NCBI GenBank assembly: GCA_038058635.1
Contig: JBBUAP010000001.1
Location: forward strand, 384,771 to 448,770
Direction: 5' to 3'
Source: Patescibacteria group bacterium
GTDB lineage: Bacteria; Patescibacteriota; UBA1384; 2-12-FULL-50-11
Length of the DNA: 64,000 nucleotides
In this document: positions 1 through 64,000 of the stretch, piece after piece
Numbering within the stretch: position 1 is the first letter of the stretch
Layout: each line of letters opens with the position of its first letter
Made by a program: the position numbers and the translations under genes
Notes under the pieces: generated by a model
What the model saw: the letters and a program-made list of their open reading frames with translations, nothing else
The model's database searches: none
What the model was told of the DNA's origin: nothing

Positions 1-615
1 GAAATCGGGATTGTTGTTGATGATCTCGTAGCTCAACCAGTCGTAAAACCTGGTGGTCGGATCTAGGGCCTCTGAAGAAGTGATGTCGAAACCTTGCTCA
101 TTAGCGGTAAGTTTAAGTATCTCCGACCAACCAAGGATTTCTTCAGCCAAATCGGTTTGGTAGATTTCGCAACCAAGAGATCTCATAGCTTGGAGTAGCT
201 CCTGGCTCGTACCGTTATCGGTTAAAACTTTCAAATTAGGTAGTCCGTATCTTTGAAGCATCGTTTGAATGGCAATGGCGGCGTTACCCGAAGAAATGAT
301 CGACATTTGTGGGAGTTCGCCGGTGGTTTGGCCGTCACGCTTCGATTCCAGGAAATACCGGTAGGTGACCACAATCTCCCAAGCTAAACGGTCTTTATGG
401 GTTCCGGTCGGATTTACACTCTCGTCTTTAAGCCAAACATCGGTGAATCCTGGAATGTCGATTTTGTAGGTTGGGGTGGCAGGAAATTTTGGATTCTCCG
501 GTGGAAATTCCGGTCGGCGAGGATTATTTTCTGACGCAACGACAATCGACCGGAGAGTGGCCTCTTCTCCCTCGCTTAAGAATGATTTGGCGGTTTGATG
601 CCGAGCGAAAAACAT
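1..615 (-). CDS. PLP-dependent fold-type II enzyme, threonine synthase-like (N-terminal part; gene runs off left edge)
   Basis: Manual minus-strand translation from ATG at 615 gives MFFARHQTAKSFLSEGEEATLRSIVV...IPGFTDVWLKDESVNPTGTHKDRLAWEIV... with the NPTG(S/T)xKDR PLP-lysine motif of threonine synthase/cysteine synthase-type enzymes. No stop before position 1. Probably absent from the ORF track because it runs off the window edge. Confidence 0.5.
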   Translation of the reverse strand, partial: MFFARHQTAKSFLSEGEEATLRSIVVASENNPRRPEFPPENPKFPATPTYKIDIPGFTDVWLKDESVNPTGTHKDRLAWEIVVTYRYFLESKRDGQTTGELPQMSIISSGNAAIAIQTMLQRYGLPNLKVLTDNGTSQELLQAMRSLGCEIYQTDLAEEILGWSEILKLTANEQGFDITSSEALDPTTRFYDWLSYEIINNNPDF

Positions 616-895
616 ACCCCTAAGTTTAGCTAGCTGGAGCCATAAAGGAAAGCGGGCACGACTACGCCCTCGACATGAGTCTATAGTTCACCTTCCGCCA
701 CCTGGCAGGTGGGATATGGTCGCTGGAGCTCTAAAAGCTCCTTCGCTAAAGCTTCGTCGCTATGGTTGGAGATTGTAAACCTGCCTCCACCCCAGGGGTG
801 TAATAAGGTTCAGGGTTACAAAATACGGCTTAAGTTAGCCGGATACTGTATGTGGGTTGGGGTCTGGTCAATAATCCGTTACAATTCTTGGAGAT

Positions 896-2626
896 ATGAA
901 AAACGAAGAATACGAAAAATCAGAGCTCTACAAAATCCGTCACACCACTTCGCATATATTGGCGATGGCGGCGCACGAGTTTGATCCAGAGGTGAAATTT
1001 GCGATTGGTCCGCCAATTGAGAGCGGGTTTTATTATGACTTTGAGTTCTCTAAACCTATTACCGACAGCGACCTGAAGACACTCGAAAAATCAATGTACA
1101 AGATCATCAATCAAAACTTCCCGGTGACGCACGAAGTTTTGAGTCGTGGCGCCGCCATCACCAAAATCAAAAAAACTGATCAACCGTATAAGCTCGAGCT
1201 AGCTGAAGATTTAGAAGACGACAAGCTTGGATTCTATAAGATTGATTGGTTTGAAGATCTCTGCAAAGGCCCGCATGTTAAATTGACCGGGGAAGTAAAG
1301 GCCTTCAAACTACTTAGCGTGGCCGGGGCTTACTGGCGCGGTGACGAGAAAAAAGCGATGCTAACCAGAGTTTATGGCACCGCTTTTGGCTCGAAGAAAG
1401 AGCTTGACGCTCATCTCGCCCAACTCGAAGAAGCCAAAAAACGCGACCACAAAAAGCTTGGGCCCCAACTCGATCTGTTTCTATTTTCCGATCTAGTCGG
1501 TGCTGGCTTGCCGCTCTGGACGCCCAAAGGCAATACCCTGCGGCTAATTCTAGACGACTATGTTTGGTCGCTTCGAGCCAAGAAGGGCTATCAAAAAGTG
1601 GAAATCCCCCATATTGCCAAGAGCGATCTCTACAAAAAATCTGGTCATTGGGACAAGTTCCAGGACGATTTAATGAAAATTGAAACACGCGAAGGTCACA
1701 CTTTTGTCTTGAAGCCGATGAACTGCCCTCACCACACCCAAATCTTCGCTCGAAAATCTTGGAGTTACCGCGAACTACCCCAGCGCTACGCCAATACAAC
1801 GATGGTTTATCGCGATGAGCAAACCGGCGAGTTAGCTGGTTTATCGCGCGTTCGTTCAATTACCCAAGATGATGCCCATGTTTTCTGCCGAGCCGATCAG
1901 GTCAAGGATGAGCTTCTGGCCGTTTGGGACATTGTCAGCGAGCTTTACGCTAAGGTTGGTTTCAGTGATCTGTCGGTCCGTTTGTCGTATAGCGACCCCG
2001 CCACTCCAGACAAGTACTTGGGCGAAGCTCGCGTTTGGCAGAAGGCCGAAGCTGAATTGGAGCAGCTGGCCAAGCAGAAGAAAGCCAAGTACGAAATTGC
2101 TCCGGGTGAAGCGGCCTTTTACGGTCCTAAGATTGATTTTATGGCTCGCGATTCGCTCGGGCGACAGTGGCAATTGGCCACCATTCAGCTCGACATGAAC
2201 CTACCCGAGCGATTTGATTTGCATTTCATTAACAGCGAAGGCAAAGAGGAGCAAGTGATTATGATCCACGCAGCCATTATGGGTTCGATCGAACGATTCT
2301 TGTCGGTCTTAATCGAACACTACGCTGGCGACTTCCCGCTTTGGTTAGCACCAGTCCAAGCCAAAATCCTGCCGATTAGCGAAAAGTTTGTCGATTACGG
2401 CCAAGCCGTCGCCGCCGAGCTGGAAAAATTAGGGGTTCGTTTCGAGCTCGACGACGCTTCGGAAACTCTGGGCAAACGCATACGTAATGCCGAAAACCAA
2501 AAAGTGCCCTTTATCTTAATCGTTGGCGAAAAAGAAGTTGCCGACAGAACCGTCACAATCCGTTCTCGCCACGAAGTTGAGCAAAAGACTGTCAAATTAA
2601 CCGAGCTTGTTAAGACTTTCGAATAG
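896..2626 (+). CDS. thrS: threonyl-tRNA synthetase (lacks N-terminal TGS domain)
   Basis: 576 aa. Begins at the N2/editing-domain motifs (RHTTSHILAMA, IGPPIESGFYYDF) and carries class II aaRS catalytic and anticodon-binding regions. There is an in-frame stop 24 nt upstream, so no TGS domain is encoded. Confidence 0.9.
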   Translation: MKNEEYEKSELYKIRHTTSHILAMAAHEFDPEVKFAIGPPIESGFYYDFEFSKPITDSDLKTLEKSMYKIINQNFPVTHEVLSRGAAITKIKKTDQPYKLELAEDLEDDKLGFYKIDWFEDLCKGPHVKLTGEVKAFKLLSVAGAYWRGDEKKAMLTRVYGTAFGSKKELDAHLAQLEEAKKRDHKKLGPQLDLFLFSDLVGAGLPLWTPKGNTLRLILDDYVWSLRAKKGYQKVEIPHIAKSDLYKKSGHWDKFQDDLMKIETREGHTFVLKPMNCPHHTQIFARKSWSYRELPQRYANTTMVYRDEQTGELAGLSRVRSITQDDAHVFCRADQVKDELLAVWDIVSELYAKVGFSDLSVRLSYSDPATPDKYLGEARVWQKAEAELEQLAKQKKAKYEIAPGEAAFYGPKIDFMARDSLGRQWQLATIQLDMNLPERFDLHFINSEGKEEQVIMIHAAIMGSIERFLSVLIEHYAGDFPLWLAPVQAKILPISEKFVDYGQAVAAELEKLGVRFELDDASETLGKRIRNAENQKVPFILIVGEKEVADRTVTIRSRHEVEQKTVKLTELVKTFE

Positions 2627-3383
2627 CAGCGGTTAGCAAGTTTTCGAATAAAAAACTGACTGTTAGGGGGCCGATCGCCCCTTTGGTGGGGGTAATCTTT
2701 TTGACTAGGGGTTCGATAGTTTTAACATCAACATCCAGGCCAGAGCCATCAACCACAACCATTTCCTGATGGACCATTTCTGGAGCAACTAAACCACGAA
2801 CGCCGGTGGCGGAGATTAGTAGATCGTGCTGACGGATATTTTCGGCCTGGGACTTGGCCTGCTTGGCGATAACAGTCAAAGGCCAATTGTTGGCCGCGAA
2901 AACCTTTGCCAGCGGTCCGCCGACCAACTTGCCCATACCCAAAACTACGGTTTTCAAGTCTTTTATCGCAATCTGGTGATATGACAATAAAGCCATAATG
3001 CTACTGGGGGTTGGCGAGTCGTACGGCGAGTTGCCGCTTAAATTGTCGATGTCTTTGATGGGGTTCACTTTCTGGATTAATGCCTCGGTATCTAATGATT
3101 TTGGTAGGGGCAGTTGAAGAACAATGCCGTCAATGTCTTGGCGTCGGTTGAGGCCATCGAGCATCGATTCTAATTGTTGTTGGCTGGCGGTGGGGAAATG
3201 GTGCAAGAAAAAATGACAATCCAACTTTTTGGCCATCGCTTGTTTGGCCCGGATATAGGTGGCGGTCTGCTTGTCTTCCCCCACCCAAACTAAAGCTAAG
3301 CCAGGGGAAGTTGATAGTTTTTGACGACGAGCGACTAGCTCGACAAGCCGCTGACTAAGAAGCGCCTTGGCTATCAGTTGCAT
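2610..3383 (-). CDS. folD: bifunctional methylenetetrahydrofolate dehydrogenase/cyclohydrolase
   Basis: 257 aa with DGIVLQLPLP and the GMGKLVGGPLA NAD(P)-binding region typical of FolD. Confidence 0.85.
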   Translation of the reverse strand: MQLIAKALLSQRLVELVARRQKLSTSPGLALVWVGEDKQTATYIRAKQAMAKKLDCHFFLHHFPTASQQQLESMLDGLNRRQDIDGIVLQLPLPKSLDTEALIQKVNPIKDIDNLSGNSPYDSPTPSSIMALLSYHQIAIKDLKTVVLGMGKLVGGPLAKVFAANNWPLTVIAKQAKSQAENIRQHDLLISATGVRGLVAPEMVHQEMVVVDGSGLDVDVKTIEPLVKKITPTKGAIGPLTVSFLFENLLTAAIRKS

Positions 3384-3389
3384 TACGGG

Positions 3390-4046
3390 TTAGGGGGCGA
3401 CGGGCGTCGGCGTCGCTTTGGCCGCGTCGATGAGTTTCTGCCAAGTTTCGGCAGTTTGGACACCGGTGAACTTAACCTTATTGAGATAGAAGGTCGGCGT
3501 ACTATCGACTTTCAAGGCCAAGCCGTAATCACGGTCTGTTTCGACCGTCTTCTTTGTTTCTGAACTGGCGTAATCTTTTTCAAATTGGTCGATGTTCAAA
3601 TCAAGTTCTTTGGCGTAGTTGATATAGGTATTGAGCGGGTCGTCGAGGTCCTCCCAAGATTTTTGGTTAGCGTAAAGCAAATCGAGCATCGGCCAGAATT
3701 TACTCTGCTTCCCGGCCGCTTCAGCCGCCAGCGACCCATTCATCCCGTTTTGGTGATTGGGTAAGGGAAAGTGACGGAAAATAATTTGAACCGAATCGCC
3801 GTTATTGGCTTGAGCTTTCTCGAAATCAACGGCGGCCATCGCGCAAGCCGGGCACTGGAAATCACCAAATTCGACTATTTTAACGACTGCGCTATCCGGA
3901 CCGAGTTTATGGCCGACGGTTTCGTCGAGCTGATCGGCAGTGACAGTTGTTTTGGTTGAACTGTCACTGGAAAAAATGACGATGCCGCCAATTACTAAGA
4001 CGGCCGCCGCCACCACACCCAAGAAAAATTTTGAATCACCTGACAT
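3390..4046 (-). CDS. DsbA-family thiol:disulfide oxidoreductase, membrane-anchored
   Basis: N-terminal TM helix, thioredoxin-fold CPAC active site (FGDFQCPACAM). Confidence 0.7.
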   Translation of the reverse strand: MSGDSKFFLGVVAAAVLVIGGIVIFSSDSSTKTTVTADQLDETVGHKLGPDSAVVKIVEFGDFQCPACAMAAVDFEKAQANNGDSVQIIFRHFPLPNHQNGMNGSLAAEAAGKQSKFWPMLDLLYANQKSWEDLDDPLNTYINYAKELDLNIDQFEKDYASSETKKTVETDRDYGLALKVDSTPTFYLNKVKFTGVQTAETWQKLIDAAKATPTPVAP

Positions 4047-4445
4047 TTACTTCTTCTTTTTAAAGAAAATTAAGCCATTAATCAAGACCACTAGCCCTAA
4101 AGATACCAGACACCAAGTGCAGTAAGCGTGGATTTGGTATTTTTCGAGGTAGAGTAGATACAAGCTGAAGGCTAAACCACCAATTGCCCAAATTCGTAAC
4201 GGTAGTTCAGCCCAGATTCGTTTGAAGTAGACTAGCCAGGTAAGGATAAGGGCCGCCAAATACCAAAAGATGCCCATTCCAGCGACCGGTAAGCCAAATA
4301 TTTTGGCGTACTGGCTCGAGAGAACGATTTCGCAGCCACCACCGATTGAGCAGATAACCGACGACGGGTCAAATGTTTTCCAGAACAGATAGCCCGAAAC
4401 CAGGATTCCGGCGACAATGAAAATAACTAGCAGCCTTTGTTTCAC
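4047..4445 (-). CDS. vitamin K epoxide reductase (VKOR) family protein, DsbB analogue
   Basis: 132 aa polytopic membrane protein with loop cysteines CSIGGGC, the VKOR signature SxxFGxPxAxxGxxxY (SQYAKIFGLPVAGMGIFWY) and a CTWC redox motif in the last TM helix. Its stop abuts the dsbA-like start. Confidence 0.7.
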   Translation of the reverse strand: MKQRLLVIFIVAGILVSGYLFWKTFDPSSVICSIGGGCEIVLSSQYAKIFGLPVAGMGIFWYLAALILTWLVYFKRIWAELPLRIWAIGGLAFSLYLLYLEKYQIHAYCTWCLVSLGLVVLINGLIFFKKKK

Positions 4446-4500
4446 CCAATTAGTTTACCAGAGCTTGCCAACGGAAACAAAATCCGGCAGATTAGTCCTG

Positions 4501-5172
4501 ATGAGACTCAACAAGTATCTCGCTGTGGCTGGTGTGGCTTCACGCCGGAGTGCCGATGAGATGATTAAACTCGGCCAGGTTAAGATTAACGGTAAAGTTG
4601 TCAAAGAGATGGGGGTCAAGGTGGATGTTGAAAAGGATGTCATCACGGTTGATGGCAAAAAAGTTCAACTCGAGCCGAACATTGTCACCTATTTACTCAA
4701 CAAACCCCGTGGCGTCATCAGTACCGCCGACGACCCCGAGCATCGAAAAACTGTCCTAGATCTGGTGCCAAAATCACCACGGGTTTTTCCCTGTGGTCGA
4801 CTCGACGAAAATACCATGGGGTTAGTAATTCTGACTAACGACGGTAATCTCTGCTACCAGCTGACGCACCCCAAGTTTGAACATCAGAAAGAATACATTG
4901 TCCACGGTCGCTCAAAAACCCCTGAAGCGGCGCTGGAAATTATTCGTCGCGGTGTTCGATTGGCAGACGGGCCAATCAAGGTTGATGCGCTCGAAGTTAT
5001 TCGAATTAGTCACCAAAAAGTTGAATTCAAAGTCACAATCCACGAAGGCCGCAATCATCTTGTTCGCCGACTTTGTGCGGCAGTTGCCATCGAGATTGAC
5101 GGCCTGACCCGTGTTCGTGTCGGTGATTACGAACTCGGCGATATTGAGCCAGGAAAGTACAAGCAGGTGTAG
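4501..5172 (+). CDS. rluB: rRNA pseudouridine synthase (RluB/RsuA family, S4 domain)
   Basis: MRLNKYLAVAGVASRR S4 motif and the catalytic GRLDENTMGLVILTNDG. The ATG at 4501 is in frame with the listed ORF. Confidence 0.8.
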   Translation: MRLNKYLAVAGVASRRSADEMIKLGQVKINGKVVKEMGVKVDVEKDVITVDGKKVQLEPNIVTYLLNKPRGVISTADDPEHRKTVLDLVPKSPRVFPCGRLDENTMGLVILTNDGNLCYQLTHPKFEHQKEYIVHGRSKTPEAALEIIRRGVRLADGPIKVDALEVIRISHQKVEFKVTIHEGRNHLVRRLCAAVAIEIDGLTRVRVGDYELGDIEPGKYKQV

Positions 5173-5178
5173 TTCTGC

Positions 5179-5913
5179 CTATTCCTCAACGAGATTAATA
5201 GTTCTCTGAATGTCTCGAAGCCCTTCCCATCGCAAAATTGTGGATTTCAATTTTGGATCGATAGTACTAATAAAACCCCTAACCAAACCTTGAATGCGAT
5301 ACTGCAAGTCAGTGCTCTTCGGTACGCTAATTTGGACGGTTCCATAGTAAAGCGTATTCTTCTTATAATTCTTGCTTTCCGGTTTGATGTATGACTTGCC
5401 GAAATTCTTCGCGGGGATTCCAGTTAAGTCGGACCAGAATGCTATCAAATCTTTTTCATCTTGCTGACTATATATGTTCAACCAGGCCTTTATGCTGGAA
5501 GTCTCAATTCCGAAGACACGCCTTAGCCAATAAACCATAAATAGTATCAATGCCGGATCTGAGTTTGTTACTCGAGTTGCTCCTTTTTTAGTTCCCTCGG
5601 CCCAGTAGATGGCCGCTCCAAGCAACTTTACGGTTTCGTCGTTCAGAGATGTAGATACCTCATTCTGGGCGGAATCCATTATCTGCGAGATCTCCTCCTG
5701 TCGTCTGAGGTGGTGGCTACGCGATCCCAAATTTAGTATCGCTACCTGTTTGGTATAAAGTCTCTGTTTATGCTCTGGGGATAACAACACATTCTTCAGC
5801 CAAGAGCTGAGAGTACTTTTTGAAACATTAATTTCTTGCTGTATTTCTCGGTAACTCAACCCCTTCATCCTTAGCTTGATGGCCTCATCTTTCAACTGCG
5901 ACTTCGCTATCAT
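5179..5913 (-). CDS. N-terminal HTH domain protein with LAGLIDADG-like homing-endonuclease-type motif
   Basis: N-terminal LSYREIQQEINVSKSTLSSWLKN helix-turn-helix, then LLGAAIYWAEGTK resembling a single LAGLIDADG motif. Visibly lower GC than its neighbours and sits 100 bp from tRNA-Lys. Confidence 0.35.
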   Translation of the reverse strand: MIAKSQLKDEAIKLRMKGLSYREIQQEINVSKSTLSSWLKNVLLSPEHKQRLYTKQVAILNLGSRSHHLRRQEEISQIMDSAQNEVSTSLNDETVKLLGAAIYWAEGTKKGATRVTNSDPALILFMVYWLRRVFGIETSSIKAWLNIYSQQDEKDLIAFWSDLTGIPAKNFGKSYIKPESKNYKKNTLYYGTVQISVPKSTDLQYRIQGLVRGFISTIDPKLKSTILRWEGLRDIQRTINLVEE

Positions 5914-6016
5914 ACTCCCATAATACCATTATGTAGGTGGTGTACTAGGTTAATTTTACTGCTCAGTACCTAATAAGCCATGAATCTTCTTGGTATAATA
6001 AAGGAGCTTAATTACC

Positions 6017-6088
6017 GGGTCGGTAGTTCAGTGGTAGAACAACGGGCTCTTAACTCGTGTGTCGTGGGTTCGATCCCCACCCGACCCA
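6017..6088 (+). tRNA. tRNA-Lys (anticodon CTT)
   Basis: Hand-folded cloverleaf: acceptor GGGTCGG/CCGACCC, D-arm GTTC-AGTGGTA-GAAC, anticodon loop CT-CTT-AA, T-arm GTGGG-TTCGATC-CCCAC. No encoded CCA. Confidence 0.8.
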
Positions 6089-6124
6089 CTATGAATGATC
6101 TCAATATTTTGAAAGGCTAGGGAC

Positions 6125-6763
6125 ATGGATCTGTTTGGCGGAGGCCTTGAAGATACTCTAGTGAAAATCGGCCTATTAGGAGCGTATTTCATCCTTTTTG
6201 CTGAGTCTGGATTATTGATTGGGTTTTTCTTACCCGGCGATAGCTTACTTTTCACGGCTGGGTTACTGGCTTCAAGAGGTTATTTTAGCATTTGGGCGCT
6301 GGTTATTGGCGGTGCCATCGCGGCGATTATTGGCAATCAAGTTGGCTACCATTTCGGTCGACGCTTTGGCCCGAAAATTTTTAACAAAGAAGAATCGTTC
6401 CTTTTCCATAAAGACCACATTATTCGGGCAGAAAAGTTTTACGAGAAGTATGGCGGCGTGGCCCTTATAATTTCCCGTTTTACGCCGATTATCCGTACCT
6501 TCGTCCCGATTCTTGCCGGAGTAGGCAAAATGAATTACCGAAGATTCTTGGTCTATAACATCATCGGCGGAATTCTCTGGGTTTTCAGCGTTAGTTTTGC
6601 GGGTTTCTTTTTAGGTAAGATTGTACCTGATATTGACCGCTATATTCTGCCGATTATCGTCGTTATAGTAATTTTGTCAGCAATAACACCGACCTGGGGC
6701 TATCTTCAACACCGTAAGAATCGTAACTCTAACGCCCGGGCAAAATCCGACCAAGCTCGTTGA
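6125..6763 (+). CDS. DedA/TVP38-family membrane protein
   Basis: Polytopic membrane protein with the DedA core motif (LFAESGLLIGFFLPGDSLLFTAG). Confidence 0.75.
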   Translation: MDLFGGGLEDTLVKIGLLGAYFILFAESGLLIGFFLPGDSLLFTAGLLASRGYFSIWALVIGGAIAAIIGNQVGYHFGRRFGPKIFNKEESFLFHKDHIIRAEKFYEKYGGVALIISRFTPIIRTFVPILAGVGKMNYRRFLVYNIIGGILWVFSVSFAGFFLGKIVPDIDRYILPIIVVIVILSAITPTWGYLQHRKNRNSNARAKSDQAR

Positions 6764-6977
6764 GCCAGTCGCCAATAACCGGCAAACCGCCGAATTGTCT
6801 GATCAAAAGTCCGAGAATTCCAACCACAATCGCTACGCCGACAGTTGCTCCCAATCCCGACATTAGACCCATCAAAAATCCCCGCGCCGCCAATTTGCCC
6901 GGGTTGTGGTAGGCTTTATCGATGGCAGCGATCAAGCCGTTAATACTCTTGATTTTGTCTTCTTCGGTGGCGCTCAT
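6729..6977 (-). CDS. hypothetical small membrane protein
   Basis: 82-aa ORF with a Gly-rich TM helix. No recognisable family. Confidence 0.3.
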   Translation of the reverse strand: MSATEEDKIKSINGLIAAIDKAYHNPGKLAARGFLMGLMSGLGATVGVAIVVGILGLLIRQFGGLPVIGDWLNELGRILPGR

Positions 6978-7015
6978 ATATTAACGGTAGCGATAAAAGT
7001 GATTCTCAACAAGTA

Positions 7016-7094
7016 TGGCGCACTCGACCGGATTTGAACCGGCGATCTCCTCCGTGACAGGGAGGCGCTTTAAACCAGGCTAAGCTACGAGTGC
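7016..7094 (-). tRNA. tRNA-Asp (anticodon GTC), CCA encoded
   Basis: The reverse complement folds as acceptor GCACTCG/CGAGTGC, anticodon stem-loop CCTCC-CT-GTC-AC-GGAGG, T-arm GGTTCAAATCC, followed by G-CCA. Confidence 0.8.
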
Positions 7095-7216
7095 AATAAG
7101 CTAGCAGCGTTCAGCAATCAGCTGTCAGCTGTCAGCTTTGTTATTTTCTCAAGAATTGATGAATAAATCCAGGACTTTGTCCTAGAATCATTTAGCCGCA
7201 ATTCGCAAGCCGCTTG

Positions 7217-8239
7217 CTAAATCTTGATGTATCTCTTGACCTTGTGCTTGGCTAGGGTTTCTTTGTACCAATCCTCATAAGACTGGTCGGCGCCGTCACT
7301 CTGTTCGAGTAACTGGACAATTTGAAAACCAAACTGGGTTTGAACGGGGTCGGAGACTTGATTTACCGTCAGCTTGGCTACTATCTCTTCCAGCCCCGGC
7401 GCAATTTGAGAGGCCAATTCGCCCTTGCGCCAATAGCCGATATCGCCCCCGCTCGCAGCAGTCTTGCCGTCCTGACTAAACTCTTTAGCTACTTCGGCGA
7501 AGTCCTTACCGGCCGTAAGTTGCTTCTTGGCGTCGTTGGCGGAGCCCAGGTCAATGGTCAGAATATGACGAATATGCCAGCGAACAAGTACAGCATTCTT
7601 GACCTTTTCCTTGAGAATTTGTTCCGCCAGGATCCATTTGTACTGGGTGATCGACATATCATAGAGCTGACGGACTTTTTGTTTAATCTCGGCTTGATCG
7701 CCTTGTTTATCTAAGGCAATCTTCAGCTCCTCGCTAGTAACGCGCAGGTTGCGTTTTTGTGCCTCCAAATAGACAACCCGATCTTCAACCAGACCTTCTA
7801 ATACCCGCTGGCGCAGTTCGCTGTCGGTCGGCGGTTTGCTGGTAGCGTCACTGGGAGCTTGGGCGCTAAAGGTATTCAAGAAATGTAACCGGGCCAAAAA
7901 CTGATGCGACCAAACCAAAGTGGCGTCAACTTTAGCGGCGGGAAACGGGTAAAGCTGGCTCAAGTTGTTAGCGAGGCGTGTCTCCGCCTTTTTAGGGTAA
8001 ATTTGAACGAAGGCCATAATACCAAAGCCAAGATAAATCACGAGAATAGTGGCTGCTGCATCAATAAGTACGGTCGATGGATTCTTAATATGGCGACGAA
8101 CTAAAGCGCCCAAGATAGGAACGCGCGTATGCAGCCAAAGCCAAATCTTCTGATAAGCGCGGACAATCAAGTCAACCACTTTTAAGGTGAACTCGACGAT
8201 CGTTCCTAAAATGTTTTTAAGCCGGGCCAAGTTGTCCAT
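7217..8239 (-). CDS. parvulin-type peptidyl-prolyl cis-trans isomerase (SurA/PrsA-like), membrane-anchored
   Basis: N-terminal TM helix, SurA-N-like region, and a PpiC domain with GGDIGYWRKGEL...FGFQIV. Start chosen at MDNLARL (8239) rather than the longer listed ORF start. Confidence 0.7.
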   Translation of the reverse strand: MDNLARLKNILGTIVEFTLKVVDLIVRAYQKIWLWLHTRVPILGALVRRHIKNPSTVLIDAAATILVIYLGFGIMAFVQIYPKKAETRLANNLSQLYPFPAAKVDATLVWSHQFLARLHFLNTFSAQAPSDATSKPPTDSELRQRVLEGLVEDRVVYLEAQKRNLRVTSEELKIALDKQGDQAEIKQKVRQLYDMSITQYKWILAEQILKEKVKNAVLVRWHIRHILTIDLGSANDAKKQLTAGKDFAEVAKEFSQDGKTAASGGDIGYWRKGELASQIAPGLEEIVAKLTVNQVSDPVQTQFGFQIVQLLEQSDGADQSYEDWYKETLAKHKVKRYIKI

Positions 8240-8793
8240 ATGATGTTCGCTATCACCACCATAACAGCTAGACCAACGAAGATAAAATGCCACACCATTG
8301 GTTGCCGGTTTTCGCCAGCTGGCGGATCGATCACTCGCCAGGATTGCCAAACGAGGTAGAAGACGACAATTCCCAGCATCGATTTCTGGAAATAGCTAAT
8401 CGGCCAAAATTGGGTCAGCGTCGCAATCTGCGAAGTAAAAAGTCCGACCATTGACCAAATCAGGATCTCGTCCCGACCGACTGGACCTTTGGCGCCAGCT
8501 GAAACTAGACCAACTAAAGTCGAACCAACAAAGATTATCAATGAGGCCACAAGCGGGATAATGTAGCCGTTACCCAACCAGAAATGGGTCAATACCAACA
8601 GTAAGGCAACGGTGCTAAAAATCGGCAATTCCAGCTGTCGCACCGACAGTAAGACGCCGTTCAACGCAATCAGGGCGACGAGCAAGTTGCCTGTTAACAA
8701 GCTCGGCAGAGAATTCCAAAGAACGCTGACGATGGCGATTTGAAACAACCAGAGTAACAGTAGAGTTTTAGGCATTCTTTTAAAGAAAGCCAT
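8206..8793 (-). CDS. hypothetical polytopic membrane protein
   Basis: 195 aa with about 6 predicted hydrophobic helices. Co-oriented with the LCP and parvulin genes. Confidence 0.45.
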   Translation of the reverse strand: MAFFKRMPKTLLLLWLFQIAIVSVLWNSLPSLLTGNLLVALIALNGVLLSVRQLELPIFSTVALLLVLTHFWLGNGYIIPLVASLIIFVGSTLVGLVSAGAKGPVGRDEILIWSMVGLFTSQIATLTQFWPISYFQKSMLGIVVFYLVWQSWRVIDPPAGENRQPMVWHFIFVGLAVMVVIANIIWTTWPGLKTF

Positions 8794-8795
8794 GC

Positions 8796-10175
8796 CTACT
8801 TCAAGACAAAGGCGCTACCGATGGTAAAAACAATGTCTTCGGTTGAGGTGGCTGGCTTGTTGACAGTTGGCTTCAAACCAAAACGACGCTTGAGTAATGC
8901 TAGGGTGTAGGGCTTGTCGGTCGAGTAGGTGATGGTCGAAGTTTTCTGAATCGCGGTCACCAGTTCAACGCGACTAACGGTATAGCCAAGTGTAGCCAGT
9001 TTTTTCTTTAAAGCGTTACCAGCGTCTTTTTTGCCGGAAGCATCAACGATTTTAATTTTGGCAGCCTCTTTAATTAGATACGGCTCGGGCAGAGCTGTCA
9101 TGGCAAAATCCCTTACTTCAGTCCAGTCATTTTGGCCGAGCTTGGGAATCAAGATATATTGACCGATGTTATTGGTGCTGGAGACCAACGGTCCGGTCGG
9201 ACCATTATCGAGAATGGCCGTTGTCGTATCGGCGCTGTTAATATCTGTCATCAACTTGGTCAAGCTAGCGATTTCGTTGCTCTGAAGATCGGTCTTGAAG
9301 TTGCGACCGATGGTGGCCAACAGGTCGGTGACCTTTTTGGGGTTAGCTAAAAAATTGAGCTGAAAAGCTTTGTCGCGAATAGCGCCGATGACTTGCTGTT
9401 GTCGGCGGGATCGATCAAAATCGCTGGTCGTCTGGCGACTTCGGGCGTATTTCAAAGCAGTAGAGCCATCAAGTTTCTGAAGCCCAGGCTTAATGCTAAA
9501 GGGATCGAAACCAGAGCCGTTACTACTAGGGTATTTTGGGTCGTAAATAGCTTTGTCGACATAGATTTGGATGCCACCGAGATTGTCGACAATTTTTTTG
9601 ACGCCGTTAAAATCAACCTTAGCAAAATAGCTGATTTGGATGCCGAGCGTTTCGGAAATGGTTTTTTTCATCAGCGCCCCACCGGCATCAACCTTGGGGT
9701 CACAGGTATTTTTGGCCTTTGCACAAGCGCTAATACCGGAATTGTAGACTTCATTGATTTTAGTCGAACGGTTTTCGGCCGAGTTGAAAACGTAAAGATC
9801 GCGCGGTACGGACAACATCGCCATTTTTTTGTTGATCGGGTCGATAGAGATAATTGAAATGGAGTCGGTTAGACCAGCCGCAGCGTCGATGCCCAGCGTC
9901 AGGATGTTGATCCGACTGTCACCTTCACCGAGGAGCTGGTCAGGCGAAATGTCGCCGTTAAAGCGGAAGAACGACGATCGGTCGTCGGCGTTTTTGGCGG
10001 AGATATTCTTGAAAGCAATCATGCCAGAAACGGCAACCCAGCCGACTGAACCAATGATTAAGATGACTAAGCCGAACAAGAAAAACCGCAAACTTTTTCG
10101 TTGCTTGTTGCCGCTGGGGTCGATATTACGAATTGGTGGGGTAGGGCGAAATTGGGGATTTGGTCGGAGGAGCAT
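8796..10175 (-). CDS. LytR-CpsA-Psr (LCP) family cell-wall glycopolymer transferase
   Basis: N-terminal TM helix and the LCP core (INILTLGIDAAAG..DSISIISID..MLSVPRDLYV). Confidence 0.8.
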   Translation of the reverse strand: MLLRPNPQFRPTPPIRNIDPSGNKQRKSLRFFLFGLVILIIGSVGWVAVSGMIAFKNISAKNADDRSSFFRFNGDISPDQLLGEGDSRINILTLGIDAAAGLTDSISIISIDPINKKMAMLSVPRDLYVFNSAENRSTKINEVYNSGISACAKAKNTCDPKVDAGGALMKKTISETLGIQISYFAKVDFNGVKKIVDNLGGIQIYVDKAIYDPKYPSSNGSGFDPFSIKPGLQKLDGSTALKYARSRQTTSDFDRSRRQQQVIGAIRDKAFQLNFLANPKKVTDLLATIGRNFKTDLQSNEIASLTKLMTDINSADTTTAILDNGPTGPLVSSTNNIGQYILIPKLGQNDWTEVRDFAMTALPEPYLIKEAAKIKIVDASGKKDAGNALKKKLATLGYTVSRVELVTAIQKTSTITYSTDKPYTLALLKRRFGLKPTVNKPATSTEDIVFTIGSAFVLK

Positions 10176-10217
10176 TACTTTTCACTTTAGCACATCGAGG
10201 ATTCTTGACCTAGGGTC

Positions 10218-10598
10218 TTAGTATCGGGCGGTTGCTTGGACGACGGGTTTTGGGGGAGAGTTTTTAAGAAATTCTAGGGCATTCTCGAGCGAATCGCCCT
10301 CGAGTTCGATAATCGGTTTGTCGAGTAGCCACCCCAGTGTATTGGCGGCGGCGACGCCCATTCTGGTGCCGGTGTACGAGCCGGGTCCAGTCAGGACGGC
10401 GACGGCATCGATATCTTCGATTTTAGTTTTGGCAGATTTTAAGAGCTTGTCAGTCAATTGTTGCAGATCTTGGGCCCGGACGGGGGCGACTAACTTTTTG
10501 ACCTTCCCTTCATCAACCAACGCGACGCTAGTTTGGTCGCGGTTAGTGGTATCAAATACCAATATTCTTCGAGAAGAGAAAGATTCTTGTTTGGTCAT
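10218..10598 (-). CDS. tsaB: tRNA threonylcarbamoyladenosine biosynthesis protein TsaB (short form)
   Basis: ILVFDTTNRDQTSVALV..GPGSYTGTRMGVAAANTLGW is typical of YeaZ/TsaB. Start assigned to MTKQES at 10598. Confidence 0.7.
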   Translation of the reverse strand: MTKQESFSSRRILVFDTTNRDQTSVALVDEGKVKKLVAPVRAQDLQQLTDKLLKSAKTKIEDIDAVAVLTGPGSYTGTRMGVAAANTLGWLLDKPIIELEGDSLENALEFLKNSPPKPVVQATARY

Positions 10599-10977
10599 CG
10601 ATGATTTCCAGTTTGATAGTCTTAATATTTTTTGGCAAATGTTCCAAACCAATTTCCGGCCATTCAATGATCGTTAGCGCCGATTGGTCGTCGAGATAGT
10701 CCTGCCAGCCGAAGGTTGTTAGCTCGGACGGTTTGAGACGGTAAAAATCGAGATGGACAACTTCTTTAAAGTCGCTGTAATTGACCGGGTAATGCTTTTC
10801 CAAGACGAAAGTTGGGCTGGTGACTCGCCCCTCAAAACCCATTTCTCGTAAAATATGTTGCGTCAAAGTCGTTTTACCGCTGGCCAACGGCCCTGACAAC
10901 GCCAAAACATCCCCGGGCTGGAGCGAGCCGAGAACTTCTTGGGCGATTGATGGGAGATCAGAGAGTGTAACCAACAT
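10552..10977 (-). CDS. tsaE: tRNA threonylcarbamoyladenosine biosynthesis ATPase TsaE
   Basis: Walker A GPLASGKTTL, SPTF motif and HLDFYRL, typical of YjeE/TsaE. The start at MLVTLS (10977) abuts the 3' end of tRNA-Gln. Confidence 0.75.
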   Translation of the reverse strand: MLVTLSDLPSIAQEVLGSLQPGDVLALSGPLASGKTTLTQHILREMGFEGRVTSPTFVLEKHYPVNYSDFKEVVHLDFYRLKPSELTTFGWQDYLDDQSALTIIEWPEIGLEHLPKNIKTIKLEIIDDQTRIFLFSKNIGI

Positions 10978-10979
10978 TG

Positions 10980-11050
10980 TTCCCGGGCTAGGATTCGAAC
11001 CCAGATACACGGCACCAAAAGCCGTAGTCCTACCATTAGACGACCCGGGA
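10980..11050 (-). tRNA. tRNA-Gln (anticodon TTG)
   Basis: The reverse complement folds as TCCCGGG-TC-GTCT-AATGGTA-GGAC-T-ACGGC-TT-TTG-GT-GCCGT-GTAT-CTGGG-TTCGAAT-CCTAG-CCCGGGA-A. Confidence 0.8.
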
Positions 11051-11118
11051 ATGTATGAGTATTTTACCAGCTTATCTTTCCGTTGTCAGGACAAAAATGA
11101 GGAGCTAGGCCTTTCGGC

Positions 11119-11481
11119 TTAGCTCCCAATGGGGAATTGGCTGAATCTGGCAAGGCGCTGCCCAGATTTGTTAGTGACGGTTTCAGTAAAGTCCTCTGGG
11201 GTTTGAGCCCAGTAGGTGGCCTCACATGAAGGGTGGTAGACAACGCACCAGCCCGTCCACTCCTTTGTAAACGCGTACGCCATACCAACGACCACGTAGA
11301 ACTTCTCGTTGTTGTAGTGTTGGTAGGTTCCTGGCTTCACTACGATATCGCTGAGTGGGAGAGGGCAGTCTTGAACATCGCCATCGCGCTCTACGATAAA
11401 GTAATTCTCCTCCGAAAGAAGTAGGAGAAATCTCGATCCGGTTGGCTTATAGCGCACCGATGAAAACCATTTAAGTTGCAT
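11119..11481 (-). CDS. DUF1653-like domain protein
   Basis: YQHYNNEKFYVVVGMAYAFTKEWTGWCVVYHP resembles the YRHYKG...VVY pattern of DUF1653. Confidence 0.45.
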   Translation of the reverse strand: MQLKWFSSVRYKPTGSRFLLLLSEENYFIVERDGDVQDCPLPLSDIVVKPGTYQHYNNEKFYVVVGMAYAFTKEWTGWCVVYHPSCEATYWAQTPEDFTETVTNKSGQRLARFSQFPIGS

Positions 11482-11643
11482 TGAATTCCTCCGTTGTTAG
11501 ATTCTAGCATTTATCACCCTACCCGTTAAGACATTAGGGATGTTTTACCAAAAGAATCCCCTGCGGGATTTATTGATAGTTCGACCCTTCGAAGGACTCA
11601 GGGTCGCTCTGAGTGGGGTCGAAGAGCGCCTACGCTCACTACG

Positions 11644-12385
11644 AAAAGAGCCCTCCTTTCGGAGGGCCTTTTCGGAAGTCTGTAAGCCGGGTTCTGTTTT
11701 AAACGATCATCTGTCTAAGCGTTGAGACCAATATTCAATTGCGAGACCGCAATGGAGCTCGTTGTTCCTTTTGGGAACTTCAAACTTAGATTAAATATCG
11801 GCCCACTCAACTTGCACCACGCTGGGTTTAGCTACTCGCCTTATTACTAAGGACGATTGTGCGCTCTTACCGCACTCTTTTCACCTTTGCCTGTTCCGAT
11901 TCAGTTAGGAAGGGGTGTCACACCTGAGCGCGACACCCATGGTCTATGGACTGCGGGATACTCCGCAGTCGAAGTGGCCGTACTCAGTACGGGCCACTAT
12001 AGAGAGACGATGATTGGTCTTCGACCAGAAGCAGATTCGCCCAATACACGGAGTTTGGACATTTCGATTTTCGCTTCCGACTCTTCTCCTAGTGTCCAAC
12101 CCCTTTCAACGTCCCTGGTAATGATGGTGACGATTTCGGATGCCTGGATTTCGTCGGTCGCTTCAAATCCAAACCGTGCGACGACTCCTCCACGCAGCCT
12201 CATGAAAAGCTCATAATTCATACCCATCTTCTTTCCTCCTAACTGAACCGGACATTGGCTGTTTTGTTTCTGTGCCACTTTCCCTTAGATTGCTCTAGCC
12301 TGCCGTTAGCAGGAGCGCGTCTCTATGGTGCCCGGACTTTCCTCACATGTTAATGCGCGATCGTTTCGACTTCGGGGAAAATATA
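11644..12385 (-). ncRNA. rnpB: RNase P RNA (bacterial type A-like) with a large insertion in P9
   Basis: On the minus strand: the P4 5' strand GAGGAAAGUCCGGGCACCAUAG (plus 12313-12334), a P5-P8 region paralleling E. coli M1 RNA (GGGAAAGUGGCACAGAAACAAAACAGCC), the P10-P12 signature AGGUGAAAAGAGUGCGGUAAGAGCGCACA (plus 11848-11876), the P4 3' strand ACAGAACCCGGCUUACA (plus 11677-11693), then hairpin GGCCCUCCGAAAGGAGGGCUC + UUUUCG terminator. Length is about 740 nt against 350-450 nt typical, because of the insertion described in findings. Confidence 0.65.
11997..12227 (-). CDS. hypothetical 76-aa protein encoded inside the rnpB P9 insertion
   Basis: AGGAGG (plus 12235-12240) lies 7 nt upstream of the ATG at 12227. 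The ORF reads MGMNYELFMRLRGGVVARFGFEATDEIQASEIVTIITRDVERGWTLGEESEAKIEMSKLRVLGESASGRRPIIVSL, is co-oriented with rnpB, and is followed by three strong hairpins. No family recognised. Confidence 0.3.
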   Translation of the reverse strand: MGMNYELFMRLRGGVVARFGFEATDEIQASEIVTIITRDVERGWTLGEESEAKIEMSKLRVLGESASGRRPIIVSL

Positions 12386-12404
12386 ACAAAAATAAGGTAA
12401 AAAG

Positions 12405-13052
12405 TCAATGCAAAAAGCTCTGGCGGTGGAGGGGGCAGGGGCCGATAGCGTCGAGGGCTTTTTTGTGCGCGAGAGTGCCGTATCCGGCGTTTTGCCGCCA
12501 GCAGTATTCGGGGTGAGCTTGGTGATAAACGCTCATTAATCGATCCCGGTAAACCTTGGCAACAATTGAGGCGGCGGCAACGGGATAAAACAGCGAATCG
12601 CCCCGAATGGCACTAATGAACCGAGGGACACCCGCCGGGTGGACTCGGTCGGTGAGAAGGAGGTCGACGCTAATGTCAGCTAAGGCGCGCTCATACGCCA
12701 GTCTTTGGGCGGCGGCCAAACCGAGCTGGTCGATTTCGTCGTTACTGGCTATACCGAAAGAGATTTGGAGGGCGGAGTAATGAATTTGATGGGCTAGTAA
12801 CTCTCGTTTTTGCGCGGAGAGTAACTTTGAGTCGTTGATGCCGTTAATCGGCTGATAAATCTCCACTGCCGCAACCACCAATGGCCCGGCTAAAGCGCCG
12901 CGGCCAACTTCGTCGATGCCAACAATTGTTTTGTAACCGAGTAACCGAAGGTCTTTAACGAACCTGGGCCTTGGCCTTCGCGACCGGTTTTTTGCCAATA
13001 ATGCTCGGCGAATCGTTTTCTTTGAGGAATCGGCCAGTAATCGATTTGGCAT
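12405..13052 (-). CDS. rnhB: ribonuclease HII
   Basis: IVGIDEVGRGALAGPLVVAAV and the DSK...IVAK motifs of RNase HII. The listed start overlaps the uvrA-paralog 3' end by 98 nt, so the true start may be a downstream non-AUG codon. Confidence 0.8.
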   Translation of the reverse strand: MPNRLLADSSKKTIRRALLAKNRSRRPRPRFVKDLRLLGYKTIVGIDEVGRGALAGPLVVAAVEIYQPINGINDSKLLSAQKRELLAHQIHYSALQISFGIASNDEIDQLGLAAAQRLAYERALADISVDLLLTDRVHPAGVPRFISAIRGDSLFYPVAAASIVAKVYRDRLMSVYHQAHPEYCWRQNAGYGTLAHKKALDAIGPCPLHRQSFLH

Positions 13053-15867
13053 TCTTCATAATATCCTCCGGTGTGCCTTCGGCCACAAGCTCACCGCCTT
13101 GATCGCCGCCATCGGGACCCAAGTCAATCACCCAATCGGCACAACGAATAACTTCTAGATTATGTTCGATAATAATAACGGTGTTACCCTTATCGACGAG
13201 CTGATAAAGAACTTTTAGCAAGCGCTGAATGTCCTCAAAATGGAGACCTGTCGTTGGCTCGTCGAGAATATATAAAGTTTTGCCCGTTTCGCGCTTGGCC
13301 AGTTCGGTCGCCAGCTTAATTCGCTGGGCCTCCCCGCCCGAAAGCGTCGTGGCTGGTTGACCGAGCCGCATATAACCCAAACCAACGGCCTGAAGCACTT
13401 CTAGTTTGTCGGTTACCTCGATACTACCTTTGAAAAATTCCAGGGCTTCGTCAACTGTCATTTGTAGAATATCGCTAATGTCTTTGTCGAGATATTTTAT
13501 CTCGAGCGTTTCGGGGTTGAAGCGCTTGCCGCGGCATTCGACACAAGGCACATAGACGTCGGGCAAAAAGTTCATCTCGATTTTCATCTGACCGTCACCG
13601 CGACAGTTTTCGCACCGACCGCCCCGTAAGTTAAAGCTAAATCTTGACGCTTCGTAGCCACGTTCTGATGCCTCGCGGGTAGCCGCAAACAGCTCTCTAA
13701 TTGGCCCAAGCGTACCAGTATAGGTGGCCGGATTACTGCGAGGGGTTCGGCCGATGGCTGACTGATCGACATTAATAATATTGTCGATTTTATCAAGACC
13801 GGTGATTTGGCCGTGCGGCGCCGCTTCGGCTTGGGTGCCGTGGAAGTGACTTTCAAGAGCCACGGCTAAGGTGTCTTCGATCAGGGTCGATTTACCCGAT
13901 CCAGACACGCCGGTAATACAAACGAGGCGATTGAGAGGGATCTTGACGGTGACGTTCTTCAAATTGTTGCCAGTGGCGCCTTGAATTTCTAGGCAGTCGG
14001 CTTCGTGCTCGTGACGATGGCTCGGTAGTTCAATCTTCTTTGCTCCCGACAAGTAAGCGCCGGTCAAAGACTTTTTGTCGGCTTTAATCTGTTCTGGCGT
14101 GCCGATGGCCATGATCTCACCGCCGAGTTCGCCGGCCCCCGGACCCATATCGATAATATGATCGGCGATTAGCATCGTGTCTTTGTCGTGCTCGACGACG
14201 ATGACGGTATTGCCGCGCTCTTTCAGTTCTTTAATTGTTTGGAGTAATTTCTGATGATCACGAGCGTGCAAACCGATTGATGGCTCGTCGAGAATGTAAA
14301 TGACGCCAGTCAAACCCGAACCCAATTGAGTGGCCAAGCGAACCCGCTGGGCTTCACCGCCGGCCAGCGTCGAAGTCGTTCGGTTCAAGGTGACATAACC
14401 CAAGCCAACTTCGAGCAGGTAACCCAGCCGTTCGGCCACTTCCTTAATGATAGGCGCGGCAATTTTTTTGTGGCCGTTGTCGCCAAAGACGGTTTTCAGT
14501 TCCTCAAAATATTTAGCGGCTTGTTCGATATTTAAACTCGTCACATCGATAATGTTCTTATCTTTAATTTTAATAGATAGCACCTCGACGCGGAGTCGTT
14601 GGCCGTGGCACGATGTACAAACTTTCTCGAGCATATATTTCTCAATTTCGTTGCGTAGGTAATCAGAGTCGGTCTCGCGATATCTTCGTTCTAAGTTTGG
14701 TAGAACGCCCTCAAAAAGTTCTGGGTCACCGTTACCCGCTCCTGGTTCGCCGTTCAAAATTGTGTTGAGGGTGGCTTCCGGTAGTTCGCCAACTGGTGTG
14801 TCTAAACTAAATTGATACTTGCTCGACATGGTGTTGAGCGTTTTTTGATACCAATTCGAATGCGAAGTTGTCCTACTCCACGGGCGAATCGCCCCCTCAG
14901 CGAGGGTTAATCGAGGGTTGGGGATCACTAGATCTTTATCGGCGACCATCTGTAAGCCCAAGCCCTGACAGATCTGGCAAGCGCCTTCAGGATTATTAAA
15001 AGAAAAGAGTCGCGGTTCGATGTCGGGGAACTGCCAGCCGCACTGACTACAGGCGTAACGCTGGGAGTAGAATCGTTCGCGACTGTTGTCGGGAGTGGTG
15101 GCTACCAGCAATCCGCCGCCGAGCTTAAGCGCTCGATCGACTAATTTTAAGAGGTCGACATAGGCGATCGATTCAGACTGTTCGTTCGAGACCGGAAAAT
15201 CAATGTTGCCGACCAATAGCTCGATGGTGTGGCGTTTGTTTTTGTCGACAGCCAAGGCCAGACTCTCGTCGATGTCCATCTCGATATTATCGAATCTGAC
15301 TCTTAAAACCCCGGCTTTTTTGGCCTGCTTCAAGTGATATTTATGCTCACCCTTACGGCCCTGAACAGCGATCGCAAATATCTTAGCCTTAAGAGTTTCA
15401 GCCTCGGTAAATTCCCGCAGAATTAAGCGAGCAATCGACTCGGTGGTTTGGGGTTTGATAGCAATGCCGCACTTGGGGCAAAAAGGTGTCCCAGCGCGGG
15501 AAAAGAGGAGGCGCAGGAAGTCGTAAATTTCGGTAGCGGTGGCAACGGTTGAGCGAGGATTGCGCGAGGCCGTTTTTTGGTCGATGGCGATGGCCGGCGA
15601 CAAACCCTCGATGTAATCGAAATCTGGTCGTTCGATGTCGCTCAAGAATTGACTGACATAAGAAGATAGCGACTCAACATAACGACGTTGGCCTTCGGCA
15701 AAAATCGTGTCAAACGCTAGCGATGACTTTCCCGATCCGGACAAGCCGGTAATAATGGTAATTTTATTTTTCGGTATCGTCACATTGAGGTTTTTGAGGT
15801 TATGCGTTCGCGCCCCAACGATTTGGATATTTTCTAAACTGTCCCTGGTTTGAATTGGTTTTAACAT
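12955..15867 (-). CDS. uvrA: excinuclease ABC subunit A paralog (full-length, second uvrA copy)
   Basis: Two ABC ATPase modules ([27 protein letters not shown] signatures) and zinc modules ([40 protein letters not shown]). Start taken at MLKPIQT (15867). Confidence 0.85.
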
Positions 15868-16032
15868 TAGACTGCGTGCTGTCGGCAATTGTACAGCACA
15901 AATGGGCAATAATGCAAGAGTCGAGCCCGCCGTAAGGCGGTGGGATAACGAATAACGCTCGCCTCCGTGCTACGCACGGCTAGACCCTTGCATTTAATTG
16001 TCGTTTCGCTACAACGAGAGAAGCGAAGAAAA

Positions 16033-16098
16033 GTTGTTAGATTTTGTTGCTCGCACGGGAGCGGAGTACCTTAAGTGCTCGCGACAAAATCTAACAAC
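16033..16098. repeat. 24-bp imperfect inverted repeat (GTTGTTAGATTTTGTTGCTCGCAC ... GTGCTCGCGACAAAATCTAACAAC) in divergent uvrA-paralog/bactofilin intergenic region
   Basis: Read directly: the arms sit at 16033-16056 and 16075-16098, separated by an 18-nt loop. Confidence 0.6.
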
Positions 16099-16144
16099 CA
16101 AAAAGAAAGAATGATTATTAAGGAGGTGTAAGTTGAAAGGAGTA

Positions 16145-16561
16145 ATGGAAACAAACGGACCAGGTACAACAGTTGGGGTAAATGTTGCATTGTCAGGCAC
16201 ATTGAAAGATCAGAACGACATTTCGGTTTTTGGCATGGTTGAGGGAGAGGTGGTTTCGGAAAAATCAGTCACGATCGGTCAAACAGCGCAAGTGAAGGGA
16301 CCAGTCAAAGGCGAGTTAGTCACAATCGCCGGTGTGGTTCGTGGCGCTATTACCGCCAGCGAGAAATTGGAATTACTTGAAACCGGCAAGGTTTTTGGCA
16401 GTATTTCAACCAAGAATCTGGTCATTCACTCCGGCGGCATTTTCGTCGGTAAGTCCGACATGCCCACCGACGAGGAGAGCACGGAACAGCCAGAGCCAGA
16501 ATCTGAAATAGAACCAGGCGAGCCAGTAGACGAAGAAACACTGATTCCCGACGAAGAGTAG
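16145..16561 (+). CDS. bactofilin-family cytoskeletal protein with acidic C-terminal tail
   Basis: Repetitive beta-helical bactofilin core (VSEKSVTIGQTAQVKGPVKGELVTIAGVVRGAITASEKLELLETGKVFG). AAGGAGG SD upstream. Alternative TTG start at 16133. Confidence 0.7.
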   Translation: METNGPGTTVGVNVALSGTLKDQNDISVFGMVEGEVVSEKSVTIGQTAQVKGPVKGELVTIAGVVRGAITASEKLELLETGKVFGSISTKNLVIHSGGIFVGKSDMPTDEESTEQPEPESEIEPGEPVDEETLIPDEE

Positions 16562-16582
16562 GGCTCGATGTATTATTACATC

Positions 16583-17293
16583 ATGGAGCCGCCCTCTAGT
16601 CGGGCGGTTCGCCAGACCTACCAAAGATTGCGTGATCTGCTAACAAGTCTCGGCATCGCTGGCGAGATGATGGCGGCGAGTCCGGCACGAACTCCGGAGG
16701 AACTGGCGATGATGGGTCTGGAGAGGGGCTACAGCACGATTGTTGCCGTTGGAGGAGACGCCTTTGTGAACTTCATCGCCCAGACAATTATCGGCCAGGC
16801 GGTTTTGGGAATTATTCCCATCGGCGAGGCCCAGCAATCCGCCGAGCTAATCGGCACTAATAATATGAAAACGGCGGCCGAATTTTTGAAGTTTCGACGC
16901 TTGAGCACTTTCAACACCGTTACGGCCGATCCAGATTCCTTAATTTTTCTTGATGCGGTCATTGAGCCTCCCAAGCTGGCCAAAATCAGTTTTGTTATCG
17001 ACGGCAAACTACGGGGCTACGCTTATTTTAATAAACTGACGGTGACGAGGAATTTAGAGATCAAGATTGAAAGCGAACATTTAGTTGAACCAAAAAAGAT
17101 TCTAGGTTTGTTTTCAACGGGTGGAACCGTCGTAAGGTCACTTAGCCAGTTTCACGGTCGGGTAGTCCGCTTAACTTCCGAACCAGATTTAGCGATTTTA
17201 ATTGACGGTCGACCAGTCGTCCGAACACCGCTTCAGCTTCGCCTCAACCCAAACTCCTTGAAAGTTATCACCAAGCGTGGTAGTATTCTCTAG
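16583..17293 (+). CDS. diacylglycerol-kinase-catalytic-domain lipid kinase (YegS/BmrU-like)
   Basis: DAGK_cat signature STIVAVGGDAFVNFIAQ with a C-terminal beta-sandwich region. Start assigned to MEPPSS. Confidence 0.6.
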   Translation: MEPPSSRAVRQTYQRLRDLLTSLGIAGEMMAASPARTPEELAMMGLERGYSTIVAVGGDAFVNFIAQTIIGQAVLGIIPIGEAQQSAELIGTNNMKTAAEFLKFRRLSTFNTVTADPDSLIFLDAVIEPPKLAKISFVIDGKLRGYAYFNKLTVTRNLEIKIESEHLVEPKKILGLFSTGGTVVRSLSQFHGRVVRLTSEPDLAILIDGRPVVRTPLQLRLNPNSLKVITKRGSIL

Positions 17294-17391
17294 AGCATGG
17301 GATATGTTTTCAGTCCAGTTGAGGATGTACTTTAACCGATCTAACAGTTCGGTCTGTTGGGAACGGAGCTAAAATCGAGCGCAAATTACTC

Positions 17392-17868
17392 ATTAACGAG
17401 CAGATCGTCGCCAGTCAAGTCTACTTGATTATGCCTGACGGTCGGTCGGCCGGAAATGTTTCGATTGATCAGGCCAAGTATTTGGCCAGTCAGTACGAAC
17501 TCGATTTAGTGTTGATTAATGTCAACGCCACTCCACCAATTGCCAAGATTCTTGACTACAACAAATTTCGCTACCAGCAGGAAAAACAAACCCGCGGCGG
17601 CAAGAAAGTTGGTCAGCTCAAAGAGGTGCGCCTAAGCTATCGAATTGACCCACACGACCTGGAAACTAAGGCCAATCGAGCCCGAAAGTTTCTTGAAGAA
17701 GGACATCTGGTGCGGGTCTTTATCAAACTTCGCGGCCGAGAGAATCTGTTTTTGGCCCAAGCCAAAACCGGTTTAGAGAAGTTCTTAGATCTTTGCGGTG
17801 GCCAATGGGAACAGTCCATCACTCAAGTCGATAAACGGATCCAAGCAGTCATTAAGCCCAAAAAATAA
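17392..17868 (+). CDS. infC: translation initiation factor IF-3 (probable non-AUG, ATT start)
   Basis: In frame upstream of the listed TTG start, the sequence encodes ...LINEQIVASQVYLIMPDG, the conserved IF-3 N-terminus. No ATG is available in frame. ATT at 17392 and ATC at 17374 are candidate start codons. Confidence 0.75.
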   Translation: MNEQIVASQVYLIMPDGRSAGNVSIDQAKYLASQYELDLVLINVNATPPIAKILDYNKFRYQQEKQTRGGKKVGQLKEVRLSYRIDPHDLETKANRARKFLEEGHLVRVFIKLRGRENLFLAQAKTGLEKFLDLCGGQWEQSITQVDKRIQAVIKPKK

Positions 17869-17869
17869 A

Positions 17870-18067
17870 ATGCCTAAACTAAAGACTCATAAATCTAGTC
17901 AGAAACGAATTGTCCGACTGTCAGGTACTGGCAAATTAATGATGCGCAAAATGTCAGTCGCTCACCGGGCTCGGTTCAAATCGAAGCGCGCCAAACAAAA
18001 TTCAACTCAAAACTTTGTCGCCACCGGCGCCATTGCCAAAAAATTAATTAAAATGGCTTTTAGATAG
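17870..18067 (+). CDS. rpmI: 50S ribosomal protein L35
   Basis: MPKLKTHKSSQKRIVRLSGTGKLMMRK is typical of L35. Start is at the ATG at 17870. Confidence 0.85.
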   Translation: MPKLKTHKSSQKRIVRLSGTGKLMMRKMSVAHRARFKSKRAKQNSTQNFVATGAIAKKLIKMAFR

Positions 18068-18145
18068 ATGACTAACAATAAATTTTCCACACTTCCGACT
18101 TCAGCCTTGAGCCTTGAGACTTCAATTTCCGGAGGAATTTGCTAG

Positions 18146-18520
18146 ATGGCTCGCGTTAAAAGAGCGGTTCAAGTTAAGAAGCGACACAAAAAGATTCTTT
18201 TGGCGACGAAAGGCTACAAGCTTGGTCGTTCTTCGCTATTTCGTCAGGCCAAACAGGCCTACATTAAAGCTGGTCAATATGCTTACCGCGATCGCCGCAA
18301 CAAAAAGCGCGATATGCGGGGCTTATGGATTATCCAGATCAACGCCGCCGTTCGAGCGCACGGTATGCCTTACAAAGACTTTATTTACGGCCTGACTAAA
18401 GCCGAGATCGGTTTAAATCGCAAAGTCCTAGCTGAGCTTTCTGTTCAAGCTCCCGCAGAATTTGAGCAAGTAGTCGAGAAAGTCAAAAAAGCCCTCGCCG
18501 AACTCTCTACAAAGGTCTAA
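18146..18520 (+). CDS. rplT: 50S ribosomal protein L20
   Basis: [29 protein letters not shown] is typical of L20. The infC-rpmI-rplT operon order is conserved. Confidence 0.9.
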
Positions 18521-19287
18521 TTCCGCCTAACTCTTTTTAGAAGATTACCGAAGAACTGCTGGAGGGTGGTTTTTTCTAATCTTGGGCCGTGGAGGCGCCA
18601 AAAGAGTAGATAGGTAATGGCGATTAGGGCTAAATAAATCATTGCTTCGGCCCGAACAATTCCTTCACCAAAATCGGCTTTGAGGGTTTTGATTAGTAAT
18701 TCTCCCAGGAAATACGCTTCAGCAGCTAGGAAGAATATTACTCCCGGGCTAAAACGATCTTTCAGATAGATATAAAGGAGAACTCCAAAGACTATCAGCG
18801 CCCAAATGGAGCTGATCAGATCGATCGGCAGCATGCCATTAACCGCGATCCAGGATTCCGAACCTCGCCCGATCGTACAGCTAGATAACTGACAGCCAAC
18901 TTTACCGATCGCCCAGCCAACCAAGAAAGACAAACCCAAGCAATCTAAAACTTCCCAGGTCGGTTGACGGGCTTTTTTGCTGTAGCGCAAGAAGGCGACG
19001 AAGCCAATTAAAATTCCGCCCAAAGCCAGTAAACCGCCTTGCCAGAAGTAAAAGACCTGCCAGAAATTTTTAAACTGTTCTTGGTAAGTGAAATAATAGG
19101 TTAGTCGGGCGCCAACTAGAGCGATTAGAAGGGTGTAGAGGACGGTGTCAAAAAGGTGAGTCGTCCGCAGTTTGCGATATTTTAACAATCGAAAAAGTAC
19201 CAACCCAGCAATTAGCGCCCCAAGGGCGATAAATGTTCCAAACGAATATAGCTTAAACTGCCCCACCTCAAACAAAACCGGTTGCAT
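18517..19287 (-). CDS. lgt: prolipoprotein diacylglyceryl transferase-like membrane protein
   Basis: 256-aa polytopic membrane protein whose N-terminus ([28 protein letters not shown]) and overall topology resemble Lgt. The assignment is tentative. Confidence 0.45.
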
Positions 19288-19334
19288 TACTATTAAGGGT
19301 AGTAAATTAGGCTGATTTGGTCAAACTAACAATT

Positions 19335-19913
19335 TTATTTTAAGTCGTATTTAGATAACAGTTTTTTGCATGTACCGTGTATTCCTAAGTGGAAAAATCC
19401 GACAGCTACCGGTTTAAAGACAATCGGAAACCCTAAAGGTATTTCTGTGATACCAATTCCTAATGTTATATGTGGATGATAATTTGAATACGCACTATTT
19501 TCTTCAAAATTATTAACCCAATCAACAAGAGAGCTTGATTCAGACATTTCAAAAAAGTTTTCTGATGTTACTGTGCCAGCATTGTGTTTAGTAATTAAAT
19601 CAAAGACAGTATTGTGTAAATTTTGAAGATATTCACTTACCTCAAGGCTAAAATGACTATATTTACTAGAGCCTAAAGAAGTTAAGGTAATTTCGGGCAT
19701 CTCAAAGCTTTCTAATAATGATCCCAATTCTTTTTTAAAGTCATTAACATTTTCCAAAAGTAAACTTCCCATACCTAAAGTGATATGTGGATTATAGCCA
19801 TCTTCAAAAGACACAAAATCTTTTTTATCAGACCCCTTATTACATTCCTTGCAAATATTATTTATCTTTTCTGGGAGTAATAACACAACATCTATAGCTA
19901 TTTTTTCTTGCAT
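19335..19913 (-). CDS. 2H phosphoesterase superfamily protein (LigT/ThpR-like 2',3'-cyclic phosphodiesterase / 2'-5' RNA ligase)
   Basis: Two H-x-T-x motifs (HITLGMG and HITLGIG) at the spacing of the 2H fold. The gene is conspicuously AT-rich compared with flanking DNA. Confidence 0.6.
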   Translation of the reverse strand: MQEKIAIDVVLLLPEKINNICKECNKGSDKKDFVSFEDGYNPHITLGMGSLLLENVNDFKKELGSLLESFEMPEITLTSLGSSKYSHFSLEVSEYLQNLHNTVFDLITKHNAGTVTSENFFEMSESSSLVDWVNNFEENSAYSNYHPHITLGIGITEIPLGFPIVFKPVAVGFFHLGIHGTCKKLLSKYDLK

Positions 19914-19945
19914 ATTTTTTTTATTCTATTTCAGTTCCCCATCTG

Positions 19946-20017
19946 TGGGCAATGCTGGATTCGAACCAGCGACTTCTTCGATGTGAACGAAGCACTCTAC
20001 CACTGAGTTAATTGCCC
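19946..20017 (-). tRNA. tRNA-Val (anticodon CAC)
   Basis: The reverse complement folds as GGGCAAT-TA-ACTC-AGTGGTA-GAGT-G-CTTCG-TT-CAC-AT-CGAAG-AAGTC-GCTGG-TTCGAAT-CCAGC-ATTGCCC-A. Confidence 0.8.
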
Positions 20018-20067
20018 GAACTGCCCATATTTTAACCTAAATGTCATTTTAACTCTACGCAGGCGGC

Positions 20068-20637
20068 ATGACTTCCGATACAATGATACGCATGAGTCGA
20101 TTTGGCCCTTTTTGGGAAATTTTAAAAGTTGTGGTGATCGTTTTTGTCTCAGCGATGGGCATTAGGCTGTTTATCGCCCAACCTTTTATTGTCGAAGGAT
20201 CCAGTATGGAACCCGATTTCCATAACGGCGAGTATCTGTTGGTTGAAAAACTTGGCTATCATCTCCATCAACCGGCTCGAGGCGATGTGATTGTGTTCAA
20301 ATATCCCAACAATCCGTCGGTAAATTACATTAAGCGAATTATCGGTCTACCAGGCGAAACAGTACGCGTGTTTGAGAATCAGGTGTTCGTCAACGGCAAT
20401 ATCTTAACCGAGCAGTATTTGTCTCCCGAAGAAAGAACCGTCGTCAGTCAAAACCCAGAAACGCCTTATGAGGTCGCTTTGAACAGTGACCAGTTCTTTG
20501 TGATGGGTGATAATCGCCAACATTCAAGTGATTCGCGTGAGTGGGGGCCGTTAGGACGGGACTTCATTATCGGTAAATCGGCTTTTGTCCTTTACCCACG
20601 ACAGAATTTCTCTGCCATCGCCTCCCCGAGCTACTAA
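20068..20637 (+). CDS. lepB: signal peptidase I
   Basis: N-terminal TM helix, catalytic SM (EGSSMEP), and the YIKRIIGLPGETV and GDNRQHSSDSR boxes. Confidence 0.85.
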   Translation: MTSDTMIRMSRFGPFWEILKVVVIVFVSAMGIRLFIAQPFIVEGSSMEPDFHNGEYLLVEKLGYHLHQPARGDVIVFKYPNNPSVNYIKRIIGLPGETVRVFENQVFVNGNILTEQYLSPEERTVVSQNPETPYEVALNSDQFFVMGDNRQHSSDSREWGPLGRDFIIGKSAFVLYPRQNFSAIASPSY

Positions 20638-20765
20638 GAAAGAATTAAGAATCAAGAATTAAGATTTGTCGCTACGCGACAAGCCCTTCGTAATTCCTAA
20701 CTACGAGATGCAATCGAGGAGCGAGCGCCAGCGACATTCCAAATTCGATATTCTAAATTCTGCGG

Positions 20766-21845
20766 CTACTGCCGCTTGATAATCTGCTTGTCTTCGCTTT
20801 CTTGGGCTTTTTTCTCGATCCATTCCAAAACCGCACCGAGGCCTTCGCCGGTTAAGGCCGAAGTAATCAGTTGGTCGAATTTGGCAATGTGATGATGAAA
20901 GGTGATCGGGCGATCACCGAGTAAGTCAGATTTATTGAAGATAACCAGCACCGGCTTTTGGAGCTTATTGGCGAAATAAATTAGATGTAAATCGGCTCGA
21001 GTTGTCCCTTCTTGGGCATCGACGATAACAACGACGATATTGGCAAAATTTATTGCCGCCAAAGTTCTCTTGACGCTGAATTTCTCAACTCCGACATCGA
21101 TCTTACCGCGCCGACGAACCCCAGCGGTATCAGCCAGCAACAGTTCTTTGTCGCCAATGGTTAATTTGGCAGTGACGATATCGCGAGTGGTGCCGGCAAT
21201 CGGGCTGACCACCGCTCGGTCGGTTTTAGTTAAAGCGTTTAGCAGGGTGGATTTGCCAACATTCGGCCGTCCAACTAGGGCAATGACCGGTTCATAGCCA
21301 GAAACCTTGGCCAAGTTTCCCGATTTTGGCAGGGCTTTACAGATTGTTTCCAGTAAGTCGCCGACGCCCTTGCCGGTGACCGCGGATATCTTATAAAAAG
21401 GTAAGCCCAAATATTCCAAGCTGGAAATCTGCTTGTCGATCGATGGGGCATCGACTTTGTTGCCGATTAACCAGATCGTTTTAGTCGAGCGCAATTTGTC
21501 CAGAAACTGCTGATCTTGGGGCTGTAGACCTTCTCTTGCGTCGTAAACAAACAAAATTAGGTCAGCCTCTTCAACAGCTGAAAACATCTGGGCCCGGATG
21601 CCACGATACAGTTCCGACTTGTCGTCAACCAGTCCACCTGTATCGACAGCCGTAAAACAATGTCCCTGCCACTCAACATCACCGTAAACTCGGTCGCGGG
21701 TGGTCGATTCCTCCCGCGCGGTAATGGCTTGAGGGGTGCCAGTGATACGGTTAAAAAGGGTCGATTTGCCGGCGTTGGTTGGGCCGATTATCGCCACGAG
21801 CGGCAATTCCTGGTTTTCTGTCAATTTAGATTTGGTTTTTTCCAT
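20766..21845 (-). CDS. der: ribosome-associated GTPase Der/EngA (tandem GTPase domains, no KH-like C-terminal domain evident)
   Basis: Two G-domains (GPTNAGKSTLFN and GRPNVGKSTLLN, DTGG/DTAG, NKVD/NKSD). Confidence 0.9.
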   Translation of the reverse strand: MEKTKSKLTENQELPLVAIIGPTNAGKSTLFNRITGTPQAITAREESTTRDRVYGDVEWQGHCFTAVDTGGLVDDKSELYRGIRAQMFSAVEEADLILFVYDAREGLQPQDQQFLDKLRSTKTIWLIGNKVDAPSIDKQISSLEYLGLPFYKISAVTGKGVGDLLETICKALPKSGNLAKVSGYEPVIALVGRPNVGKSTLLNALTKTDRAVVSPIAGTTRDIVTAKLTIGDKELLLADTAGVRRRGKIDVGVEKFSVKRTLAAINFANIVVVIVDAQEGTTRADLHLIYFANKLQKPVLVIFNKSDLLGDRPITFHHHIAKFDQLITSALTGEGLGAVLEWIEKKAQESEDKQIIKRQ

Positions 21846-21880
21846 ATTCGTAATTCGTTATTCGTGATTCGTAATTCGTC
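21846..21880. repeat. five tandem 7-bp repeats ATTCGTN immediately 5' of the der start codon
   Basis: attcgta attcgtt attcgtg attcgta attcgtc read directly at 21846-21880. The der ATG (minus strand) is at 21845. Confidence 0.9.
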
Positions 21881-21903
21881 ACTAGTAATTGTATTCTCTG
21901 CTT

Positions 21904-23661
21904 ATGCTCTACGCTCAAGTTATCGTCAAACAACGAACTCAAGTCCAGGAGCTGACCTACGCTCTAAGCGCCCAAATTGTACCCTATGTGAAGGTGGGAA
22001 GTCTAGTGCTGGTACCTCTGCGCCGAAAGGAAGTTAAGGGGGTGGTGGTAGGATTCAGCCGCTCGGTCGCCAAAGAAATAAAGGGTAGCATTCGAGAAAT
22101 CATCAAATTAGACAAAAACATTCAAGTTTACTCGGCCGCCCAAATTGAAGTTATCCACAAGCTTTCTACCCACTATGCGGCGCCGCTGGCCGAAGTTGCC
22201 TTTCACGCCTTAGACTTACCACAGTTCATGCCTGAAACCTCTCTAAAAAGTGCGACCAAACCGCTTGTCTTAACCGGATCGTGGGCCCAGCGTTGCGACG
22301 CTTATCGCCGAATTCTAGCCAAATCAAGTGGCCGCGTAATGTTCATATTTGCCCAAAACTCCTATGCCACCAGCTTCTTTCAGTCTGTAAAAACACAGAT
22401 TTCGCCTCATCTCATATATGAGATAAAAGCGTTCGGTGGCAAAAAACGGACCGCCGAGTTAATGGATATTCTAAGAAAGAATCGTCAAGTGGCGTTAGTG
22501 GGAACGCTCGGTGATATATTTTTTCCGCTCCAGGCCGGTGACACCATTATCGTCGACCAGCCCGATCATGTTGGTGCCAAGAGCCAATCGCGACCGTTCA
22601 TGAGCTCCAGGCGCGTCGCTTTAATTCGCGGCGAAGTCGAGGGTTTGAGGGTCGTTTTGGGCGACACTTTTATCTCACTCGACGATTTACTGGCCGTAAA
22701 GAATAAGAAGTTTCGCTTAACAACCGCCAAGTCGACCGGCCGGGAGATGACAATTGTAGATCGACGCGGCCAAAAGGATGCCATCGCCCCGTCCGTTGTC
22801 GAGGAAATTGAACAAGCAGTCAATTCAGGGCAAAAAATACTCGTTTTGGTGATGGCGAGGGGTTGGGCATCGGCGCTGGTTTGTCGGGAGTGTGGCCATA
22901 TATTTACCTGTCAAAACTGCAATCGCACCTCCGGGGTGCGGGTGGAGAAACTGCGTTGCGGCTACTGCGCCAGCGAAATTGATTTGCCAAAGACTTGCCC
23001 GAGTTGTCGATCGGCAGACCTGAAGCCAATTGGTGGAGGAGTGTCGGCGATCACTAAGTTACTCTCCGACCAATTCACCACCAGCAAAGTTCGGGAGTTA
23101 AGTAGCGATGCTCCGGCTCTTGACCCAAAATCCGTTATCACGGTCGCGACGGAAAAGATTTTTAGCTTTCCGGGAGCGAAGTTCGATCAAACATTCATTA
23201 TTAATGCCGATCGCCTGTTGTCGGGGACGCATCTGGACGGTGCCTGGCGGCTACTCGGTTATTTAATTGAATTACAAGATTGTTCCAAACATATTGTAGT
23301 TCAAACTTACTTCCCCGACTCGGTCGTTTGGAGCTCGGCCGCTAGCGGTAATGTTCGGTCCTTTTTCGGCCCAGAGCTAACAAACCGACGCCAACTCCAC
23401 TTGCCGCCATACGGCGCCATCATTGCCGTTCGGGGTACTGCCAACACAGCCGAAAAGCTATTCGCCCAAGCCGAAAAAATCACTGACGAGATTCTCAAAA
23501 TCCTACCCACCGCCGACGTTTCTTACCCAGAGATTGACGACCATAGCGGTAATGCTTACCAGGGTCATTTCACTATCTATTTACCGAAACCACCGCAATC
23601 ATCTCTCAAAACCAAACTAGCCTCGCTTCTCCCGCCGTCTTGGCACCTAGACATTGACTGA
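21904..23661 (+). CDS. priA: primosomal protein N' (PriA)-like with degenerate helicase motifs
   Basis: N-terminal 3'-DNA-binding domain (VGSLVLVPLRRKEVKGVVVG) and cysteine-rich zinc module (CRECGHIFTCQNCNRTSGVRVEKLRCGYCASEIDLPKTCPSCRS) as in PriA. The Walker A position reads LTGSWAQRCDAY instead of GSGKT, and the DEEH box reads DQPDH. Alternative TTG start at 21889. Confidence 0.65.
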   Translation: MLYAQVIVKQRTQVQELTYALSAQIVPYVKVGSLVLVPLRRKEVKGVVVGFSRSVAKEIKGSIREIIKLDKNIQVYSAAQIEVIHKLSTHYAAPLAEVAFHALDLPQFMPETSLKSATKPLVLTGSWAQRCDAYRRILAKSSGRVMFIFAQNSYATSFFQSVKTQISPHLIYEIKAFGGKKRTAELMDILRKNRQVALVGTLGDIFFPLQAGDTIIVDQPDHVGAKSQSRPFMSSRRVALIRGEVEGLRVVLGDTFISLDDLLAVKNKKFRLTTAKSTGREMTIVDRRGQKDAIAPSVVEEIEQAVNSGQKILVLVMARGWASALVCRECGHIFTCQNCNRTSGVRVEKLRCGYCASEIDLPKTCPSCRSADLKPIGGGVSAITKLLSDQFTTSKVRELSSDAPALDPKSVITVATEKIFSFPGAKFDQTFIINADRLLSGTHLDGAWRLLGYLIELQDCSKHIVVQTYFPDSVVWSSAASGNVRSFFGPELTNRRQLHLPPYGAIIAVRGTANTAEKLFAQAEKITDEILKILPTADVSYPEIDDHSGNAYQGHFTIYLPKPPQSSLKTKLASLLPPSWHLDID

Positions 23662-23721
23662 TCGGGCATTTCCTGGTTAAATCACCTCAAGGCTTCGGCC
23701 AAAATAAGAGGTGCACTTCAA

Positions 23722-24462
23722 ATGTCGAGAGAGATTCACGACGTTCCTTCGAGCTTAGTTGCAATGATCAAAAACAACGAGAGCTATATCAGGGAGCGAC
23801 AGCTCCTCATCGGTCAACGCTTCGAGCAGTTGGTCGAGCTTCTCAGCCAAGGGGATACAACAGGTAGCAGGCAGTTGGATCTAGCGATCCTTGCCAAACG
23901 CAGCCTCGATGAGGCTATCGGTCTGCCTTACTACGAATTCGAGCAAGAACTCCAAGCCCATCCCGGCGAGCTGGTGGTGATGAAGCAGACTTGGCAGGAA
24001 CCGACTGTAAGGTACTGTATGGATCCCGGCCATAGTGTGCCAACTCGTCCAGTTTCAGAATATCTTTTCGGAGTTATTCGAGAAGCGGAAAACGTTGATG
24101 TTTTGGGAGCTGCCGGATTGTATTCTTATCTGGAAACTGCCGTCATTCTTCGACGGGATGATTATCAGCTAGGAGAAGTTCTAGCGGCTCCTTTTAGCAT
24201 GTTGTCTTTCGTAAGTCCTCTCGGGGGCTGGAAACCTTCATCTGATCCCAAGAACTATTGTGTTGGCAACACTGAGGTTGCTGAGGAGATGACGAAGTTC
24301 AGATACTCAATCTGTTCGTTTGCCAGTAATGGTGAGGAGCTGTTCTCCATGGTCTGTCGAGCGCTGGGAGTTGAATACGTCGGCGACGATGGTCAGGGTC
24401 GCCTGGGTATCCCTGACCCGAATCCAAACGCCCCAAACCCTCTCCCGATCCAAACGGATTAA
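23722..24462 (+). CDS. hypothetical protein
   Basis: 246-aa ORF with good coding appearance and no recognised motifs. Confidence 0.4.
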   Translation: MSREIHDVPSSLVAMIKNNESYIRERQLLIGQRFEQLVELLSQGDTTGSRQLDLAILAKRSLDEAIGLPYYEFEQELQAHPGELVVMKQTWQEPTVRYCMDPGHSVPTRPVSEYLFGVIREAENVDVLGAAGLYSYLETAVILRRDDYQLGEVLAAPFSMLSFVSPLGGWKPSSDPKNYCVGNTEVAEEMTKFRYSICSFASNGEELFSMVCRALGVEYVGDDGQGRLGIPDPNPNAPNPLPIQTD

Positions 24463-24508
24463 CGTCCGTCTCGCCCTTCGGTTCCGACCGAGGGGCATTC
24501 TTCTACCC

Positions 24509-24537
24509 TCGACAATCCTAACCTGTTAAGATAGAAT
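24509..24537 (+). promoter_or_regulatory. sigma70-like promoter (TCGACA-N17-TAGAAT) for def-fmt, predicting a leaderless or 2-nt-leader mRNA
   Basis: -35 at 24509-24514 and -10 at 24532-24537. The start codon is at 24546 and has no SD. Confidence 0.35.
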
Positions 24538-24545
24538 GACACAGC

Positions 24546-25919
24546 ATGAAAAAAGTTCGAGTCATCTACGACCCCATCTTGCGTCACAAAGTTAAGCCGG
24601 TGACGGTTTTTAACGACGAACTGAAAAAACTTTCTGAAGAAATGTTTTTAGTCATGCATAAAAATATCGGCATGGGCTTAGCGGCCAACCAGCTTGGAGT
24701 CGACCAGGACTTACTGGTGATTGAATATCGGCCTGTTAAAGACCGTGATGAAGATGGAGATCAAGACGGCGGAAAACCGATCGGCCCTCTCGTCCTCTGC
24801 AACACCAAAGTGATTAAAACCAGTCAAATCACCGAGACGATGAACGAGGGTTGTTTATCGCTGCCGGGCTTAGAACTGCCTGTCAATCGCCCGAGCGGCG
24901 TCATTGTCGAAGCTATGGACCTGACTGGTAAACCAGTAACCATTAAAGCCAAGGGGCTACTAGCCCGAATTTTACAGCACGAAGTCGACCATTTAGATGG
25001 CATACTATTCACCGATCGGGCGAGTGGCCTGAAGAATTTAAAAAATTACGCCGGCATGAAGATTGTTTTCTTTGGCTCGGACAATTTTTCTGTCCCAATT
25101 TTCCAAATACTCATTGAAAGCGGTTTGAATGTGATTGCCGCCGTGACCGAAACCGACAAACCGGCTGGCCGAGGCAACCAACTCACCATTACGCCCATCA
25201 AATCCGTTGCCACGGATGCCGGAATTGCGGTCGTCCAGCCCCAAACGAAAACGGAAATCATCGAGATTCTTCGTCAGCTCAAGCCAGATTTGATCGTGCT
25301 GGCTTCGTACGGCAAGATTTTGCCAGAAGAAGCTCTCATCATCCCCACTTACGGGGCGCTTAATGTCCACCCGTCACTTTTACCAAAATATCGTGGTGCT
25401 ACGCCGGTCCAATCGGCGATTTTAGCGGGTGAAAAGACAACTGGCGTGACGATTATGAAGATGAACGCCGGCGTTGATACGGGGGAGATTGTCGCTCAAT
25501 CAAAAACAGAACTTTCGAATGTGGAGACTTTTATCTCGCTTCGTGACCGACTCTCCCAACTAGGCGCTAAATTGCTAGTCGGCCAGCTGCCGCTTTACCT
25601 TTCTGGTACAGCCAACCTCCAGTTGCAAGGCAGTGACTCAACTCAAACCACAAAATTAGTTAAAGAAATGGGCGAGATCGATTGGACGCAGTCAGCCGAG
25701 TCAATCGACCGACAGATCCGCGCTCTCAATCCCTGGCCAGGGACTTTTACCTTTGTCGGCGACAAGCGACTCAAAATTCTGGAAGCCAGTTTGAACGGCG
25801 ATCGGCTCATACTCAAAACTGTCCAACTCGAAGGCAAAAATCCCACTGCCTGGCCTGAATTTGTCCGGGGCTACGAGCAACAGTTGAAAAATTGCTCCTG
25901 GTACGGTAAAATATCCTAA
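24546..25919 (+). CDS. def-fmt: fused peptide deformylase / methionyl-tRNA formyltransferase
   Basis: Residues 1-165 carry the Def motifs (GLAANQLGV, EGCLSLPG, HEVDHLDG). Residues 170-457 carry Fmt (MKIVFFGSDNFSVPIF.., SLLPKYRGATPVQSAIL, C-terminal domain). There is a single uninterrupted reading frame. Confidence 0.8.
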   Translation: MKKVRVIYDPILRHKVKPVTVFNDELKKLSEEMFLVMHKNIGMGLAANQLGVDQDLLVIEYRPVKDRDEDGDQDGGKPIGPLVLCNTKVIKTSQITETMNEGCLSLPGLELPVNRPSGVIVEAMDLTGKPVTIKAKGLLARILQHEVDHLDGILFTDRASGLKNLKNYAGMKIVFFGSDNFSVPIFQILIESGLNVIAAVTETDKPAGRGNQLTITPIKSVATDAGIAVVQPQTKTEIIEILRQLKPDLIVLASYGKILPEEALIIPTYGALNVHPSLLPKYRGATPVQSAILAGEKTTGVTIMKMNAGVDTGEIVAQSKTELSNVETFISLRDRLSQLGAKLLVGQLPLYLSGTANLQLQGSDSTQTTKLVKEMGEIDWTQSAESIDRQIRALNPWPGTFTFVGDKRLKILEASLNGDRLILKTVQLEGKNPTAWPEFVRGYEQQLKNCSWYGKIS

Positions 25920-26464
25920 TGTTAGTCGTCAGATTAAAGCGAATCGGCAAAAAGAACCAACCAACTTACCGTATTGTCGTGGCCGAACATTCCAACGCCG
26001 TCAACGGCCCATTTGTTGAAGACATTGGTTTTTACAACCCTCACACCAAGACTATTTCCGTCGATCAAGAAGCGGTCATCGGCTGGATGAACAAGGGCGC
26101 TAAGCCGTCCAATCGGGTCGCTCGATTACTCGAAAAAGAAAAAGTTCAGCACAAATCTGTTGTCGTTATTCAGTACCACAAAGCGTCGAAGAAAAAGGTT
26201 GAAGAGACGAAGCCAGCTCCTAAAGCGGAGACAGCGACCGACTTGCCCGCCGTAGCTTTAGCGGAGGAGGGAGAGACTGCTGAAGCGCCAACAGAGGGTG
26301 AGACCACCGAAACTACCGAGGAAGCTCCAGCTGAAACATCCGAGGAAGTAGCTACGACCGAAGAAGAAGCTCCTGCTGAGGAAGCGACCGAGGATGTAGT
26401 TGAAACACCCGAAGCTACCGAAGAGCCTGCTGAAAACAGTGAGCCCGTCGAATCTGCTGCCTAA
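25919..26464 (+). CDS. rpsP: 30S ribosomal protein S16 with about 95-aa acidic low-complexity C-terminal extension
   Basis: MLVVRLKRIGKKNQPTYRIVVAEHSNAVNGPFVEDIGFYNPH is typical of S16. The tail is E/T/A-rich. Confidence 0.85.
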   Translation: MLVVRLKRIGKKNQPTYRIVVAEHSNAVNGPFVEDIGFYNPHTKTISVDQEAVIGWMNKGAKPSNRVARLLEKEKVQHKSVVVIQYHKASKKKVEETKPAPKAETATDLPAVALAEEGETAEAPTEGETTETTEEAPAETSEEVATTEEEAPAEEATEDVVETPEATEEPAENSEPVESAA

Positions 26465-26553
26465 GACTTCTTTACAACAATCTTTGTTTTTGTTACAAAT
26501 TGCTTGTTACGAATACAGAACGCCGTCAAATCTAATTTTCTACAAAGGAGAAA

Positions 26554-27018
26554 ATGCCAGCTAAAACAGAATTAACCGACCAAGAGTTTGTTGAGAATAT
26601 TGTTAAAGCCATTGTCGATCACCCAGAAGAAGTCGTTACCGGCCGGACGCTCGATGAGCGCGGCGTCTTGATTCAACTGACTGTCAACCGCGAAGATATG
26701 GGCAAAGTCATCGGACGAGAAGGTCGCACCGCCAAAGCGATTCGTTCCCTTTTGCGTGTTTTTGGGGCCCGTAACGAATCCCGAATTAACTTGAAAATTG
26801 TTGATCCCGAGGGTGGTACTGGTGATATTCCGGAAGAATCTGCCACCAAACCAGCGCCCGCTAAAAAAACCGAAAGTTCGGTCCCAGCGGAAAAACCAAC
26901 AGAAACAACCGAAAAAGTAGACGACTTGTCCGCCGAAACTTCAGTGAAGGCGGAAGCGCCCGTCGCCGAAATGTCTGCTGAAAAACCGATCGAAGAAAAA
27001 GCCACCGGCGTTTTCTAG
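26554..27018 (+). CDS. KH-domain RNA-binding protein (YlqC/UPF0109-like) with low-complexity tail
   Basis: KH core VIGREGRTAKAIRSLLRV. Position between rpsP and trmD is conserved. Confidence 0.7.
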   Translation: MPAKTELTDQEFVENIVKAIVDHPEEVVTGRTLDERGVLIQLTVNREDMGKVIGREGRTAKAIRSLLRVFGARNESRINLKIVDPEGGTGDIPEESATKPAPAKKTESSVPAEKPTETTEKVDDLSAETSVKAEAPVAEMSAEKPIEEKATGVF

Positions 27019-27086
27019 TAACTAACGAATTCCAATAAACGGGCGCCAAATTAGCGGCCGTTTTTTGGTTAGGCTAGAATAGTGTT

Positions 27087-27731
27087 ATGACCATCGATGT
27101 CCTAACACTCTTCCCCGATTTAATTGACCAAGCTCTGGGCCATTCTATTCCCGCCCGAGCCCAGAAAGCTGGTCATATTGATATTCGAGCCCATCAACTG
27201 CGGACTTGGGCAATCGATCGTCATGGCACCGTCGACGACACGCCGTATGGCGGTGGTCCGGGGATGATTTTGCGGGTTGATGTCACTCATGCCGCGCTCG
27301 GAGCGCTTGATCACAGTCATAAAGCTCACCGGATTATGCTCTCTCCCGATGGTGATTTGTTTGATCAGCAGATGGCCGAAGATTTTGCGGCGAAAAAGCG
27401 ATTAATTCTACTCTGCGGTCGTTACGAAGGATTTGACGCCCGAATCGAAAAGTATGTCGATCAAAAAGTCTCGATCGGTTCATTCGTTCTTTCCGGTGGG
27501 GAGTTAGCCGCTCTAACGATCATCGACACGGTTACCCGTCTTATTCCGGGTGTTCTAGGCAACGCCGAGTCGCTCAAGGAAGAGACCTTCGAAGCCGATT
27601 TAACGGAATACCCGCAGTTTACCCGCCCGGAAATGTACAAAGGCATGACAGTTCCAGATGTGCTCCTGTCTGGCCATCACGCCGAAATCCAAAAATGGCG
27701 CGACTCCCAACGGCGTAAACTTGCTTCTTGA
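27087..27731 (+). CDS. trmD: tRNA (guanine37-N1)-methyltransferase
   Basis: SPOUT-fold TrmD motifs (IDVLTLFP, LLCGRYEGFDARI, LSGGELAALTIIDTV). Confidence 0.9.
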   Translation: MTIDVLTLFPDLIDQALGHSIPARAQKAGHIDIRAHQLRTWAIDRHGTVDDTPYGGGPGMILRVDVTHAALGALDHSHKAHRIMLSPDGDLFDQQMAEDFAAKKRLILLCGRYEGFDARIEKYVDQKVSIGSFVLSGGELAALTIIDTVTRLIPGVLGNAESLKEETFEADLTEYPQFTRPEMYKGMTVPDVLLSGHHAEIQKWRDSQRRKLAS

Positions 27732-28039
27732 ATCAATATTCTATATTCTTGGTACAGATGAGATCCTTACAGGACGAAATCCGGAAAGCCCAACAAGAAT
27801 TGACCTGTCCAGTTTGCGGTCGGATGTTCGAGTTGCGCGATATTCATATTCGGGCCTATGAGCTAAATAAAGCCGTCGAGCTTTCAGTTACCTGCAGTCG
27901 GGGGCATTTTCCGATCATTCTACTCGTGCCGTTGACGCTCAAGGATTTGGTTAAGGCCGGACCGATATCACCCTCCGAACTTAAACTTATCCACGCCGAG
28001 GTAGATTCCTTGCAGACCACTCTGGAAAAAGTCTTTTAA
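27728..28039 (+). CDS. hypothetical small protein with CxxC...C...H zinc-ribbon-like motif
   Basis: CPVCGRMF...CSRGH. Possible later start at 27758 (MRSLQD). Confidence 0.35.
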   Translation: MNQYSIFLVQMRSLQDEIRKAQQELTCPVCGRMFELRDIHIRAYELNKAVELSVTCSRGHFPIILLVPLTLKDLVKAGPISPSELKLIHAEVDSLQTTLEKVF

Positions 28040-28059
28040 ATCAGTTATAATTTTTCCTA

Positions 28060-28788
28060 ATGGAATCAGTGGCCTTAGCCGCCCGCTCGCGAGAGCTGAC
28101 CGGCAAAAAAGTTAAGACACTTCGGCTCAAGGGAGATATTCCTGGTGTCGTTTATGGTCACGGTTTAGACTCGACCCCAATCGTGGCGGAAAAAGTTGCC
28201 CTGAAGAAAGCTTACGCCAAGGCCGGTAGCGGTACTTTGGTCGATTTGACGATCGGTGAGCAAAAACCGATCAAGGTGCTTTTTCACGAACCCCAGTTAC
28301 ACTACTTAAACGGTGAGCCAATCCACTTCGACCTTTACGCCGTCAAGATGGACGAAGAGATCGAAACAACCATTCCAATTATCTTTGTTGGTATCTCGCC
28401 AGCCGTCGACGAGCTCGAAGGTAACTTCATCGCCAACCGCGACGAACTGACCATCCGCTGTTTGCCGGGCAACCTAATTCCGAATGTCGAAGTCGACATC
28501 TCTATTTTAAAAACCTTTGACGACTCTATTAAGGTTAGCGATATTCAAGTCCCGGAAACCGTCCAAATCCAAGACGAAATGGAAGAGACGGTCGCCTTGG
28601 TATCGGCACCGCGAAGCGAAGAAGAGCTGGAAGCTGAACTAGCCGAAGACAAAGCCGCCGAAGTTGCCGCTGTCAGCGCTCTCGGCGAAGAAGCTCCTGC
28701 CGCCGAAGGCGAAGCAACTGGAGGCGAGACCCCTGTCGAAGGTGACAAACCCGCTGCCCCAGCCGAACCTGCCGAAAAACCCGAATAA
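28060..28788 (+). CDS. rplY: 50S ribosomal protein L25 / general stress protein Ctc with Ala/Glu-rich tail
   Basis: L25 beta-barrel N-domain (TLRLKGDIPGVVYGHG) and the Ctc-type C-domain. Confidence 0.8.
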   Translation: MESVALAARSRELTGKKVKTLRLKGDIPGVVYGHGLDSTPIVAEKVALKKAYAKAGSGTLVDLTIGEQKPIKVLFHEPQLHYLNGEPIHFDLYAVKMDEEIETTIPIIFVGISPAVDELEGNFIANRDELTIRCLPGNLIPNVEVDISILKTFDDSIKVSDIQVPETVQIQDEMEETVALVSAPRSEEELEAELAEDKAAEVAAVSALGEEAPAAEGEATGGETPVEGDKPAAPAEPAEKPE

Positions 28789-28807
28789 ACTCTAAACTAA
28801 CAAACCG

Positions 28808-28834
28808 AAAAAAGGAGCATCCGCTCCTTTTTTG
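28808..28834 (+). terminator. rho-independent terminator (bidirectional A-tract/hairpin/T-tract)
   Basis: aaaaaa-GGAGC-atcc-GCTCC-tttttt read directly downstream of rplY. Confidence 0.6.
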
Positions 28835-28841
28835 GTCGCTC

Positions 28842-28872
28842 TTGACGAACAGAGAGAGAGAGAGAGTTAAAT
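28842..28872 (+). promoter_or_regulatory. sigma70-like promoter TTGACG-N19-TTAAAT whose spacer is an (AG)8 dinucleotide tract
   Basis: -35 at 28842-28847, (AG)8 at 28851-28866, -10 at 28867-28872, AAGGAGG SD at 28883-28889, ATG at 28895. Confidence 0.35.
28851..28866. repeat. (AG)8 simple sequence repeat
   Basis: agagagagagagagag read directly. Confidence 0.95.
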
Positions 28873-28894
28873 GGCAGTATTAAGGAGGTTGAAA

Positions 28895-29500
28895 ATGGAA
28901 AACGAAAAAGGCCCATCACCACAGGAAGATTTAGGTGAATCAAAGCAGGAAGTATCAGGCAGCAAACTTGAGCTTGAAGAAGGTGCAGATCAGCATGCGG
29001 AAGAGCTGCGCCGTCATCTGGATACAGAAAATTGGAGCAATTTAGATCTTATGGATTCCAAAAGCGAATTAAAGTCTTGCAACGAGGCTGTGAAGCAACT
29101 AGATGAGAACATTAGAATCATAGGATCGACACGCATCGATAGTGATCTGTTTGCATGGAAGAATGTAGGTGAACGTCAGTGGTCGCCGGATTCGGATCGT
29201 TATCGCAGGGATTATGATAGAAAACAGTATGTTAGCGAAAGTCTAGCCGAACTCGAGAAACTACGGGAAAAGCTAATAAAAGAATTGGAACACCGTCGGG
29301 ATGACTTTCAAACTCGTGCTCACTATGCGGAGGAGAGTATTGAAAAAGAGAAACTTGAAATAAAGGACCATGTAAAAGGTAAACACGAGGAAGAATTTAG
29401 CGAATTGCAGAACGCCGAGTGGAAGCCCGTCCCAGTCGAAGACGGTGCCGAACCCGCTCCCGCCGAAGACCCACCAAATACTAACGAGAAAACAAACTGA
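28895..29500 (+). CDS. hypothetical highly charged coiled-coil-like protein
   Basis: About 200 aa, E/K/R/D-rich. Strong SD. No signal peptide or known domain. Confidence 0.5.
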   Translation: MENEKGPSPQEDLGESKQEVSGSKLELEEGADQHAEELRRHLDTENWSNLDLMDSKSELKSCNEAVKQLDENIRIIGSTRIDSDLFAWKNVGERQWSPDSDRYRRDYDRKQYVSESLAELEKLREKLIKELEHRRDDFQTRAHYAEESIEKEKLEIKDHVKGKHEEEFSELQNAEWKPVPVEDGAEPAPAEDPPNTNEKTN

Positions 29501-29681
29501 CAGATCTTACTGTCAGGAAGCAACCACCGGCGAAACCTCGCCGGCGGTAGCTTCATATATCAAAATAACAATCAAAGAATCGCCACAGAGTTCTTATGTG
29601 GTATACCACATTATAACTCTGAATAATTGGAGCCACCTCGGGGAATTGAACTAGGCGCCCATACTTTACGGAGAATAAGTG

Positions 29682-29753
29682 AGCCGGAGGCGGGGATTGA
29701 ACCCGCGACTTGCTGTTTACGAAACAGCTACTCTACCACTGAGTTACTCCGGC
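29682..29753 (-). tRNA. tRNA-Thr (anticodon CGT)
   Basis: The reverse complement folds as GCCGGAG-TA-ACTC-AGTGGTA-GAGT-A-GCTGT-TT-CGT-AA-ACAGC-AAGTC-GCGGG-TTCAATC-CCCGC-CTCCGGC-T. Confidence 0.8.
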
Positions 29754-29882
29754 ATTCATCGCTTTACCACTGCCTGCCCAGCTTCAAGCGCACCGCGTGA
29801 CAGAATGTAATTCTGTAAGCTGGTAAGCTTCGGGGCTGGGAGCTACGCTAGCAACCTCTACCATTTTACCTCGATAGACCAT

Positions 29883-29922
29883 AAAAAAGAATCGCCCCCC
29901 TACCTATGGTAGTTTGGGGCGA
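29883..29922 (-). terminator. rho-independent terminator of the zinc-ribbon gene
   Basis: On the minus strand: CGCCCC(A)-[CTACC-ATA-GGTAG]-GGGGGGCG followed by ATTCTTTTTTAT. Confidence 0.5.
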
Positions 29923-30236
29923 GAGTGACGAAATTCGAGCTGAACCACCTCGGGCGGGTTGTCGCTGTCTAAGACGTCGGCGATCACATCGATTGCGTCG
30001 ACAGCGCGTCCTCTGATTTTCAACTTCCCGTTGGCCGTTGTTTTCTCCCAGGTGATTTCACACTTGGGGCAATCATAGAGTATGACACTACCGTGTTCCT
30101 TCGCAATCTGTGATCTACTGGAGTCTGGCGGAAGGGGGTTTTGATCGGCGAACTTACCGATCCTTTCCTCCTCCATCTTGGTTCCACAATTCGGGCAAAA
30201 GCATTCCATAGCGGCCTCCTCGAAAGAGCTAAACAC
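29904..30236 (-). CDS. hypothetical zinc-ribbon protein
   Basis: CPNCG...CPKC pair. Has its own terminator. Overlaps an alternative-frame ORF (30020..30256), which I judged spurious. Confidence 0.45.
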   Translation of the reverse strand: MFSSFEEAAMECFCPNCGTKMEEERIGKFADQNPLPPDSSRSQIAKEHGSVILYDCPKCEITWEKTTANGKLKIRGRAVDAIDVIADVLDSDNPPEVVQLEFRHSRPKLP

Positions 30237-30274
30237 AGCTTAGCGTTTATTGACAAAATGTCAACACGGGTGAG

Positions 30275-31042
30275 CTACTTCAGGGCTTTGCGGAAGGAGA
30301 GCATGGTGAAGGTAACGAAGACTACAAACATCCCACCGGCGGCCAGGAAGGCATAACCGATGTCTGGGCTACCCCAGCCATCTAAGACCAGCGCCCTAAT
30401 ACCTTCAATGATATGAGTGACGGGGTTGTAGTCGGTGATGGTGGCGAATGTTGACGGCAGTAACTCGCGCGGAGTTTGGGAAGTGGTTAGATATAAGAGC
30501 GGGAAGACAAGAATGAATAGCGATTGAACCAGCCGGGCATTTTGGGTTCGCAGAGCGCTAATCATACCGATACAACTCCAGGCCATCGCAAAAATGATCA
30601 GAATCGCAAATATTGCTAAGACCCCCAGGAAGCCGGACTGAATCCTCACCCCCCAAAGCAAAAGTAGGGTTAACATGATGATTCCTTGGCCCAATGATTG
30701 GACGGCGATTTCTGCTAATTTAGCTAAGACTATCGCCAAACGGTTAATTGGCATTATGATCAATTTTTTGAAATAACCACTCTGAATATCTTGAACCAAC
30801 TCAATGCCGGCATTACCAGCCGAAAAGAAAATCGCGGTAAATATTGCCACCGGCGCGATGAAATCTTTGTACGATACATCTGGGAAACCCGGGACTTGAG
30901 CGAGAGCAGAAAGCGATAGCGAGTTAACAGCAAAGAAGAAAATTGGCATAAAGAACGGTGGCAGTAACGCCAAAAGAGGCCGCCATATTAATTTGATGTT
31001 GCGGATTGAAAGGTAATACCAGTCACTGAAAAATGTATTCAT
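30275..31042 (-). CDS. ABC-2 type transporter permease
   Basis: Six-TM ABC-2 family topology. 4-nt overlap with the ATPase gene. Confidence 0.75.
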   Translation of the reverse strand: MNTFFSDWYYLSIRNIKLIWRPLLALLPPFFMPIFFFAVNSLSLSALAQVPGFPDVSYKDFIAPVAIFTAIFFSAGNAGIELVQDIQSGYFKKLIIMPINRLAIVLAKLAEIAVQSLGQGIIMLTLLLLWGVRIQSGFLGVLAIFAILIIFAMAWSCIGMISALRTQNARLVQSLFILVFPLLYLTTSQTPRELLPSTFATITDYNPVTHIIEGIRALVLDGWGSPDIGYAFLAAGGMFVVFVTFTMLSFRKALK

Positions 31043-31839
31043 GATCGTGCTCTCGTAAATGGGTCGGGAGCATTGGCGTTGACTTCTTCGTCGCCCAAAT
31101 TGCTACCAGTGGTTTTCAAGAAAACTTCTTCCATATTCTTGGCGTTATGTTTCTTCATCAACTCGGCCGGTGACCCCTCGGTGACGATCTTGCCCTTGTC
31201 CATAATCTCTATTCGGTCACAGAGTTCTTGGGCTTCGTCCATGAAGTGAGTGGTAAGGAAAATCGTCATCCCCTCTTTATTTAATTGACGCAAATGGGCC
31301 CAAATTAGCTGACGAGCGTGCGGGTCGAGACCTTGAGTTGGTTCGTCTAAGAAAAGAATTTTTGGTTTATGGATTAGCGAGAGAGCTAGGTCAAAGCGGC
31401 GACGCATACCGCCGGAGTAAGTGGAAGTAAATTTGTCGGCGACTTTTTCTAGCTCAACCAATTTCAGGAGTTTGGCAATCTGGGCGTCAATCTCTGATGG
31501 GGGCATATGATAAAGTCGGCCATGGAGCTGCATCATTTCGCGGGCGGTGGCCACTTCGTCTAAACCAACCTCCTGCATCGCGAAACCAACTCGCTTGTAG
31601 ATTTCGTCCAAGTTTTCTTCGAGTTTCAGGCCATCGATAACAACCGAACCAGAAGTTTTCTTGACTAAATTGACTAGCATATTGATGGTAGTCGTTTTAC
31701 CAGCGCCGTTCGGGCCTAAGAAACCGTAGAATTCGCCATCTTTGACGTTAAACGAAATTCCCCGGACGGCTTCGGTGCTACCAGGGTAGGTTTTGGTTAA
31801 GTTTTTGACCTCGATGATGTCAGAACTTTTTGCGCCCAT
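31039..31839 (-). CDS. ABC transporter ATP-binding protein
   Basis: Walker A GPNGAGKTT, signature YSGGMRRR, Walker B ILFLDEPT. Confidence 0.9.
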   Translation of the reverse strand: MGAKSSDIIEVKNLTKTYPGSTEAVRGISFNVKDGEFYGFLGPNGAGKTTTINMLVNLVKKTSGSVVIDGLKLEENLDEIYKRVGFAMQEVGLDEVATAREMMQLHGRLYHMPPSEIDAQIAKLLKLVELEKVADKFTSTYSGGMRRRFDLALSLIHKPKILFLDEPTQGLDPHARQLIWAHLRQLNKEGMTIFLTTHFMDEAQELCDRIEIMDKGKIVTEGSPAELMKKHNAKNMEEVFLKTTGSNLGDEEVNANAPDPFTRARS

Positions 31840-32089
31840 GTTTTAACAGTCTAGCGATGACCGCATGTAATGTAAAGGCCGCCGGCCACCTGTTTTTTGC
31901 TTGTTTTTCTAAAGAAATTAGTCCAAACATATCCTTTGGTCGTAGGTTATGCCAATGACCACCAACATAGTAGGGGTGTAGGTTGTGGTCATGATGATGT
32001 TTTGGATAGTCGGCATAGGGTCGGTTGGGTACCAGAGACACATCGGTGCGCATCCTACTTAAAGAGGCACCGGTTAAATTTAGTTCCAC
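31820..32089 (-). CDS. hypothetical His-rich small protein (GTG start), upstream of the ABC exporter genes
   Basis: 89-aa ORF with YPKHHHDHNLHPYYVGGHWH. Co-oriented with the ABC genes and overlaps them by 20 nt. Weak SD. Coding status uncertain. Confidence 0.25.
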   Translation of the reverse strand: MELNLTGASLSRMRTDVSLVPNRPYADYPKHHHDHNLHPYYVGGHWHNLRPKDMFGLISLEKQAKNRWPAAFTLHAVIARLLKHGRKKF

Positions 32090-32137
32090 CTCAACTCTAG
32101 CAAAGCACCCCGGAGATGTTCCGGGGTCTTTGCTAGT

Positions 32138-32593
32138 TTAAAGGTTACCTTTGATTTTCTTAATAATCGCCGCAGCAACATCACCGCTAACTCCCAGGCT
32201 TGTGCTTCGAGCATAGTGATGGCCGAATTCATTATCTGTAAAAACTTGACTTCCAACTTCTACTACTTTGTCGTAACGCGGTCGGACATGCCAATGAATG
32301 TGTGGATTGTAGGGCTTGGTCTGGAAAGCGTTGTTTGTCAGGCAACTCCAGTTGAAGACGATAGCTCCAAAGACAGAACGAACGGCCGTTTCATATTTTG
32401 AAATTACTTCCTGCAAATCCAACCATTCGGTGCTAGTTAATTCGGCCAAATCTCCAGTATGGCGCTTGACGGTTACGAATGATCGCCCGAGATAGTATTG
32501 ATCGCTACGGTCGAGTGAAACTCGCCAAAATTTGGTTTCGAAAATTACATCCTGATCAATTGTTAGAACCTCACAAACTTCACATTTTTTCAT
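32138..32593 (-). CDS. HIT-family (histidine triad) nucleotide hydrolase
   Basis: HIT motif NPHIHWHVRP and the N-terminal CxxC of Hint-like proteins. Confidence 0.8.
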   Translation of the reverse strand: MKKCEVCEVLTIDQDVIFETKFWRVSLDRSDQYYLGRSFVTVKRHTGDLAELTSTEWLDLQEVISKYETAVRSVFGAIVFNWSCLTNNAFQTKPYNPHIHWHVRPRYDKVVEVGSQVFTDNEFGHHYARSTSLGVSGDVAAAIIKKIKGNL

Positions 32594-32739
32594 TGAGTAT
32601 ATTTACGACTGCGCTCGAGCCTACTTTACCAAAAACTCCCAAACTAAGGAAGCCGCCCCGCCTTCGCCTCAATTCATCGAGAATCTTGCATTATGATTAA
32701 TACACCTGTCATCTAGTTGACTTTTATAAGCATTTTGCT

Positions 32740-34476
32740 ATGATAGCAGGGTATTTGAGTAATGGGTTAGGCAAAAATAATATGGCAACAATTAAACTAG
32801 CTGAAATAGCGAGAAAACTTGGAAAGTCTGCAACAGACATCTCCAGAGATACTGGTATCAATCGCAACACTATCAATGCCCTTATGAAAGGGTCTGTTGA
32901 AGATGTTAAGTTTTCGACACTAGAAAAGATTTGTAAAATTTACAATATTCAAATTTCAGACATATTAGACGATGTCGATGTTTTGAATAAACATCAGGCA
33001 AAATCAAAACAAAAAAATGTTCGCAAGTTATATAAGCAGGAAGGAGAGATAGTTCCCTTTACCTGCTGGCCTTGGGCACTCGTTGCGGGTTCATTTACCT
33101 TAAAGCGAGATGAGGAAATAATAGATTTTGGCCAGCTAGATTTGTATTTTAAAGGGGATTACGGCATTGGCTACTGGGACCTTAATTCTCTTAAAAACGT
33201 AGCAAGCACTTTTTACGCATTTTACTCTGATAAGGATAAGTACTCTAAATTGTACGGTAAATATTTATATTACTCCGCCGAGATTGAGGACATATACCTT
33301 GAATCACACGAAATCGTTTCTAGGGAGCTGGATGATGTACAGATTAGATCAATTTTTGAAAAATTAAAGTCCGCTTATAAGGGGTTCTGGGACTACAGTT
33401 TGTTTATTGACGCTTTTGATACGGGTGTTGATCAAGAAAGAATTAATCAAATTGCAAAAGAGAAAAACTTGGATAAAAAATCGGTGGAGGTTCTTACCAT
33501 GCCGGTGGAAATGACTTTTGCTGACGAAAGAAAATACGCGTTTTTGTCTCTTATCGAAGATGCTTCAATAAGTACTAAAGATGCTGAAAAGTTTTTGGGA
33601 AAAAATAAAGATGCCATAGAACAATATCGGAAAAAGTTCGATTACTACAAGTCAAATTACACTCACATCAAGCATATAACTTTAGAAGAGATGAAAGACG
33701 AAGCTAACAAATATCTTGAGGATAAATCAGTTTTCAAAGAAGAATTCAAAAAGCTTGAGCAATACGAAAAAGACAAACATAGAGAGATCGACAAAGTACT
33801 CAAAAAACTACAGCTAAAAGAAAATCCGTTGTGGTTCTTTAGTAATTTGACTTACTGGAGAGAGCATCGAAAGAAAGTAAACTTAATGGGCATTCATGCC
33901 TTAGATTTCATTCTGTCTGCAATAGAAGACAAGACGGGCATACAAAAAAAATATTTACGTTATTTAAGTTTCGACGAGGTTGATAATGTTATCAAGGGAT
34001 TAATCCCAAGCTCCACATTGGAAAATCGATATAATGAAGGTGTTTTGATTACTATTCTCGGTAATTCATATAAAATATACGAGGGGGCAGAGGCGAACTC
34101 CATTAAAAAAGATTTAGAGAATATATTGTCGGGAGAAACGAATAAGACAAAGGTTATCACCGGCCAAACTGCTTCTCAAGGATATGCTAAGGGCATAGCG
34201 CGCATCATTCTTACCCAAGAAGATTTTTCTCGTTTTAAAGATGGCGAAGTCTTGGTTACGAGCATGACAAGACCAGAATTCGTGCCACTGATGAAAAAAT
34301 CGGCAGCCATTGTCACTAATGAGGGGGGAATTACTTGTCATGCCGCTATTGTTTCAAGAGAATTGGGAAAGCCGTGTATTATTGGAACAAAAGATGCAAC
34401 TCAGATGATAAAAGATGGCGATATGGTAGAGGTTCGAGCTAATCACGGTACAGTAAGAATATTAGAAACCAAATAA
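32740..34476 (+). CDS. HTH-XRE domain protein fused to a C-terminal PEP-utilizing-enzyme mobile (phosphohistidine swivel) domain
   Basis: N-terminal XRE-type HTH (IKLAEIARKLGKSATDISRDTGINRNTINALMKG), a roughly 350-aa K/E-rich middle region of unknown fold, and a C-terminal swivel domain (GIARIILTQEDFSRFKDGEVLVTSMTRPEFVPLMKKSAAIVTNEGGITCHAAIVSRELGKPCIIG). Strongly AT-rich relative to the window. Alternative start at 32782. Confidence 0.6.
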   Translation: MIAGYLSNGLGKNNMATIKLAEIARKLGKSATDISRDTGINRNTINALMKGSVEDVKFSTLEKICKIYNIQISDILDDVDVLNKHQAKSKQKNVRKLYKQEGEIVPFTCWPWALVAGSFTLKRDEEIIDFGQLDLYFKGDYGIGYWDLNSLKNVASTFYAFYSDKDKYSKLYGKYLYYSAEIEDIYLESHEIVSRELDDVQIRSIFEKLKSAYKGFWDYSLFIDAFDTGVDQERINQIAKEKNLDKKSVEVLTMPVEMTFADERKYAFLSLIEDASISTKDAEKFLGKNKDAIEQYRKKFDYYKSNYTHIKHITLEEMKDEANKYLEDKSVFKEEFKKLEQYEKDKHREIDKVLKKLQLKENPLWFFSNLTYWREHRKKVNLMGIHALDFILSAIEDKTGIQKKYLRYLSFDEVDNVIKGLIPSSTLENRYNEGVLITILGNSYKIYEGAEANSIKKDLENILSGETNKTKVITGQTASQGYAKGIARIILTQEDFSRFKDGEVLVTSMTRPEFVPLMKKSAAIVTNEGGITCHAAIVSRELGKPCIIGTKDATQMIKDGDMVEVRANHGTVRILETK

Positions 34477-34551
34477 ATATGGAAAATCCAGAAATATTTT
34501 CGTAACCAGGCACTCTAAAAGCCTAATGGCGACGACCTGGAATGCAAGTAG

Positions 34552-34900
34552 TATCTCGGTGTCTCTGAACAGGGCATAGAATTAGCCAGGGAACGCACAG
34601 AAGGAATTGCTTTCTCTGTTCACCCGGTAACACAAGATAAAAACCAACTCATCATTGAGGCAGGATTTGGACTCGAAGAAGCCATAGTTTCGGGACAAAT
34701 TACGCTGGACAGCTGTTCGTAGAAAAACAACTGCGATGGATCATTGACATCAATATCAACGAGCAAGAAAGAGTTTTATATAGAAAAGAAAATGGTGGTA
34801 AAGAATGGATAAATTTTGGAGAAAAAGGCCAACAACAGGTATTAGATGAAACACAGATCTTAGAACTTTCGGAAATTGTCCTCGTATCGAAAAGTCTAGT
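34552..34900 (+). pseudogene. frameshifted, truncated remnant of a PPDK_N (PEP/pyruvate-binding ATP-grasp) domain gene
   Basis: Frame A (34552-34719) encodes GIAFSVHPVTQDKNQLIIEAGFGLEEAIVSGQITLDS, matching the PPDK_N consensus SGVMFT.DP.TG...I.A.WGLGE.VV.G.V.PD. After a 1-nt frame change, frame B continues FVEKQLRWIIDININEQERVLYRKENGGKEWINFGEKGQQQVLDETQILELSEIVL. There is no start, an internal stop, and no C-terminal end. Confidence 0.4.
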
Positions 34901-34904
34901 TCTT

Positions 34905-34968
34905 GAGCGGGTGAAGGGAATCGAACCCTCGTCTCAACCTTGCCCGTCCTCCGCAGTAGCAGACACAG
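34905..34968 (-). other. tRNA-like 3' fragment (T-arm + acceptor 3' strand without matching 5' half)
   Basis: The reverse complement ends GAGGG-TTCGATT-CCCTT-CACCCGC-T, a canonical T-arm and acceptor strand. Only 64 nt separate it from tRNA-Gly, and no complementary 5' acceptor (GCGGGTG) exists. Confidence 0.3.
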
Positions 34969-35039
34969 AGCGGGATACGAGAATCGAACTCGCGTATCTT
35001 GCTTGGGAAGCAAGCGCTCTACCATTGAGCTAATCCCGC
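34969..35039 (-). tRNA. tRNA-Gly (anticodon CCC)
   Basis: The reverse complement folds as GCGGGAT-TA-GCTC-AATGGTA-GAGC-G-CTTGC-TT-CCC-AA-GCAAG-ATAC-GCGAG-TTCGATT-CTCGT-ATCCCGC-T, with discriminator U73 as expected for Gly. Confidence 0.8.
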
Positions 35040-35291
35040 GCTGCAACTGCTACGGAGGGCGGGGGAAGGTTATTCGATTGTGGCTACGATGAAAGCCATA
35101 ATCGAACAATCACCCTCGATCAAATCCCGTCGGCTTGCCGAGGGGTGCCGAGGGGTGATTGATATTCTGCCATTGAACCACACCCGCAATTTGTAACCCT
35201 GTTACCTTACATGATTGTACCAGGCGGGTAAACTCACGGTGTAGTAGCGCGCTTTCTCTTACCTTCATTTTGCGTTACGCTGAAAGTAATC

Positions 35292-36305
35292 ATGGAGGGG
35301 AAGAAAGTTGTTTGTTTTGAAGTCGAGCCGTGGGAGCAAGAATTTTTGAAAGACAAGCTTCAGCATAAGGTTGAGCTAGAATTCTTTAATCACCGCCTAA
35401 CCTACGATAATATGCATGAGGCGGCTCAAGCCAACTATATCGTTTCTTTTATATACTCTGATTTCTCACACCAAGTTTTAACCCATTTACGCAACCTCAA
35501 GGGTATCGCGACGATGTCGGTTGGGGTCGACCATATTGACCTTGAAGAAGCGGAAAATCGCAAAATCATCGTCAGCAATGTTCCGGCCTACGGCCCCAAT
35601 ACTGTGGCTGAACACACGATGGCACTGCTTTTAGCGATGTCGCGCAAGATCGTTGAATCGGTCGAGCGAACGCGTGATGGAGTTTACGAATATACCGGCC
35701 TTTCTGGCTGGGATCTTTCTGGCAAAACCCTGGCCGTCGTCGGTACCGGAAAAATCGGCGCCCATGTGGCCCAAATTGCTCACGGTCTAGATATGAAGCT
35801 GATCGGTTTTGACCCACACCCAAATGTTGAACTGACCGAAAAATTAGGTTTGGAGTATATGCCATTGAATGAAGTGCTGGGAAAAGCAGATGTCATTACC
35901 GTTCATGTGCCCTTAACCCCAGAGAATAAGCATATGTTATCTACCGAGCAATTTAAGTTAATGAAAAAAGGTGTGGTTATTCTCAATACCGCTCGCGGCG
36001 GCTTAATCGACGCCAGCGCCTTGCTGACCGCCCTGGACGACGGTACAGTTGCCCAAGCCGGAATCGATGTCTTGGAAGATGAGGGCCTTCTCAAGGAGGA
36101 GAAACAGTTCTTCTCGCCGTATTTCAAGCTCAACGACTACCAAATGGCGATGGCTGATCACGCCTTAATGCGTCATCCAAAAGTTCTCTTAACACCGCAC
36201 AACGCCTTTAACAGCAAGGAGTCGATGCGAAATATTTTGAATACGACCGTCGATAACGTTGAAGGAATGGTCTCGGGCGATCCGGTCAATGTAGTCGAGG
36301 AGTAA
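35292..36305 (+). CDS. D-isomer-specific 2-hydroxyacid dehydrogenase (D-lactate dehydrogenase-like)
   Basis: NAD-binding GTGKIGAHVAQIAHGLDMKLIGFD and the catalytic R/E/H triad region (ILNTARGGLID...LTPHNA). Confidence 0.8.
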   Translation: MEGKKVVCFEVEPWEQEFLKDKLQHKVELEFFNHRLTYDNMHEAAQANYIVSFIYSDFSHQVLTHLRNLKGIATMSVGVDHIDLEEAENRKIIVSNVPAYGPNTVAEHTMALLLAMSRKIVESVERTRDGVYEYTGLSGWDLSGKTLAVVGTGKIGAHVAQIAHGLDMKLIGFDPHPNVELTEKLGLEYMPLNEVLGKADVITVHVPLTPENKHMLSTEQFKLMKKGVVILNTARGGLIDASALLTALDDGTVAQAGIDVLEDEGLLKEEKQFFSPYFKLNDYQMAMADHALMRHPKVLLTPHNAFNSKESMRNILNTTVDNVEGMVSGDPVNVVEE

Positions 36306-36315
36306 GAAGGCTAGG

Positions 36316-36741
36316 ATGCTATTTCTTGCCGCCGACCACGCTGGTTTCGACCTCAAAGAAAAAATTCGTCACAAGCTAGCCGAAAGAAAGATTACCTTTG
36401 AGGATTTTGGGACATTTTCTCGAGACCCCGTCGATTACCCCGGACTAGCCAAACAGCTGACAAAAGCAGTGCTGAAACACGACGGTAAGGGGATAATGAT
36501 TTGTGGGTCCGGCCAAGGGATGGCAATGGTCGCTAATCGTGTTCGAGGTGCTCGGGCCGCTGTTGTTTGGAGCTCAAGAATGGCAATCGAGACTCGTGAG
36601 GATAACGACGCCAATATTCTTTCGTTGCCAGCGCGTTTTATAGACGAAACAACTGCCTGGGAAATTGTCTCGACCTTTTTGTCGACAAGTTTTAGCCATG
36701 GCGATCGTCATAAAAGACGAATCAAGCAGATCGATTCATGA
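36316..36741 (+). CDS. rpiB: ribose-5-phosphate isomerase B
   Basis: RpiB/LacAB fold motifs (LFLAADHAGFDLKEKI, GIMICGSGQGMAMVANRVRGARAA). Confidence 0.85.
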   Translation: MLFLAADHAGFDLKEKIRHKLAERKITFEDFGTFSRDPVDYPGLAKQLTKAVLKHDGKGIMICGSGQGMAMVANRVRGARAAVVWSSRMAIETREDNDANILSLPARFIDETTAWEIVSTFLSTSFSHGDRHKRRIKQIDS

Positions 36742-37385
36742 AATCTAAAAATTTCATCATCCCAGCCTGTTTGGTGACAAATAAGGAAGAGTTCACCAAG
36801 CGACTCAAATTTGCCCGCAAAGTCGGCAACTCCTTTCACATTGACGTTATTGACCATAATTTCGTTTCTGGCGAAGCCATGCCTGTCGATAAATGGCCGG
36901 TCATAGACATTGAATACGCCGAAGCCCACTTGATGGTCAAAAACCCGCTGGCGTTATTAGCCCCGCTAAAAAGTCGAGGGATAATTCGGGCGATTGTTCA
37001 TGTCGAGTCGGAATTTGATTTAGAAGAGTTGGCCACCGAAGCGCGGGTGAACGATATATTGCTCGGGTTTGCGGTCAATCCCGAAACCGATCTCACTTCG
37101 CTCCGAAAGTTTTTTGCCGTTAGCCAATACATCCAGGTTATGGGCGTGACACCCGGACATGTCGGCCAACCGCAACAACCGCATACCGCCTTGGCAGTTT
37201 CATATCTACATAAACAACCTTATCGCTTAACAATTACGGCTGATGGTGGGGTCAATGCAGACAACGTCCGCGCCTTACGCACTGCCGGTGCCGATAACGC
37301 CATCTGCTCCGCCGCGCTATATTCCGAGGGTGATTGGCAGGAAAATTACCAAGAACTTCTAGGGAAGGCCGAAAATGTCGACTAA
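36738..37385 (+). CDS. rpe: ribulose-phosphate 3-epimerase-like TIM-barrel protein
   Basis: HIDVIDHNFV, AHLMVKNP, GFAVNPETDL and VMGVTPGHVGQ parallel the Rpe metal-binding and phosphate-binding motifs. Confidence 0.6.
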   Translation: MKSKNFIIPACLVTNKEEFTKRLKFARKVGNSFHIDVIDHNFVSGEAMPVDKWPVIDIEYAEAHLMVKNPLALLAPLKSRGIIRAIVHVESEFDLEELATEARVNDILLGFAVNPETDLTSLRKFFAVSQYIQVMGVTPGHVGQPQQPHTALAVSYLHKQPYRLTITADGGVNADNVRALRTAGADNAICSAALYSEGDWQENYQELLGKAENVD

Positions 37386-38217
37386 ACAACTAGAGCTGAA
37401 AGCTAACGAGATCCGCCAAGCGATTATCAAGATGTTGCTTGAGGCTGGGTCAGGCCACTCTGCCGGGCCGCTTGGAATGGCTGATATTTTTACCGCCCTA
37501 TATTTTGAAGTATTAAATATCGATCCAAAAAAACCAGACTGGCCCGATCGCGATCGGTTAGTTCTCTCCTGCGGCCACATCTGCCCGGTGCTTTATACAA
37601 CCTTAGCTCATCGCGGCTATTTTCCGGTCGAAGAACTGATGACATTACGCAAATTCGGCACGCGACTTCATGGCCATCCCCACAATCTCGCCCTGCCCGG
37701 AATCGAGAACTCATCTGGTCCGCTGGGCCAAGGATTAAGCCAGGCTTGCGGTATGGCGCTGGCCGCCAAACTTGATAAGAAAAAGTGGCGAACATATGCT
37801 GTTTTATCTGATGGCGAGCATGATGAAGGTCAACTCTGGGAAGCAGTAATGTTTGCCGGCAAAAACGAACTCCATAATTTAACGGCTGTGATTGATCGTA
37901 ATAATATTCAGATCGACGGTTTTACCGAAGATGTCATGCCGCTCGAGCCACTAGCCGACAAATACCGCGCCTTCAACTGGCATGTCTTAGAAATCGACGG
38001 TCATAACTTTGAAGATATCATCGGGGCGTTTCGTCACGCCAAGGCCGTTTTTGAAAAACCAACAGTCATCATTGCCCACACCATTCCAGGCAAAGGCGTC
38101 GATTTTATGGAAAACGATTACCACTGGCACGGCAAAGTGCCAAAATCCGACGAAGCCAAACTGGCTTTAAAAGAATTGCGAACGTTGCGAGGCAAGATTG
38201 TGAGCGAGCACGAATGA
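37375..38217 (+). CDS. tktA-N: transketolase, N-terminal (TPP pyrophosphate-binding) subunit
   Basis: SGHSAGPLGMADIF, GHP..PG.E..TGPLGQGL, and the GDG-type TPP motif (LSDGEHDEGQLWEA). Confidence 0.85.
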   Translation: MSTKQLELKANEIRQAIIKMLLEAGSGHSAGPLGMADIFTALYFEVLNIDPKKPDWPDRDRLVLSCGHICPVLYTTLAHRGYFPVEELMTLRKFGTRLHGHPHNLALPGIENSSGPLGQGLSQACGMALAAKLDKKKWRTYAVLSDGEHDEGQLWEAVMFAGKNELHNLTAVIDRNNIQIDGFTEDVMPLEPLADKYRAFNWHVLEIDGHNFEDIIGAFRHAKAVFEKPTVIIAHTIPGKGVDFMENDYHWHGKVPKSDEAKLALKELRTLRGKIVSEHE

Positions 38218-39188
38218 AATACTTAGTTCCGCTACATCACGAGAAGTTTGAGGAAATACCGCCGCGGGACGGTTTTGGGCAGGGACTGCTGGAGCTGGGA
38301 AAAAACAATCCAGACATTGTTGCCCTTTGTGGCGATTTAGTTGAAAGCATCCGAGTTCAGTCGTTCGCCGAGGCCTATCCAGAACGATACTTCGAAATGG
38401 GCGTGGCCGAGCAGAATATGGCTGGTGTGGCAGCCGGGTTGGCATTGTCGGGCAAAATCCCGTTCATATCCTCTTACGCTGTCTTCAACCCCGGTCGCGA
38501 CTGGGACCAAATCCGCGTCTCGATTTGTTATTCGCAGGCCAACGTTAAGATTGTCGGAGCCCATGCTGGCATTTCGGTCGGACCGGATGGAGCAACGCAC
38601 CAGGCGCTCGAAGACATTGCTATTACCAGAGTTTTGCCGAACATGACCGTTGTCGTCCCCACCGATTCCGTCGAAGCTAAAAAAGCTACACTAGCGATCG
38701 CCAAACATGTTGGCCCAAGTTATATTCGTTTTGGTCGTGAAAAAACCCCAGTTATCACTAAAGACGAGACACCATTTGAGCTGGGTAGGGCCTTACCGAT
38801 CCTGGCGGGAAGTGATGTGACGATTATCGCTAACGGCCAAATGGTTTATCGAGCGATAATGGCCGCCAAAGAACTCGAAGGCAAGTTATCGGTGGGGGTT
38901 TTGAATATGCACACCGTTAAACCAATTGACGCCAAGGCAATAATTGACGCCGCTAAAGAGACTGGGGCGATAGTTACCGCCGAAGAACATCAGATCATCG
39001 GTGGGCTGGGCTCAGCGGTGGCCGAAGTATTAGGCGACCATCACCCCGTGCCTTTAGAGCGGGTTGGGATAATGGACACCTTCGGTGAATCCGGCCAACC
39101 TGAAGAATTGATGGAACATTATCATCTTGGTATTAGCGACATTGTGCATGCCGTCGAGCGAGTTATAAGGAGAAAAAATGCTAGTTAA
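38214..39188 (+). CDS. tktA-C: transketolase, C-terminal (pyrimidine-binding) subunit
   Basis: Pyr domain (EMGVAEQNMAGVAAGLALSGKIPF) plus the transketolase C-terminal domain. 4-nt overlap with the N-terminal subunit gene. Confidence 0.85.
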   Translation: MKYLVPLHHEKFEEIPPRDGFGQGLLELGKNNPDIVALCGDLVESIRVQSFAEAYPERYFEMGVAEQNMAGVAAGLALSGKIPFISSYAVFNPGRDWDQIRVSICYSQANVKIVGAHAGISVGPDGATHQALEDIAITRVLPNMTVVVPTDSVEAKKATLAIAKHVGPSYIRFGREKTPVITKDETPFELGRALPILAGSDVTIIANGQMVYRAIMAAKELEGKLSVGVLNMHTVKPIDAKAIIDAAKETGAIVTAEEHQIIGGLGSAVAEVLGDHHPVPLERVGIMDTFGESGQPEELMEHYHLGISDIVHAVERVIRRKNAS

Positions 39189-40020
39189 TATGAGCGGTAT
39201 GCTCGCTAAAGCCGACCGAGAAAGATACGCCATCGGCGGTTACAATATGACAACGCTTGAGTCGGCAATGGCGATTGTCGAAGCAGGTGAAAAAGAAAAG
39301 TCGCCCATAATCTTGCAAATCAGCGAAAAATCGATCGATTATATGGGATTAGATTTAGCTTTTGCGATTGCCAAGACCCTGGCTGACGGCGCCGACATTC
39401 CGGTCGCTATTCATTTTGATCATGGCCGTAATTTTGAATTAGTCCAGAAAGCCGCTGACATCGGCTTCAGCTCGGTCATGCTGGATGTCTCGAAAATGGA
39501 GAAGAACGAGAGGATTAAGTTTGTCAAAGACTTTACTACCCGAGCCCATCGACGAAAAATCACTGTCGAAGCTGAAGAAGATCAAATCGGTGGCCGGGAA
39601 GACTATGTTGACGGCAACCGCGGTCATTTCACTGATCCCAAACGAGCGGCCCAATTCGTTGAAGAAACCGATGTCGACTGCTTCGCCGTTTCGATCGGCT
39701 CCACCCACGGTAAACCGCTCCCGAACGAGGAATTAGATTTGGATTTATTAAAAGAAATAGACAAGGCAGTCGATGTGCCGTTGGTTTTGCACGGCGCTTC
39801 CAGTACCGACGAGAAAGTACTTCGCGAGGCGATTAGTTTAGGAATTTGTAAAATTAATATCGATACCGACCTGCGCCTGGCTTTTACTCGCGAACTACGC
39901 CGAACTTTAAAGGATCCGGATATCTACGACCCCCGCGAAGAGCTTGCCCCCTCGCGCGACGAAATCCGTGACGAAGTCATCAAACACATCCGCCTCTTTG
40001 GCAGTAACAATAAAGCTTGA
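39178..40020 (+). CDS. fba: class II fructose-bisphosphate aldolase
   Basis: GGYNMTTLE, HFDHG zinc ligands, LHGASS. Confidence 0.85.
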   Translation: MLVNMSGMLAKADRERYAIGGYNMTTLESAMAIVEAGEKEKSPIILQISEKSIDYMGLDLAFAIAKTLADGADIPVAIHFDHGRNFELVQKAADIGFSSVMLDVSKMEKNERIKFVKDFTTRAHRRKITVEAEEDQIGGREDYVDGNRGHFTDPKRAAQFVEETDVDCFAVSIGSTHGKPLPNEELDLDLLKEIDKAVDVPLVLHGASSTDEKVLREAISLGICKINIDTDLRLAFTRELRRTLKDPDIYDPREELAPSRDEIRDEVIKHIRLFGSNNKA

Positions 40021-40145
40021 TTTTTACAATCGCCAACCATATTACACCTCGGAGGTGTCTACAGGTTTAGGCATGTAAATTAAGGGTGTGGGAAAGCCCC
40101 CGTCGCTTTCTGCCGTTTGGCAGTGCGCTAGGGGGCTCGAGGGTA

Positions 40146-40490
40146 CTACTGGCTGTTCTGAAGGTACTCCGGCCAGCACTCGTCGATGAACCAGGCAAAA
40201 CCCTTTCGATGGGTTAATTTCTGGGCTCCGCCCACTTCGCCCAGTCCATCGAAGATGCGGAAAACCACGAAGCCCCTATAGACGACGAGTTCGCTCACGA
40301 GCGGACACATGTCAAGCTTGGGATCGAACTTCCCCAGAAGCCAAGCAGTGCCAATGGCTCGATTATTCGGCTTGTCGGGCGAATTACTGTCGCCAGTAAT
40401 CGTGAGCGTCAGCCGCCCCCTTTCGGGAGCGCCATAGACGTCTCGCATCGCATGCAGTGCCTCAAGAACCAATTCACCTTTATTTTTCAC
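40146..40490 (-). CDS. hypothetical protein
   Basis: 114-aa ORF with no recognised motifs. A structured bidirectional terminator region lies at 40085-40140. Confidence 0.4.
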   Translation of the reverse strand: MKNKGELVLEALHAMRDVYGAPERGRLTLTITGDSNSPDKPNNRAIGTAWLLGKFDPKLDMCPLVSELVVYRGFVVFRIFDGLGEVGGAQKLTHRKGFAWFIDECWPEYLQNSQ

Positions 40491-40657
40491 TTCGTCCTCC
40501 TGCGCGTTCAGATTGATTTATCGAACCCAAACGTTATGTCGAGAGTGTACCGCTTTACCCCTAGAAAATCAAGGGTTTTGGGGGTGGTTTTCTGTTTCAA
40601 CCCTCTTTGGCTTGAAGCCAGTTGCTAGGAGTTGTTTTTACCGATACGGTAAAAACA

Positions 40658-41659
40658 ATGAACATAGCAATTAATGGTTTTGGACGGATCGGACGAACAG
40701 CGGCGAAAATTTTATTAGAAAAGAAAGACGCGAAACTTGTGGCGGTCAACGACCTGACCGATGACGCCACACTGGCCCATCTATTTAAATACGACTCCAA
40801 CTACGGTACTTGGTCGGGTGAAATTTCCGCCGATCCTGATGGCGAGCACTTAATTTTCAACGGCGAAAAAGTTCCCAGTTTTGCCGAGAAAGATCCGACT
40901 AAACTACCTTGGAAAGATCTAGGCGTCGATGTAGTGCTGGAATGCACCGGGTTTTTTACCGAAAAAGAAACGGCGATGGGCCATATTACCGCCGGGGCCA
41001 AGCGGGTAATTATCTCCGCGCCACCAAAGGGTTCGATGGCCACTCATATAATTTCCGTCAACGAAGGCGATATAAAAAGCGACGACCCAGTTATCTCCAA
41101 CGCTTCTTGCACCACCAACTGCATTACGCCGGTGGTGGCCGTTATTAACCGCGAGTTTGGAGTTTTGAAGGCGATGATGACAACTATTCACTCCTACACC
41201 GCCGATCAGAACCTACAAGATGGGCCACACAAAGATTTGCGTCGGGCTCGGGCGGCGGCCGAGAACATCGTCCCAACTACAACCGGCGCCGCTCTCTCCA
41301 CCACTGAAGTTATTCCCGAACTGAAGGGTCTATTTGATGGTTTGGCGATTCGAGTTCCCACTCCCGTTGGTTCGCTTTCCGACATCACTTTCATAGTCAA
41401 AAAGAAAACCACCGTCGAGGAAGTAAACGAAGCCTTAACGCATGCCAGCGAGGAGCCGCGCTTCAAAGGGATAATGGAAGTGACCAACCAACCGCTCGTT
41501 TCCAGCGACATCGTCGGCAATCCGGCATCAGCAATTGTCGATCTAGAGCTGACCAAGGTCGTCGATGGCGACATGGTCAAAGTCGTCGCCTGGTACGATA
41601 ACGAATACGGCTACTCTTGTCGCTTGGTTGAACTCGCCATTCTAGCTGGGAAGCAATGA
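40658..41659 (+). CDS. gap: glyceraldehyde-3-phosphate dehydrogenase
   Basis: NGFGRIGR Rossmann motif and catalytic ASCTTNC. Start at MNIAINGF (40658). Confidence 0.9.
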   Translation: MNIAINGFGRIGRTAAKILLEKKDAKLVAVNDLTDDATLAHLFKYDSNYGTWSGEISADPDGEHLIFNGEKVPSFAEKDPTKLPWKDLGVDVVLECTGFFTEKETAMGHITAGAKRVIISAPPKGSMATHIISVNEGDIKSDDPVISNASCTTNCITPVVAVINREFGVLKAMMTTIHSYTADQNLQDGPHKDLRRARAAAENIVPTTTGAALSTTEVIPELKGLFDGLAIRVPTPVGSLSDITFIVKKKTTVEEVNEALTHASEEPRFKGIMEVTNQPLVSSDIVGNPASAIVDLELTKVVDGDMVKVVAWYDNEYGYSCRLVELAILAGKQ

Positions 41660-42351
41660 AGGAGACTACGTATAAGGGGGCGACGATTACGGCCATGAGT
41701 CATGATGGTTTTCGGGTCGATGTTGCCGTGCCAACGGTCAGCTTTGCGTTTGATCCGTACGATCTTCACGGGGAACCAGAACCAGTTGACTTCATTTTTG
41801 TGTCACACCCGCATTTTGACCACTGCGATATTTCGTCTATCCGTAAACTGCTTGGTCCAAAATCAAGGGTTGTTGCGCCGAACTGTTGTAAGGGCGAGCT
41901 TGGCGAATTTGGCGAGCAAGTCGATTACTATTCTGGGGACGATAAAGTTACGGCCGGCAAATTAACTTACTGGGCGATTCCGGCCTATAATGTCGATAAA
42001 TTCCGTACCCCTAACGAAGTCTTTCATCCAAAAGAGCTGGGTGGTGTTGGTTTCGTTGTCGAAATCCCTATACAAGGATCGAAGAATCTTCGCTTTTATC
42101 ACGCCGGCGATACCGATCTAGTACCTGAAATGGAAGCGGTTAAGAAAATCGATGTTGCGTTTCTGCCAATCTCCGGGACGTTTGTAATGACTTTGGATGA
42201 AGCTATTAAGGCAACACAGCTGATCGAACCCGACCTTGCCATTCCGATGCACTACGGGAAAATCCTAGGGTCAGTGGCGGAAGCCAACCGTTTCCAAAAC
42301 TTGCTTCATGACAAAACCCAAGTTGCCGTGCTGTCGACTGACAGTATATAG
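41656..42351 (+). CDS. MBL-fold metallo-hydrolase
   Basis: HxHxDH motif (VSHPHFDHCD) and a downstream His/Asp ligand pattern. Confidence 0.75.
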   Translation: MKETTYKGATITAMSHDGFRVDVAVPTVSFAFDPYDLHGEPEPVDFIFVSHPHFDHCDISSIRKLLGPKSRVVAPNCCKGELGEFGEQVDYYSGDDKVTAGKLTYWAIPAYNVDKFRTPNEVFHPKELGGVGFVVEIPIQGSKNLRFYHAGDTDLVPEMEAVKKIDVAFLPISGTFVMTLDEAIKATQLIEPDLAIPMHYGKILGSVAEANRFQNLLHDKTQVAVLSTDSI

Positions 42352-42363
42352 GGGGTAAATAAT

Positions 42364-42390
42364 GCCCCTCCTGGGTGGAGGGGCCTTTGG
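42364..42390. terminator. hairpin terminator between convergent MBL and PRTase genes
   Basis: GCCCCTCC-tgggt-GGAGGGGC followed by CTTTGG. Read directly. Confidence 0.5.
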
Positions 42391-42408
42391 ATCGAACAGG
42401 GTTGTCGC

Positions 42409-43080
42409 TCAGAACTTGTCTGGCAGGTGAATACCATATTCATTGCTGAGAGCCGTGCCGTGGTCGCAGAGGGGACAAGGACCTTCGGCCCAGCTTTGCA
42501 GGTTGGCGCGGTCCAACGTAAGAAGGAACGGAACGTGACCAAAGTCGCTTGGACTGGTCAGCGTCCGTCGAAACCAAGCTACAGCGCCAACCACCTCGCC
42601 ACCTTGTAGGCGAACTTCGTTAGCGACTTCCCTGATCGTTGTCCCGGTGGTGATCACCACACTGGTAACAACCACGCGTTTTCCCTCGAGAGCTTTCGAG
42701 AAACTCGGTCGAAACTTGAGTCCGTCGTGGTCGGTCTCTTCGGCGAAGTAGCACTTGGTAGGTTGTTTGGACTGCTTGCTCCATTGAAGGGCAAGCTGGG
42801 AGGCAATCACCAATCCACCGTTAGCGCGGCCAACGACCGCGTCGACGTTCTCGCACAGCAACCCAAGGCGAGTCGACAAGGGTTGGCAAAGACTCTCCAC
42901 TACTGTCGGGTCGGCGATCATAGAGTCCTTGCATACCCAGGTTTCGCTGTGATAACCTCTCCCGATGTTGAAGTGTCCTCCGCTAATGAGGAACTTACCC
43001 TCGCGAATTAGTTGGTTGATTTCTTGATTACCGACTGAAAGGTGCACCGTGGCGGCGGGCGCCGGATTAGAAATAGACAC
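42409..43080 (-). CDS. type I phosphoribosyltransferase (orotate PRTase-like)
   Basis: PRPP-binding motif KRVVVTSVVITTGTTI and a PyrE-like N-terminal region (FLISGGHFNIGRGYHS). Confidence 0.65.
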   Translation of the reverse strand: MSISNPAPAATVHLSVGNQEINQLIREGKFLISGGHFNIGRGYHSETWVCKDSMIADPTVVESLCQPLSTRLGLLCENVDAVVGRANGGLVIASQLALQWSKQSKQPTKCYFAEETDHDGLKFRPSFSKALEGKRVVVTSVVITTGTTIREVANEVRLQGGEVVGAVAWFRRTLTSPSDFGHVPFLLTLDRANLQSWAEGPCPLCDHGTALSNEYGIHLPDKF

Positions 43081-43181
43081 GATATTCCTCCTACTCTCCT
43101 GCAGATAAAGACAATTGTATGTTCTTTACAGCGAAAGTCAAACAACCGTGGCTATATCTAGAGCGGTTTCTCTGGTAGAAT

Positions 43182-44309
43182 TTGCTTGAAATGAGACGAA
43201 TTTATGCTGACCATGCTGCCGCTACTCCGACCGATCCACGCGTTGTCGAGGCGATGGCGCCGTATCAGACGGAAACCTTTGGTAATCCATCGAGCATTCA
43301 TAGTTTTGGGCGCACGGCCCACGACGCAATTACTGAATCGACCCAACGAATCTCTGATTTTTTAAACTCCAAGCCTGAGGATATCTTTTACACCAGCGGT
43401 GGGACAGAGAGTAATAATCTAGCCATCATTGGTGTGGCCAAAGCCAACAAGAACAAGGGTCAGCACATAATTACGACCGCCATCGAACATCCCAGTGTCT
43501 TAAACGCTTGTCGAGCGCTGGCCAAAGACGGCTGGAAGGTAACTTACTTGCCGGTGACAACAGCTGGTTTAGTGGAAGCAGGCACACTTAAAAAAGCCCT
43601 GACCAATGAAACCGTTCTGGTTTCAATACACTTAGCCAATTCGGAGATTGGAGTCATTCAAAATATTGCCGAGCTAGCCAAAATTGCCAAAGCTCATGGG
43701 GCGTATTTTCACACCGACGCCTGCCAAGCGGCGACATTTTTGGAATTAGATGTCGATAAGCTTGGAGTCGATCTGCTAAGCTTCAACGGCTCTAAAATGT
43801 ACGGGCCGAAAGGTGTCGGCGCGCTTTACGTTCGTGAGGGAGTGCAGATCTTCCCGATTTTATACGGCGGCGGTCAGCAGAACTCACTCCGCAGCGGTAC
43901 AGAAAACGTGCCGGGAATCGTGGGGTTAGCGACAGCGTGCGACATCGTCCATCAGCAGCGCACAGCAGACAGTAAGCGGATCGGCCAATTGCGTGACGAT
44001 CTTCAGAGCCAGCTAGAAAAGTTGGTTGGTGTCAAAATCAACTGTGCCACTTCAACGCGATTGCCCAATCATCTTTCGATTACATTAGAGCAAGCTAAGG
44101 CAACAAATTTAGTTGAGGCGTTTGACCGGCATGGCATCGCTGTTTCTTCTGGCTCGGCCTGTAGCTCTAGCTCGATCGTCGACTCCCAGGTCTTGCAGGC
44201 AATCGGGCTAACCAGCGAGCAGATTCACAAAACCATTCGGATCAGTTTGGGGAGACAAACAGACAGTAGCGATTTTGAGTGTATTACTAAAACGACGAAG
44301 TTAATATGA
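43182..44309 (+). CDS. cysteine desulfurase (class V aminotransferase, IscS/NifS family)
   Basis: PLP-lysine region SFNGSKMYGPKGVGALY and catalytic SSGSACSS loop. Confidence 0.85.
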   Translation: MLEMRRIYADHAAATPTDPRVVEAMAPYQTETFGNPSSIHSFGRTAHDAITESTQRISDFLNSKPEDIFYTSGGTESNNLAIIGVAKANKNKGQHIITTAIEHPSVLNACRALAKDGWKVTYLPVTTAGLVEAGTLKKALTNETVLVSIHLANSEIGVIQNIAELAKIAKAHGAYFHTDACQAATFLELDVDKLGVDLLSFNGSKMYGPKGVGALYVREGVQIFPILYGGGQQNSLRSGTENVPGIVGLATACDIVHQQRTADSKRIGQLRDDLQSQLEKLVGVKINCATSTRLPNHLSITLEQAKATNLVEAFDRHGIAVSSGSACSSSSIVDSQVLQAIGLTSEQIHKTIRISLGRQTDSSDFECITKTTKLI

Positions 44310-44350
44310 AATCCCCACGGCCGGATGGGCGCGGGGACAGGGGTTGGGCA

Positions 44351-44491
44351 TCACTCATTTCTGCCCCAGGGATCTTCGGGTCGTTCGCCCCAAACCAATC
44401 GAGTGAGCCAACTCACCACCCAAACGGCGACAGTTACGAGCAGCGTCAGTCCGACCCAGAATAGATGAGAGGCCTTTTCACTAACATTCAT
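44351..44491 (-). CDS. hypothetical 46-aa single-TM micro-protein
   Basis: GGGAGGA SD 4 nt upstream of the ATG at 44491. ORF reads MNVSEKASHLFWVGLTLLVTVAVWVVSWLTRLVWGERPEDPWGRNE. Below the ORF-track size cutoff. Translated by hand. Confidence 0.3.
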   Translation of the reverse strand: MNVSEKASHLFWVGLTLLVTVAVWVVSWLTRLVWGERPEDPWGRNE

Positions 44492-44560
44492 AGCTTCCTC
44501 CCTTGCGATGTAGCGAACAATATCTTAATAATATACTAAAGTCAACAATTGAGGAGGTAA

Positions 44561-45148
44561 ATGTACGAAGCAAAAAAGTTCGAGAGTATTAAGGAATTGA
44601 ACGGCATTAGTGAGCGGACAATGACGGAGCATTACAAGCTTTACGAGGGGTATGTGAAGAAATACAACGAAATAATCGACAAGTTAAAAACCGTCGACAC
44701 CGAACCAGCCAATCAAATATACAGCGACATTCGGGCGCTCAAAGTTGATCTGACATTTGCCATCGGCGGGATCAAAAGTCACGAATTATACTTCGGTCAT
44801 TTGGGGGGCGAAGGTGGCAAACCATCCGGTAAACTTTTAGAGCAAATAAATAAAGATTTTGGTTCGTTTGAAGTCTGGCAGAAGGACATGAAAGCCACAG
44901 CGACGGCCGCGCGCGGCTGGGCCTGGTTGGCTTACGATTGGGATTTCAAAAAACTGTTCAATTATATCGGTGACGCCCAAAATACTTTCCCGGTCTGGAA
45001 TGCCACTCCTTTATTAGCGCTGGATGTCTACGAACATGCCTACTACCTAGACTTTGCCACCAAGCGGGCTGACTATATTGATGCGTTTTTCAACAATCTC
45101 AATTGGCAATCTCTTGAAAAGCATTTTATTGACCACCAACTAGATTAA
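44561..45148 (+). CDS. sodA: Fe/Mn-family superoxide dismutase
   Basis: GGIKSHELYFGHL, ARGWAWLAYD and the metal ligands in LDVYEHAYYLDF. The second-sphere HH pair of canonical SODs is replaced (HYKLYE). Confidence 0.7.
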   Translation: MYEAKKFESIKELNGISERTMTEHYKLYEGYVKKYNEIIDKLKTVDTEPANQIYSDIRALKVDLTFAIGGIKSHELYFGHLGGEGGKPSGKLLEQINKDFGSFEVWQKDMKATATAARGWAWLAYDWDFKKLFNYIGDAQNTFPVWNATPLLALDVYEHAYYLDFATKRADYIDAFFNNLNWQSLEKHFIDHQLD

Positions 45149-45243
45149 TCACGACTTACGCAGTTTAGTTGATATAACTGGTTTGAACTTGCGTCGTGTT
45201 TCCACGACCTACATCTTAGAGCGCGTAAGTCGTGGAAATAGTA

Positions 45244-45271
45244 TATGGAAAAGCCGCCCCGAAGGGGCGGC
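45244..45271 (-). terminator. rho-independent terminator (GCCGCCCC-UUC-GGGGCGGC + UUUUCC) for the minus-strand hypothetical gene
   Basis: Read directly. Lies 8 nt past the stop of the 45279..45947 ORF. Confidence 0.55.
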
Positions 45272-45278
45272 CGGTAGC

Positions 45279-45947
45279 TCAGACTGGACTGGGAATGGGA
45301 CACTCGGCTCGGCCAACCTGCATATAGTTGGCTGCATGTACCTTAAGCGAGTCGGTGCAGCTTTGAGCAGCGTTAATAAGGTCGTTATTCAGAACGGGGA
45401 TAACCTCGTTAGCCCAAAGACAAGGCTTACCGTTGGCGAATTTGTCGCAGATTGCATCGGTGACAATCTTTCTGGCTCCATCTTCACCAAGGGACACCAA
45501 GACCAACAGGTCGAGCTTGCGGTCATTGATGATAGCGGATGTGGCTTGACGAGTTTGATACTTCAGCCAGATTTTGTCGCTATCAGTCATGCCGCTACTA
45601 TTGTAGACAAAAGCTTCCCGAACGAGGAGCCTGAATCCGTCGAGAAGTATCAGCTCGTTCGGTTGGTCATCAAAGCTCTCAATCACTTCGAATACTGCCT
45701 CCACCCCACTCAGGAAACAAATAATTCGAGCAATCAGTTCGCCTCTACCATTTAACCGGCTGCCGAAAAAATCGTCGTAGGTTTGGCGGACAGAATCGCT
45801 GACCTTCCTTCGCTGTTGAGACGCTGTCAATCGGACAATCTCGATCGAGCCGAAACTGTCGTTTGCAAGTTTCCCCTGAATTGTTTGAATCAGGGGTAAG
45901 CTGCTGGGAAACCTTACACTACCGTTGAAAAAGAGCGCCGCTGTCAT
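45279..45947 (-). CDS. hypothetical protein
   Basis: 222-aa ORF with its own intrinsic terminator. Preferred over the antisense 190-aa plus-strand ORF. Confidence 0.4.
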   Translation of the reverse strand: MTAALFFNGSVRFPSSLPLIQTIQGKLANDSFGSIEIVRLTASQQRRKVSDSVRQTYDDFFGSRLNGRGELIARIICFLSGVEAVFEVIESFDDQPNELILLDGFRLLVREAFVYNSSGMTDSDKIWLKYQTRQATSAIINDRKLDLLVLVSLGEDGARKIVTDAICDKFANGKPCLWANEVIPVLNNDLINAAQSCTDSLKVHAANYMQVGRAECPIPSPV

Positions 45948-46023
45948 TTTCCCTCCTGGATCTGCGGTATTTTGCGCTAGAGCGCGAGTAGCATCATAGC
46001 AGTTAATGAGCTAATATTCAACG

Positions 46024-46857
46024 ATGGATATCGGCGCACATGTTTCCACCGCTGGCGGGTTAAAGAATGCTATCGATAGCGGGATTAAGATCGGCGCCGA
46101 AGCGTTGCAGATTTTTCCGTCCGCGCCGTTGCAGTGGAAAATTCGGGGTTGGGACGAAGAACAGTGCGCGTGGTTTAAGGCCGAATGGCCAAAAACTTTT
46201 AAGCAAGTTATCTTTCATGGCATATATCTAACGAATTTGGCTGGAACCAGTCCAGAGAATGTTATTAAAACCAAAACTGCCCTAATTGAAACCTTAAATT
46301 TGGCGGCGAAAATTGGTGTTGTCGGCACAATCTTTCATCCTGGCTCGTACACCAACGGTGAGCTCGGCAACCAAGATCAGATCAAAACTGTAATCGCCGA
46401 GATACTGGCGGCGACACCTCCAGAATCGAAACTCATTTACGAAAACTCGGCCGGTTCGACGATCGGCGGTAGACTGGAGGACTTGGCGTGGCTCGTTAAC
46501 GCCTCTTCGGACAAATCGCGGGTTGGGGTTTGTTTGGATACTTGTCACGCCTTTGCCGCTGGTTACGACATTAAGACCAAAAATGGCTACGAAGCATATG
46601 TCAAAGAGGTTGACCGCTTAATTGGCCTCGACAAAGTTTTCTGCTGGCATTTCAATGACTCCAAGTTTGAGTTAGGCGCCAAGCGCGATCGGCACGAGAA
46701 CATCGGCCAAGGATTTCTCGGTGCTGAACCGTTTGGAAATATTCTGAACGACTCGCGCTGGGCGAGTTTGGCTTGCTACCTAGAAGTACCTGGTTTTGAC
46801 GATAAGGGCCCTGACCAGAAAAATATCGAAATACTCAAGAATCTGCGTCAGAGCTAG
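46024..46857 (+). CDS. nfo: endonuclease IV (AP endonuclease family 2)
   Basis: TIM-barrel AP endonuclease motifs (GAHVS, HGIYLTNLA, HPGSY, CLDTCHAFAAGYD). Confidence 0.85.
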   Translation: MDIGAHVSTAGGLKNAIDSGIKIGAEALQIFPSAPLQWKIRGWDEEQCAWFKAEWPKTFKQVIFHGIYLTNLAGTSPENVIKTKTALIETLNLAAKIGVVGTIFHPGSYTNGELGNQDQIKTVIAEILAATPPESKLIYENSAGSTIGGRLEDLAWLVNASSDKSRVGVCLDTCHAFAAGYDIKTKNGYEAYVKEVDRLIGLDKVFCWHFNDSKFELGAKRDRHENIGQGFLGAEPFGNILNDSRWASLACYLEVPGFDDKGPDQKNIEILKNLRQS

Positions 46858-47237
46858 TTTGCCTCGAGGTATTTTTTGATTGCGCCGAGATAATAAATAT
46901 CCCAGCCCTCTTTCAAATCCTTTTCTTCACTAGAAGGATGGCCGGTTTGGGTTAATTTAATTTCTGTGTGATCATCGGTGGACGTCACGTCAAAAGTGAC
47001 GATTGACGGTTTTGGCCAATCGCCGTATTGCCACTCCTGGACAAGTTTATTGGGCTTCTCGACGGCAGTGTTGACTCCGCTAATGTCGCCGTTCCAAAGC
47101 TCAAATTCAAAACCAACCTCGGCGCTCATTCTGGCTGGAGCATTGCTCCACTTGGCGATTATCTCTGGGTCAACCAATGCCTGCCAGACTTTCTCGATCG
47201 GCGAAGCGATTAAAAAAGTTTCTTTAATTTCAGCCAT
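46854..47237 (-). CDS. SRPBCC / AHSA1-like domain protein
   Basis: 127 aa. KVWQALVDPEIIAKW and a beta-grip pattern typical of Aha1/SRPBCC. Confidence 0.6.
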   Translation of the reverse strand: MAEIKETFLIASPIEKVWQALVDPEIIAKWSNAPARMSAEVGFEFELWNGDISGVNTAVEKPNKLVQEWQYGDWPKPSIVTFDVTSTDDHTEIKLTQTGHPSSEEKDLKEGWDIYYLGAIKKYLEAN

Positions 47238-47465
47238 TCAATATATTTTAACTCAATGCCTAGTTTTACCAAGTAATTAGTAAGGGTAAAATATACGACC
47301 CCACCTTGTTAGGGGCGGGGTCGGATGCCGCTCTCCTGGAGCGGCGTAATGTATTACTGGTGTGCGGCTTGTTGTTGTCGCACAAACCAGAAGTGACATT
47401 CAATCGACTTGAGTCAATAGTGGGCATGTTGCCCAGTTATCGCTCACTGCCCGGGGCGCCGGGGT

Positions 47466-47630
47466 TCAGACCGCGTTGGTCGAGTGTCCGGTGTCCGCGC
47501 CAATGTCGATGTCGTTCTTGAAGGTGCCGGCCGACGTGTGGCCGTTGGTCGTGTTGATGGCGCCGTTGGACGCAATTGGTTCGATCTGGCTAAACAAGTT
47601 GCGCACTCTGGGCGATCCTCGAATCATCAT
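47466..47630 (-). CDS. hypothetical 54-aa Gly/Thr/Asn-rich peptide
   Basis: GGGAGGA SD 6 nt upstream of ATGATG at 47630. ORF reads MMIRGSPRVRNLFSQIEPIASNGAINTTNGHTSAGTFKNDIDIGADTGHSTNAV. Intrinsic terminator hairpins downstream at 47285-47345. Hand-translated because it is below the ORF cutoff. Confidence 0.3.
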   Translation of the reverse strand: MMIRGSPRVRNLFSQIEPIASNGAINTTNGHTSAGTFKNDIDIGADTGHSTNAV

Positions 47631-47807
47631 GTGATTTCCTCCCTACCCCCCTAAGCAATCTGAAGCATCTTCAGCGATCACCCGGTTTTTGGGTAGTGCA
47701 CCAGCGAACAAAAGCAGTGAGCTTCCGCTTGCGGGTTGTGAAAATATTACCACCTTTGCGTCGGATTGTCAACAGTTTTTGGCAGAATTTTTGTGTATAC
47801 TAATACT

Positions 47808-47963
47808 ATGAATTCACTTCAACTTATGGGCGCACTAGCGATTGCTTTTGGGATTTTGGTGATAATCTTTCCGCAACTGGTCGGCATTTTGGTCGGCATT
47901 TTCTTTATTATCGTCGGCATCAACATCCTGGCTTTCGGCAACAAGTTCACCCGACTTCGCTAA
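47808..47963 (+). CDS. DUF3096-like two-TM micro-membrane protein
   Basis: MNSLQLMGALAIAFGILVIIFPQLVGILVGIFFIIVGINILAFGNKFTRLR. Diverges from the small-peptide gene. Confidence 0.4.
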   Translation: MNSLQLMGALAIAFGILVIIFPQLVGILVGIFFIIVGINILAFGNKFTRLR

Positions 47964-47983
47964 AGTAGTAATTACCCCTTCAA

Positions 47984-49648
47984 CTAGGAGTCAACAGTCT
48001 TTAGAGATTTTTTCCGCTGACGCTGGCGATGAAATCCGATGACAAAGCGATGCGTTTCGTCGCGGATACGAGCAAGTAGAAGAACTCCCTTATGTCCCCG
48101 CGTCGCCAGAACGGGTTTTTTCTTTCCCGGCAAAAATATCCGATCTGGCTTCTTGGCAAGAGCGATAAATCGCAGCATCTGGCCACTTGCTTCTGGCTCC
48201 TTGCTAGTCTGCCAGTTGCTAGTAGCTAGTTGCTCCGCCGCCTTAAGGGCGGCGGCAAGCTGTTCCGGTCCACCATCAACCACAAACAAATCCGGTAGCG
48301 GTCGGGAAGTGTCCGCGAAACGCCGGGCGGTCACTTCAGCGATCATCGCAAAGTCATCTTGCCCCTCAACCGTTTTGATTTTATAGCGCCGATACTCGTT
48401 TTTATCCGGTATACCATTAATAAAACAAACGGTGGCCCCAACCGGTTCGCTCGCACCGAGGTTAGATATATCAACCGCTTCGATCCGTTGCGGCAATTTA
48501 CCTAACCCTAATAATTCTTTGATGGCGATAACTCCAAGCATACTCGAATCTTGGTTTACTAAGCTGGATTCAAGTTTAGCTCCAGCGTTCTTTTTGGCTA
48601 ACGCCACAAAGTCTACCTTGTCGCCGCGCGTGGCAACTCGTAGCTCGATCGAATGACCGGACATCGTTTCCAACCACCCTTCAATCAGTTTCTGGTCATC
48701 GATAGCAGTCTCAAGAATAATTAAACTCGGGTGTACTGGGAAGTTAGCATAAAGTGTTAAGAAAAATTGGCGAATAACTTCGCTTTCCGCTTGATCAATC
48801 GGTGAGTCAAAGACAAACTGCTTCTGCCCGCTCATTACCCCCTGACGAACCATGAGTAATGTTACGACAGATCGATTATTAGTTTCAGCGGTGGCGATGA
48901 CATCGAAATCTTCCTGGGCTTGCCCAACGATGTGCTGTTTAGTCGTTACTTGTCTTATTGCCCTTAACTGATCGCGCAGTTTCGCCGCCAGCTCGTAGTT
49001 CTTTGCCTCCGAGGCCTGATTCATTCGCAAACTCAAGTCCTTGGAAAGCGAGTTGCGTTTGCCAAGCAAGAATTCAACAGATTTTGTTACCTTGACAGCA
49101 TATGCTTCAGCAGATATTTCACCGGCCAACGGGCATGAGTTATTTTCAAGCTGGCAGTTTAAGCAGGGCCGAGCATTACCAGAGGGCAAGGCTCGATTAC
49201 TGATATGAACGCCGTAAAGCCGGCGCAAGAACTCGCAAGTTAGTCGTGCCGACCAGGCCGATAGATAGGGACCAAAGTATTTTGCCCCGTCGCGAGCGCG
49301 TTTGCGGACAACCTGAAAGCAGGGGAACGGCTCGTTGACGGTTAGTTTAATAAATGGGTAGGCCTTGTCGTCAGTTAGTTTGATATTGTACTTCGGCAAA
49401 TATTCGCCGATTAAGCGGGATTCCAAAATTAGGGCCTCGAGTTCGTTGTTGACGACAATTATTTCAATGTCATCAATTAACCCGATCATCACGCTCACCC
49501 ACGGTCGATCTAAGTGTTTGTTTGTAAAATAGCTTCCAACCCGATTTCTCAAGTTTTTGGCCTTGCCAACATAGAGCACGGCGCCAGAGTCGTCCTTGAA
49601 AAGATACACACCAGGCTGGGTTGGCAGATTGTTGGTCAACTTTTTCAT
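47984..49648 (-). CDS. uvrC: excinuclease ABC subunit C
   Basis: N-terminal GIY-YIG (GVYLFKD..LYVGKAKNLRNRV), UvrBC interaction region, and C-terminal RNase H-like/HhH region. Confidence 0.9.
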   Translation of the reverse strand: MKKLTNNLPTQPGVYLFKDDSGAVLYVGKAKNLRNRVGSYFTNKHLDRPWVSVMIGLIDDIEIIVVNNELEALILESRLIGEYLPKYNIKLTDDKAYPFIKLTVNEPFPCFQVVRKRARDGAKYFGPYLSAWSARLTCEFLRRLYGVHISNRALPSGNARPCLNCQLENNSCPLAGEISAEAYAVKVTKSVEFLLGKRNSLSKDLSLRMNQASEAKNYELAAKLRDQLRAIRQVTTKQHIVGQAQEDFDVIATAETNNRSVVTLLMVRQGVMSGQKQFVFDSPIDQAESEVIRQFFLTLYANFPVHPSLIILETAIDDQKLIEGWLETMSGHSIELRVATRGDKVDFVALAKKNAGAKLESSLVNQDSSMLGVIAIKELLGLGKLPQRIEAVDISNLGASEPVGATVCFINGIPDKNEYRRYKIKTVEGQDDFAMIAEVTARRFADTSRPLPDLFVVDGGPEQLAAALKAAEQLATSNWQTSKEPEASGQMLRFIALAKKPDRIFLPGKKKPVLATRGHKGVLLLARIRDETHRFVIGFHRQRQRKKSLKTVDS

Positions 49649-49721
49649 CGCTCACAGTATATCCTACTCGAATCAGTATTCCGATTCACAAAATGAAAGC
49701 CGGCAAAATGAAAGGATGCAG

Positions 49722-52583
49722 TCAAGGGCGTCTGGAAACAGATGCCCCTTTCTTTTGCCCAAACAAGACTTTGTCTAAAACCTGACCCGTAAGAGAGGAT
49801 TGGTTCTGACTGACTTCTTCGGGTGTGCCTTTAGCGACGATTTCGCCACCCTTCTCACCGCCACCAGGACCCAGATCAATTAGCCAGTCGGCTGACTTAA
49901 TAACATCCAAATTATGCTCGATTACCACCACCGTATTGCCCCGGTCAACGAGCGTCTGGAGAACACCGAGCAGTTTTTCAACATCGGCAAAATGCAGGCC
50001 AGTTGTTGGCTCGTCTAAAATATACAAAGTAGCGCCGGTATCGCGCTTGGCTAACTCGGCCGCCAACTTAATGCGCTGGGCTTCGCCGCCCGACAGTGTT
50101 GTAGCGCTCTGGCCCAAGCGGACATAGCCCAAACCAACTTTCTGCATCGTTTTAAGTTTGTCGGCGATGGTGTGAATATTAGAAAAGAACTCCAGCGCCT
50201 CGTCGATGGTCATATTCAAAATTTGCGAAATCGTTTTGCCTTTCCACATTACTTCCAGCGTTTCGCGGTTGTAGCGCGTTCCTTTACAGACGTCACAAGT
50301 GATATAAACATCCGGCAGGAAATTCATCTCGATTTTAATTTGACCGTCGCCTTGGCAGTTCTCACAACGGCCACCGATAACATTGAAACTAAAGCGGCCC
50401 GGTTTGTAGCCGCGACTACGAGCGGCCGGTGTGGCGGCAAACAGCTGACGAATTGGGTCGAAGGCCTTGGTGTAAGTGGCGGGGTTACTTCTAGGGGTGC
50501 GGCCGATGGGGGACTGGTCGATCTCGATCATTTTATTGATATGCTCAACACCGCTCAATCCTTCGTGCGCCCCTGGCGTCAGCATGCCGTGACCCATGCG
50601 GCGATTGACGGCCTTGCTTAAGATCTCGGCGATTAAGGTTGACTTGCCACTGCCCGATACGCCGGTCACAACAACAAAACGCGAAGTCGGGAAATTGACG
50701 GTAATATTCTTCAGGTTGTTCTCTGTCGCGCCGTGGACGGTCAGCATTCGGTGGCCTTTGGCCACTTCGCGCCGTTCGGGGATAACGAGGGCTTTTTCGC
50801 CACGCAAGTACGGGGCCGTGACGGATTTGGGATTATTCAGAACTTCGTCGTAAGTGCCGCTGGCGACAATCTCGCCGCCGTGTTCGCCGGCGCCCGGGCC
50901 AATATCGACCAAGAAGTCGGCCGCCCGCATTGTTTCCTCGTCGTGCTCAACGACAATGACGGTGTTGCCTAGATCCCGGAGGCGATGAAGCGTTTCGATC
51001 AGTTTGGCGTTGTCTGTCGGGTGCAGGCCGATTGTCGGTTCATCCAAGACATAAAGGATACCAACTAGCGCTGAACCGATCTGGGAGGCCAGGCGAATGC
51101 GCTGGCTTTCGCCGCCGGCCAAGGTAGTCGCTGAACGATCGAGTGTCAGATAGTCCAAGCCAACTTTTGACAGAAACTCCAGGCGGCTAGAAATTTCTAT
51201 AATCACTTTGTCGACGATGGATTTGTCGCGAGCGGTCAATTTTAGCGAACTAAAGTAATCTCGGGCCTTATCGACGGTCAGCGAAGTGATATCCGAGATG
51301 TTCAGGCCGCCGACCTTAAAGATTAACGCCTCTTGCTTCAGGCGGGCGCCCTTACAGCTCTGACACGGGCTTGCTAGCATATACTTTTCTATCTCATCAC
51401 GGACCCGATCGGAGTCAGTCTCGAGATAGCGGCTATCTAAATGGGGAATTAAGCCCTTGAACCAAACGCTGAAATGCTGGGCTTGGCCATGGGAGAAGTA
51501 TTTGAGCGGAATTTTGAACGGCTTCTCCAGCCCTTGCAGTAATTTTGCTAATTGTTTTGGATCGAGATCTTTGATCGGCAGATCAATACTTAAGTCAAAA
51601 TGTTCGGCAACATTTTTGATTAATATGCCGTAGTAGTTGGTGCTGGAAAAATTCCACGGCATAACACCGCCTTCGGCGATGGTTTTGGACGAATCGGGAA
51701 TGATTAGGTCTTCAGTGATAACTTTGCGATAGCCCAAACCGTGACAGTCTTCACAGGCGCCGTACGGCGAATTGAAGGAAAACGATCGCGGGGAAATTTC
51801 GCCGAGCGAAAAGCCGTCGTACGGGCAGGCTAAGTCTTGCGAGAGTAGAATTTCGTCGTCCTTGCCTTCTTGGGCGACGATAACCAAGCCCTTACTTAAC
51901 TTCATCGCCGACTCGATTGCTTCATTGAGGCGCGAACGGGTGCTGGAACCAATTATTAATCGATCGATCAGAACCTCGATCTTGTGGGCTTTGTAACGAT
52001 CGAGTTCGATCTTATCGCTTAAACTGAAAATCTCGCCGTTGACGCGGACAGTGCCGAACCCTCCTTTATATAGGTCGTGCAATAACTGGTGATATTCGCC
52101 CTTGCGACCGCGGACCACCGGCGCCAAAACGCTGATGCGGGTGCCTTCCGGTAAACCGACGATCAGATCGACCATTTGGTCGACGCTTTGACGAGCAATT
52201 TGGCGATCGCATTTGGGGCAGTAGGGGATACCGACGCGGGCAAAGAGTAGTCGCAGGTAATCGTAAATTTCAGTGACGGTGCCGACGGTGGAGCGAGGGT
52301 TATGAGAGTTGGCTTTCTGGTCGATCGAGATGGCCGGTGACAAACCTTCGATATAATCGACATCGGGTTTTTCCATCTGACCCAAAAATTGTCGGGCATA
52401 AGATGAAAGCGATTCCATATATCTGCGCTGGCCTTCGGCATAAATTGTGTCAAACGCCAAACTTGATTTACCGGAGCCTGACAAACCCGTGAAAACGATC
52501 AATTTTTCCCGCGGCAATTCGAGATCAATGTTTTTGAGGTTGTGCTCACGAGCGCCTTTGATAAAGATTCTGTCTTGAGACAT
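49722..52583 (-). CDS. uvrA: excinuclease ABC subunit A
   Basis: Tandem ABC modules and zinc modules. Located in the uvrB-x-y-uvrA-uvrC cluster. Confidence 0.9.
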
Positions 52584-52675
52584 CTAATCATTGTACCAGA
52601 CAAAACCCGAAAAACTTCAGGCAAACAAAAAAGGGTCTTTCGACCCGATTCTGTTTTCGCCAGAGATTAGTGTAA

Positions 52676-52867
52676 TTACTCTTTTGTAGATTCGGTGTCC
52701 GACGGTGTTGAAGAGGAATTCATCCAGAGTTGCTCCAATATCCTTTTCATATCGGGGGTGTTTATATGGTATGCCTCAGCAGCTGCTTTAGTATTAGCGA
52801 CAAACGCCTCTTCTTGAGCTTCCTTATCTTCAATTCCGCCTGGTTCTTGTGCTTCAAATTCTCCCAT
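52676..52867 (-). CDS. hypothetical 63-aa acidic protein within uvr operon
   Basis: GAAGGAGGT SD directly upstream of the ATG. No known motif. Confidence 0.4.
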   Translation of the reverse strand: MGEFEAQEPGGIEDKEAQEEAFVANTKAAAEAYHINTPDMKRILEQLWMNSSSTPSDTESTKE

Positions 52868-52937
52868 TGACCTCCTTCGCTACCATTAACTAAAAACCTT
52901 AGGTATATGTCAAGGGGAGCTCTGGATTAGAGCTCCC

Positions 52938-53249
52938 CTAGTGCTTGGTTTCCAACGAGAGGGTCTGTTCGACAATGCTTCGAGCTGTTTCTGACGCCAG
53001 GGAGTGACGGCCCTGGCACCATGCTCTGACATCAAGCAGCGATGCTGTTGTTTCGTCAGACATCTCCTTGAGTGGGTTCCGTCCTGAGTAGGCGAGGGAT
53101 TCCGACAACAGGTAGGAAAGTATATCGCCTAAGATAATCCTTTCGTCTCCTGGCGGGATCTCTTGTTCGGTTCGCTCGAGGGCAATGAGCAACCTCCTTG
53201 TCAGCCAATTGACCTCTACCATTTTCATTCTGGCGAGGTTCAGGTTCAT
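52938..53249 (-). CDS. hypothetical 103-aa protein within uvr operon
   Basis: GGAGGT SD 5 nt upstream of the ATG. Starts 28 nt after the uvrB stop. No known motif. Confidence 0.45.
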   Translation of the reverse strand: MNLNLARMKMVEVNWLTRRLLIALERTEQEIPPGDERIILGDILSYLLSESLAYSGRNPLKEMSDETTASLLDVRAWCQGRHSLASETARSIVEQTLSLETKH

Positions 53250-53277
53250 TCGATACCTCCAACTATCAGAGCCTAGT

Positions 53278-55299
53278 TTATGTCAATTCTGGGTGAAAGT
53301 CAATGGCTTGGGCACTCAAATCCTTTCGGTCTTTCTGCATTTTCTTCAGCTTGATTACCTCGTCACGGAGAATCGCGGCCAATTCAAATTGAAGTTCTTG
53401 AGCGGCTAGTTTCATCTGGCGCTCTTTGTCTTTAATCAACGAATCGATATTGCTTTTGGCCAGCTGGGTTTCGATTTTATCCAAACCGACCGATGCCGTG
53501 AGCTCTTGCTCGACAATCGAGGTGATACTTTTAGAGATACTCCTTGGGGTGATGCCGTGCTCCTTATTATAGGCAGACTGAATTGTTCGGCGTCGGTTGG
53601 TTTCGTCGATCGCTTTTTTCAGTGAATCGGTGATTGTATCGGCATAGAGAATGACTTGACCTTGGACATGACGAGCGGCTCGACCGATGGTTTGAATGAG
53701 GGATCGCTCACTGCGGAGGAATCCTTCTTTGTCGGCGTCCAAAATGCCAACCAGCGACACTTCCGGCAGATCCAACCCTTCGCGAAGTAAGTTGACGCCG
53801 ATTAAGACATCAAAAGTTCCCTTGCGTAACTCCCGCAATATTTCGATCCGTTCTAATGTTTCGACACCGCTATGAAGGTAGCGGACACGAATGCCTTGTT
53901 CGAGCAGGTAGTCGGTCAGATCTTCGGCCATTTTTTTCGTCAGCGTCGTCACCAAAGTTCGTTCTTCGCGAGCGACCCGGCCCTTAATTCGTTCTTGTAA
54001 GTCTTTAACCTGGCCATCAACAGGTTGGATGATCAGCTCGGGGTCAATGAGGCCAGTCGGACGAATGATTTGCTGGGCAGTATTCTCTGATCGTTCTAGC
54101 TCGTACACCCCAGGGGTGGCCGAGGTGTAAATCGTTTGGCCAACCTTCTGTTCAAACTCGGCGAAACGCAACGGTCGGTTATCTTTGGCTGATGGCAAGC
54201 GAAAACCGTAGTCGACCAAGACTTCTTTGCGGGCTTTGTCGCCGTTATACATCCCGCCAATCTGCGAAACGGTTACATGGGACTCGTCGATGATCGTCAG
54301 GAAATCGGGATTGGAGCGAATGAAGTAATCAAACAATGTTGTCGGCGTACTGCCCGGCTCTCGGCCATCAAAATGTCGGGAGTAGTTTTCGATGCCATTG
54401 CAGTAGCCGACCTCGCGAATCATCTCCATGTCATAAAGCGTCCGGCGAGCCAGGCGATCGGCTTCAATGCCTTTGTTTTCTTTTTCTAGGACTTTGAGGC
54501 GGTCTTTCAGCTCCGCTTCAATCGATTCAACTGCCCGATCCATTCGCTCAACCGGCATCACAAAGTGTCGAGCCGGGTAGAAAACGGCTAAACGCTTGTG
54601 TTCGATAATTTCGCTGGTAACTGGATCGATCTCTTGAATTTCCTCGACTGTATCGCCAGCAAGTTTCAAACGGATGATGCGCATTGCGTTGGCTGGCATC
54701 ACTTCAATGATCTCGCCACGGGTCCGGAAGTCGCCTCGTTTCAGCTCAACATCGTTGCGCTGATATTGGAGGAAAACTAATTTGTCTAAGAGTTGTTCGC
54801 GGGGGATTGTCTGACCCTTGGTAATGACGAGACTGGCCTTTTGATACTCATCTGGTGAACCCAAGCCGTAAATGCAGGAGACGGATGCAACGATAATCGT
54901 ATCTTGGCGGGTCAGAATGGCCTGGGTGGCGGCGTGACGAAGGCGATCGATCTCGTCGTTAATTTGGGCTTCCTTTTCTATGTATGTATCGGAGTTGGGC
55001 ATATAGGCCTCGGGTTGGTAGTAGTCGTAATAAGAAACGAAATATTCAACGGCGTTTTTAGGGAAGAATTGGCGGTACTCACTCGTTAGCTGGGCGGCCA
55101 GTGTTTTGTTGTGGGCAATGACGAGAGTGGGCTTTTGAACTGCCGCGATAACATTGGCGGCGGTGAAAGTCTTACCCGAGCCGGTCACACCCAAAAGCAC
55201 CTGATGCTTCAGGCCTTTGTTAATTCCCTTCATCAGCGACTCAATCGCCTTCGGCTGATCCCCCGCTGGTTTCATGTCCGTTGCCAGTTCAAACTGCAT
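53278..55299 (-). CDS. uvrB: excinuclease ABC subunit B
   Basis: Helicase motifs ([13 protein letters not shown]), beta-hairpin region, and C-terminal UVR domain. Confidence 0.9.
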
Positions 55300-55356
55300 T
55301 TGTCTAATTCTAGCGTATTTTTCAGGTATTTAAACCTGTAAAACTTCTGTTCCCTC

Positions 55357-55385
55357 TTGACAGGTTTGTTCAGGGTAGTTAGTAA
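55357..55385 (+). promoter_or_regulatory. candidate sigma70 promoter TTGACA-N17-TAGTAA overlapped by inverted repeat AAACCTGT...ACAGGTTT
   Basis: -35 at 55357-55362. Inverted-repeat arms at 55331-55338 and 55361-55368. Lies between divergent uvrB and the 67-aa gene. Confidence 0.3.
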
Positions 55386-55459
55386 TGTAAATCAGGTACG
55401 GTACTGGTTTGCTGTACCACAAGTTAAAATAAAAAAACTTAGGGAAGGAGGTGAGAAGC

Positions 55460-55663
55460 ATGGCATTTAGCAAAGTATCAGAAAAGTCTGGTAAGACTTA
55501 TTACCTTCACGGTCGCGATGTCACCCTACGCGGTGGTCGCCAACAGAAGATTTTCTTCTTCGCTCAAGATGTTCGCCCGGGCGCTCTTGACGCCATTCCG
55601 GATGGTTACGAAGTAATGGAGAACGCTCGCACAGGTCTCCCAATGTTGCGCAAGGCTCGTTAG
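55460..55663 (+). CDS. hypothetical 67-aa protein
   Basis: GGAAGGAGGTGA SD 5 nt upstream. ORF reads MAFSKVSEKSGKTYYLHGRDVTLRGGRQQKIFFFAQDVRPG... Confidence 0.45.
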   Translation: MAFSKVSEKSGKTYYLHGRDVTLRGGRQQKIFFFAQDVRPGALDAIPDGYEVMENARTGLPMLRKAR

Positions 55664-55793
55664 TTTACTGGTTTTCCGCGGACTACCAGAAACAGTGAAC
55701 CCCGCACTTGGTCCCGAACTGAAACGCGACTATCACGTCGCCGTCAAAGCTTCGAGACCAAGTAGCGGGGTTTTCTGGTGTACAATATCGTAG

Positions 55794-57155
55794 ATGAGGA
55801 AATTTAGTGTGACGATCGCCACTTTCGCTTTAGTTCTCGATGGACTAGCCATCGTCGCGGCGATGATTCTTGCTTACGAAATGCGCTCTAACGGTGGGAC
55901 GATATTTTTATTACCGTTTGCTAGCTACCTGCGCTTGCTTTGGTGGGTTGTCCCGGCCTGGCTAATTCTACTGGCCAGCCAAGGACTCTACAATCATCGT
56001 TCTCTGCCAACCGGTTGGAGCGCCATCGGACGCCTACTAATCGGCCTACTGTCTGGTTGGGGCGCGCTAATGATTTACTTATACCTCTCTCGTTCACCTG
56101 AAGCCCAAAACTTTCCCCGCCTCCTGATTGTCTACGGCCTTGGACTGACTAGTCTATTTTGTGTCATCGATAAATTGGTTTTAAGCGCTCTGGTGGTCGG
56201 CTTGCGTCGGCAAGGCGTCGGAGTCATCCGCTCCGGGCTTTTGATCGCCAGCAACCACCAAAATCTCATCAATAGTTTTCGAATTGAAGAAAATCACGGC
56301 CGACATTTGGCTGAAATAATTAGCCACGACTACCTAAACGAACTATATAAATTAAAACCCGGAGCGATCGATGAGCTAGTTGTGCCCGATAATGTCCTGG
56401 ACGAGCCGACGATGCTCTCGGTCATCAATTGGGCCGATCAAACAAACACTCAATTCGTCTTAGTGCCGTCTTTGAGCACAGTTCGGTCGACTAATGTCGA
56501 AATGGGCACGCTCGCTGGCAGTCCGGTGCTATTCTTTCGACGCACACCGCTTGAGGGCTGGGGTCGGGTTTACAAACGAATTCTGGATTTGATTCTTGTC
56601 CTGCCGGCTCTGATTATTCTTTCTCCGATATATTTTCTATTGATGATGATGGTAAGAATATCATCGCCCGGACCGATATTTTATCGAGAAGCCCGGGTTG
56701 GCCAAGATGGGCGCGAGTTCTTTATCGGCAAGTTTCGTAGTATGTATGCCGACTGGCGACAGCGCTTCCCGGGTGTCAAAGATTGGTCGGCTGACGAAAA
56801 AACCGATGTTAGAATTACGCCACTCGGCCGATTTTTGAGGCAGACCAATCTCGATGAACTGCCGCAATTGTGGGATGTTCTGAAAGGCAAAATGAGTATT
56901 GTCGGACCGCGACCAGAACAGCCCAAGTATGTCGAGCAGTTCTCCCAGGAATTTCCGGATTATCTGAAGCGCCACCATGTTAAGTCTGGTCTAACTGGCT
57001 GGGCCCAGATTAACGGTGCCAGGGGCAATACGCCGATCGCCGACAGGGTTAAATACGATCTGTATTATATTGAAAATTGGTCAATTTGGTTTGATTTACG
57101 GATTATTTTAGCAACCTTTATTTACCTGGTACGACTGCTGGCTAAGTCGGAATAA
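55794..57155 (+). CDS. polyprenyl-phosphate hexose-1-phosphate transferase (WbaP/CpsE-type bacterial sugar transferase)
   Basis: Five N-terminal TM helices and the C-terminal sugar-transferase domain (SSPGPIFYREARVGQDGREF..GKFRSM..DELPQLWDVLKGKMSIVGPRPE). Confidence 0.8.
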   Translation: MRKFSVTIATFALVLDGLAIVAAMILAYEMRSNGGTIFLLPFASYLRLLWWVVPAWLILLASQGLYNHRSLPTGWSAIGRLLIGLLSGWGALMIYLYLSRSPEAQNFPRLLIVYGLGLTSLFCVIDKLVLSALVVGLRRQGVGVIRSGLLIASNHQNLINSFRIEENHGRHLAEIISHDYLNELYKLKPGAIDELVVPDNVLDEPTMLSVINWADQTNTQFVLVPSLSTVRSTNVEMGTLAGSPVLFFRRTPLEGWGRVYKRILDLILVLPALIILSPIYFLLMMMVRISSPGPIFYREARVGQDGREFFIGKFRSMYADWRQRFPGVKDWSADEKTDVRITPLGRFLRQTNLDELPQLWDVLKGKMSIVGPRPEQPKYVEQFSQEFPDYLKRHHVKSGLTGWAQINGARGNTPIADRVKYDLYYIENWSIWFDLRIILATFIYLVRLLAKSE

Positions 57156-58246
57156 TGAAAATTGCATTAGTTCATGATTTTTTTACTCAGTGGGGTGGGG
57201 GAGAGCGGGTTTTAAAAACTTTTAGCGAAATTTGGCCAGATGCGCCGATTTATGTGATTGCCAAAGATCAGAAGCTGGTCGATGAATTCTTACCTGGCCG
57301 CACTGTCAACGTCAGTTTCTTGCAGAATTTTCCCGGCATGCCGAAAGCCTTTAAATATTACTTGGCGCTCATGCCCCGGGCGATTGAGTCGTTCGATTTA
57401 TCTTCGTACGATGTTGTTCTGTCCGATTCGTCGGCGTACGCCAAAGGGGCGATCACCAAAGGCAAAACTAAGCATATTTGTTATCTACACACGCCGACTC
57501 GCTATTTAACAAGCGATAAAGAGGAGTACCTGGCCACTGCACCGATTCCTCTCCCGCTGATTGGTCGGCCAATTGTCAAAATGATTTTAGGAGGACTGAC
57601 AAAATGGGATCTAGCGGCCAGCACGCGACCGGACTATTTAATTGCAAACTCTAATTACATCGCCGCTCGGACCGAAAAATATTATCAGCGGACACCAGAC
57701 GAAGTGATTTTTCCGCCAGTTGACACAAGCCGGTTCAGAACTTCCGACAAAATTGGCGACTACTGGTTGACGCTGGGCCGAAATGAGCCGTACAAGCGAA
57801 CTGACTTAGCAATTCATGCGGCCAACCAACTCGGCTTAAAACTAAAAGTGGTTGGTGGCGGGACCAAAATGACTGAACTGATGGCAATCGCGGGGCCAAC
57901 AATTGAGTTCGTCGGCCGGGTAAGCGACGACAAATTAGCCGATCTTTACTGCCACGCCATCGGCTTAATTTTTCCACCAAAAGAAGATGCTGGGATGACG
58001 CCGCTGGAAGCGATGGCTTCCGGCCGACCAGTAATTGCGTACGGCGAAGGCGGGGCGCTGGAGTCGGTTGTCGCAGGAGTAACCGGCGAATTTTTCGCCG
58101 AGCAAACCGTCGATTCACTCGTGGCCGTGCTCAAAAACTTTGACGCCTCAAAGTACGATCCCCAAGAGATCCGCACCCACGCCATGCAATTCGACACAGA
58201 AATATTTAAAACCAGAATTCTCAAAATTGTTGAAAAAGTATTATGA
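57155..58246 (+). CDS. GT4-family glycosyltransferase
   Basis: GT-B fold with the E-x7-E region (PPKEDAGMTPLEAMASGRPVIA). Confidence 0.8.
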   Translation: MKIALVHDFFTQWGGGERVLKTFSEIWPDAPIYVIAKDQKLVDEFLPGRTVNVSFLQNFPGMPKAFKYYLALMPRAIESFDLSSYDVVLSDSSAYAKGAITKGKTKHICYLHTPTRYLTSDKEEYLATAPIPLPLIGRPIVKMILGGLTKWDLAASTRPDYLIANSNYIAARTEKYYQRTPDEVIFPPVDTSRFRTSDKIGDYWLTLGRNEPYKRTDLAIHAANQLGLKLKVVGGGTKMTELMAIAGPTIEFVGRVSDDKLADLYCHAIGLIFPPKEDAGMTPLEAMASGRPVIAYGEGGALESVVAGVTGEFFAEQTVDSLVAVLKNFDASKYDPQEIRTHAMQFDTEIFKTRILKIVEKVL

Positions 58247-58474
58247 GGTATTTTTGACATCCGGCTTTCGGTTGGCTACTGTTTAGTTCTCGCGCCACAC
58301 ACCGCATCCGCAGTGTTGTGGATAATAACAAAGCGAATAGGATAACCCGTTGCACTGGCTAAAAACACCGGTCTAGAACGATGTGGAAGACACGGGTAGT
58401 TCGTAAGAGGTAGACTTCTCGTTACGACAGTCGGAGCAGGTGCAAATGTGCCGACTAGCTTTCAGACTCCTCAT

Positions 58475-58510
58475 GGCGAAGCCAAGTCTGGCTTCGCCAC
58501 TTCTTTTCAT
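58475..58510 (+). terminator. rho-independent terminator after glycosyltransferase gene
   Basis: GGCGAAGCCA-agtct-GGCTTCGCC followed by a T-rich stretch. Read directly. Confidence 0.5.
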
Positions 58511-58597
58511 CTTCGGTCCTCAACTTTATTATTAAGGAAGTGATGATATCTTTTTCTTGGCTTGGTTTTCTCCATATATTCGGGTAAAATAGACTAA

Positions 58598-60538
<1,941 letters not shown>

Positions 60539-60539
60539 G

Positions 60540-63200
60540 ATGGCAGAAGAAGAGAAAGATATTACCGAAGAACAGCCAGAGGAAGAGCAAGCTAGCTCGA
60601 AGTCAGAGACGAAAGTAATCCCCGAGCAGACCAACTTTGGCGTGATTAAACCTCGTCAGATTCACGACGAGATGAGCGAGTCGTATCTAGACTACGCCAT
60701 GAGTGTCATCGTTGCCCGGGCCTTGCCGGATGTTCGTGACGGCTTAAAACCTGTTCAGCGCCGTATCCTTTATGTCATGCGCGAGATGGGCTTGTCAGCC
60801 AATTCCAAACACCAAAAATGTGCCAAAATCGTCGGTCAAGTGATGGGTCTTTACCATCCGCACGGCGACTCCTCGATTTACGAAGCCCTCGCTCGCATGG
60901 CGCAGTGGTGGAGTTTGCGCATGCCATTGGTCAACGGTCAAGGAAACTTTGGTTCGATGGATGGCGACCCAGCGGCCGCCATGCGTTACACCGAGGCCAA
61001 ACTTGTCACCGCCACTGAAGCACTTTTGGCCGACATCGATAAAGATACGGTCGATTTCCAAGATAATTACGACGGCACGCACCGGGAGCCAGTCGTGCTA
61101 CCGGCTCGCTTACCAAACTTACTAATTAACGGCTCGCAAGGTATCGCCGTTGGCTTAGCGACCAATATTCCACCGCACAATGTCGGCGAAATCATCGACG
61201 GCTTGCTGTTGCTACAAGAAAAACCGGAAGCTGACATGGACGAGTTAATCGATATTATTAAAGGCCCAGATTTTCCGACCGGCGGTATCGCCTATGGCCA
61301 AAACGATATAAAAGAAGCCCTTTCGACTGGACGCGGCCGAGTAGTTGTTCGTGGCCGAGCCGAGATACAAGAAGAAAAGAATCGTAGCCGAATTATTATT
61401 AACGAACTACCTTACCAAACCAATAAAGCCACCTTTGTTACCCACATCGCCGATTTAGTTAAATCAAAACGAATTGAAGGCATCAGCGATCTTCGCGACG
61501 AGTCCGATCAAAAAGACGGTGTTCGTGTCGTCGTCGAGCTCAAAGTTGGGGCGCCGGCCGCAAAAATCTTAAATCAGCTCTATGAATTAACCGAACTGCA
61601 ATCTGTCATCCACTATAATTTAGTCGCTTTGGTCGACGGCATTCAGCCACGACTGCTCAATGTCATTGAAGTGTTGAGCGAATTTTTGGCCCACCGTATC
61701 GTGGTTGTGACTCGCCGAACAGAATACGATTTACGGATTGCTCAAGCTCGAGCCCATATTTTAGAAGGGTTGAAAATCGCCCTCGACCATCTTGATGCCA
61801 TCATTAAGCTAATTCGCGCCGCCAAGGATCGCGATGAAGCTAAGACCGAACTAAAGAAACAATTCGAGCTAAGCGAGCTTCAGGCCAACGCGATTTTGGA
61901 TATGCGCCTATCGCAATTGGCCAACCTTGAGCGTCAACGAATTTATGATGAATACGACGCGATCATGAAACTAATCGCTGATTTAGAGGATATATTAGCT
62001 AAACCAGCCCGAGTCCAAAAGATTATCAAAGATGAGCTTCTAGAAATGAAGTCCAAGTTTAATATCGAGCGCAAAACTGAAATTCGTCCCGAAGCGCTGG
62101 GCCAACTGACGGCGATCGATTTGATTCCTGAAGAGTCGGTCCTGATTAGCCTAACAAGGGGTAATTATGTTAAGCGCCTCCCTGCCGATACTTACAAGAG
62201 CCAACAGCGAGGTGGTAAAGGCGTAATCGGGATGCAGACTCGTGAAGACGACGCGGTGGTGGATATTACTTTTGCCTCAACGCACGACGACATTATGTTC
62301 TTCACCGATGCTGGCCGAGTTTTCACCATTAAGGCCTACGAGATTCCGGCTTCCAGCCGTCAGAGCAAGGGTATCGCTTTACCGAACTTAATCAGGATTA
62401 ACGCCGAAGAGAAAGTGACAGTTCTGATCACCATGCCAGATAAAGATCGGGCCGGCTTCTTCTTCTTCGCGACAAAACTCGGCGTCGTTAAGCGGGTGGC
62501 CACCGAAGCGTTCAAAAACGTGCGTAAAACCGGCGTGGTGGCTATCGGTCTCAAACCGAAAGATGTCTTGCTTTGGGTTAAGCGAACCACCGGTAGCGAC
62601 GAAATCGCCCAAATGACCAAGAACGGCCAAGTCATTCTGTACAACGAATCAGAAGCCCGAGCGATGGGCCGTAGCGCTGCCGGAGTCCGGGGGATGCGCC
62701 TGAAGGGTGACGACGAAATAATTGAAACGACCGTCCTAACAGGTGAGAGCGAAGCAATTTGTGTCATCTCTAAAAACGGTATCGGCAAAAAAGTTGATGT
62801 TAAAGAATTCCGCAATCAACATCGCGGTGGTTCCGGTATTCGGATCGCTAAGCTAAATGCTAAAACCGGCTTGTTGGCCGGTGGCACCGTTATCACCAAA
62901 GAGTCTAAAGATTTAATTATTGTCTCCGACTCTGGTCAAGTGATCCGAATTCCGATTGCTTCGGTCAAGAAACTTTCTCGTCAGGCCTCGGGCGTAATCT
63001 TAATGCGTTCGAGCGGTAGCGACAAAGTTGTTTCGTTGACTGTTGTTAATGAGGGCGATGAGGCTGAAGCGACCGAGGACAAAGCCGAAACACCAGATGT
63101 AAAGAAGTCGTCACCAACAGATTCGACTCTTCAACCGAACTCAGAGTCGCCCAGAGGGAATCGAGGGGCGACCAGTTCAGCGAAAAAGGGGAAGAAGTAA
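60540..63200 (+). CDS. gyrA: DNA gyrase subunit A
   Basis: Catalytic Tyr region ([10 protein letters not shown]), QRDR-like [11 protein letters not shown], and a C-terminal beta-pinwheel with a low-complexity tail. Confidence 0.95.
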
Positions 63201-64000
63201 TGTCTGATAAGAAGGTTCTGCAACTGCCCGAGTCAGTTTCGGTGCGGGCGCTGGCCGATAAACTTAAGGTCAATGCCATCGATGTCATCGGAAAGCTTAT
63301 AAAAAATGGTGTCATGGCGACAATTAATCAGTCGATCGATTACGATACCGCCGCCCTGTTAGTCGAAGATTATGGCTGGACGGCCGAGCCGGAAAGCTTG
63401 AGTACCAACATTATTACCAAGAGCACCGACACCAAATCCTCGATTGCCCGCCCGCCAATCGTCACGATCATGGGTCATGTTGATCACGGCAAAACTTCGT
63501 TATTAGATTTCATTCGCCAGTCAAATATCACGGCCGGTGAATCTGGCGGCATCACCCAACACATCAGCTCGTATCAAATTGAGTTTAAGCAGAGCGACAA
63601 ACAGAAGCGCAAAATCACTTTTGTTGACACCCCAGGCCACGAGGCCTTTTCGGCTCTTCGAGCTCACGGCGCCAGCATTACCGATCTAGTTATTTTGGTG
63701 GTCGCGGCCGATGACGGTGTCAAACCGCAGACCGTTGAAGCTCTTCATCATGCCCGCACTGCCAATGTGCCGGTCATTGTCGCCATCAACAAATTTGATC
63801 TGCCCGGAGCCAACATCGAGCGAGTCAAACAACAGCTGGTTGAACACGATCTGGCTCCGGAGGAGTGGGGCGGCAAAACGGTCGTTGTGCCGATCTCGGC
63901 CAAAACCGGAAAGGGTGTCGACCAACTGCTAGAAATGGTTATTCTGACAACCGATCTACTTGAGCTCAAAGCCGATCCGGCCGCGGCGAGCGAGGGGATC
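63200..64000 (+). CDS. infB: translation initiation factor IF-2 (N-terminal part; runs off right edge)
   Basis: Manual translation from the ATG overlapping the gyrA stop (TAATG) gives [22 protein letters not shown]...[12 protein letters not shown]...DTPGHEAF...NKFDLP, the IF-2 G-domain. Confidence 0.85.

Follow-up and report, generated by a model that had tools for sequence, protein, structure and literature searches.

Can the gene for a catalytic RNA also carry genes for proteins? RNase P RNA is a textbook non-coding housekeeping ribozyme that is essential for tRNA processing. Ribosome-profiling work has used its gene, rnpB, as a control that is not translated (PMC10117765). In the 64-kb stretch of DNA that was analysed here (hereafter, the window), rnpB holds an insert of about 355 nt with an open reading frame (ORF) that has its own Shine-Dalgarno sequence (SD). 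The locus thus raises three questions: is the host a sound RNase P RNA gene, is the ORF a protein-coding gene, and how might the one be expressed from within the other?

With regard to the host, the window has a single rnpB gene of the bacterial type A on its minus strand (11671–12373; 703 nt with the insert), as the original prediction had proposed. The covariance model RF00010 matched it untruncated from model position 1 to 367 with a score of 155.6 bits (gathering score, 100; E = 3e-48). The motifs were placed consistently: both strands of P4 (GGAAAGUCCGG and ACAGAACCCGGCUUA), P8, P9, P13, and P14 were aligned with high posterior probability. P18, a known variable feature, is missing. A sigma-70-like, TG-extended promoter (TTGACT-17-TATATT; minus strand, 12408–12380; 10 of 12 consensus matches) ends 6 nt upstream of the start of the RNase P RNA, and it is the sole promoter-like site 5′ of the ORF on that strand. 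The first terminator-like site past this promoter is the intrinsic terminator of rnpB, which had also been anticipated (GGCCCUCC GAAA GGAGGGCU followed by a U-tract; minus strand, 11649–11668); a scan of the minus strand for promoters and terminators detected no internal instance of either within the insert. The neighbors of rnpB are uvrA, rnhB, a DUF1653 gene, and tsaE. Comparison with the rnpB allele of a related organism (L001) revealed a compensatory change in P8 (CCUGC/GCAGG in the window vs. CCAGC/GCUGG) and others in the P15–17 hairpin. Moreover, two alleles, L023 and L026, have no ORF in P12, yet their 84-nt 5′ core is 100% identical to that of the window. These structure-preserving substitutions and the identical core argue that this rnpB is maintained as a ribozyme.

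Where in the ribozyme does the insert lie? The original prediction had an insertion within an rnpB helix, which is indeed present, and it named that helix as P9, which proved to be incorrect. The P9 hairpin is intact (approximately 12298–12285, with a GCAA loop), and the gap in the Rfam alignment falls between model positions 136 and 137, i.e., at the tip of P12. The insert-bearing hairpin is flanked by J11/12 (CACAGAAA) and J12/13 (GGUGAAAA); by comparison with E. coli M1 RNA, this hairpin is therefore P12. A related label must also be revised: GGUAAGAGCGCAC, formerly assigned to P10–P12, is really the loop and the 3′ strand of P13.

The insert is closed by an extension of the P12 stem. An inverted-repeat search returned arms at 11895–11910 and 12237–12252 (16 nt with 94% complementarity); base-by-base inspection gives a helix of 17 bp, which pairs 12251–12235 with 11912–11896, and the duplex energy is about −33 kcal/mol. 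The inverted repeats that had been described at the borders of the insert are thus real, and so is the double role ascribed to AGGAGG as helix strand and SD: the 5′ strand (CCGGUUCAGUUAGGAGG; minus strand, 12235–12251) ends in this hexamer (12240–12235), which is followed, after a 7-nt spacer, by an ATG. The 3′ strand (CUUCCUAACUGAAUCGG; minus strand, 11896–11912) pairs with the SD strand, sequestering the SD. The RNA enclosed by the stem has a fold that is far more stable than that of shuffled sequence (z = −6.6). The ATG at 12227 opens a 76-codon ORF, P0001 (MGMNYELFMRLRGG...RRPIIVSL; minus strand, 11997–12227; stop codon, TAG), whose GC and GC3 contents are typical of the genome and which is present on several contigs (at least eight). 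The three GC-rich hairpins expected 3′ of it on the same strand are also there. Hairpin 1 (GUGGCCCGUACUGAGUACGGCCAC; 11997–11974), whose first base is also the final base of the stop codon, and hairpin 2 (GACUGCGGAGUAUCCCGCAGUC; 11970–11949) are each unique within the window, have no U-tract behind them, and are absent from the insert of L001. The junction hairpin (GGGUGUCGCGCUCAGGUGUGACACCC; 11938–11913) abuts the 3′ strand of the P12 stem.

This architecture recurs. The same stem with its built-in SD was found in eight more rnpB alleles from related Candidatus Saccharibacteria (L001, L005, L025, L028, L032, L035/L034, and L036), which share the stem and differ in their ORFs. All adjoin uvrA and rnhB, the common synteny being uvrA, rnhB, rnpB, and tsaE, and the RNase HII proteins of these organisms are 58–74% identical to that of the window. 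One of the alleles, L005, with a P12 of 870 nt, escaped the RF00010 gathering threshold. The 5′ strand of the stem is the same or differs by one base in all nine alleles, and 99% of the cells over five distinct stems are paired. Chance does not explain the stem, given that it recurs in this paired form in eight alleles of other organisms. The only covariation is a single compensatory change (U-A to C-G), which is not significant, as 118 of 500 shuffles did equally well. The one-sided changes all lie opposite the invariant SD, the partner of which varies (CCUUCC, CUCCU, CCUUUC). The case for the stem thus lies more in its sequence conservation than in covariation. At the junction position, all alleles have a GGG...CCC hairpin, the sequence of which differs while the pairing is kept.

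The contents of the stem, by contrast with its strands, are different from allele to allele. There are one to three ORFs per P12 slot, and the eight further alleles contribute nine mutually dissimilar ORFs (60–94 aa), arrays of two or three included. All 13 ORFs in the nine alleles, even those internal to arrays, have AGGAGG 5–12 nt 5′ of the start codon. In the arrays, a separate copy of the box GCUCAGYUAGGAGG stands before every ORF, and this box was confined to the P12 of rnpB across 35 related loci. The hexamer AGGAGG preceded real ORF starts at 8 of 23 sites, and six permuted control hexamers did so at 1–8 of 13–35 sites; AGGAGG therefore exceeds most, not all, of the permuted controls, and the overlapping hexamer GGAGGA is comparable to it. 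In L001, the ORF at the same place, P0002, is an orthologue of the window ORF (77% identity; 71% for the respective RNase HII proteins). The other encoded proteins (hereafter, with their ORFs, the cargo) are no more than 24% identical in an alignment in which RNase HII is approximately 60% identical, which points to replacement of the cargo rather than to its divergence. The allele that encodes P0009 is not an assembly artefact, given that independent projects have yielded at least 24 contigs with it. Sources of these alleles include Hainich groundwater (ERZ12926xx), the Rifle aquifer (GCA_001776125.1 lineage), and the Logan runs SRR22388241 and SRR21686408/16. In public records, the cargo ORFs stand as “hypothetical proteins”.

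Alleles without cargo offer a view of P12 in its non-coding form. This helix has 14 nt in L023 and about 130 nt in L026, and long closing stems with non-coding P12 extensions of 60–170 nt are found in other alleles from the candidate phyla radiation (CPR; L024, L026, L027, L030, and L033). Because the distal part of P12 differs between the ORF-free L023 and L026, the boundaries of the insertion are not readable, and the exact empty site is undefined.

Is the cargo protein-coding? For the nested coding unit of the original prediction, a lack of ORF conservation with a dN/dS near 1 had been named as the contrary outcome. The opposite was obtained: the dN/dS between the window ORF and that of L001 is 0.16, against 1.3–1.4 in the two alternative frames, and third codon positions account for 28 of the 49 differences. 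A second orthologue pair has a dN/dS of 0.24, and the out-of-frame values for both pairs are 1.1–1.9. Judged by these codon comparisons, the two ORF families are under purifying selection, which supports a real protein-coding unit nested in the RNase P RNA. Pfam searches of all cargo proteins at E up to 1 yielded no family beyond sub-threshold noise, PHROGs and PADLOC scans of the same proteins returned nothing significant, and the cargo had no match in phage, plasmid, and viral collections. When the single protein and an 8-sequence alignment were queried against a word index of 5.8 billion proteins, only the cargo itself was recovered, along with another two orthologues of cassette A. A full HMMER search of 1.84 billion representatives returned P0002 and three proteins of approximately 800 aa (E ~1e-4), which we took as noise. 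AlphaFold2 models had a pLDDT of 58.7 with two sequences and 66.4 with eight, in which case a β-β-α-β core appeared. The cargo proteins are hence best described as orphans with a β-β-α-β fold that is predicted at low confidence. A HicB-like antitoxin identity, considered on sequence pattern alone, was set aside without support.

How might such genes be expressed? We propose that the tip of P12 in a functional type A RNase P RNA is a conserved slot for promoterless small-protein genes in one subclade of Saccharibacteria, and we put the chances for and against this proposal at about equal. The proposed slot consists of a sequence-conserved 17-bp extension of P12 with AGGAGG as the end of its 5′ strand, a start codon 5–12 nt on, one to three ORFs of 60–94 codons, and a GC hairpin stacked on the 3′ strand of the stem. 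The ORFs would be transcribed only within the rnpB transcript. Because the SD emerges approximately 330 nt ahead of its complement, ribosomes could bind the RNA while it is being made. After synthesis of the 3′ strand and departure of the last ribosome, the stem would close (about −30 to −37 kcal/mol), which would silence the outermost ORF, restore a continuous P12, and keep the insert in the mature ribozyme. The internal SD boxes of the arrays are without a partner strand of their own, so closure of the stem would gate no more than a single ORF at once. Three alleles have the stop codon in the loop of the junction hairpin, 8–10 nt ahead of the 3′ strand, and a ribosome terminating there would keep the stem open; this argument is inapplicable to the window allele, in which the stop codon is 85 nt from that strand. 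Recombination at the box repeats, as well as between the conserved flanks in rnpB, might account for turnover of the cargo.

The features of a dual-function RNA that are visible in the sequence are the single promoter and terminator, the SD with its start codon, and the signature of purifying selection. A fuller picture may be drawn from them, which we offer tentatively and with the expectation that it is somewhat more apt to be wrong than right. The RNase P RNA would be a hybrid of ribozyme and messenger: the mature RNA would keep the P12 array, translation would be coupled to the synthesis and folding of the ribozyme, and the slot would be a cassette site at which fast-turning, possibly conflict-related proteins are swapped between lineages, with the ribozyme sequence as homology arms. 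Two ideas raised at the outset, a lineage-specific helix expansion with a gene aboard and a device that ties expression to RNA processing, are both live hypotheses on the sequence comparisons presented here.

The latter idea leads to the main rival of the P12 slot, according to which the insert is an intervening sequence (IVS) of the rRNA type. RNase III would cut the P12 stem and free a small structured mRNA, the RNase P RNA would work as two non-covalently joined pieces, and the excised fragment would be translated, its SD partly freed and its 3′ end shielded by the junction hairpin. In all alleles, the 17-bp near-perfect helix on a 6–11-bp hairpin is a plausible RNase III substrate, and the length of P12 is dispensable, given that L023 has a 14-nt P12 in an otherwise near-identical RNA. 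However, the SD is at the apical end of the stem and would still be paired in the excised fragment. To our knowledge, there is no two-piece bacterial RNase P RNA. A motif scan of the 64-kb window found no rnc, a result that is uninformative about the genome as a whole. The placement of the insert is like that of the IVS of Coxiella 23S rRNA, which bears an ORF, occupies a variable helix, and is excised by RNase III (PMC4990558). The Coxiella RNA undergoes rapid degradation, and the ORF in it is in decay, apparently untranslated, and without a working ribosome-binding site (PMC4990558), whereas the ORFs here are under purifying selection and have a strong, conserved SD within the stem. On balance, we consider excision by RNase III unlikely, although it has a real chance of being correct. 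The likeness extends to other 23S rRNA IVSs (Coxiella, Leptospira; S23p ORF): each adds a few hundred nt to the end of a variable helix in an essential stable RNA, has a long closing stem and a small ORF, and is present in some relatives and absent from others. In the present case, the host is RNase P RNA, the cargo is not S23p (no Pfam match), it is interchangeable and sometimes tandem, and excision, known for the IVS, is hypothetical.

A neutral, untranslated expansion of P12 with accidental ORFs would accord with the orphan status of the cargo, with the non-coding P12 extensions (60–170 nt) of other CPR alleles, and with the enlarged helices of CPR RNase P RNAs, for which large extensions have been reported (PMC8172020). 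It is very improbable, as the dN/dS values of 0.16 and 0.24 are restricted to the ORF frame, AGGAGG lies 5–12 nt before the start in 13 of 13 ORFs, and the SD strand is invariant though its pairing partner varies. Scarcely credible, in our view, is a mobile element in rnpB, whether MITE-like, IS-like, or a homing intron, with terminal inverted repeats that form the stem. There is a small ORF between inverted repeats, and close relatives do differ in the presence of the insert. Nonetheless, the repeat, the box, and the hairpins have no further copy outside the P12 of rnpB in the 64-kb window and the 35 loci; no direct repeat that could represent a target-site duplication flanks the stem; the insert has no group I/II intron or other Rfam family at E up to 10; and the cargo has no transposase and, in Pfam, no LAGLIDADG, GIY-YIG, HNH, or reverse-transcriptase domain. 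The lack of a match in phage, plasmid, or viral collections also speaks against mobility. The pattern expected for copies of a single element is reversed here, in that the “repeats” are constant and the cargo differs, and the MITE-like insertion of the original prediction gives way to a conserved RNA helix around unrelated cargo. We also rejected an integron cassette array. Promoterless, interchangeable, tandem ORFs with a repeated site and one external promoter are common to both, but no integrase was seen among the neighbors, the box is a 14-nt direct repeat rather than an attC-like imperfect palindrome, and the array is within an RNA gene.

Other known systems have parts of the proposed P12 slot. 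The fold-back inhibition of hok mRNA and the MS2 maturation gene are examples of translational control by long-range 5′–3′ pairing and delayed folding. There, as here, the complement of the SD lies past the whole ORF, such that only nascent or processed RNA is translatable; in contrast, the closing helix in rnpB is also a structural element of a ribozyme, and its kinetics are predicted. Dual-function RNAs (tmRNA; SgrS/SgrT; RNAIII/hld; SR1/SR1P) unite a structured functional RNA and a message in one transcript, as the rnpB transcript would, but no catalytic housekeeping ribozyme is among them, and translation of the rnpB ORFs is a prediction. Heterocystous cyanobacteria have short tandem repeats in the P12 of their RNase P RNA. 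These repeats and the CPR length variation (PMC8172020) affect the same tolerant, solvent-exposed distal end of P12; those expansions are non-coding, whereas the present ones have an SD, start codons, and selected ORFs. Insertions in CPR rRNA genes (group-I-like introns, LAGLIDADG) are also protein-coding inserts in structural RNA genes of the same radiation, but the P12 insert has neither an intron-like structure nor an endonuclease domain. Saccharibacteria have been reported as an exception, i.e., as being without rRNA insertions (PMC11270868). In the literature searched, we found no description of protein genes inside the P12 of RNase P RNA.

If the proposal is correct, the idea of the dual-function RNA would reach a catalytic RNA, and these alleles would constitute a natural system in which RNA folding competes with translation. 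On a practical level, insert-bearing rnpB alleles score below or evade standard rnpB detection, L005 being an example. The insertion-prone stable RNAs of the CPR would be able to carry cargo besides homing endonucleases, and the orphan proteins form a compact group in which to look for new small-protein functions of these episymbiotic bacteria.

Rfam identified a single full-length RNase P RNA of bacterial type A in the window (11671–12373, minus strand; 155.6 bits, model positions 1–367; the gathering score for this model is 100), confirming the original prediction of a complete rnpB gene on that strand. A sigma-70-like promoter precedes the gene (12408–12380, minus; TTGACT, 17 nt, TG-extended TATATT) and an intrinsic terminator follows it (11668–11649, minus). 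No promoter- or terminator-like sites were found on the minus strand between 12380 and 11668. All conserved RNase P RNA elements align to the Rfam model, compensatory changes relative to the related locus L001 occur in P8 and a P15–17 hairpin, and two further relatives, L023 and L026, match the 84-nt 5′ core at 100% identity. By these measures, the host ribozyme looks functional. The window RNA is peculiar at its 3′ end (11671–11800, minus): P18 is absent, the 24-nt model segment aligning to 0 nt, and the P15–P17 region has an additional hairpin of ~34 nt. A P18-like hairpin is retained in L001 (880–935 of that locus) and L023, both close relatives.

In the covariance-model alignment, model positions 136 and 137 are separated by a single, very large insertion. 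The hairpin bearing it lies 3′ of J11/12 (CACAGAAACAAAAC) and 5′ of J12/13 (AAAGGUGAAAAG) and the P13 motif GUGCGGUAAGAGCGCAC. The established secondary structure of E. coli M1 RNA identifies this hairpin as P12, and even its base resembles that of E. coli P12 (GCC, AAUGU and CCGG on one side; UCGG, AAC and AGGC on the other). The insertion had originally been assigned to P9; that helix is intact (~12298–12285, GCAA loop), and the landmark labeled “P10–P12” is actually P13. A long helix does enclose the insert as predicted, but it belongs to P12: a 17-bp stem pairs 12251–12235 with 11912–11896 (minus; duplex energy −33 kcal/mol). The predicted 76-codon ORF with its Shine-Dalgarno (SD) sequence is present (AGGAGG 12240–12235, 7-nt spacer, ATG 12227, end 11997; minus), as are three GC-rich hairpins after it, none with a U-tract. 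The insert region folds far more strongly than shuffled sequence (z = −6.6).

A search of species-representative genomes with a 27-nt J12/13–P13 pattern gave 19 matches, in genomes labeled Candidatus Saccharibacteria/Saccharimonadales/Saccharimonadia (17), Candidatus Nomurabacteria (1) and “bacterium” (1). Eighteen of these have an ordinary rnpB of 330–416 nt (one clipped at a contig end) with a P12 of ~20–80 nt. The nineteenth, L005, has 870 nt and three tandem ORFs within P12 (rnpB at 2567–3490 of the locus). Because of those 870 nt, Rfam does not report this rnpB at its gathering threshold; standard annotation thus overlooks such genes. A 24-nt P10/11–J11/12 pattern specific to the window’s subclade recovered 11 metagenome contigs, and protein look-ups supplied more loci. 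All subclade loci share uvrA, rnhB and rnpB, plus tsaE where the contig extends that far. Their RNase HII proteins are only 58–74% identical to the window’s, and the loci therefore represent related yet clearly different organisms.

The neighborhood varies in detail. L001 has rnpB in the opposite orientation to rnhB and uvrA, and the two converge and slightly overlap (283–974, 942–1589), whereas rnpB is co-oriented with both genes in every other allele, the window’s included; the orientation of the L001 cargo (the ORF within P12) inside rnpB is unchanged. Directly downstream of the window rnpB lies a gene for a 120-aa DUF1653 protein (11119–11481, minus; weak Pfam match, E = 7e-6), found among the relatives inspected only in copies of the window’s own allele (L002, L003). 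The corresponding position is occupied by an RRM_1 gene in L034 and a 117-aa gene without a Pfam match in L037–L044. The longest TsaE ORF (152 aa from GTG; 10552–11050, minus) overlaps a tRNA gene (10980–11050), while the 141-aa call of public assemblies does not. The 60-aa cargo protein of the L032-type allele, P0009 (L041; GCA_001776125.1, MEZU01000014.1 1501–1683), has been deposited under the name “hypothetical protein” in genomes labeled Candidatus Berkelbacteria; taxonomic labels for the subclade thus differ between sources.

Nine alleles share the same P12 extension plan: the window, L001, L005, L025, L028, L032, L035/L034 and L036, plus many L032-type copies. In all nine, the 5′ strand reads CCGGYUCAGUUAGGAGG and is followed by a 5–12-nt spacer, a start codon (ATG; GTG once) and ORFs of 60–94 codons; a GGG...CCC hairpin stands immediately next to the 3′ strand, (C)YUYCCUAACUGARUCGG. 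The cargo differs. The 76-aa window protein has a 74-aa, 77% identical orthologue in L001; L025, L028 and L032 carry unrelated-looking ORFs of 72, 80 and 60 aa, respectively. L005 has three tandem ORFs (87, 61 and 82 aa), and its first recurs as an 87-aa orthologue in L035/L034, followed by an 81-aa ORF, and in L036, followed by a 94-aa ORF. In these arrays a 14-nt box, GCUCAGYUAGGAGG, precedes each ORF, yet there is a single 3′ strand. The shared first cassette thus has three different downstream partners, with the junction precisely at the box, whose 12-nt core (TCAGYTAGGAGG) is confined to rnpB P12 in the 35 loci examined. Independent assemblies in several projects gave the L032-type allele on at least 24 contigs, and the window’s allele was read on 8 contigs; assembly artefact is therefore excluded. 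Cargo proteins are at most 24% identical (in one multiple alignment) among alleles whose RNase HII proteins are ~60% identical, which argues for replacement of the cargo rather than divergence in place. Recombination, both at the repeated box and between conserved rnpB flanks, would best account for this turnover.

Across five distinct stem versions, 99% of stem cells are paired, vs. 18–53% when the partner is slid. Thirteen of the 17 pairs are invariant; there is one two-sided change (U-A to C-G), and the three one-sided changes all fall on the strand facing AGGAGG, which is itself invariant. A shuffle control for covariation was not significant (118/500); support for the stem therefore comes from its conservation and pairing rather than from abundant covariation. 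The sequence of the junction hairpin is variable but always pairs (−9 to −20 kcal/mol), and in L025, L028 and L035 its loop contains the UAG stop codon of the last ORF. Two relatives have no ORF: L023, with a 14-nt P12 (UACCC GAAA GGGC), and L026, with a non-coding P12 of ~130 nt. These alleles indicate that the cargo is dispensable for RNase P function and that the site turns over quickly.

Other rnpB helices also carry lineage-specific insertions of ~50 nt: between P5 and P8/P9 in L025 and L032, and within P13 in L026, alongside its extended P12. More distant, AT-rich CPR rnpB genes with the same P10/11–J11/12 24-mer (L024, L027, L030, L031 and L033) have non-coding P12 extensions of 60–170 nt with long perfect closing stems; P12 expansions of this kind thus seem common in CPR bacteria. 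L029 (~1000–1354, minus) is identical to L027 and L031 through the end of P12 and then runs straight into the P4 3′ strand (AUACAGAAUCCGGCUUA), with P13 to P18 missing; it is an rnpB copy that has undergone deletion or else a variant produced by assembly.

Selection was analyzed in two orthologue pairs. Between the window and L001 ORFs, there are 27.7 synonymous and 21.3 non-synonymous differences, 28 of 49 at third codon positions, and dN/dS is 0.16 in frame vs. 1.3–1.4 in the other frames; a value near 1 had been proposed as evidence against a conserved ORF. For the first ORFs of L005 and L035, the differences number 23.0 and 25.0, and dN/dS is 0.24 in frame vs. 1.1–1.9. Conservation relative to L001 is about the same for the window ORF (77% identity) as for the flanking RNase HII (71%), and the ORF has the GC and GC3 usual for this genome. 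A start that looks genuine follows AGGAGG at 8 of 23 sites; six permuted control hexamers gave 1–8 of 13–35, and the overlapping GGAGGA was comparable. We conclude that the P12 ORFs are, to all appearances, protein-coding genes under purifying selection.

The cargo proteins are orphans in libraries of 5.8 billion and 1.84 billion sequences. A domain scan turned up no domain of the transposase, homing endonuclease, S23p or RnpA type, comparison with PHROG and PADLOC gave no match of note, and viral, phage and plasmid collections yielded no match at all. A loose motif recurs in five of the cargo families: a hydrophobic residue and then E-A-x-[SDN]-x-x-x-A. When motif-sharing families joined the alignment, AlphaFold confidence for the window protein rose from 58.7 to 66.4; the predicted structure has a beta-beta-alpha-beta core and a disordered tail, and hints at a common fold among the cargo families.

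How might such ORFs be expressed? They lie inside the rnpB transcription unit, where they have neither promoter nor terminator to themselves. The SD makes up one strand of a highly stable helix, and its complement is downstream of the entire cargo. The MS2 maturation gene is controlled by delayed folding, and hok mRNA is inhibited by fold-back. Our preferred model, to which we assign an even chance, follows the logic of both. The cargo would be translated from the nascent rnpB transcript in the interval before the stem’s 3′ strand is synthesized. Where the stop codon adjoins that strand, expression would last while terminating ribosomes hold the stem open; closure would then silence the outermost ORF and restore a continuous P12, the ribozyme retaining its insert. 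The main rival, tentative and distinctly less probable, is that RNase III excises the insert, leaving the RNase P RNA in two pieces and setting free a small mRNA; it is modeled on the intervening sequence of Coxiella 23S rRNA, which RNase III excises (PMC4990558).

A neutral, untranslated expansion of P12 is improbable, as it is contradicted by the selection signal on the ORFs and by the SD preceding every one of them. Least probable of all is a mobile element. The original prediction had raised a MITE-like insertion, and an intron-like element can be considered with it; the single-site distribution and the absence of any mobility gene contradict both. The stem and hairpins occur only once in the 64-kb window, and no intron or other Rfam family was detected in the insert at E-values up to 10.

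According to Lui et al., CPR RNase P RNAs are diverged, with helices extended or missing, and are often overlooked by standard models; that study makes no mention of ORFs in them (PMC8172020). Tsurumaki et al. showed that intron-like insertions with genes for LAGLIDADG endonucleases abound in CPR rRNA genes, Saccharibacteria being an exception in their survey (PMC11270868). rnpB itself serves as a non-translated control in ribosome profiling (PMC10117765). Searches of full texts outside subscription journals yielded nothing on rnpB inserts that encode proteins. We found no close precedent for a catalytic RNA as host of ORFs, for a ribosome-binding site doubling as a ribozyme helix strand, or for a single conserved slot whose cargo is interchangeable and can be tandem. 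As judged from sequence, the P12-nested ORFs are real and, on the evidence available, undescribed; the known categories to which they are related are dual-function RNAs and the intervening or expansion segments of stable RNAs that carry ORFs.

Follow-up and report, generated by a model that had tools for sequence, protein, structure and literature searches.

An AG dinucleotide repeat as the spacer of a candidate promoter switch in an uncultured member of Candidatus Berkelbacteria

In an uncultured groundwater bacterium, an AG repeat forms the spacer of a putative promoter, lying between its -35 and -10 halves. We regard the locus as a candidate repeat-in-spacer promoter switch, as yet unproven, which is the first that we could find for the candidate phyla radiation and is of a kind that is itself already known. 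The reading that we consider on balance the probable one, if only just, is that of a real sigma-70-type promoter with a selectively kept pure (AG)n spacer, slippage of which would make it a two-state switch or tuner. A sigma-70-type promoter between the terminator of the gene for ribosomal protein L25 and a ribosome-binding site would drive an accessory, fast-evolving orphan gene (the 'MENEK' gene); slipped-strand mispairing would add or remove one AG unit; each such step would take the promoter from a predicted strong form with a 17-nt spacer (7 units) to a predicted weak one with a 19-nt spacer (8 units), or back; and the length of the tract would act as a two-state expression switch or tuner. 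The organism from which the window comes (by the window we mean the whole 64-kb stretch of DNA analyzed) has the 19-nt allele, for which low expression is predicted.

Promoter layout and conservation among relatives

The locus follows a run of genes in the order S16, KH protein, TrmD, a 93-aa open reading frame (orf93), and L25; its features are collected in Table 1. An earlier note on this DNA had described TTGACG, a 19-nt spacer with (AG)8, and TTAAAT, followed by a gene for a highly charged protein of about 200 aa with a strong Shine-Dalgarno (SD) sequence. On re-reading positions 28500-29700, all coordinates of the promoter elements proved exact, and the protein has 201 aa with 52 D+E, 31 K+R, and a pI of 4.7, its AAGGAGG standing 6 nt from the ATG.

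Table 1. Features of the locus between the L25 gene and tRNA-Thr (positions in the window)
Feature	Position	Strand	Remarks
Ribosomal protein L25/Ctc gene	28060..28788	+	Pfam Ribosomal_L25p + TL5_C; upstream neighbor
L25 intrinsic terminator hairpin, AAAAAAGGAGC-ATCC-GCTCCTTTTTT	28808..28833	+	11-bp stem predicted, -13.9 kcal/mol
-35 element TTGACG	28842..28847	+	TTGAC the same in 7/7 lineages
Variable 3 nt of spacer, AAC in the window	28848..28850	+	CGC or ATC in relatives
(AG)8 tract	28851..28866	+	16 of the 19 spacer nt; pure in 7/7 lineages
-10-like TTAAAT plus GG	28867..28874	+	TTAAAT at 28867-28872; TTAAATGG the same in 7/7 lineages
Predicted transcription start region	28875..28881	+	Inferred at ~28877-28880; sequence differs between lineages
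Shine-Dalgarno AAGGAGG	28882..28888	+	6 nt 5' of ATG (28895-28897)
Orphan 'MENEK' gene	28895..29500	+	201 aa, acidic, accessory, fast-evolving; helical hairpin predicted
tRNA-Thr(CGT)	29681..29753	-	ARAGORN and Rfam; far boundary of variable islet

The L25 hairpin has the features of an intrinsic terminator, namely, a GC-containing hairpin, a T-run, and a position directly 3' of the L25 gene, and in the alignment its stem is kept while its loop differs in the seven lineages that carry the element. As it has an A-tract as well as a T-tract, it could act in both directions, and a scan also scored it as terminator-like on the minus strand. The gap from this terminator to the SD sequence is 48 nt and is filled by the proposed promoter, whose transcription start was placed at the usual distance of ~7 nt past the -10 element.

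Within the window, the (AG)8 tract is the sole dinucleotide run of more than 4 units in 64 kb; (AG)6 is expected 0.00 times in dinucleotide-preserving shuffles, and the AG-tract motif has no second copy in the 64-kb window. The pair of hexamers taken alone is not above chance: sites with matches of >=5/6 and >=4/6 at a 19-nt spacing number 24 in the window versus 25 in shuffles, and a consensus promoter scan did not list the TTGACG/TTAAAT pair, since its spacer exceeds 18 nt and its second hexamer has no A at position 2. By the T for A at this position, TTAAAT departs from the local TA(G/T)AAT type, and the -11 A that sigma-70 normally needs is absent from it. On the evidence of the window by itself, the promoter would be no more than a guess; it is the conservation in relatives that, on the alignments available, lifts the pairing above chance.

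The seven lineages with the element are congeneric 'Ca. Berkelbacteria' and represent one genus-level group; members of the orf93 cluster carry the name Candidatus Berkelbacteria. Exact-protein look-ups placed the window's own lineage in four independent assemblies (ERZ1292638, ERR3858135, ERR3858133, and ERR3858118), all four of which have an identical intergenic region with (AG)8. Among 5.8 and 1.8 billion proteins, the MENEK family had only four members, that of the window and three relatives (P0002-P0004). P0002, or sp2, is represented by ten contigs from ten samples and one contig from a scan of JGI metagenomes, and TTGACG-CGC-(AG)7-TTAAAT, with a 17-nt spacer, is found in 11/11; P0003 (L018) and P0004 (L019) both read TTGACG-AAC-(AG)8-TTAAAT. 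Because the MENEK protein is too divergent to be traced further, more lineages were reached by synteny via the orf93 cluster: L024 (GCA_024653705.1) has AAC-(AG)8, L035 has TTGACG-AAC-(AG)7-TTAAAT, and L034, L036, and L037 have TTGACA-ATC-(AG)7, in which the -35 element is a perfect consensus. Both element and gene are absent from five further lineages (L022/23, L025-27, L028, L029/30, L033, and L039/40), which have other small ORFs between L25 and the tRNA. A search of JGI metagenomes for the exact pattern of tract plus downstream block gave only two contigs, both sp2 and both (AG)7; a 20-mer scan of GTDB species genomes gave only two matches, which lie in Firmicutes MAGs and were judged to be due to chance; and two viral scans for the element gave no matches.

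No base differs among the seven aligned lineages in the stem of the hairpin, in TTGAC, in the C that precedes the tract, in the (AG)7 core, or in TTAAATGG, AGGAGG, and ATGGARAAYGAAAAAG; the MENEK gene begins with the same five codons in 7/7 lineages. The only stretch that varies between the -35 and -10 elements is the 3 nt after the -35 element; also variable are the 7-9 nt that lead from the -10 element to the SD sequence and the spacer between SD and ATG, AGGAGG being present 6-8 nt from the ATG in all seven. Neutral sites are largely randomized, as pairwise four-fold-site identity is 0.27-0.75, and the six lineages compared agree at only 18 of 115 four-fold columns (0.157). At 0.157 per four-fold column, the invariance of 14/14 tract core columns has a P of ~5e-12, and that of TTAAATGG, from the same rate, a P of ~4e-7. 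Conserved -35, -10, and SD sequences together with an unconserved start region make up what is, by comparison among relatives, the well-supported footprint of a real promoter, so that phylogenetic footprinting across seven lineages backs the promoter assignment made in the earlier note. The same footprint places the repeat inside the promoter, with TTGAC and TTAAATGG fixed on either side of the tract while neighboring bases vary. Judged by this alignment, the spacer is conserved as a pure repeat, beyond what an ordinary spacer needs, and is selectively kept.

Other ways of parsing the region were considered and rejected. ATG 28871 as the start codon is contradicted both by its distance to the MENEK ATG, which shifts by non-multiples of 3 in relatives, and by public gene calls, which use the 201-aa form. 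With TATTAA (28878-83) as an alternative -10 element, the conserved SD sequence would drop out of the mRNA. We infer that neither a sigma-54 nor an ECF reading applies: TGGCAG stands without a -12 element, and GAAC is not kept in sp2 or sp8.

At many genes of the window, a TA(G/T)AAT hexamer ends 6-8 nt before the start codon with no SD sequence, for example, at 28023-28051 before L25 (ATG 28060) and before the starts at 24546, 27087, 31839(-), 47237(-), and 55299(-). This arrangement suggests that leaderless mRNAs may be widespread in the organism, and it is by its strong SD sequence that the MENEK gene stands out. Other repeats occur elsewhere in the window. The 43-nt gap between a minus-strand gene (start 21845) and a PriA-like gene (start 21889) is taken up entirely by five imperfect tandem copies of a heptamer (ATTCGTN; 21846-21890), which could bind a protein or mark another promoter region that contains repeats. 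In an intergenic region between convergent genes, a small hairpin (GTCGCTACGCGAC) lies between two heptamer arrays, AAGAATT (x3.6) and its near-complement (ATTCTAA, CGAAATT), at 20640-20664 and 20732-20761.

Repeat number and the proposed slippage switch

The tract has 8 units, and the spacer 19 nt, in four lineages (window, L018, L019, and L024), and it has 7 units, with a spacer of 17 nt, in three (L006-L017, L034/36/37, and L035); no other length occurs among the seven. The one-unit-shorter allele with a 17-nt spacer that the earlier note had predicted exists in L035, which has the window's exact flanks and equals the window sequence minus exactly one unit. The two further (AG)7 lineages have other 3-nt flanks.

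On a neighbor-joining tree built from orf93 and L25 DNA without bootstrap support, the 8-unit window and L019 share one clade; the other contains L007, L034/36, and L035, all with 7 units, and, nested among them, L024 with 8. The downstream genes agree with this independently: L024 (8 units) and L035 (7 units) have a MENEKGLSGD-type gene in common, as the window, L018, and L019 (8 units) and sp2 (7 units) have a MENEK[GD]PS-type gene. The interspersion of states on the tree and the difference between the sister alleles of L024 and L035 require at least two independent one-unit changes. Within lineages, no variation in length was seen in 18 independent assemblies (4 from the lineage of the window, 11 from sp2, and 3 from sp8), in which the consensus hides minority alleles. 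The sp8 assemblies include two strains that differ by 1% over orf93-L25 and have the same repeat number, and Logan contigs, which are consensus sequences, pass through the tract with no break there. The heterogeneity in repeat number for which the earlier note had proposed to look is, then, present between congeneric lineages (7 versus 8 units) and was not seen within them; its reading of the tract as a site of slippage-driven phase variation is upheld as regards the promoter, the one-unit alleles, and the purity of the repeat, and finds no counterpart in these consensus assemblies as regards variation within a lineage.

Going by general promoter rules, the difference between 17 and 19 nt should affect transcription. 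Other candidate promoters of the group have 16-18-nt spacers and TA(G/T)AAT -10 elements (e.g., TGGAAA-17-TATAAT before L25 and TTGAAT-17-TAGAAT in L040), and since their spacers stay within 16-18 nt, a 2-nt step should matter. Contingency loci keep their tracts pure, and the genes that they control are often accessory and hypervariable. A pure tract, two lengths that are one slippage step apart, and a hypervariable accessory gene are what second-order selection for a switch predicts. PhasomeIt sets a cutoff of >=6 dinucleotide units for candidate phase-variable loci (PMC6321876), and the tract has 8 units in the window and 7-8 in relatives. Of the five features that define phase variation mediated by simple sequence repeats, two were found here, namely, the repeat length and the position in a conserved promoter.

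On the other hand, several observations argue against a switch: (i) the number of repeats is constant at the level of the lineage; (ii) four of the seven lineages stay in the 'suboptimal' 19-nt state with their ORFs intact, which would be odd if 19 nt disabled a useful gene; (iii) TTAAAT has no -11 A, and the hexamer pair by itself is at chance level; (iv) the MENEK product appears to be a soluble, nonsurface protein; and (v) 7-8 dinucleotide units would lie near the lower limit of useful mutability. The literature held nothing usable on the mismatch-repair status of the group, and neither mutS nor mutL is present in the 64-kb window. The window does contain two UvrA paralogues, at 12955-15909 (-) and 49722-52583 (-), together with UvrB (53278-55299) and UvrC (47984-49648).

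The downstream gene and the variable islet

The MENEK protein has no hydrophobic segment, signal peptide, or membrane segment, and no match in Pfam or PADLOC. AlphaFold2, run on the four-sequence alignment, gave a mean pLDDT of 74, with helices at 21-77 and 101-173 forming a hairpin and with disordered acidic ends. Foldseek against PDB gave no match with an E value of <0.1; the best matches were generic helical hairpins (colicin, FliJ, V-ATPase G subunit, LapA, and EsxAB), and, as they are generic with E values above 0.1, no functional assignment was drawn from them. The product is predicted to be a soluble, cytoplasmic-looking helical hairpin and would not be a typical surface or restriction-modification target.

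The protein is only 27-70% identical to its relatives, compared with 92-94% for L25 and 87-94% for L25 and TrmD together. Between the window and L019 (2877-3386), MENEK is 36% identical, whereas L25 and TrmD of the same genomes are 91-94% identical, and the first and second codon positions of the gene are equally diverged (0.58 and 0.58). This divergence suggests either that the gene has diversified to an extreme degree or that its body was exchanged while the promoter and the first five codons stayed conserved.

In both protein and DNA sequence (repeat D3), the Pro/Ala/Glu-rich C-terminal tail of MENEK is similar to that of L25. The tail-coding DNA of L25 (28738-28769) and of MENEK (29441-29472) is 72% alike and could be a recombination substrate for cassette exchange; Pro/Ala/Glu-rich acidic tails also end the unrelated S16 (25919-26464) and KH protein (26554-27018). 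A hairpin at 29497-29516 overlaps the MENEK stop codon and, read on the minus strand, leads into a T-rich run; the tRNA-Thr transcript of that strand probably terminates here.

Other cassettes are found between L25 and tRNA-Thr in relatives. The last 18 nt of the L25 gene (GCCGAAAAACCCGAATAA; GCCGAAAAACCCGARTAA), at 28771-28788 of the window, recur in relatives as a junction direct repeat, with copies at 3281-3298 and 3877-3894 in L007, 42-59 in L018, about 4350-4372 in L022, and about 2530-2548 in L023. These repeats flank ORFs inserted between L25 and the cassette with the AG promoter, the 3' end of L25 being duplicated in L007 and L018. The islet has at least three kinds of cassette, of which one is an acidic ORF of 131-143 aa, one a membrane ORF of 101 aa, and one the MENEK gene together with its promoter. 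A gene for an ECF-type sigma factor stands after L25 on the opposite strand and replaces the cassettes in one related lineage, that of L025 (4122-4706, minus strand), L026, and L027.

Alternative explanations, known systems, and significance

The conservation of the tract can also be explained by alternative rationales. One, which we judge unlikely but take seriously, is that the tract is a fixed cis-regulatory element at a real promoter, conserved for its sequence or structure and not as a switch. It could be the site of a regulator or a homopurine tract with unusual twist, rise, or H-DNA propensity, the structure of which would let a 19-nt spacer work or make the promoter sensitive to supercoiling; the differences between 7 and 8 units would then be rare, lineage-fixed changes, either adaptive or compensated. 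Exactly 8 units with the same AAC flank in four lineages that have diverged at neutral sites would fit this explanation, as would the conservation of the spacer in sequence and not in length alone, given that a plain spacer would not require a sequence, and the constancy of counts within lineages in 18 independent assemblies, read as consensus. The conserved 19-nt spacer also recalls promoters that need a distortion of the DNA, such as those of the MerR type. Spacers of 19-20 bp are found in MerR-family promoters, and an over-long spacer of 19 nt is conserved here, between good -35 and -10 elements, in four lineages; unlike those promoters, the present one has no dyad-symmetric operator in its spacer, (AG)n not being an inverted repeat, three lineages have 17 nt, and no MerR-family gene occurs in the neighborhoods seen. 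Against a regulator site more generally, (AG)n is without dyad symmetry of the kind used by dimeric regulators, no regulator gene is adjacent in any lineage, and the window holds no second copy of the motif. A site or a structural spacer should, moreover, not tolerate repeated clean 2-bp changes, of which at least two have occurred.

It is improbable, in our estimation, that the tract is instead transcribed and acts as RNA, which would call for transcripts that either run past the L25 terminator or begin upstream of 28851. As a purine repeat in the leader, it would bind an RNA-binding protein or provide the strong SD sequence with a standby or enhancer site for ribosomes; Hfq of Gram-positive bacteria is known to bind (AG)n. 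The tract is only 16 nt away from the SD sequence, on its upstream side, both being invariant, the -10-like hexamer is noncanonical, and in sp2 and sp3 another ORF precedes the region and no separate promoter is apparent, all of which would suit a function in RNA. Such a function would leave unexplained why TTGAC and TTAAATGG are fixed at promoter-like distances while the bases from -10 to SD vary, and the strong conserved terminator hairpin directly upstream also speaks against it. On folding, the tract took part in no significant RNA structure (z = -1.9, mostly from the terminator), and the leader has no Rfam match, tRNA-Thr being the only one in 27500-30500 at an E value of <=1. A chance or neutral microsatellite beside accidental promoter-like hexamers, to which the chance frequency of the hexamer pair alone in the window would lend itself, has next to no probability: (AG)6 is expected 0 times in shuffles, and the sharing of the tract and both hexamers by seven lineages, at ~16% invariant neutral columns, contradicts and, on comparative grounds, excludes it.

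The slippage switch that we prefer has its closest described counterpart in the hifA/hifB fimbrial promoter of Haemophilus influenzae, where a (TA)9-11 spacer is the switch and one-unit changes move the spacer between favorable and unfavorable lengths (PMC2651432). The likeness proposed in the earlier note holds here, as both loci have a pure dinucleotide repeat between -35 and -10, one unit of which shifts the spacer by 2 bp (PMC2651432). The present locus differs in that the repeat is AG and not TA, the promoter is single and not one of a divergent, overlapping pair, the target is a soluble orphan protein and not fimbriae, and the two lengths, which are the only ones, differ between lineages and not between isolates and are known from sequences alone. 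In the Vmm (TA)n of Mycoplasma mycoides and the vlp poly(A) of M. hyorhinis, repeats in promoter spacers have been shown experimentally to be switches. These systems have in common with ours a spacer repeat, a small variable gene, a reduced genome, and a conserved 5' region before a divergent coding body; unlike the surface lipoproteins Vmm and Vlp, which have signal peptides, the MENEK product has none. In porA and opc of Neisseria, the length of a homopolymer tract sets the -35/-10 spacing, with graded or on/off expression. The earlier note had also drawn the likeness to these genes; unlike their homopolymers with 1-bp steps and several lengths, the AG tract has 2-bp steps and two states.

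To conclude, our literature search found no paper linking phase variation to Patescibacteria, and, to our knowledge, almost all known cases of phase variation driven by repeats come from host-adapted pathogens and mycoplasmas. Much of bacterial diversity belongs to the Patescibacteria, which as yet cannot be cultured on their own. The AG-repeat promoter raises a concrete, testable hypothesis of stochastic switching in this group and offers a naturally replicated comparison of 17- and 19-nt spacers for the promoter rules of these organisms; should the tract prove to be a fixed element, one would still have to explain anew why an (AG)8 spacer is so strictly conserved. In its fullest form, which we advance tentatively and consider rather unlikely, the proposal would make this locus the first of the contingency type in the candidate phyla radiation, a slippage-prone (AG)7/8 spacer stochastically switching a hypervariable, lineage-specific helical-hairpin protein in a cassette-exchange islet. 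If this were true, it would mean bet-hedging in the interaction of ultra-small episymbionts with their hosts or phages.

What the first reader, a model, noticed from the sequence alone, without database searches (positions are those of the whole stretch)
29682..35039. Candidate horizontally acquired locus bounded by tRNA-Thr and tRNA-Gly (contains an AT-rich segment, a decayed gene and a tRNA 3' fragment)
Two minus-strand tRNAs (Thr-CGT and Gly-CCC) bracket a 5.3-kb block. Its contents differ from the surrounding housekeeping genes. They include a zinc-ribbon protein, an ABC-2 exporter pair with a His-rich small ORF, a HIT hydrolase, a strongly AT-rich HTH/PEP-utilizer gene, a frameshifted ATP-grasp (PPDK_N) remnant, and a 64-nt tRNA 3'-half lying immediately 3' of tRNA-Gly. 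A tRNA 3' fragment abutting an intact tRNA, combined with compositional deviation and gene decay, is the classic scar of site-specific integration at a tRNA gene followed by erosion. No integrase remains. This could therefore be an old, degraded island.
Basis: partly seen in the sequence, partly recalled or inferred. Interest (0 to 1): 0.6.

Follow-up and report, generated by a model that had tools for sequence, protein, structure and literature searches.

The report
tRNA gene nested inside broken tRNA
Only the AT-rich right half of the proposed island is really foreign DNA, and the "tRNA fragment" is the orphaned tail of a resident glycine tRNA gene that was split open by a tiny insertion carrying its own replacement tRNA.

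Summary
The window is from a Candidatus Berkelbacteria (Patescibacteria) genome. Both tRNAs, the AT-rich segment, the HIT gene, the ABC-2 pair and the frameshifted PPDK_N remnant are real.

The 5.3-kb block is not one island. TrmD-L25-tRNA-Thr-ABC pair-tRNA-Gly-2HADH-RpiB is syntenic in the eight relatives with long enough contigs, and the left half has normal composition.

Only 32136-34899 is variable. It holds a HIT gene and a 2.3-kb AT-rich cassette, the strongest tetranucleotide outlier in the window. The cassette is a truncated copy of a three-gene unit with 31-bp terminal inverted repeats, found intact in another genome. That unit looks like a split rifampin-phosphotransferase-type enzyme.

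The "tRNA 3' fragment" is not an att duplicate. It is positions 36-73 of the resident tRNA-Gly(CCC), which is intact in relatives with 73-95% identical neighbouring proteins. Positions 1-27 and 28-35 lie upstream of the annotated tRNA.

Two insertions split that resident gene. One is 121 nt, sits in the anticodon loop at 35/36, has inverted-repeat ends and carries the intact tRNA-Gly(CCC). The whole folds as a cloverleaf within a cloverleaf.

tRNA-Thr also carries orphan 5' and 3' pieces of older tRNA-Thr genes. The closest known analogue is phage "tRNA-dependent lysogeny", here reduced to a mini-cassette.

The parts
29630..29651 (-). Orphan 3' fragment (last 22 nt) of an older tRNA-Thr of the GCCACCT/AGGTGGC type
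   Evidence: 22/22 identical to the 3' end of the tRNA-Thr of relative L007 (blastn-short E = 2e-7; sequence context).
29681..29753 (-). Functional tRNA-Thr(CGT), a replacement copy
   Evidence: ARAGORN and Rfam at 69.9 bits. Only 75% identical to the tRNA-Thr at the same locus in the 95% relative L075, with all stems compensated.
29840..29852 (-). Orphan 5' fragment (positions 1-13) of the L075-type tRNA-Thr, directly after the conserved upstream flank
   Evidence: GCTAGCGTAGCTC against L075's GCCAGCGTAGCTC. It is preceded by TTTTTTATGGTC.AT.GAGGTAAAAT, which is homologous to L075's upstream flank.
29904..30236 (-). Zn-ribbon protein gene; lineage-restricted but not part of the insertion
   Evidence: Weak Zn-ribbon Pfam hits. 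88% aa identical copy at the same place in L075. GC 0.52.
30275..31839 (-). ABC-2 permease plus ABC ATPase: conserved syntenic core, not island
   Evidence: Pfam PF01061 and PF00005. Found between tRNA-Thr and tRNA-Gly in L003, L006-L011, L075 and L067. GC3 0.54-0.55.
31840..32135 (-). Conserved intergenic stretch: terminator-like hairpin, GAGTTGAGGTGGAAC motif, the 'His-rich ORF', and a TTTACA-N17-TAGACT promoter-like site before the ABC gene
   Evidence: Conserved DNA in all relatives. The reading frame is not kept. No covariation support for an RNA fold.
32138..32593 (-). HIT-family gene; variable cargo next to tRNA-Gly
   Evidence: Marginal Pfam HIT hit. Directly abuts tRNA-Gly in L005 but is absent in L075 and L003. 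GC3 0.40.
32595..32690 (.). Left end of the AT-rich cassette: a 68-bp end segment plus one copy of the terminal inverted repeat
   Evidence: Matches L072 3820-3887 and 3597-3634. In L072 the repeat is a perfect 31-bp terminal inverted repeat.
32740..34476 (+). HTH(XRE) plus RPH-like substrate-binding domain plus phosphohistidine swivel domain. The likely true start is 32782.
   Evidence: Pfam HTH_26 and PEP-utilizers. 83% aa identical to L072's gene. About 118 Patescibacteria homologues. AlphaFold model with pLDDT 93.5. Best PDB matches are rifampin phosphotransferase.
34489..34883 (+). Decayed remnant: the first 45 codons of a 285-aa gene fused to aa 191-284 of the PPDK_N ATP-grasp gene, with stop codons and a frameshift
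   Evidence: tblastn with the L072 proteins. blastn shows a 1.27-kb internal deletion relative to L072, and loss of the last ~100 bp and the right repeat.
34906..34942 (-). 'Exon 3': positions 36-73 of the resident (old-type) tRNA-Gly(CCC).
   Evidence: 38/38 identity, including one flanking base, to the tRNA-Gly of L005, L075, L006, L071 and L067. It is the only orphan T-arm in the window.
34943..35063 (-). Insertion 2 (121 nt) in the anticodon loop at 35/36: inverted-repeat arms (35063-35047 and 34962-34943) enclosing the intact tRNA-Gly(CCC) at 35039-34968
   Evidence: Boundaries. Inverted repeat. The folded helix closes the inner cloverleaf. Inner tRNA scores 72.5 bits.
35064..35071 (-). 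'Exon 2': positions 28-35 of the resident tRNA-Gly
   Evidence: AACCTTCC lies between the two insertions. In-silico splicing gives the exact 71-nt L005-type tRNA, which ARAGORN calls Gly(CCC).
35072..35161 (-). Insertion 1 (90 nt, two hairpins) between the D arm and the anticodon stem (position 25-27/28)
   Evidence: -43.5 kcal/mol alone. Also present, with differences, in L077 and L063.
35162..35187 (-). 'Exon 1': positions 1-27 of the resident tRNA-Gly
   Evidence: 26/26 identical to the old-type tRNA.
35204..35232 (-). Conserved promoter-like element (-35 TTTACC, 17 nt, -10 TAAGGT; TAAAGT in relatives) upstream of exon 1. It probably also drives the inner tRNA.
   Evidence: Conserved in the window, L077, L063, L065, L075 and L005. 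Too weak for the strict consensus scan, so this is an inference.

Best explanation
The interval is a mosaic, not one island.

**1. Core (29754-32135).** The Zn-ribbon gene, the ABC-2 exporter pair and a conserved intergenic stretch are ancestral and syntenic.

**2. Variable cargo (32136-34899).**
- A HIT gene arrived first.
- A 2.3-kb AT-rich cassette then inserted between the tRNA and HIT.
- In its intact form the cassette has 31-bp terminal inverted repeats and three genes. These are an HTH-fused protein with an RPH-like substrate-binding domain and a phospho-histidine swivel domain, a 285-aa protein, and a separate PPDK_N ATP-grasp protein. Together they resemble a split rifampin-phosphotransferase-type dikinase.
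- In the window the cassette has lost 1.27 kb internally and its right end. The ATP-grasp partner is dead.

**3. The tRNA-Gly locus.**
- The resident tRNA-Gly(CCC) gene was hit in its anticodon loop, between positions 35 and 36, by an element that did not rebuild the gene.
- That element brought a complete tRNA-Gly(CCC) of its own.
- What survives of it is 121 nt: the tRNA between two 17-20-nt inverted-repeat ends.
- The replacement tRNA is probably transcribed from the resident promoter through the dead 5' half.
- A second, 90-nt hairpin insertion later landed in the dead 5' half.

**4. Generality.** The same overwriting happened at tRNA-Thr.

**Shown versus inferred.**
- Shown: the anatomy, the ancestral intact state, the series of alleles, and the foreign nature of the AT-rich cassette.
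- Inferred: that a site-specific recombinase made the insertion, that a larger element was trimmed down to the tRNA, and that the outer gene is non-functional.

The confidence value of 0.6 applies to the mechanism as a whole. I hold the descriptive anatomy at well above 0.9.
For: **Synteny and composition**
- The ABC pair lies between the two tRNAs in eight relatives. The gap between the ABC ATPase and tRNA-Gly varies from 0.33 to 3.1 kb.
- L075 (95% relative) goes straight from tRNA-Gly to the conserved intergenic stretch.
- Composition.

**AT-rich cassette**
- About 80% nucleotide identity to L072, which has the full three-gene unit. L072's copy is also AT-rich (0.32-0.41 against 0.53 in its flank) and has different neighbours.
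- Perfect 31-bp terminal inverted repeat in L072.
- Remnant mapping.
- RPH-like fold: Foldseek E = 1.6e-12 over ~580 columns, pLDDT 93.5.
- A 56% homologue sits next to a large serine recombinase, with PPDK_N and PEP-utilizer genes.

**Nested tRNA**
- Exons of 26 + 8 + 37 nt rebuild the intact tRNA of L005, L075, L006, L071 and L067 at 71/71.
- The minimum-energy fold is a cloverleaf within a cloverleaf: -134.8 kcal/mol, z = -8.2.
- The same arrangement appears in an independent assembly (L001, 296/296).
- Diverged copies of the 5' part occur in L077, L063 and L065.

**Decay series**
- L004 has the window's inner tRNA (54/54) behind a decayed old 5' half. L076 has the same layout with another tRNA variant.
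- L003/L081-84 and L085 have other tRNA-Gly variants followed by an old-type 3' scar.
- L067 and L006 have an intact old-type tRNA followed by two tandem scars.

**Other support**
- tRNA-Thr has orphan 5' and 3' pieces.
- Precedent: integration that disrupts a host tRNA and is complemented by an element-borne tRNA of the same isotype (PMC10865867).
- Environmental viral contigs carry tyrosine-integrase-attP modules whose attP is a tRNA-Gly 3' half starting at the anticodon loop. Its last 30 nt are identical to the old type.
Against: **No recombinase and no larger element**
- No integrase or recombinase lies within +-10 kb.
- Nothing larger than 121 nt remains of the presumed element.
- Reducing an element to just the tRNA needs deletions that end within 5-7 nt of it on both sides.

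**Junctions**
- The junctions share at most 1 nt (C). That fits neither a 6-8-bp tyrosine-recombinase overlap nor, cleanly, a 2-nt serine-recombinase crossover.

**No donor found**
- Viral-contig scans found none of these: the inner tRNA, the inverted-repeat arm, the predicted circular junction, the window's tRNA-Thr, or the cassette's terminal repeat.

**Outer exons look conserved**
- Outer exons 1+2 show 0/34 differences between the window and L063. The flank and inserts show 23/154 events (Fisher p = 0.007).
- This is unexpected for an old pseudogene.
- The test is weak. L063 was first found with an exon-1 pattern, and the L077 comparison is not significant (p = 0.13).

**AT-rich cassette**
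- It has no target duplication and only one repeat copy in the window, so its own insertion mechanism is unknown.
- The left repeat in L072 sits at a contig end.
Confidence: 0.6

Rival explanations
1. The whole tRNA-Thr to tRNA-Gly block is one old island that integrated at a tRNA gene by a classical integrase. The fragment next to tRNA-Gly is the duplicated att site.
For: - AT-rich, decayed genes lie next to a tRNA.
- The tRNA-Gly 3' end is a real integration hot spot in this clade, with tandem 20-nt scars in L006 and L067.
- Viral int-attP modules exist for this tRNA-Gly 3' half.
Against: - The left 2.4 kb is syntenic in all relatives and compositionally normal.
- The fragment is not a repeat of the adjacent tRNA's 3' end (the two tRNAs are 68% identical).
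- The fragment abuts the tRNA instead of marking the far end of the island.
- Its missing 5' parts lie upstream of the annotated tRNA.
- Only 'CTCAA' recurs at the distal end of the AT-rich segment.
Confidence: 0.04
2. The nested arrangement is a working composite gene.
- One transcript yields the inner tRNA through RNase P and RNase Z.
- The two insertions are removed like introns, so the outer tRNA-Gly is also matured, or at least serves as a folding or processing scaffold.
- The 121-nt inverted-repeat unit may be a self-contained mobile 'tRNA mini-cassette' that homes to the anticodon loop of its own isoacceptor.
For: - The fold is a near-perfect cloverleaf within a cloverleaf. The insertion's arms extend the outer anticodon stem coaxially into the inner acceptor stem (z = -8.2).
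- The outer exons are 71/71 intact.
- Exons 1+2 are unchanged (0/34) between the window and L063, while the flank and inserts changed at 23/154 (p = 0.007).
- The insertion site 35/36 is the site used by self-splicing introns in Patescibacteria tRNAs (PMC13011429).
- No promoter-like site lies in front of the inner tRNA.
Against: - There is no group I core: no Rfam hit at E <= 1 over 27-38 kb, or at E <= 10 over the ins2/inner-tRNA stretch 34850-35060.
- C35, not U, precedes the site.
- The predicted helix has no bulge-helix-bulge geometry.
- No bacterial enzyme is known to excise such inserts.
- Both tRNAs have the same anticodon, so the outer one is redundant.
- In L004 and L076 the old 5' half has visibly decayed. 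In L003 and L085 it is gone. That is as expected if it is dispensable.
- The selection test is weak and partly affected by how L063 was found.
Confidence: 0.13
3. No site-specific element was involved. DNA from related Berkelbacteria strains is repeatedly patched in by homology-facilitated or illegitimate recombination. Short tRNA and flank similarities serve as anchors, and the imprecise joins leave pieces of the old genes. This would apply to the tRNA genes with short native flanks, and perhaps to the ABC pair.
For: - Five or more different tRNA-Gly(CCC) sequences and three tRNA-Thr types occupy the same syntenic sites among genomes with 84-100% identical neighbours.
- Break points vary: 13/14, 26-28 and 35/36.
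- Allele distribution disagrees with 2HADH identity. Nested alleles occur at 100, 98 and 93%; intact alleles at 95 and 90%.
- The ABC pair is 82-86% nucleotide identical to L006, whose flanking genes are 69-72%.
- The inner tRNA's short flanks (GTAGCAG, CTGTGT) resemble native Berkelbacteria tRNA-Gly flanks.
Against: - Illegitimate joins would not be expected to produce 17-20-nt inverted repeats that exactly abut both junctions and extend the anticodon stem.
- An insertion exactly in the anticodon loop, the classical crossover site of tRNA-targeting integrases, is hard to credit to chance.
- No extended flank homology accompanies the inner tRNA.
Confidence: 0.2
4. Assembly artefact: a chimeric join of two strain variants of the tRNA-Gly locus.
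For: Several short contigs from related strains break inside or next to the inner tRNA (L002, L004, L063, L065, L077).
Against: - The full 296-nt arrangement is identical in a second, independent assembly (L001, 115.9-kb contig).
- The 5' part recurs with sequence differences in three other samples.
- A chimera would not create complementary arms or a 90-nt hairpin insert.
Confidence: 0.02

Closest known systems
tRNA-dependent lysogeny of actinobacteriophages (Guerrero-Bustamante & Hatfull 2024, PMC10865867)
   Same: - Integration into a host tRNA gene, commonly at the anticodon loop in mycobacteriophages, does not rebuild the tRNA.
[quoted passage not shown]
   Different: - Here there is no prophage and no integrase: only 121 nt remain.
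- The replacement tRNA sits right at the junction, nested in the broken gene.
- The ends are 17-20-nt inverted repeats, and no ~10-bp common core is visible.
- The host is a CPR bacterium.
- The same thing is seen at a second tRNA (Thr) and as a series of alleles.
Classical tRNA-targeted genomic islands and prophages, in which attP carries the tRNA 3' half (as summarised in the introduction of PMC10865867)
   Same: - The tRNA-Gly locus is a hot spot with variable cargo on its 3' side.
- Orphan tRNA 3' ends occur (L006, L067, L003, L085).
- Viral int-attP modules for this 3' half exist.
   Different: - The fragment in the window is not a duplicate of the neighbouring tRNA's 3' end.
- It does not bound the AT-rich cargo.
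- The tRNA was not reconstituted as a hybrid but replaced wholesale.
Group I introns at position 35/36 of Patescibacteria tRNA-Asn and tRNA-Asp (Nakagawa et al. 2026, PMC13011429)
   Same: Same phylum, same unusual insertion point (35/36) in the anticodon loop, and the outer gene is missed by standard tRNA finders.
   Different: - No group I core was detected.
- The insert is only 121 nt and consists of a tRNA plus a helix.
- C rather than U precedes the site.
- A second insert lies at position 26-28.
Rifampin phosphotransferase (RPH-Lm; PDB 5fbs, 5hv1, 5hv2)
   Same: The AT-rich gene's model matches RPH over its substrate-binding and C-terminal His-swivel domains. The partner ORF is the PPDK_N ATP-grasp domain.
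   Different: - The enzyme is split into separate ORFs.
- An N-terminal XRE-type HTH is added, along with a 285-aa partner of unknown family.
- The substrate is unknown.
- The ATP-grasp partner in the window is destroyed.

Membership tests
Classical tRNA-integrated genomic island | Integrase or recombinase gene at one end | tested here: not met
   The precomputed Pfam list for all genes within +-10 kb shows none. Pfam scans of the block's own genes show none.
Classical tRNA-integrated genomic island | Direct repeat of the target tRNA's 3' end at the distal boundary | tested here: not met
   The inner tRNA-Gly has no second partial copy. Only 'CTCAA' recurs at the HIT junction. The fragment belongs to a different tRNA-Gly sequence.
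Classical tRNA-integrated genomic island | Absent from close relatives, with deviant composition | tested here: inconclusive
   Met for 32136-34899. Not met for 29754-32135, which is syntenic and has normal GC.
tRNA-dependent-lysogeny-type disruptive integration | Host tRNA gene interrupted at the junction and not reconstructed | tested here: met
   Exons 1-3 flank the insertion. The intact allele exists in L075, L005, L006, L071 and L067.
tRNA-dependent-lysogeny-type disruptive integration | [quoted passage not shown] | tested here: met
   The inner tRNA-Gly(CCC) scores 72.5 bits and lies inside the 121-nt insert.
tRNA-dependent-lysogeny-type disruptive integration | Tyrosine integrase and a prophage body between attL and attR | tested here: not met
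   The insert is 121 nt with no ORF. Viral-contig scans for its parts found nothing.
tRNA-dependent-lysogeny-type disruptive integration | Short common core repeated at both junctions | tested here: inconclusive
   Only a 1-nt ambiguity (C) at the junctions. The junctions differ in L063 and L077 (TTCC|TCCACCC).
Group I tRNA intron | Group I ribozyme core | tested here: not met
   Rfam scans gave only the tRNAs: E <= 1 over 27-38 kb and E <= 10 over 34850-35060, which holds ins2 and the inner tRNA.
Group I tRNA intron | U at the 5' splice site pairing with G in P1 | tested here: not met
   The base before the insert is C35.
Archaeal-type spliced or split tRNA | Bulge-helix-bulge motif at the exon-insert junctions | tested here: not met
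   In the predicted fold both junctions lie in one 2x1 internal loop. There are no 3-nt bulges separated by 4 bp.
Archaeal-type spliced or split tRNA | Splicing endonuclease and ligase in the genome | not testable with these tools
   Only a 64-kb window of the genome is available.
Rifampin-phosphotransferase-like dikinase | Phosphohistidine swivel domain (PF00391) | tested here: met
   E = 9e-25. PDB sequence hits to PEP synthase and RPH.
Rifampin-phosphotransferase-like dikinase | ATP-grasp (PPDK_N) domain | tested here: not met
   Encoded by a separate ORF in L072 (E = 1.6e-96). In the window only aa 191-284 remain, with a frameshift.
Rifampin-phosphotransferase-like dikinase | RPH-type substrate-binding domain | tested here: inconclusive
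   Foldseek E = 1.6e-12 over ~580 columns, but TM is only 0.28-0.34 because of domain rearrangement. The substrate is unknown.
Transposon or MITE with terminal inverted repeats (AT-rich cassette) | Terminal inverted repeats, target-site duplication and a transposase | tested here: inconclusive
   A perfect 31-bp repeat in L072, with one arm at a contig end. The window keeps one arm only. No duplication and no transposase were seen.

The most novel reading that the evidence does not exclude
The 121-nt unit (inverted-repeat arm, tRNA-Gly(CCC), inverted-repeat arm) may be a previously undescribed kind of miniature mobile element. Its only cargo is a tRNA. It would home into the anticodon loop of the resident tRNA of the same anticodon and take over that gene's promoter.

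In a stronger form, the cloverleaf-within-a-cloverleaf transcript is processed so that the outer tRNA is also matured. That would be an intron-like tRNA-in-tRNA in a bacterium.

The parallel remnants at tRNA-Thr, and the five or more tRNA-Gly alleles among close relatives, would then reflect ongoing 'selfish tRNA' turnover in CPR genomes.
Probability: 0.15. Interest if true: 0.85.

Novelty: new variant of a known kind. Interest (0 to 1): 0.6.

Why it matters
- **Reading tRNA fragments.** A tRNA fragment next to an intact tRNA need not be an att duplication. Here it marks a resident tRNA gene overwritten in place by an insertion that brings its own replacement.
- **Reach of a known strategy.** If the mechanism is right, the 'disrupt and complement' strategy known from mycobacteriophages also operates in ultra-small CPR bacteria. 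There it can be whittled down to a promoter-less 121-nt tRNA cassette.
- **Annotation.** Essential tRNA genes in these streamlined genomes turn over quickly, with five or more tRNA-Gly and three tRNA-Thr sequences at fixed syntenic sites. Standard tRNA finders report only the inner gene. tRNA-based island finders would mis-set island borders.
- **The cargo.** The AT-rich cassette is a split, HTH-fused relative of rifampin phosphotransferase that is widespread in Patescibacteria. This gives a concrete family to test for small-molecule or antibiotic phosphorylation.

Tried and rejected
**Rfam**
- Permissive scans (E <= 1 over 27-38 kb; E <= 10 over 34850-35060) score only the T-arm of the fragment, at 7.8 bits to tmRNA.
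- There is no group I intron and no riboswitch.

**ARAGORN**
- Intron mode does not call the outer tRNA, even with insertion 1 removed.
- It calls the outer tRNA only after both inserts are removed in silico.

**Strict sigma-70 and terminator scan of 34400-35320**
- Nothing was found.
- The promoter assignment therefore rests on conservation only.

**Viral-contig scans (all zero)**
- Inner tRNA, inverted-repeat arm, AT-cassette terminal repeat, the window's tRNA-Thr, predicted circular junction.

**tblastn of the HTH-PEP-utilizer protein against phage and plasmid records**
- Only distant swivel-domain or RPH-like matches.

**PADLOC**
- No convincing defence-system match for any gene of the block.

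**'His-rich ORF' region as a structured RNA**
- RNAalifold gives -4 kcal/mol and no covariation beyond the terminator hairpin.
- It is not kept as one ORF either.

**Recovering the 3' side of the nested allele from other strains**
- The ABC ATPase anchor and the 2HADH anchors returned only intact or L003-type alleles.
- Exon 3 and the right arm are therefore known only from the window and L001.

**tRNA-Thr as a conservation control**
- I expected tRNA-Thr to be conserved. It turned out to be replaced too.

**Fold of the tRNA-Thr region**
- It is not significantly structured (z = -1.65), so tRNA-Thr is not nested in the same way.

Full report
**Source and basic check**

The window is from a Candidatus Berkelbacteria (Patescibacteria/CPR) genome. 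Exact protein look-ups and genome-collection matches place it there.
- ARAGORN and Rfam confirm tRNA-Thr(CGT) at 29681-29753(-) and tRNA-Gly(CCC) at 34968-35039(-).
- Window GC is 0.483 (sd 0.032 in 1-kb windows). Segment 32501-34500 has GC 0.365 and is the strongest tetranucleotide outlier (z = 4.95).
- The HTH/PEP-utilizer gene has GC3 0.36 and HIT has 0.40. The Zn-ribbon gene, the ABC pair and the flanking housekeeping genes have 0.50-0.61.
- Pfam supports the ABC-2 permease, the ABC ATPase, a marginal HIT domain, and HTH_26 plus PEP-utilizers.

I used the 2-hydroxyacid dehydrogenase (2HADH) next to tRNA-Gly as an anchor. It retrieved relatives with 65-98% identical orthologues.
- In every relative with a long enough contig the order is TrmD - Zn-ribbon - L25 - tRNA-Thr - ABC-2 permease - ABC ATPase - tRNA-Gly - 2HADH - RpiB - RPE - transketolase.
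- The 110-aa Zn-ribbon gene is present at 88% identity in the 95% relative L075.
- So 29754-32135 is not an island.
- What varies is the gap between the ABC ATPase and tRNA-Gly, from 0.33 to 3.1 kb.
- L075 runs from tRNA-Gly ('...CCCGCTCAAGAA') straight into the conserved intergenic stretch ('TAGCAAAGGCCCC...'). The window has 2.76 kb (32136-34899) between exactly these two sequences.
- L005 (90%) has the HIT gene abutting the tRNA ('CCCGCTCAAA|ATGAAAAAATG') with nothing in between.
- HIT is therefore older variable cargo. The AT-rich segment inserted later, between the tRNA and HIT.

**The AT-rich segment (32595-34899)**

Its 578-aa ORF (probably 564 aa, starting at 32782) belongs to a family of about 118 Patescibacteria proteins of ~560 aa.

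The closest homologue (83% aa) lies on contig L072. There it heads a three-gene unit: HTH/PEP-utilizer protein, a 285-aa protein without a Pfam family, and a 320-aa PPDK_N ATP-grasp protein.
- The window matches L072 at about 80% nucleotide identity.
- It lacks L072 positions 1952-3221, the last ~100 bp of PPDK_N, and the right end.
- The remnant maps as aa 5-45 of the 285-aa gene with two stops, then PPDK_N aa 191-227, then aa 230-284 in another frame.
- In L072 the unit is bounded by a perfect 31-bp inverted repeat. The window keeps the left copy at 32653-32690, plus a 68-bp end segment that reaches the HIT start codon.
- L072's copy is also AT-rich (0.32-0.41) relative to its flank (0.53), and the flank encodes unrelated genes.
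- A 56% homologue (L080) sits with PPDK_N, two PEP-utilizer ORFs and a histidine phosphatase, next to a large serine recombinase. Two other homologues sit among ordinary genes.

An AlphaFold model built on 91 homologues (pLDDT 93.5) matches Listeria rifampin phosphotransferase best. Foldseek gives E = 1.6e-12 to 3e-10 over ~550-580 aligned columns.

My reading is that the unit encodes a split RPH-type dikinase. ATP-grasp, substrate-binding and His-swivel parts lie on separate proteins, and an HTH is added, probably for autoregulation. In the window the unit is crippled because the ATP-grasp gene is destroyed. The substrate is unknown.

**The tRNA fragment**

Aligning the tRNA-Gly region with relatives gave the key result. 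The fragment's tRNA-like part (34942-34906) is identical to positions 36-73 of the tRNA-Gly(CCC) of L005.
- The same 'old-type' tRNA is intact in L075 (95%), L071/L062 and L006/L067 (73%).
- Its first 26 nt (positions 1-27) are also in the window, upstream of the annotated tRNA at 35187-35162.
- Positions 28-35 (AACCTTCC) are at 35071-35064.
- Joining the three pieces in silico gives the 71-nt old-type tRNA exactly, and ARAGORN calls it Gly(CCC).

The resident gene is therefore interrupted twice.
- **Insertion 1** is 90 nt with two hairpins, at position 25-27/28.
- **Insertion 2** is 121 nt, between anticodon positions 35 and 36. It consists of the annotated, intact tRNA-Gly(CCC) (72.5 bits) between two arms. 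These are CCCGCCCTCCGTAGCAG and CTGCTACTGCGGAGGACGGG, which are inverted repeats.
- The inner tRNA is only 68% identical to the old type.

The 296-nt region folds at -134.8 kcal/mol (z = -8.2). The fold has the outer acceptor, D, anticodon and T stems, the two hairpins, and a rod that runs from the outer anticodon stem through the arms into the inner acceptor stem.

The arrangement is identical in a second assembly (L001). Its 5' part recurs with differences in L077, L063 and L065. It is not an artefact.

**Allelic series**

| State | Loci (2HADH identity to window) | Evidence |
|---|---|---|
| Intact old type | L075 (95%), L005 (90%), L071/L062 (90%), L006/L067 (73%) | |
| Nested | window (100%), L063 (98%), L077 (93%), L065 | |
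| New tRNA behind a decayed old 5' half (hairpin in the D-loop at 13/14, small deletions) | L004 (90%), carrying the window's inner tRNA at 54/54; L076 (95%), with another variant | |
| New tRNA directly after the promoter flank, followed by an old-type 3' scar | L003/L081-84, L085 | |
| Intact old-type tRNA followed by two tandem scars | L006, L067 | |

- A conserved promoter-like element (TTTACC-N17-TAAAGT) lies upstream of the outer exon 1 in all these alleles.
- No promoter-like site precedes the inner tRNA. I infer that the inner tRNA is read from the resident promoter.

**tRNA-Thr shows the same thing**

I meant to use tRNA-Thr as a conservation control. It is only 75% identical between the window and L075, with fully compensated stems. 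The window carries:
- after the conserved upstream flank, the first 13 nt of the L075-type tRNA-Thr (29852-29840);
- then an 86-nt hairpin-forming insert;
- then the functional tRNA;
- and, 29 nt downstream, the last 22 nt of a third tRNA-Thr type (29651-29630, 22/22, E = 2e-7).

L011 shows a similar 5' remnant.

**Mechanism**

The closest described process is tRNA-dependent lysogeny. [quoted passage not shown]

Environmental viral contigs also carry integrase-attP modules whose attP is a tRNA-Gly 3' half beginning at the anticodon loop. Its last 30 nt are identical to the old type. These have an encoded CCA, so they come from other hosts.

My proposed sequence of events is:
1. An element of this kind hit the resident tRNA-Gly.
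2. Everything but its now-essential tRNA and its recombination-site arms was lost.
3. The dead halves of the old gene are decaying at different rates in different lineages.

This is an inference, and several observations do not fit it well.
- No recombinase or larger parent element was found.
- The junctions share at most one base.
- Trimming an element down to within 5-7 nt of the tRNA on both sides is a tall order.
- The outer exons look conserved: 0/34 differences against 23/154 in the flank and inserts between the window and L063 (p = 0.007). The comparison with L077 is not significant, and L063 was first found with an exon-1 pattern.

I therefore keep two live rivals.
- **A functional composite or self-contained mobile tRNA mini-cassette.** The site 35/36 is where Patescibacteria group I introns insert (PMC13011429). 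But there is no ribozyme core, C35 is the wrong base, and there is no bulge-helix-bulge.
- **Strain-to-strain recombination without a dedicated recombinase.** This is supported by the variable break points, by allele distributions that disagree with neighbouring-gene identity, and by an ABC pair that is 82-86% nucleotide identical to L006, where the flanks are 69-72%.

**Verdict**

- There is a decayed, horizontally acquired, AT-rich segment at a tRNA hot spot. It is 2.3-2.8 kb, not 5.3 kb.
- The tRNA fragment is not an att scar. It is one third of a resident tRNA gene that encloses its own replacement.
- I rate this a new variant of a known kind, with moderate-to-good interest.

Noticed in passing
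window 29630-29651 and 29840-29852 (-): Orphan 3' (22 nt) and 5' (13 nt) pieces of two different older tRNA-Thr genes flank the functional tRNA-Thr(CGT). tRNA-Thr sequences at this syntenic site differ by 25-34% among close relatives.
   Followed up: yes
window ~18750-20500, next to tRNA-Val(CAC) at 19945-20017(-): A second AT-rich outlier (GC 0.35-0.39, tetranucleotide z 2.9) lies beside a tRNA. By eye, one ORF is a membrane protein that looks Lgt-like, and a 192-aa ORF has two HxTLG motifs like a LigT-type 2H phosphoesterase. It may be another tRNA-adjacent insertion.
   Followed up: partly
window 30275-31839 (-); L006, L067, L075: The ABC-2 permease is 98% aa identical even in L006/L067, whose TrmD, L25 and 2HADH are 73-78%. 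At DNA level the ABC pair is 82-86% identical to L006, against 69-72% for the flanks. The ATPase family is 75-80% conserved across Patescibacteria, and some sources label members as Armatimonadota. This suggests strong constraint, lateral exchange, or both.
   Followed up: partly
window 31840-32135 (-): A conserved ~290-nt stretch lies between tRNA-Gly/HIT and the ABC ATPase. It has a covarying terminator-like hairpin, an invariant GAGTTGAGGTGGAAC motif, a CATCATCAT tract (the 'His-rich ORF') and a TTTACA-N17-TAGACT site just before the ABC start codon. It is neither a stable ORF across relatives nor supported as a folded RNA.
   Followed up: partly
window 35188-35291, compared with L075 7428-7916, L076, L077, L003, L005: Relatives carry a ~160-aa gene of unknown family between tRNA-Gly and 2HADH. 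The window has only 104 bp there, which is a further indel at this hot spot.
   Followed up: no
L006 9177-9300 and L067 8832-8990: An intact old-type tRNA-Gly is followed by two tandem scars that each end in the 20-nt GATTCCCTTCACCCGCTCAA. Phosphoribosyltransferase-like and methyltransferase-like genes (my reading of the translations) come next. This points to repeated events at the same site.
   Followed up: partly
L068 (Ga0209542_10055640) ~2870-2942: In another genome, the first 26-27 nt of a tRNA-Gly are followed by 23 nt and then a complete, different tRNA-Gly(CCC). The break is at about the same position as insertion 1.
   Followed up: no
L080 2139-8731: A 56% homologue of the HTH/PEP-utilizer protein sits in a cluster with PPDK_N, two small PEP-utilizer ORFs and a histidine phosphatase. 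The cluster is directly next to a Resolvase plus Zn_ribbon_recom (large serine recombinase) gene pair.
   Followed up: no
L089 2392-3883 and L090 11600-12811 (IMG/VR contigs): Tyrosine integrase genes lie immediately upstream of a tRNA-Gly 3' half that starts at the anticodon loop. These are classical int-attP modules. The last 30 nt equal the Berkelbacteria old-type tRNA-Gly.
   Followed up: partly
window 7016-7094 (-): tRNA-Asp(GTC) is 79 nt long with the anticodon at position 37, so it has an enlarged D region. Not examined.
   Followed up: no
window 28871-29500 (+): A 209-aa Glu/Lys-rich ORF between L25 and tRNA-Thr has no detectable counterpart in relatives. L075 has a different 129-aa ORF there, so this side of tRNA-Thr is variable too.
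   Followed up: no
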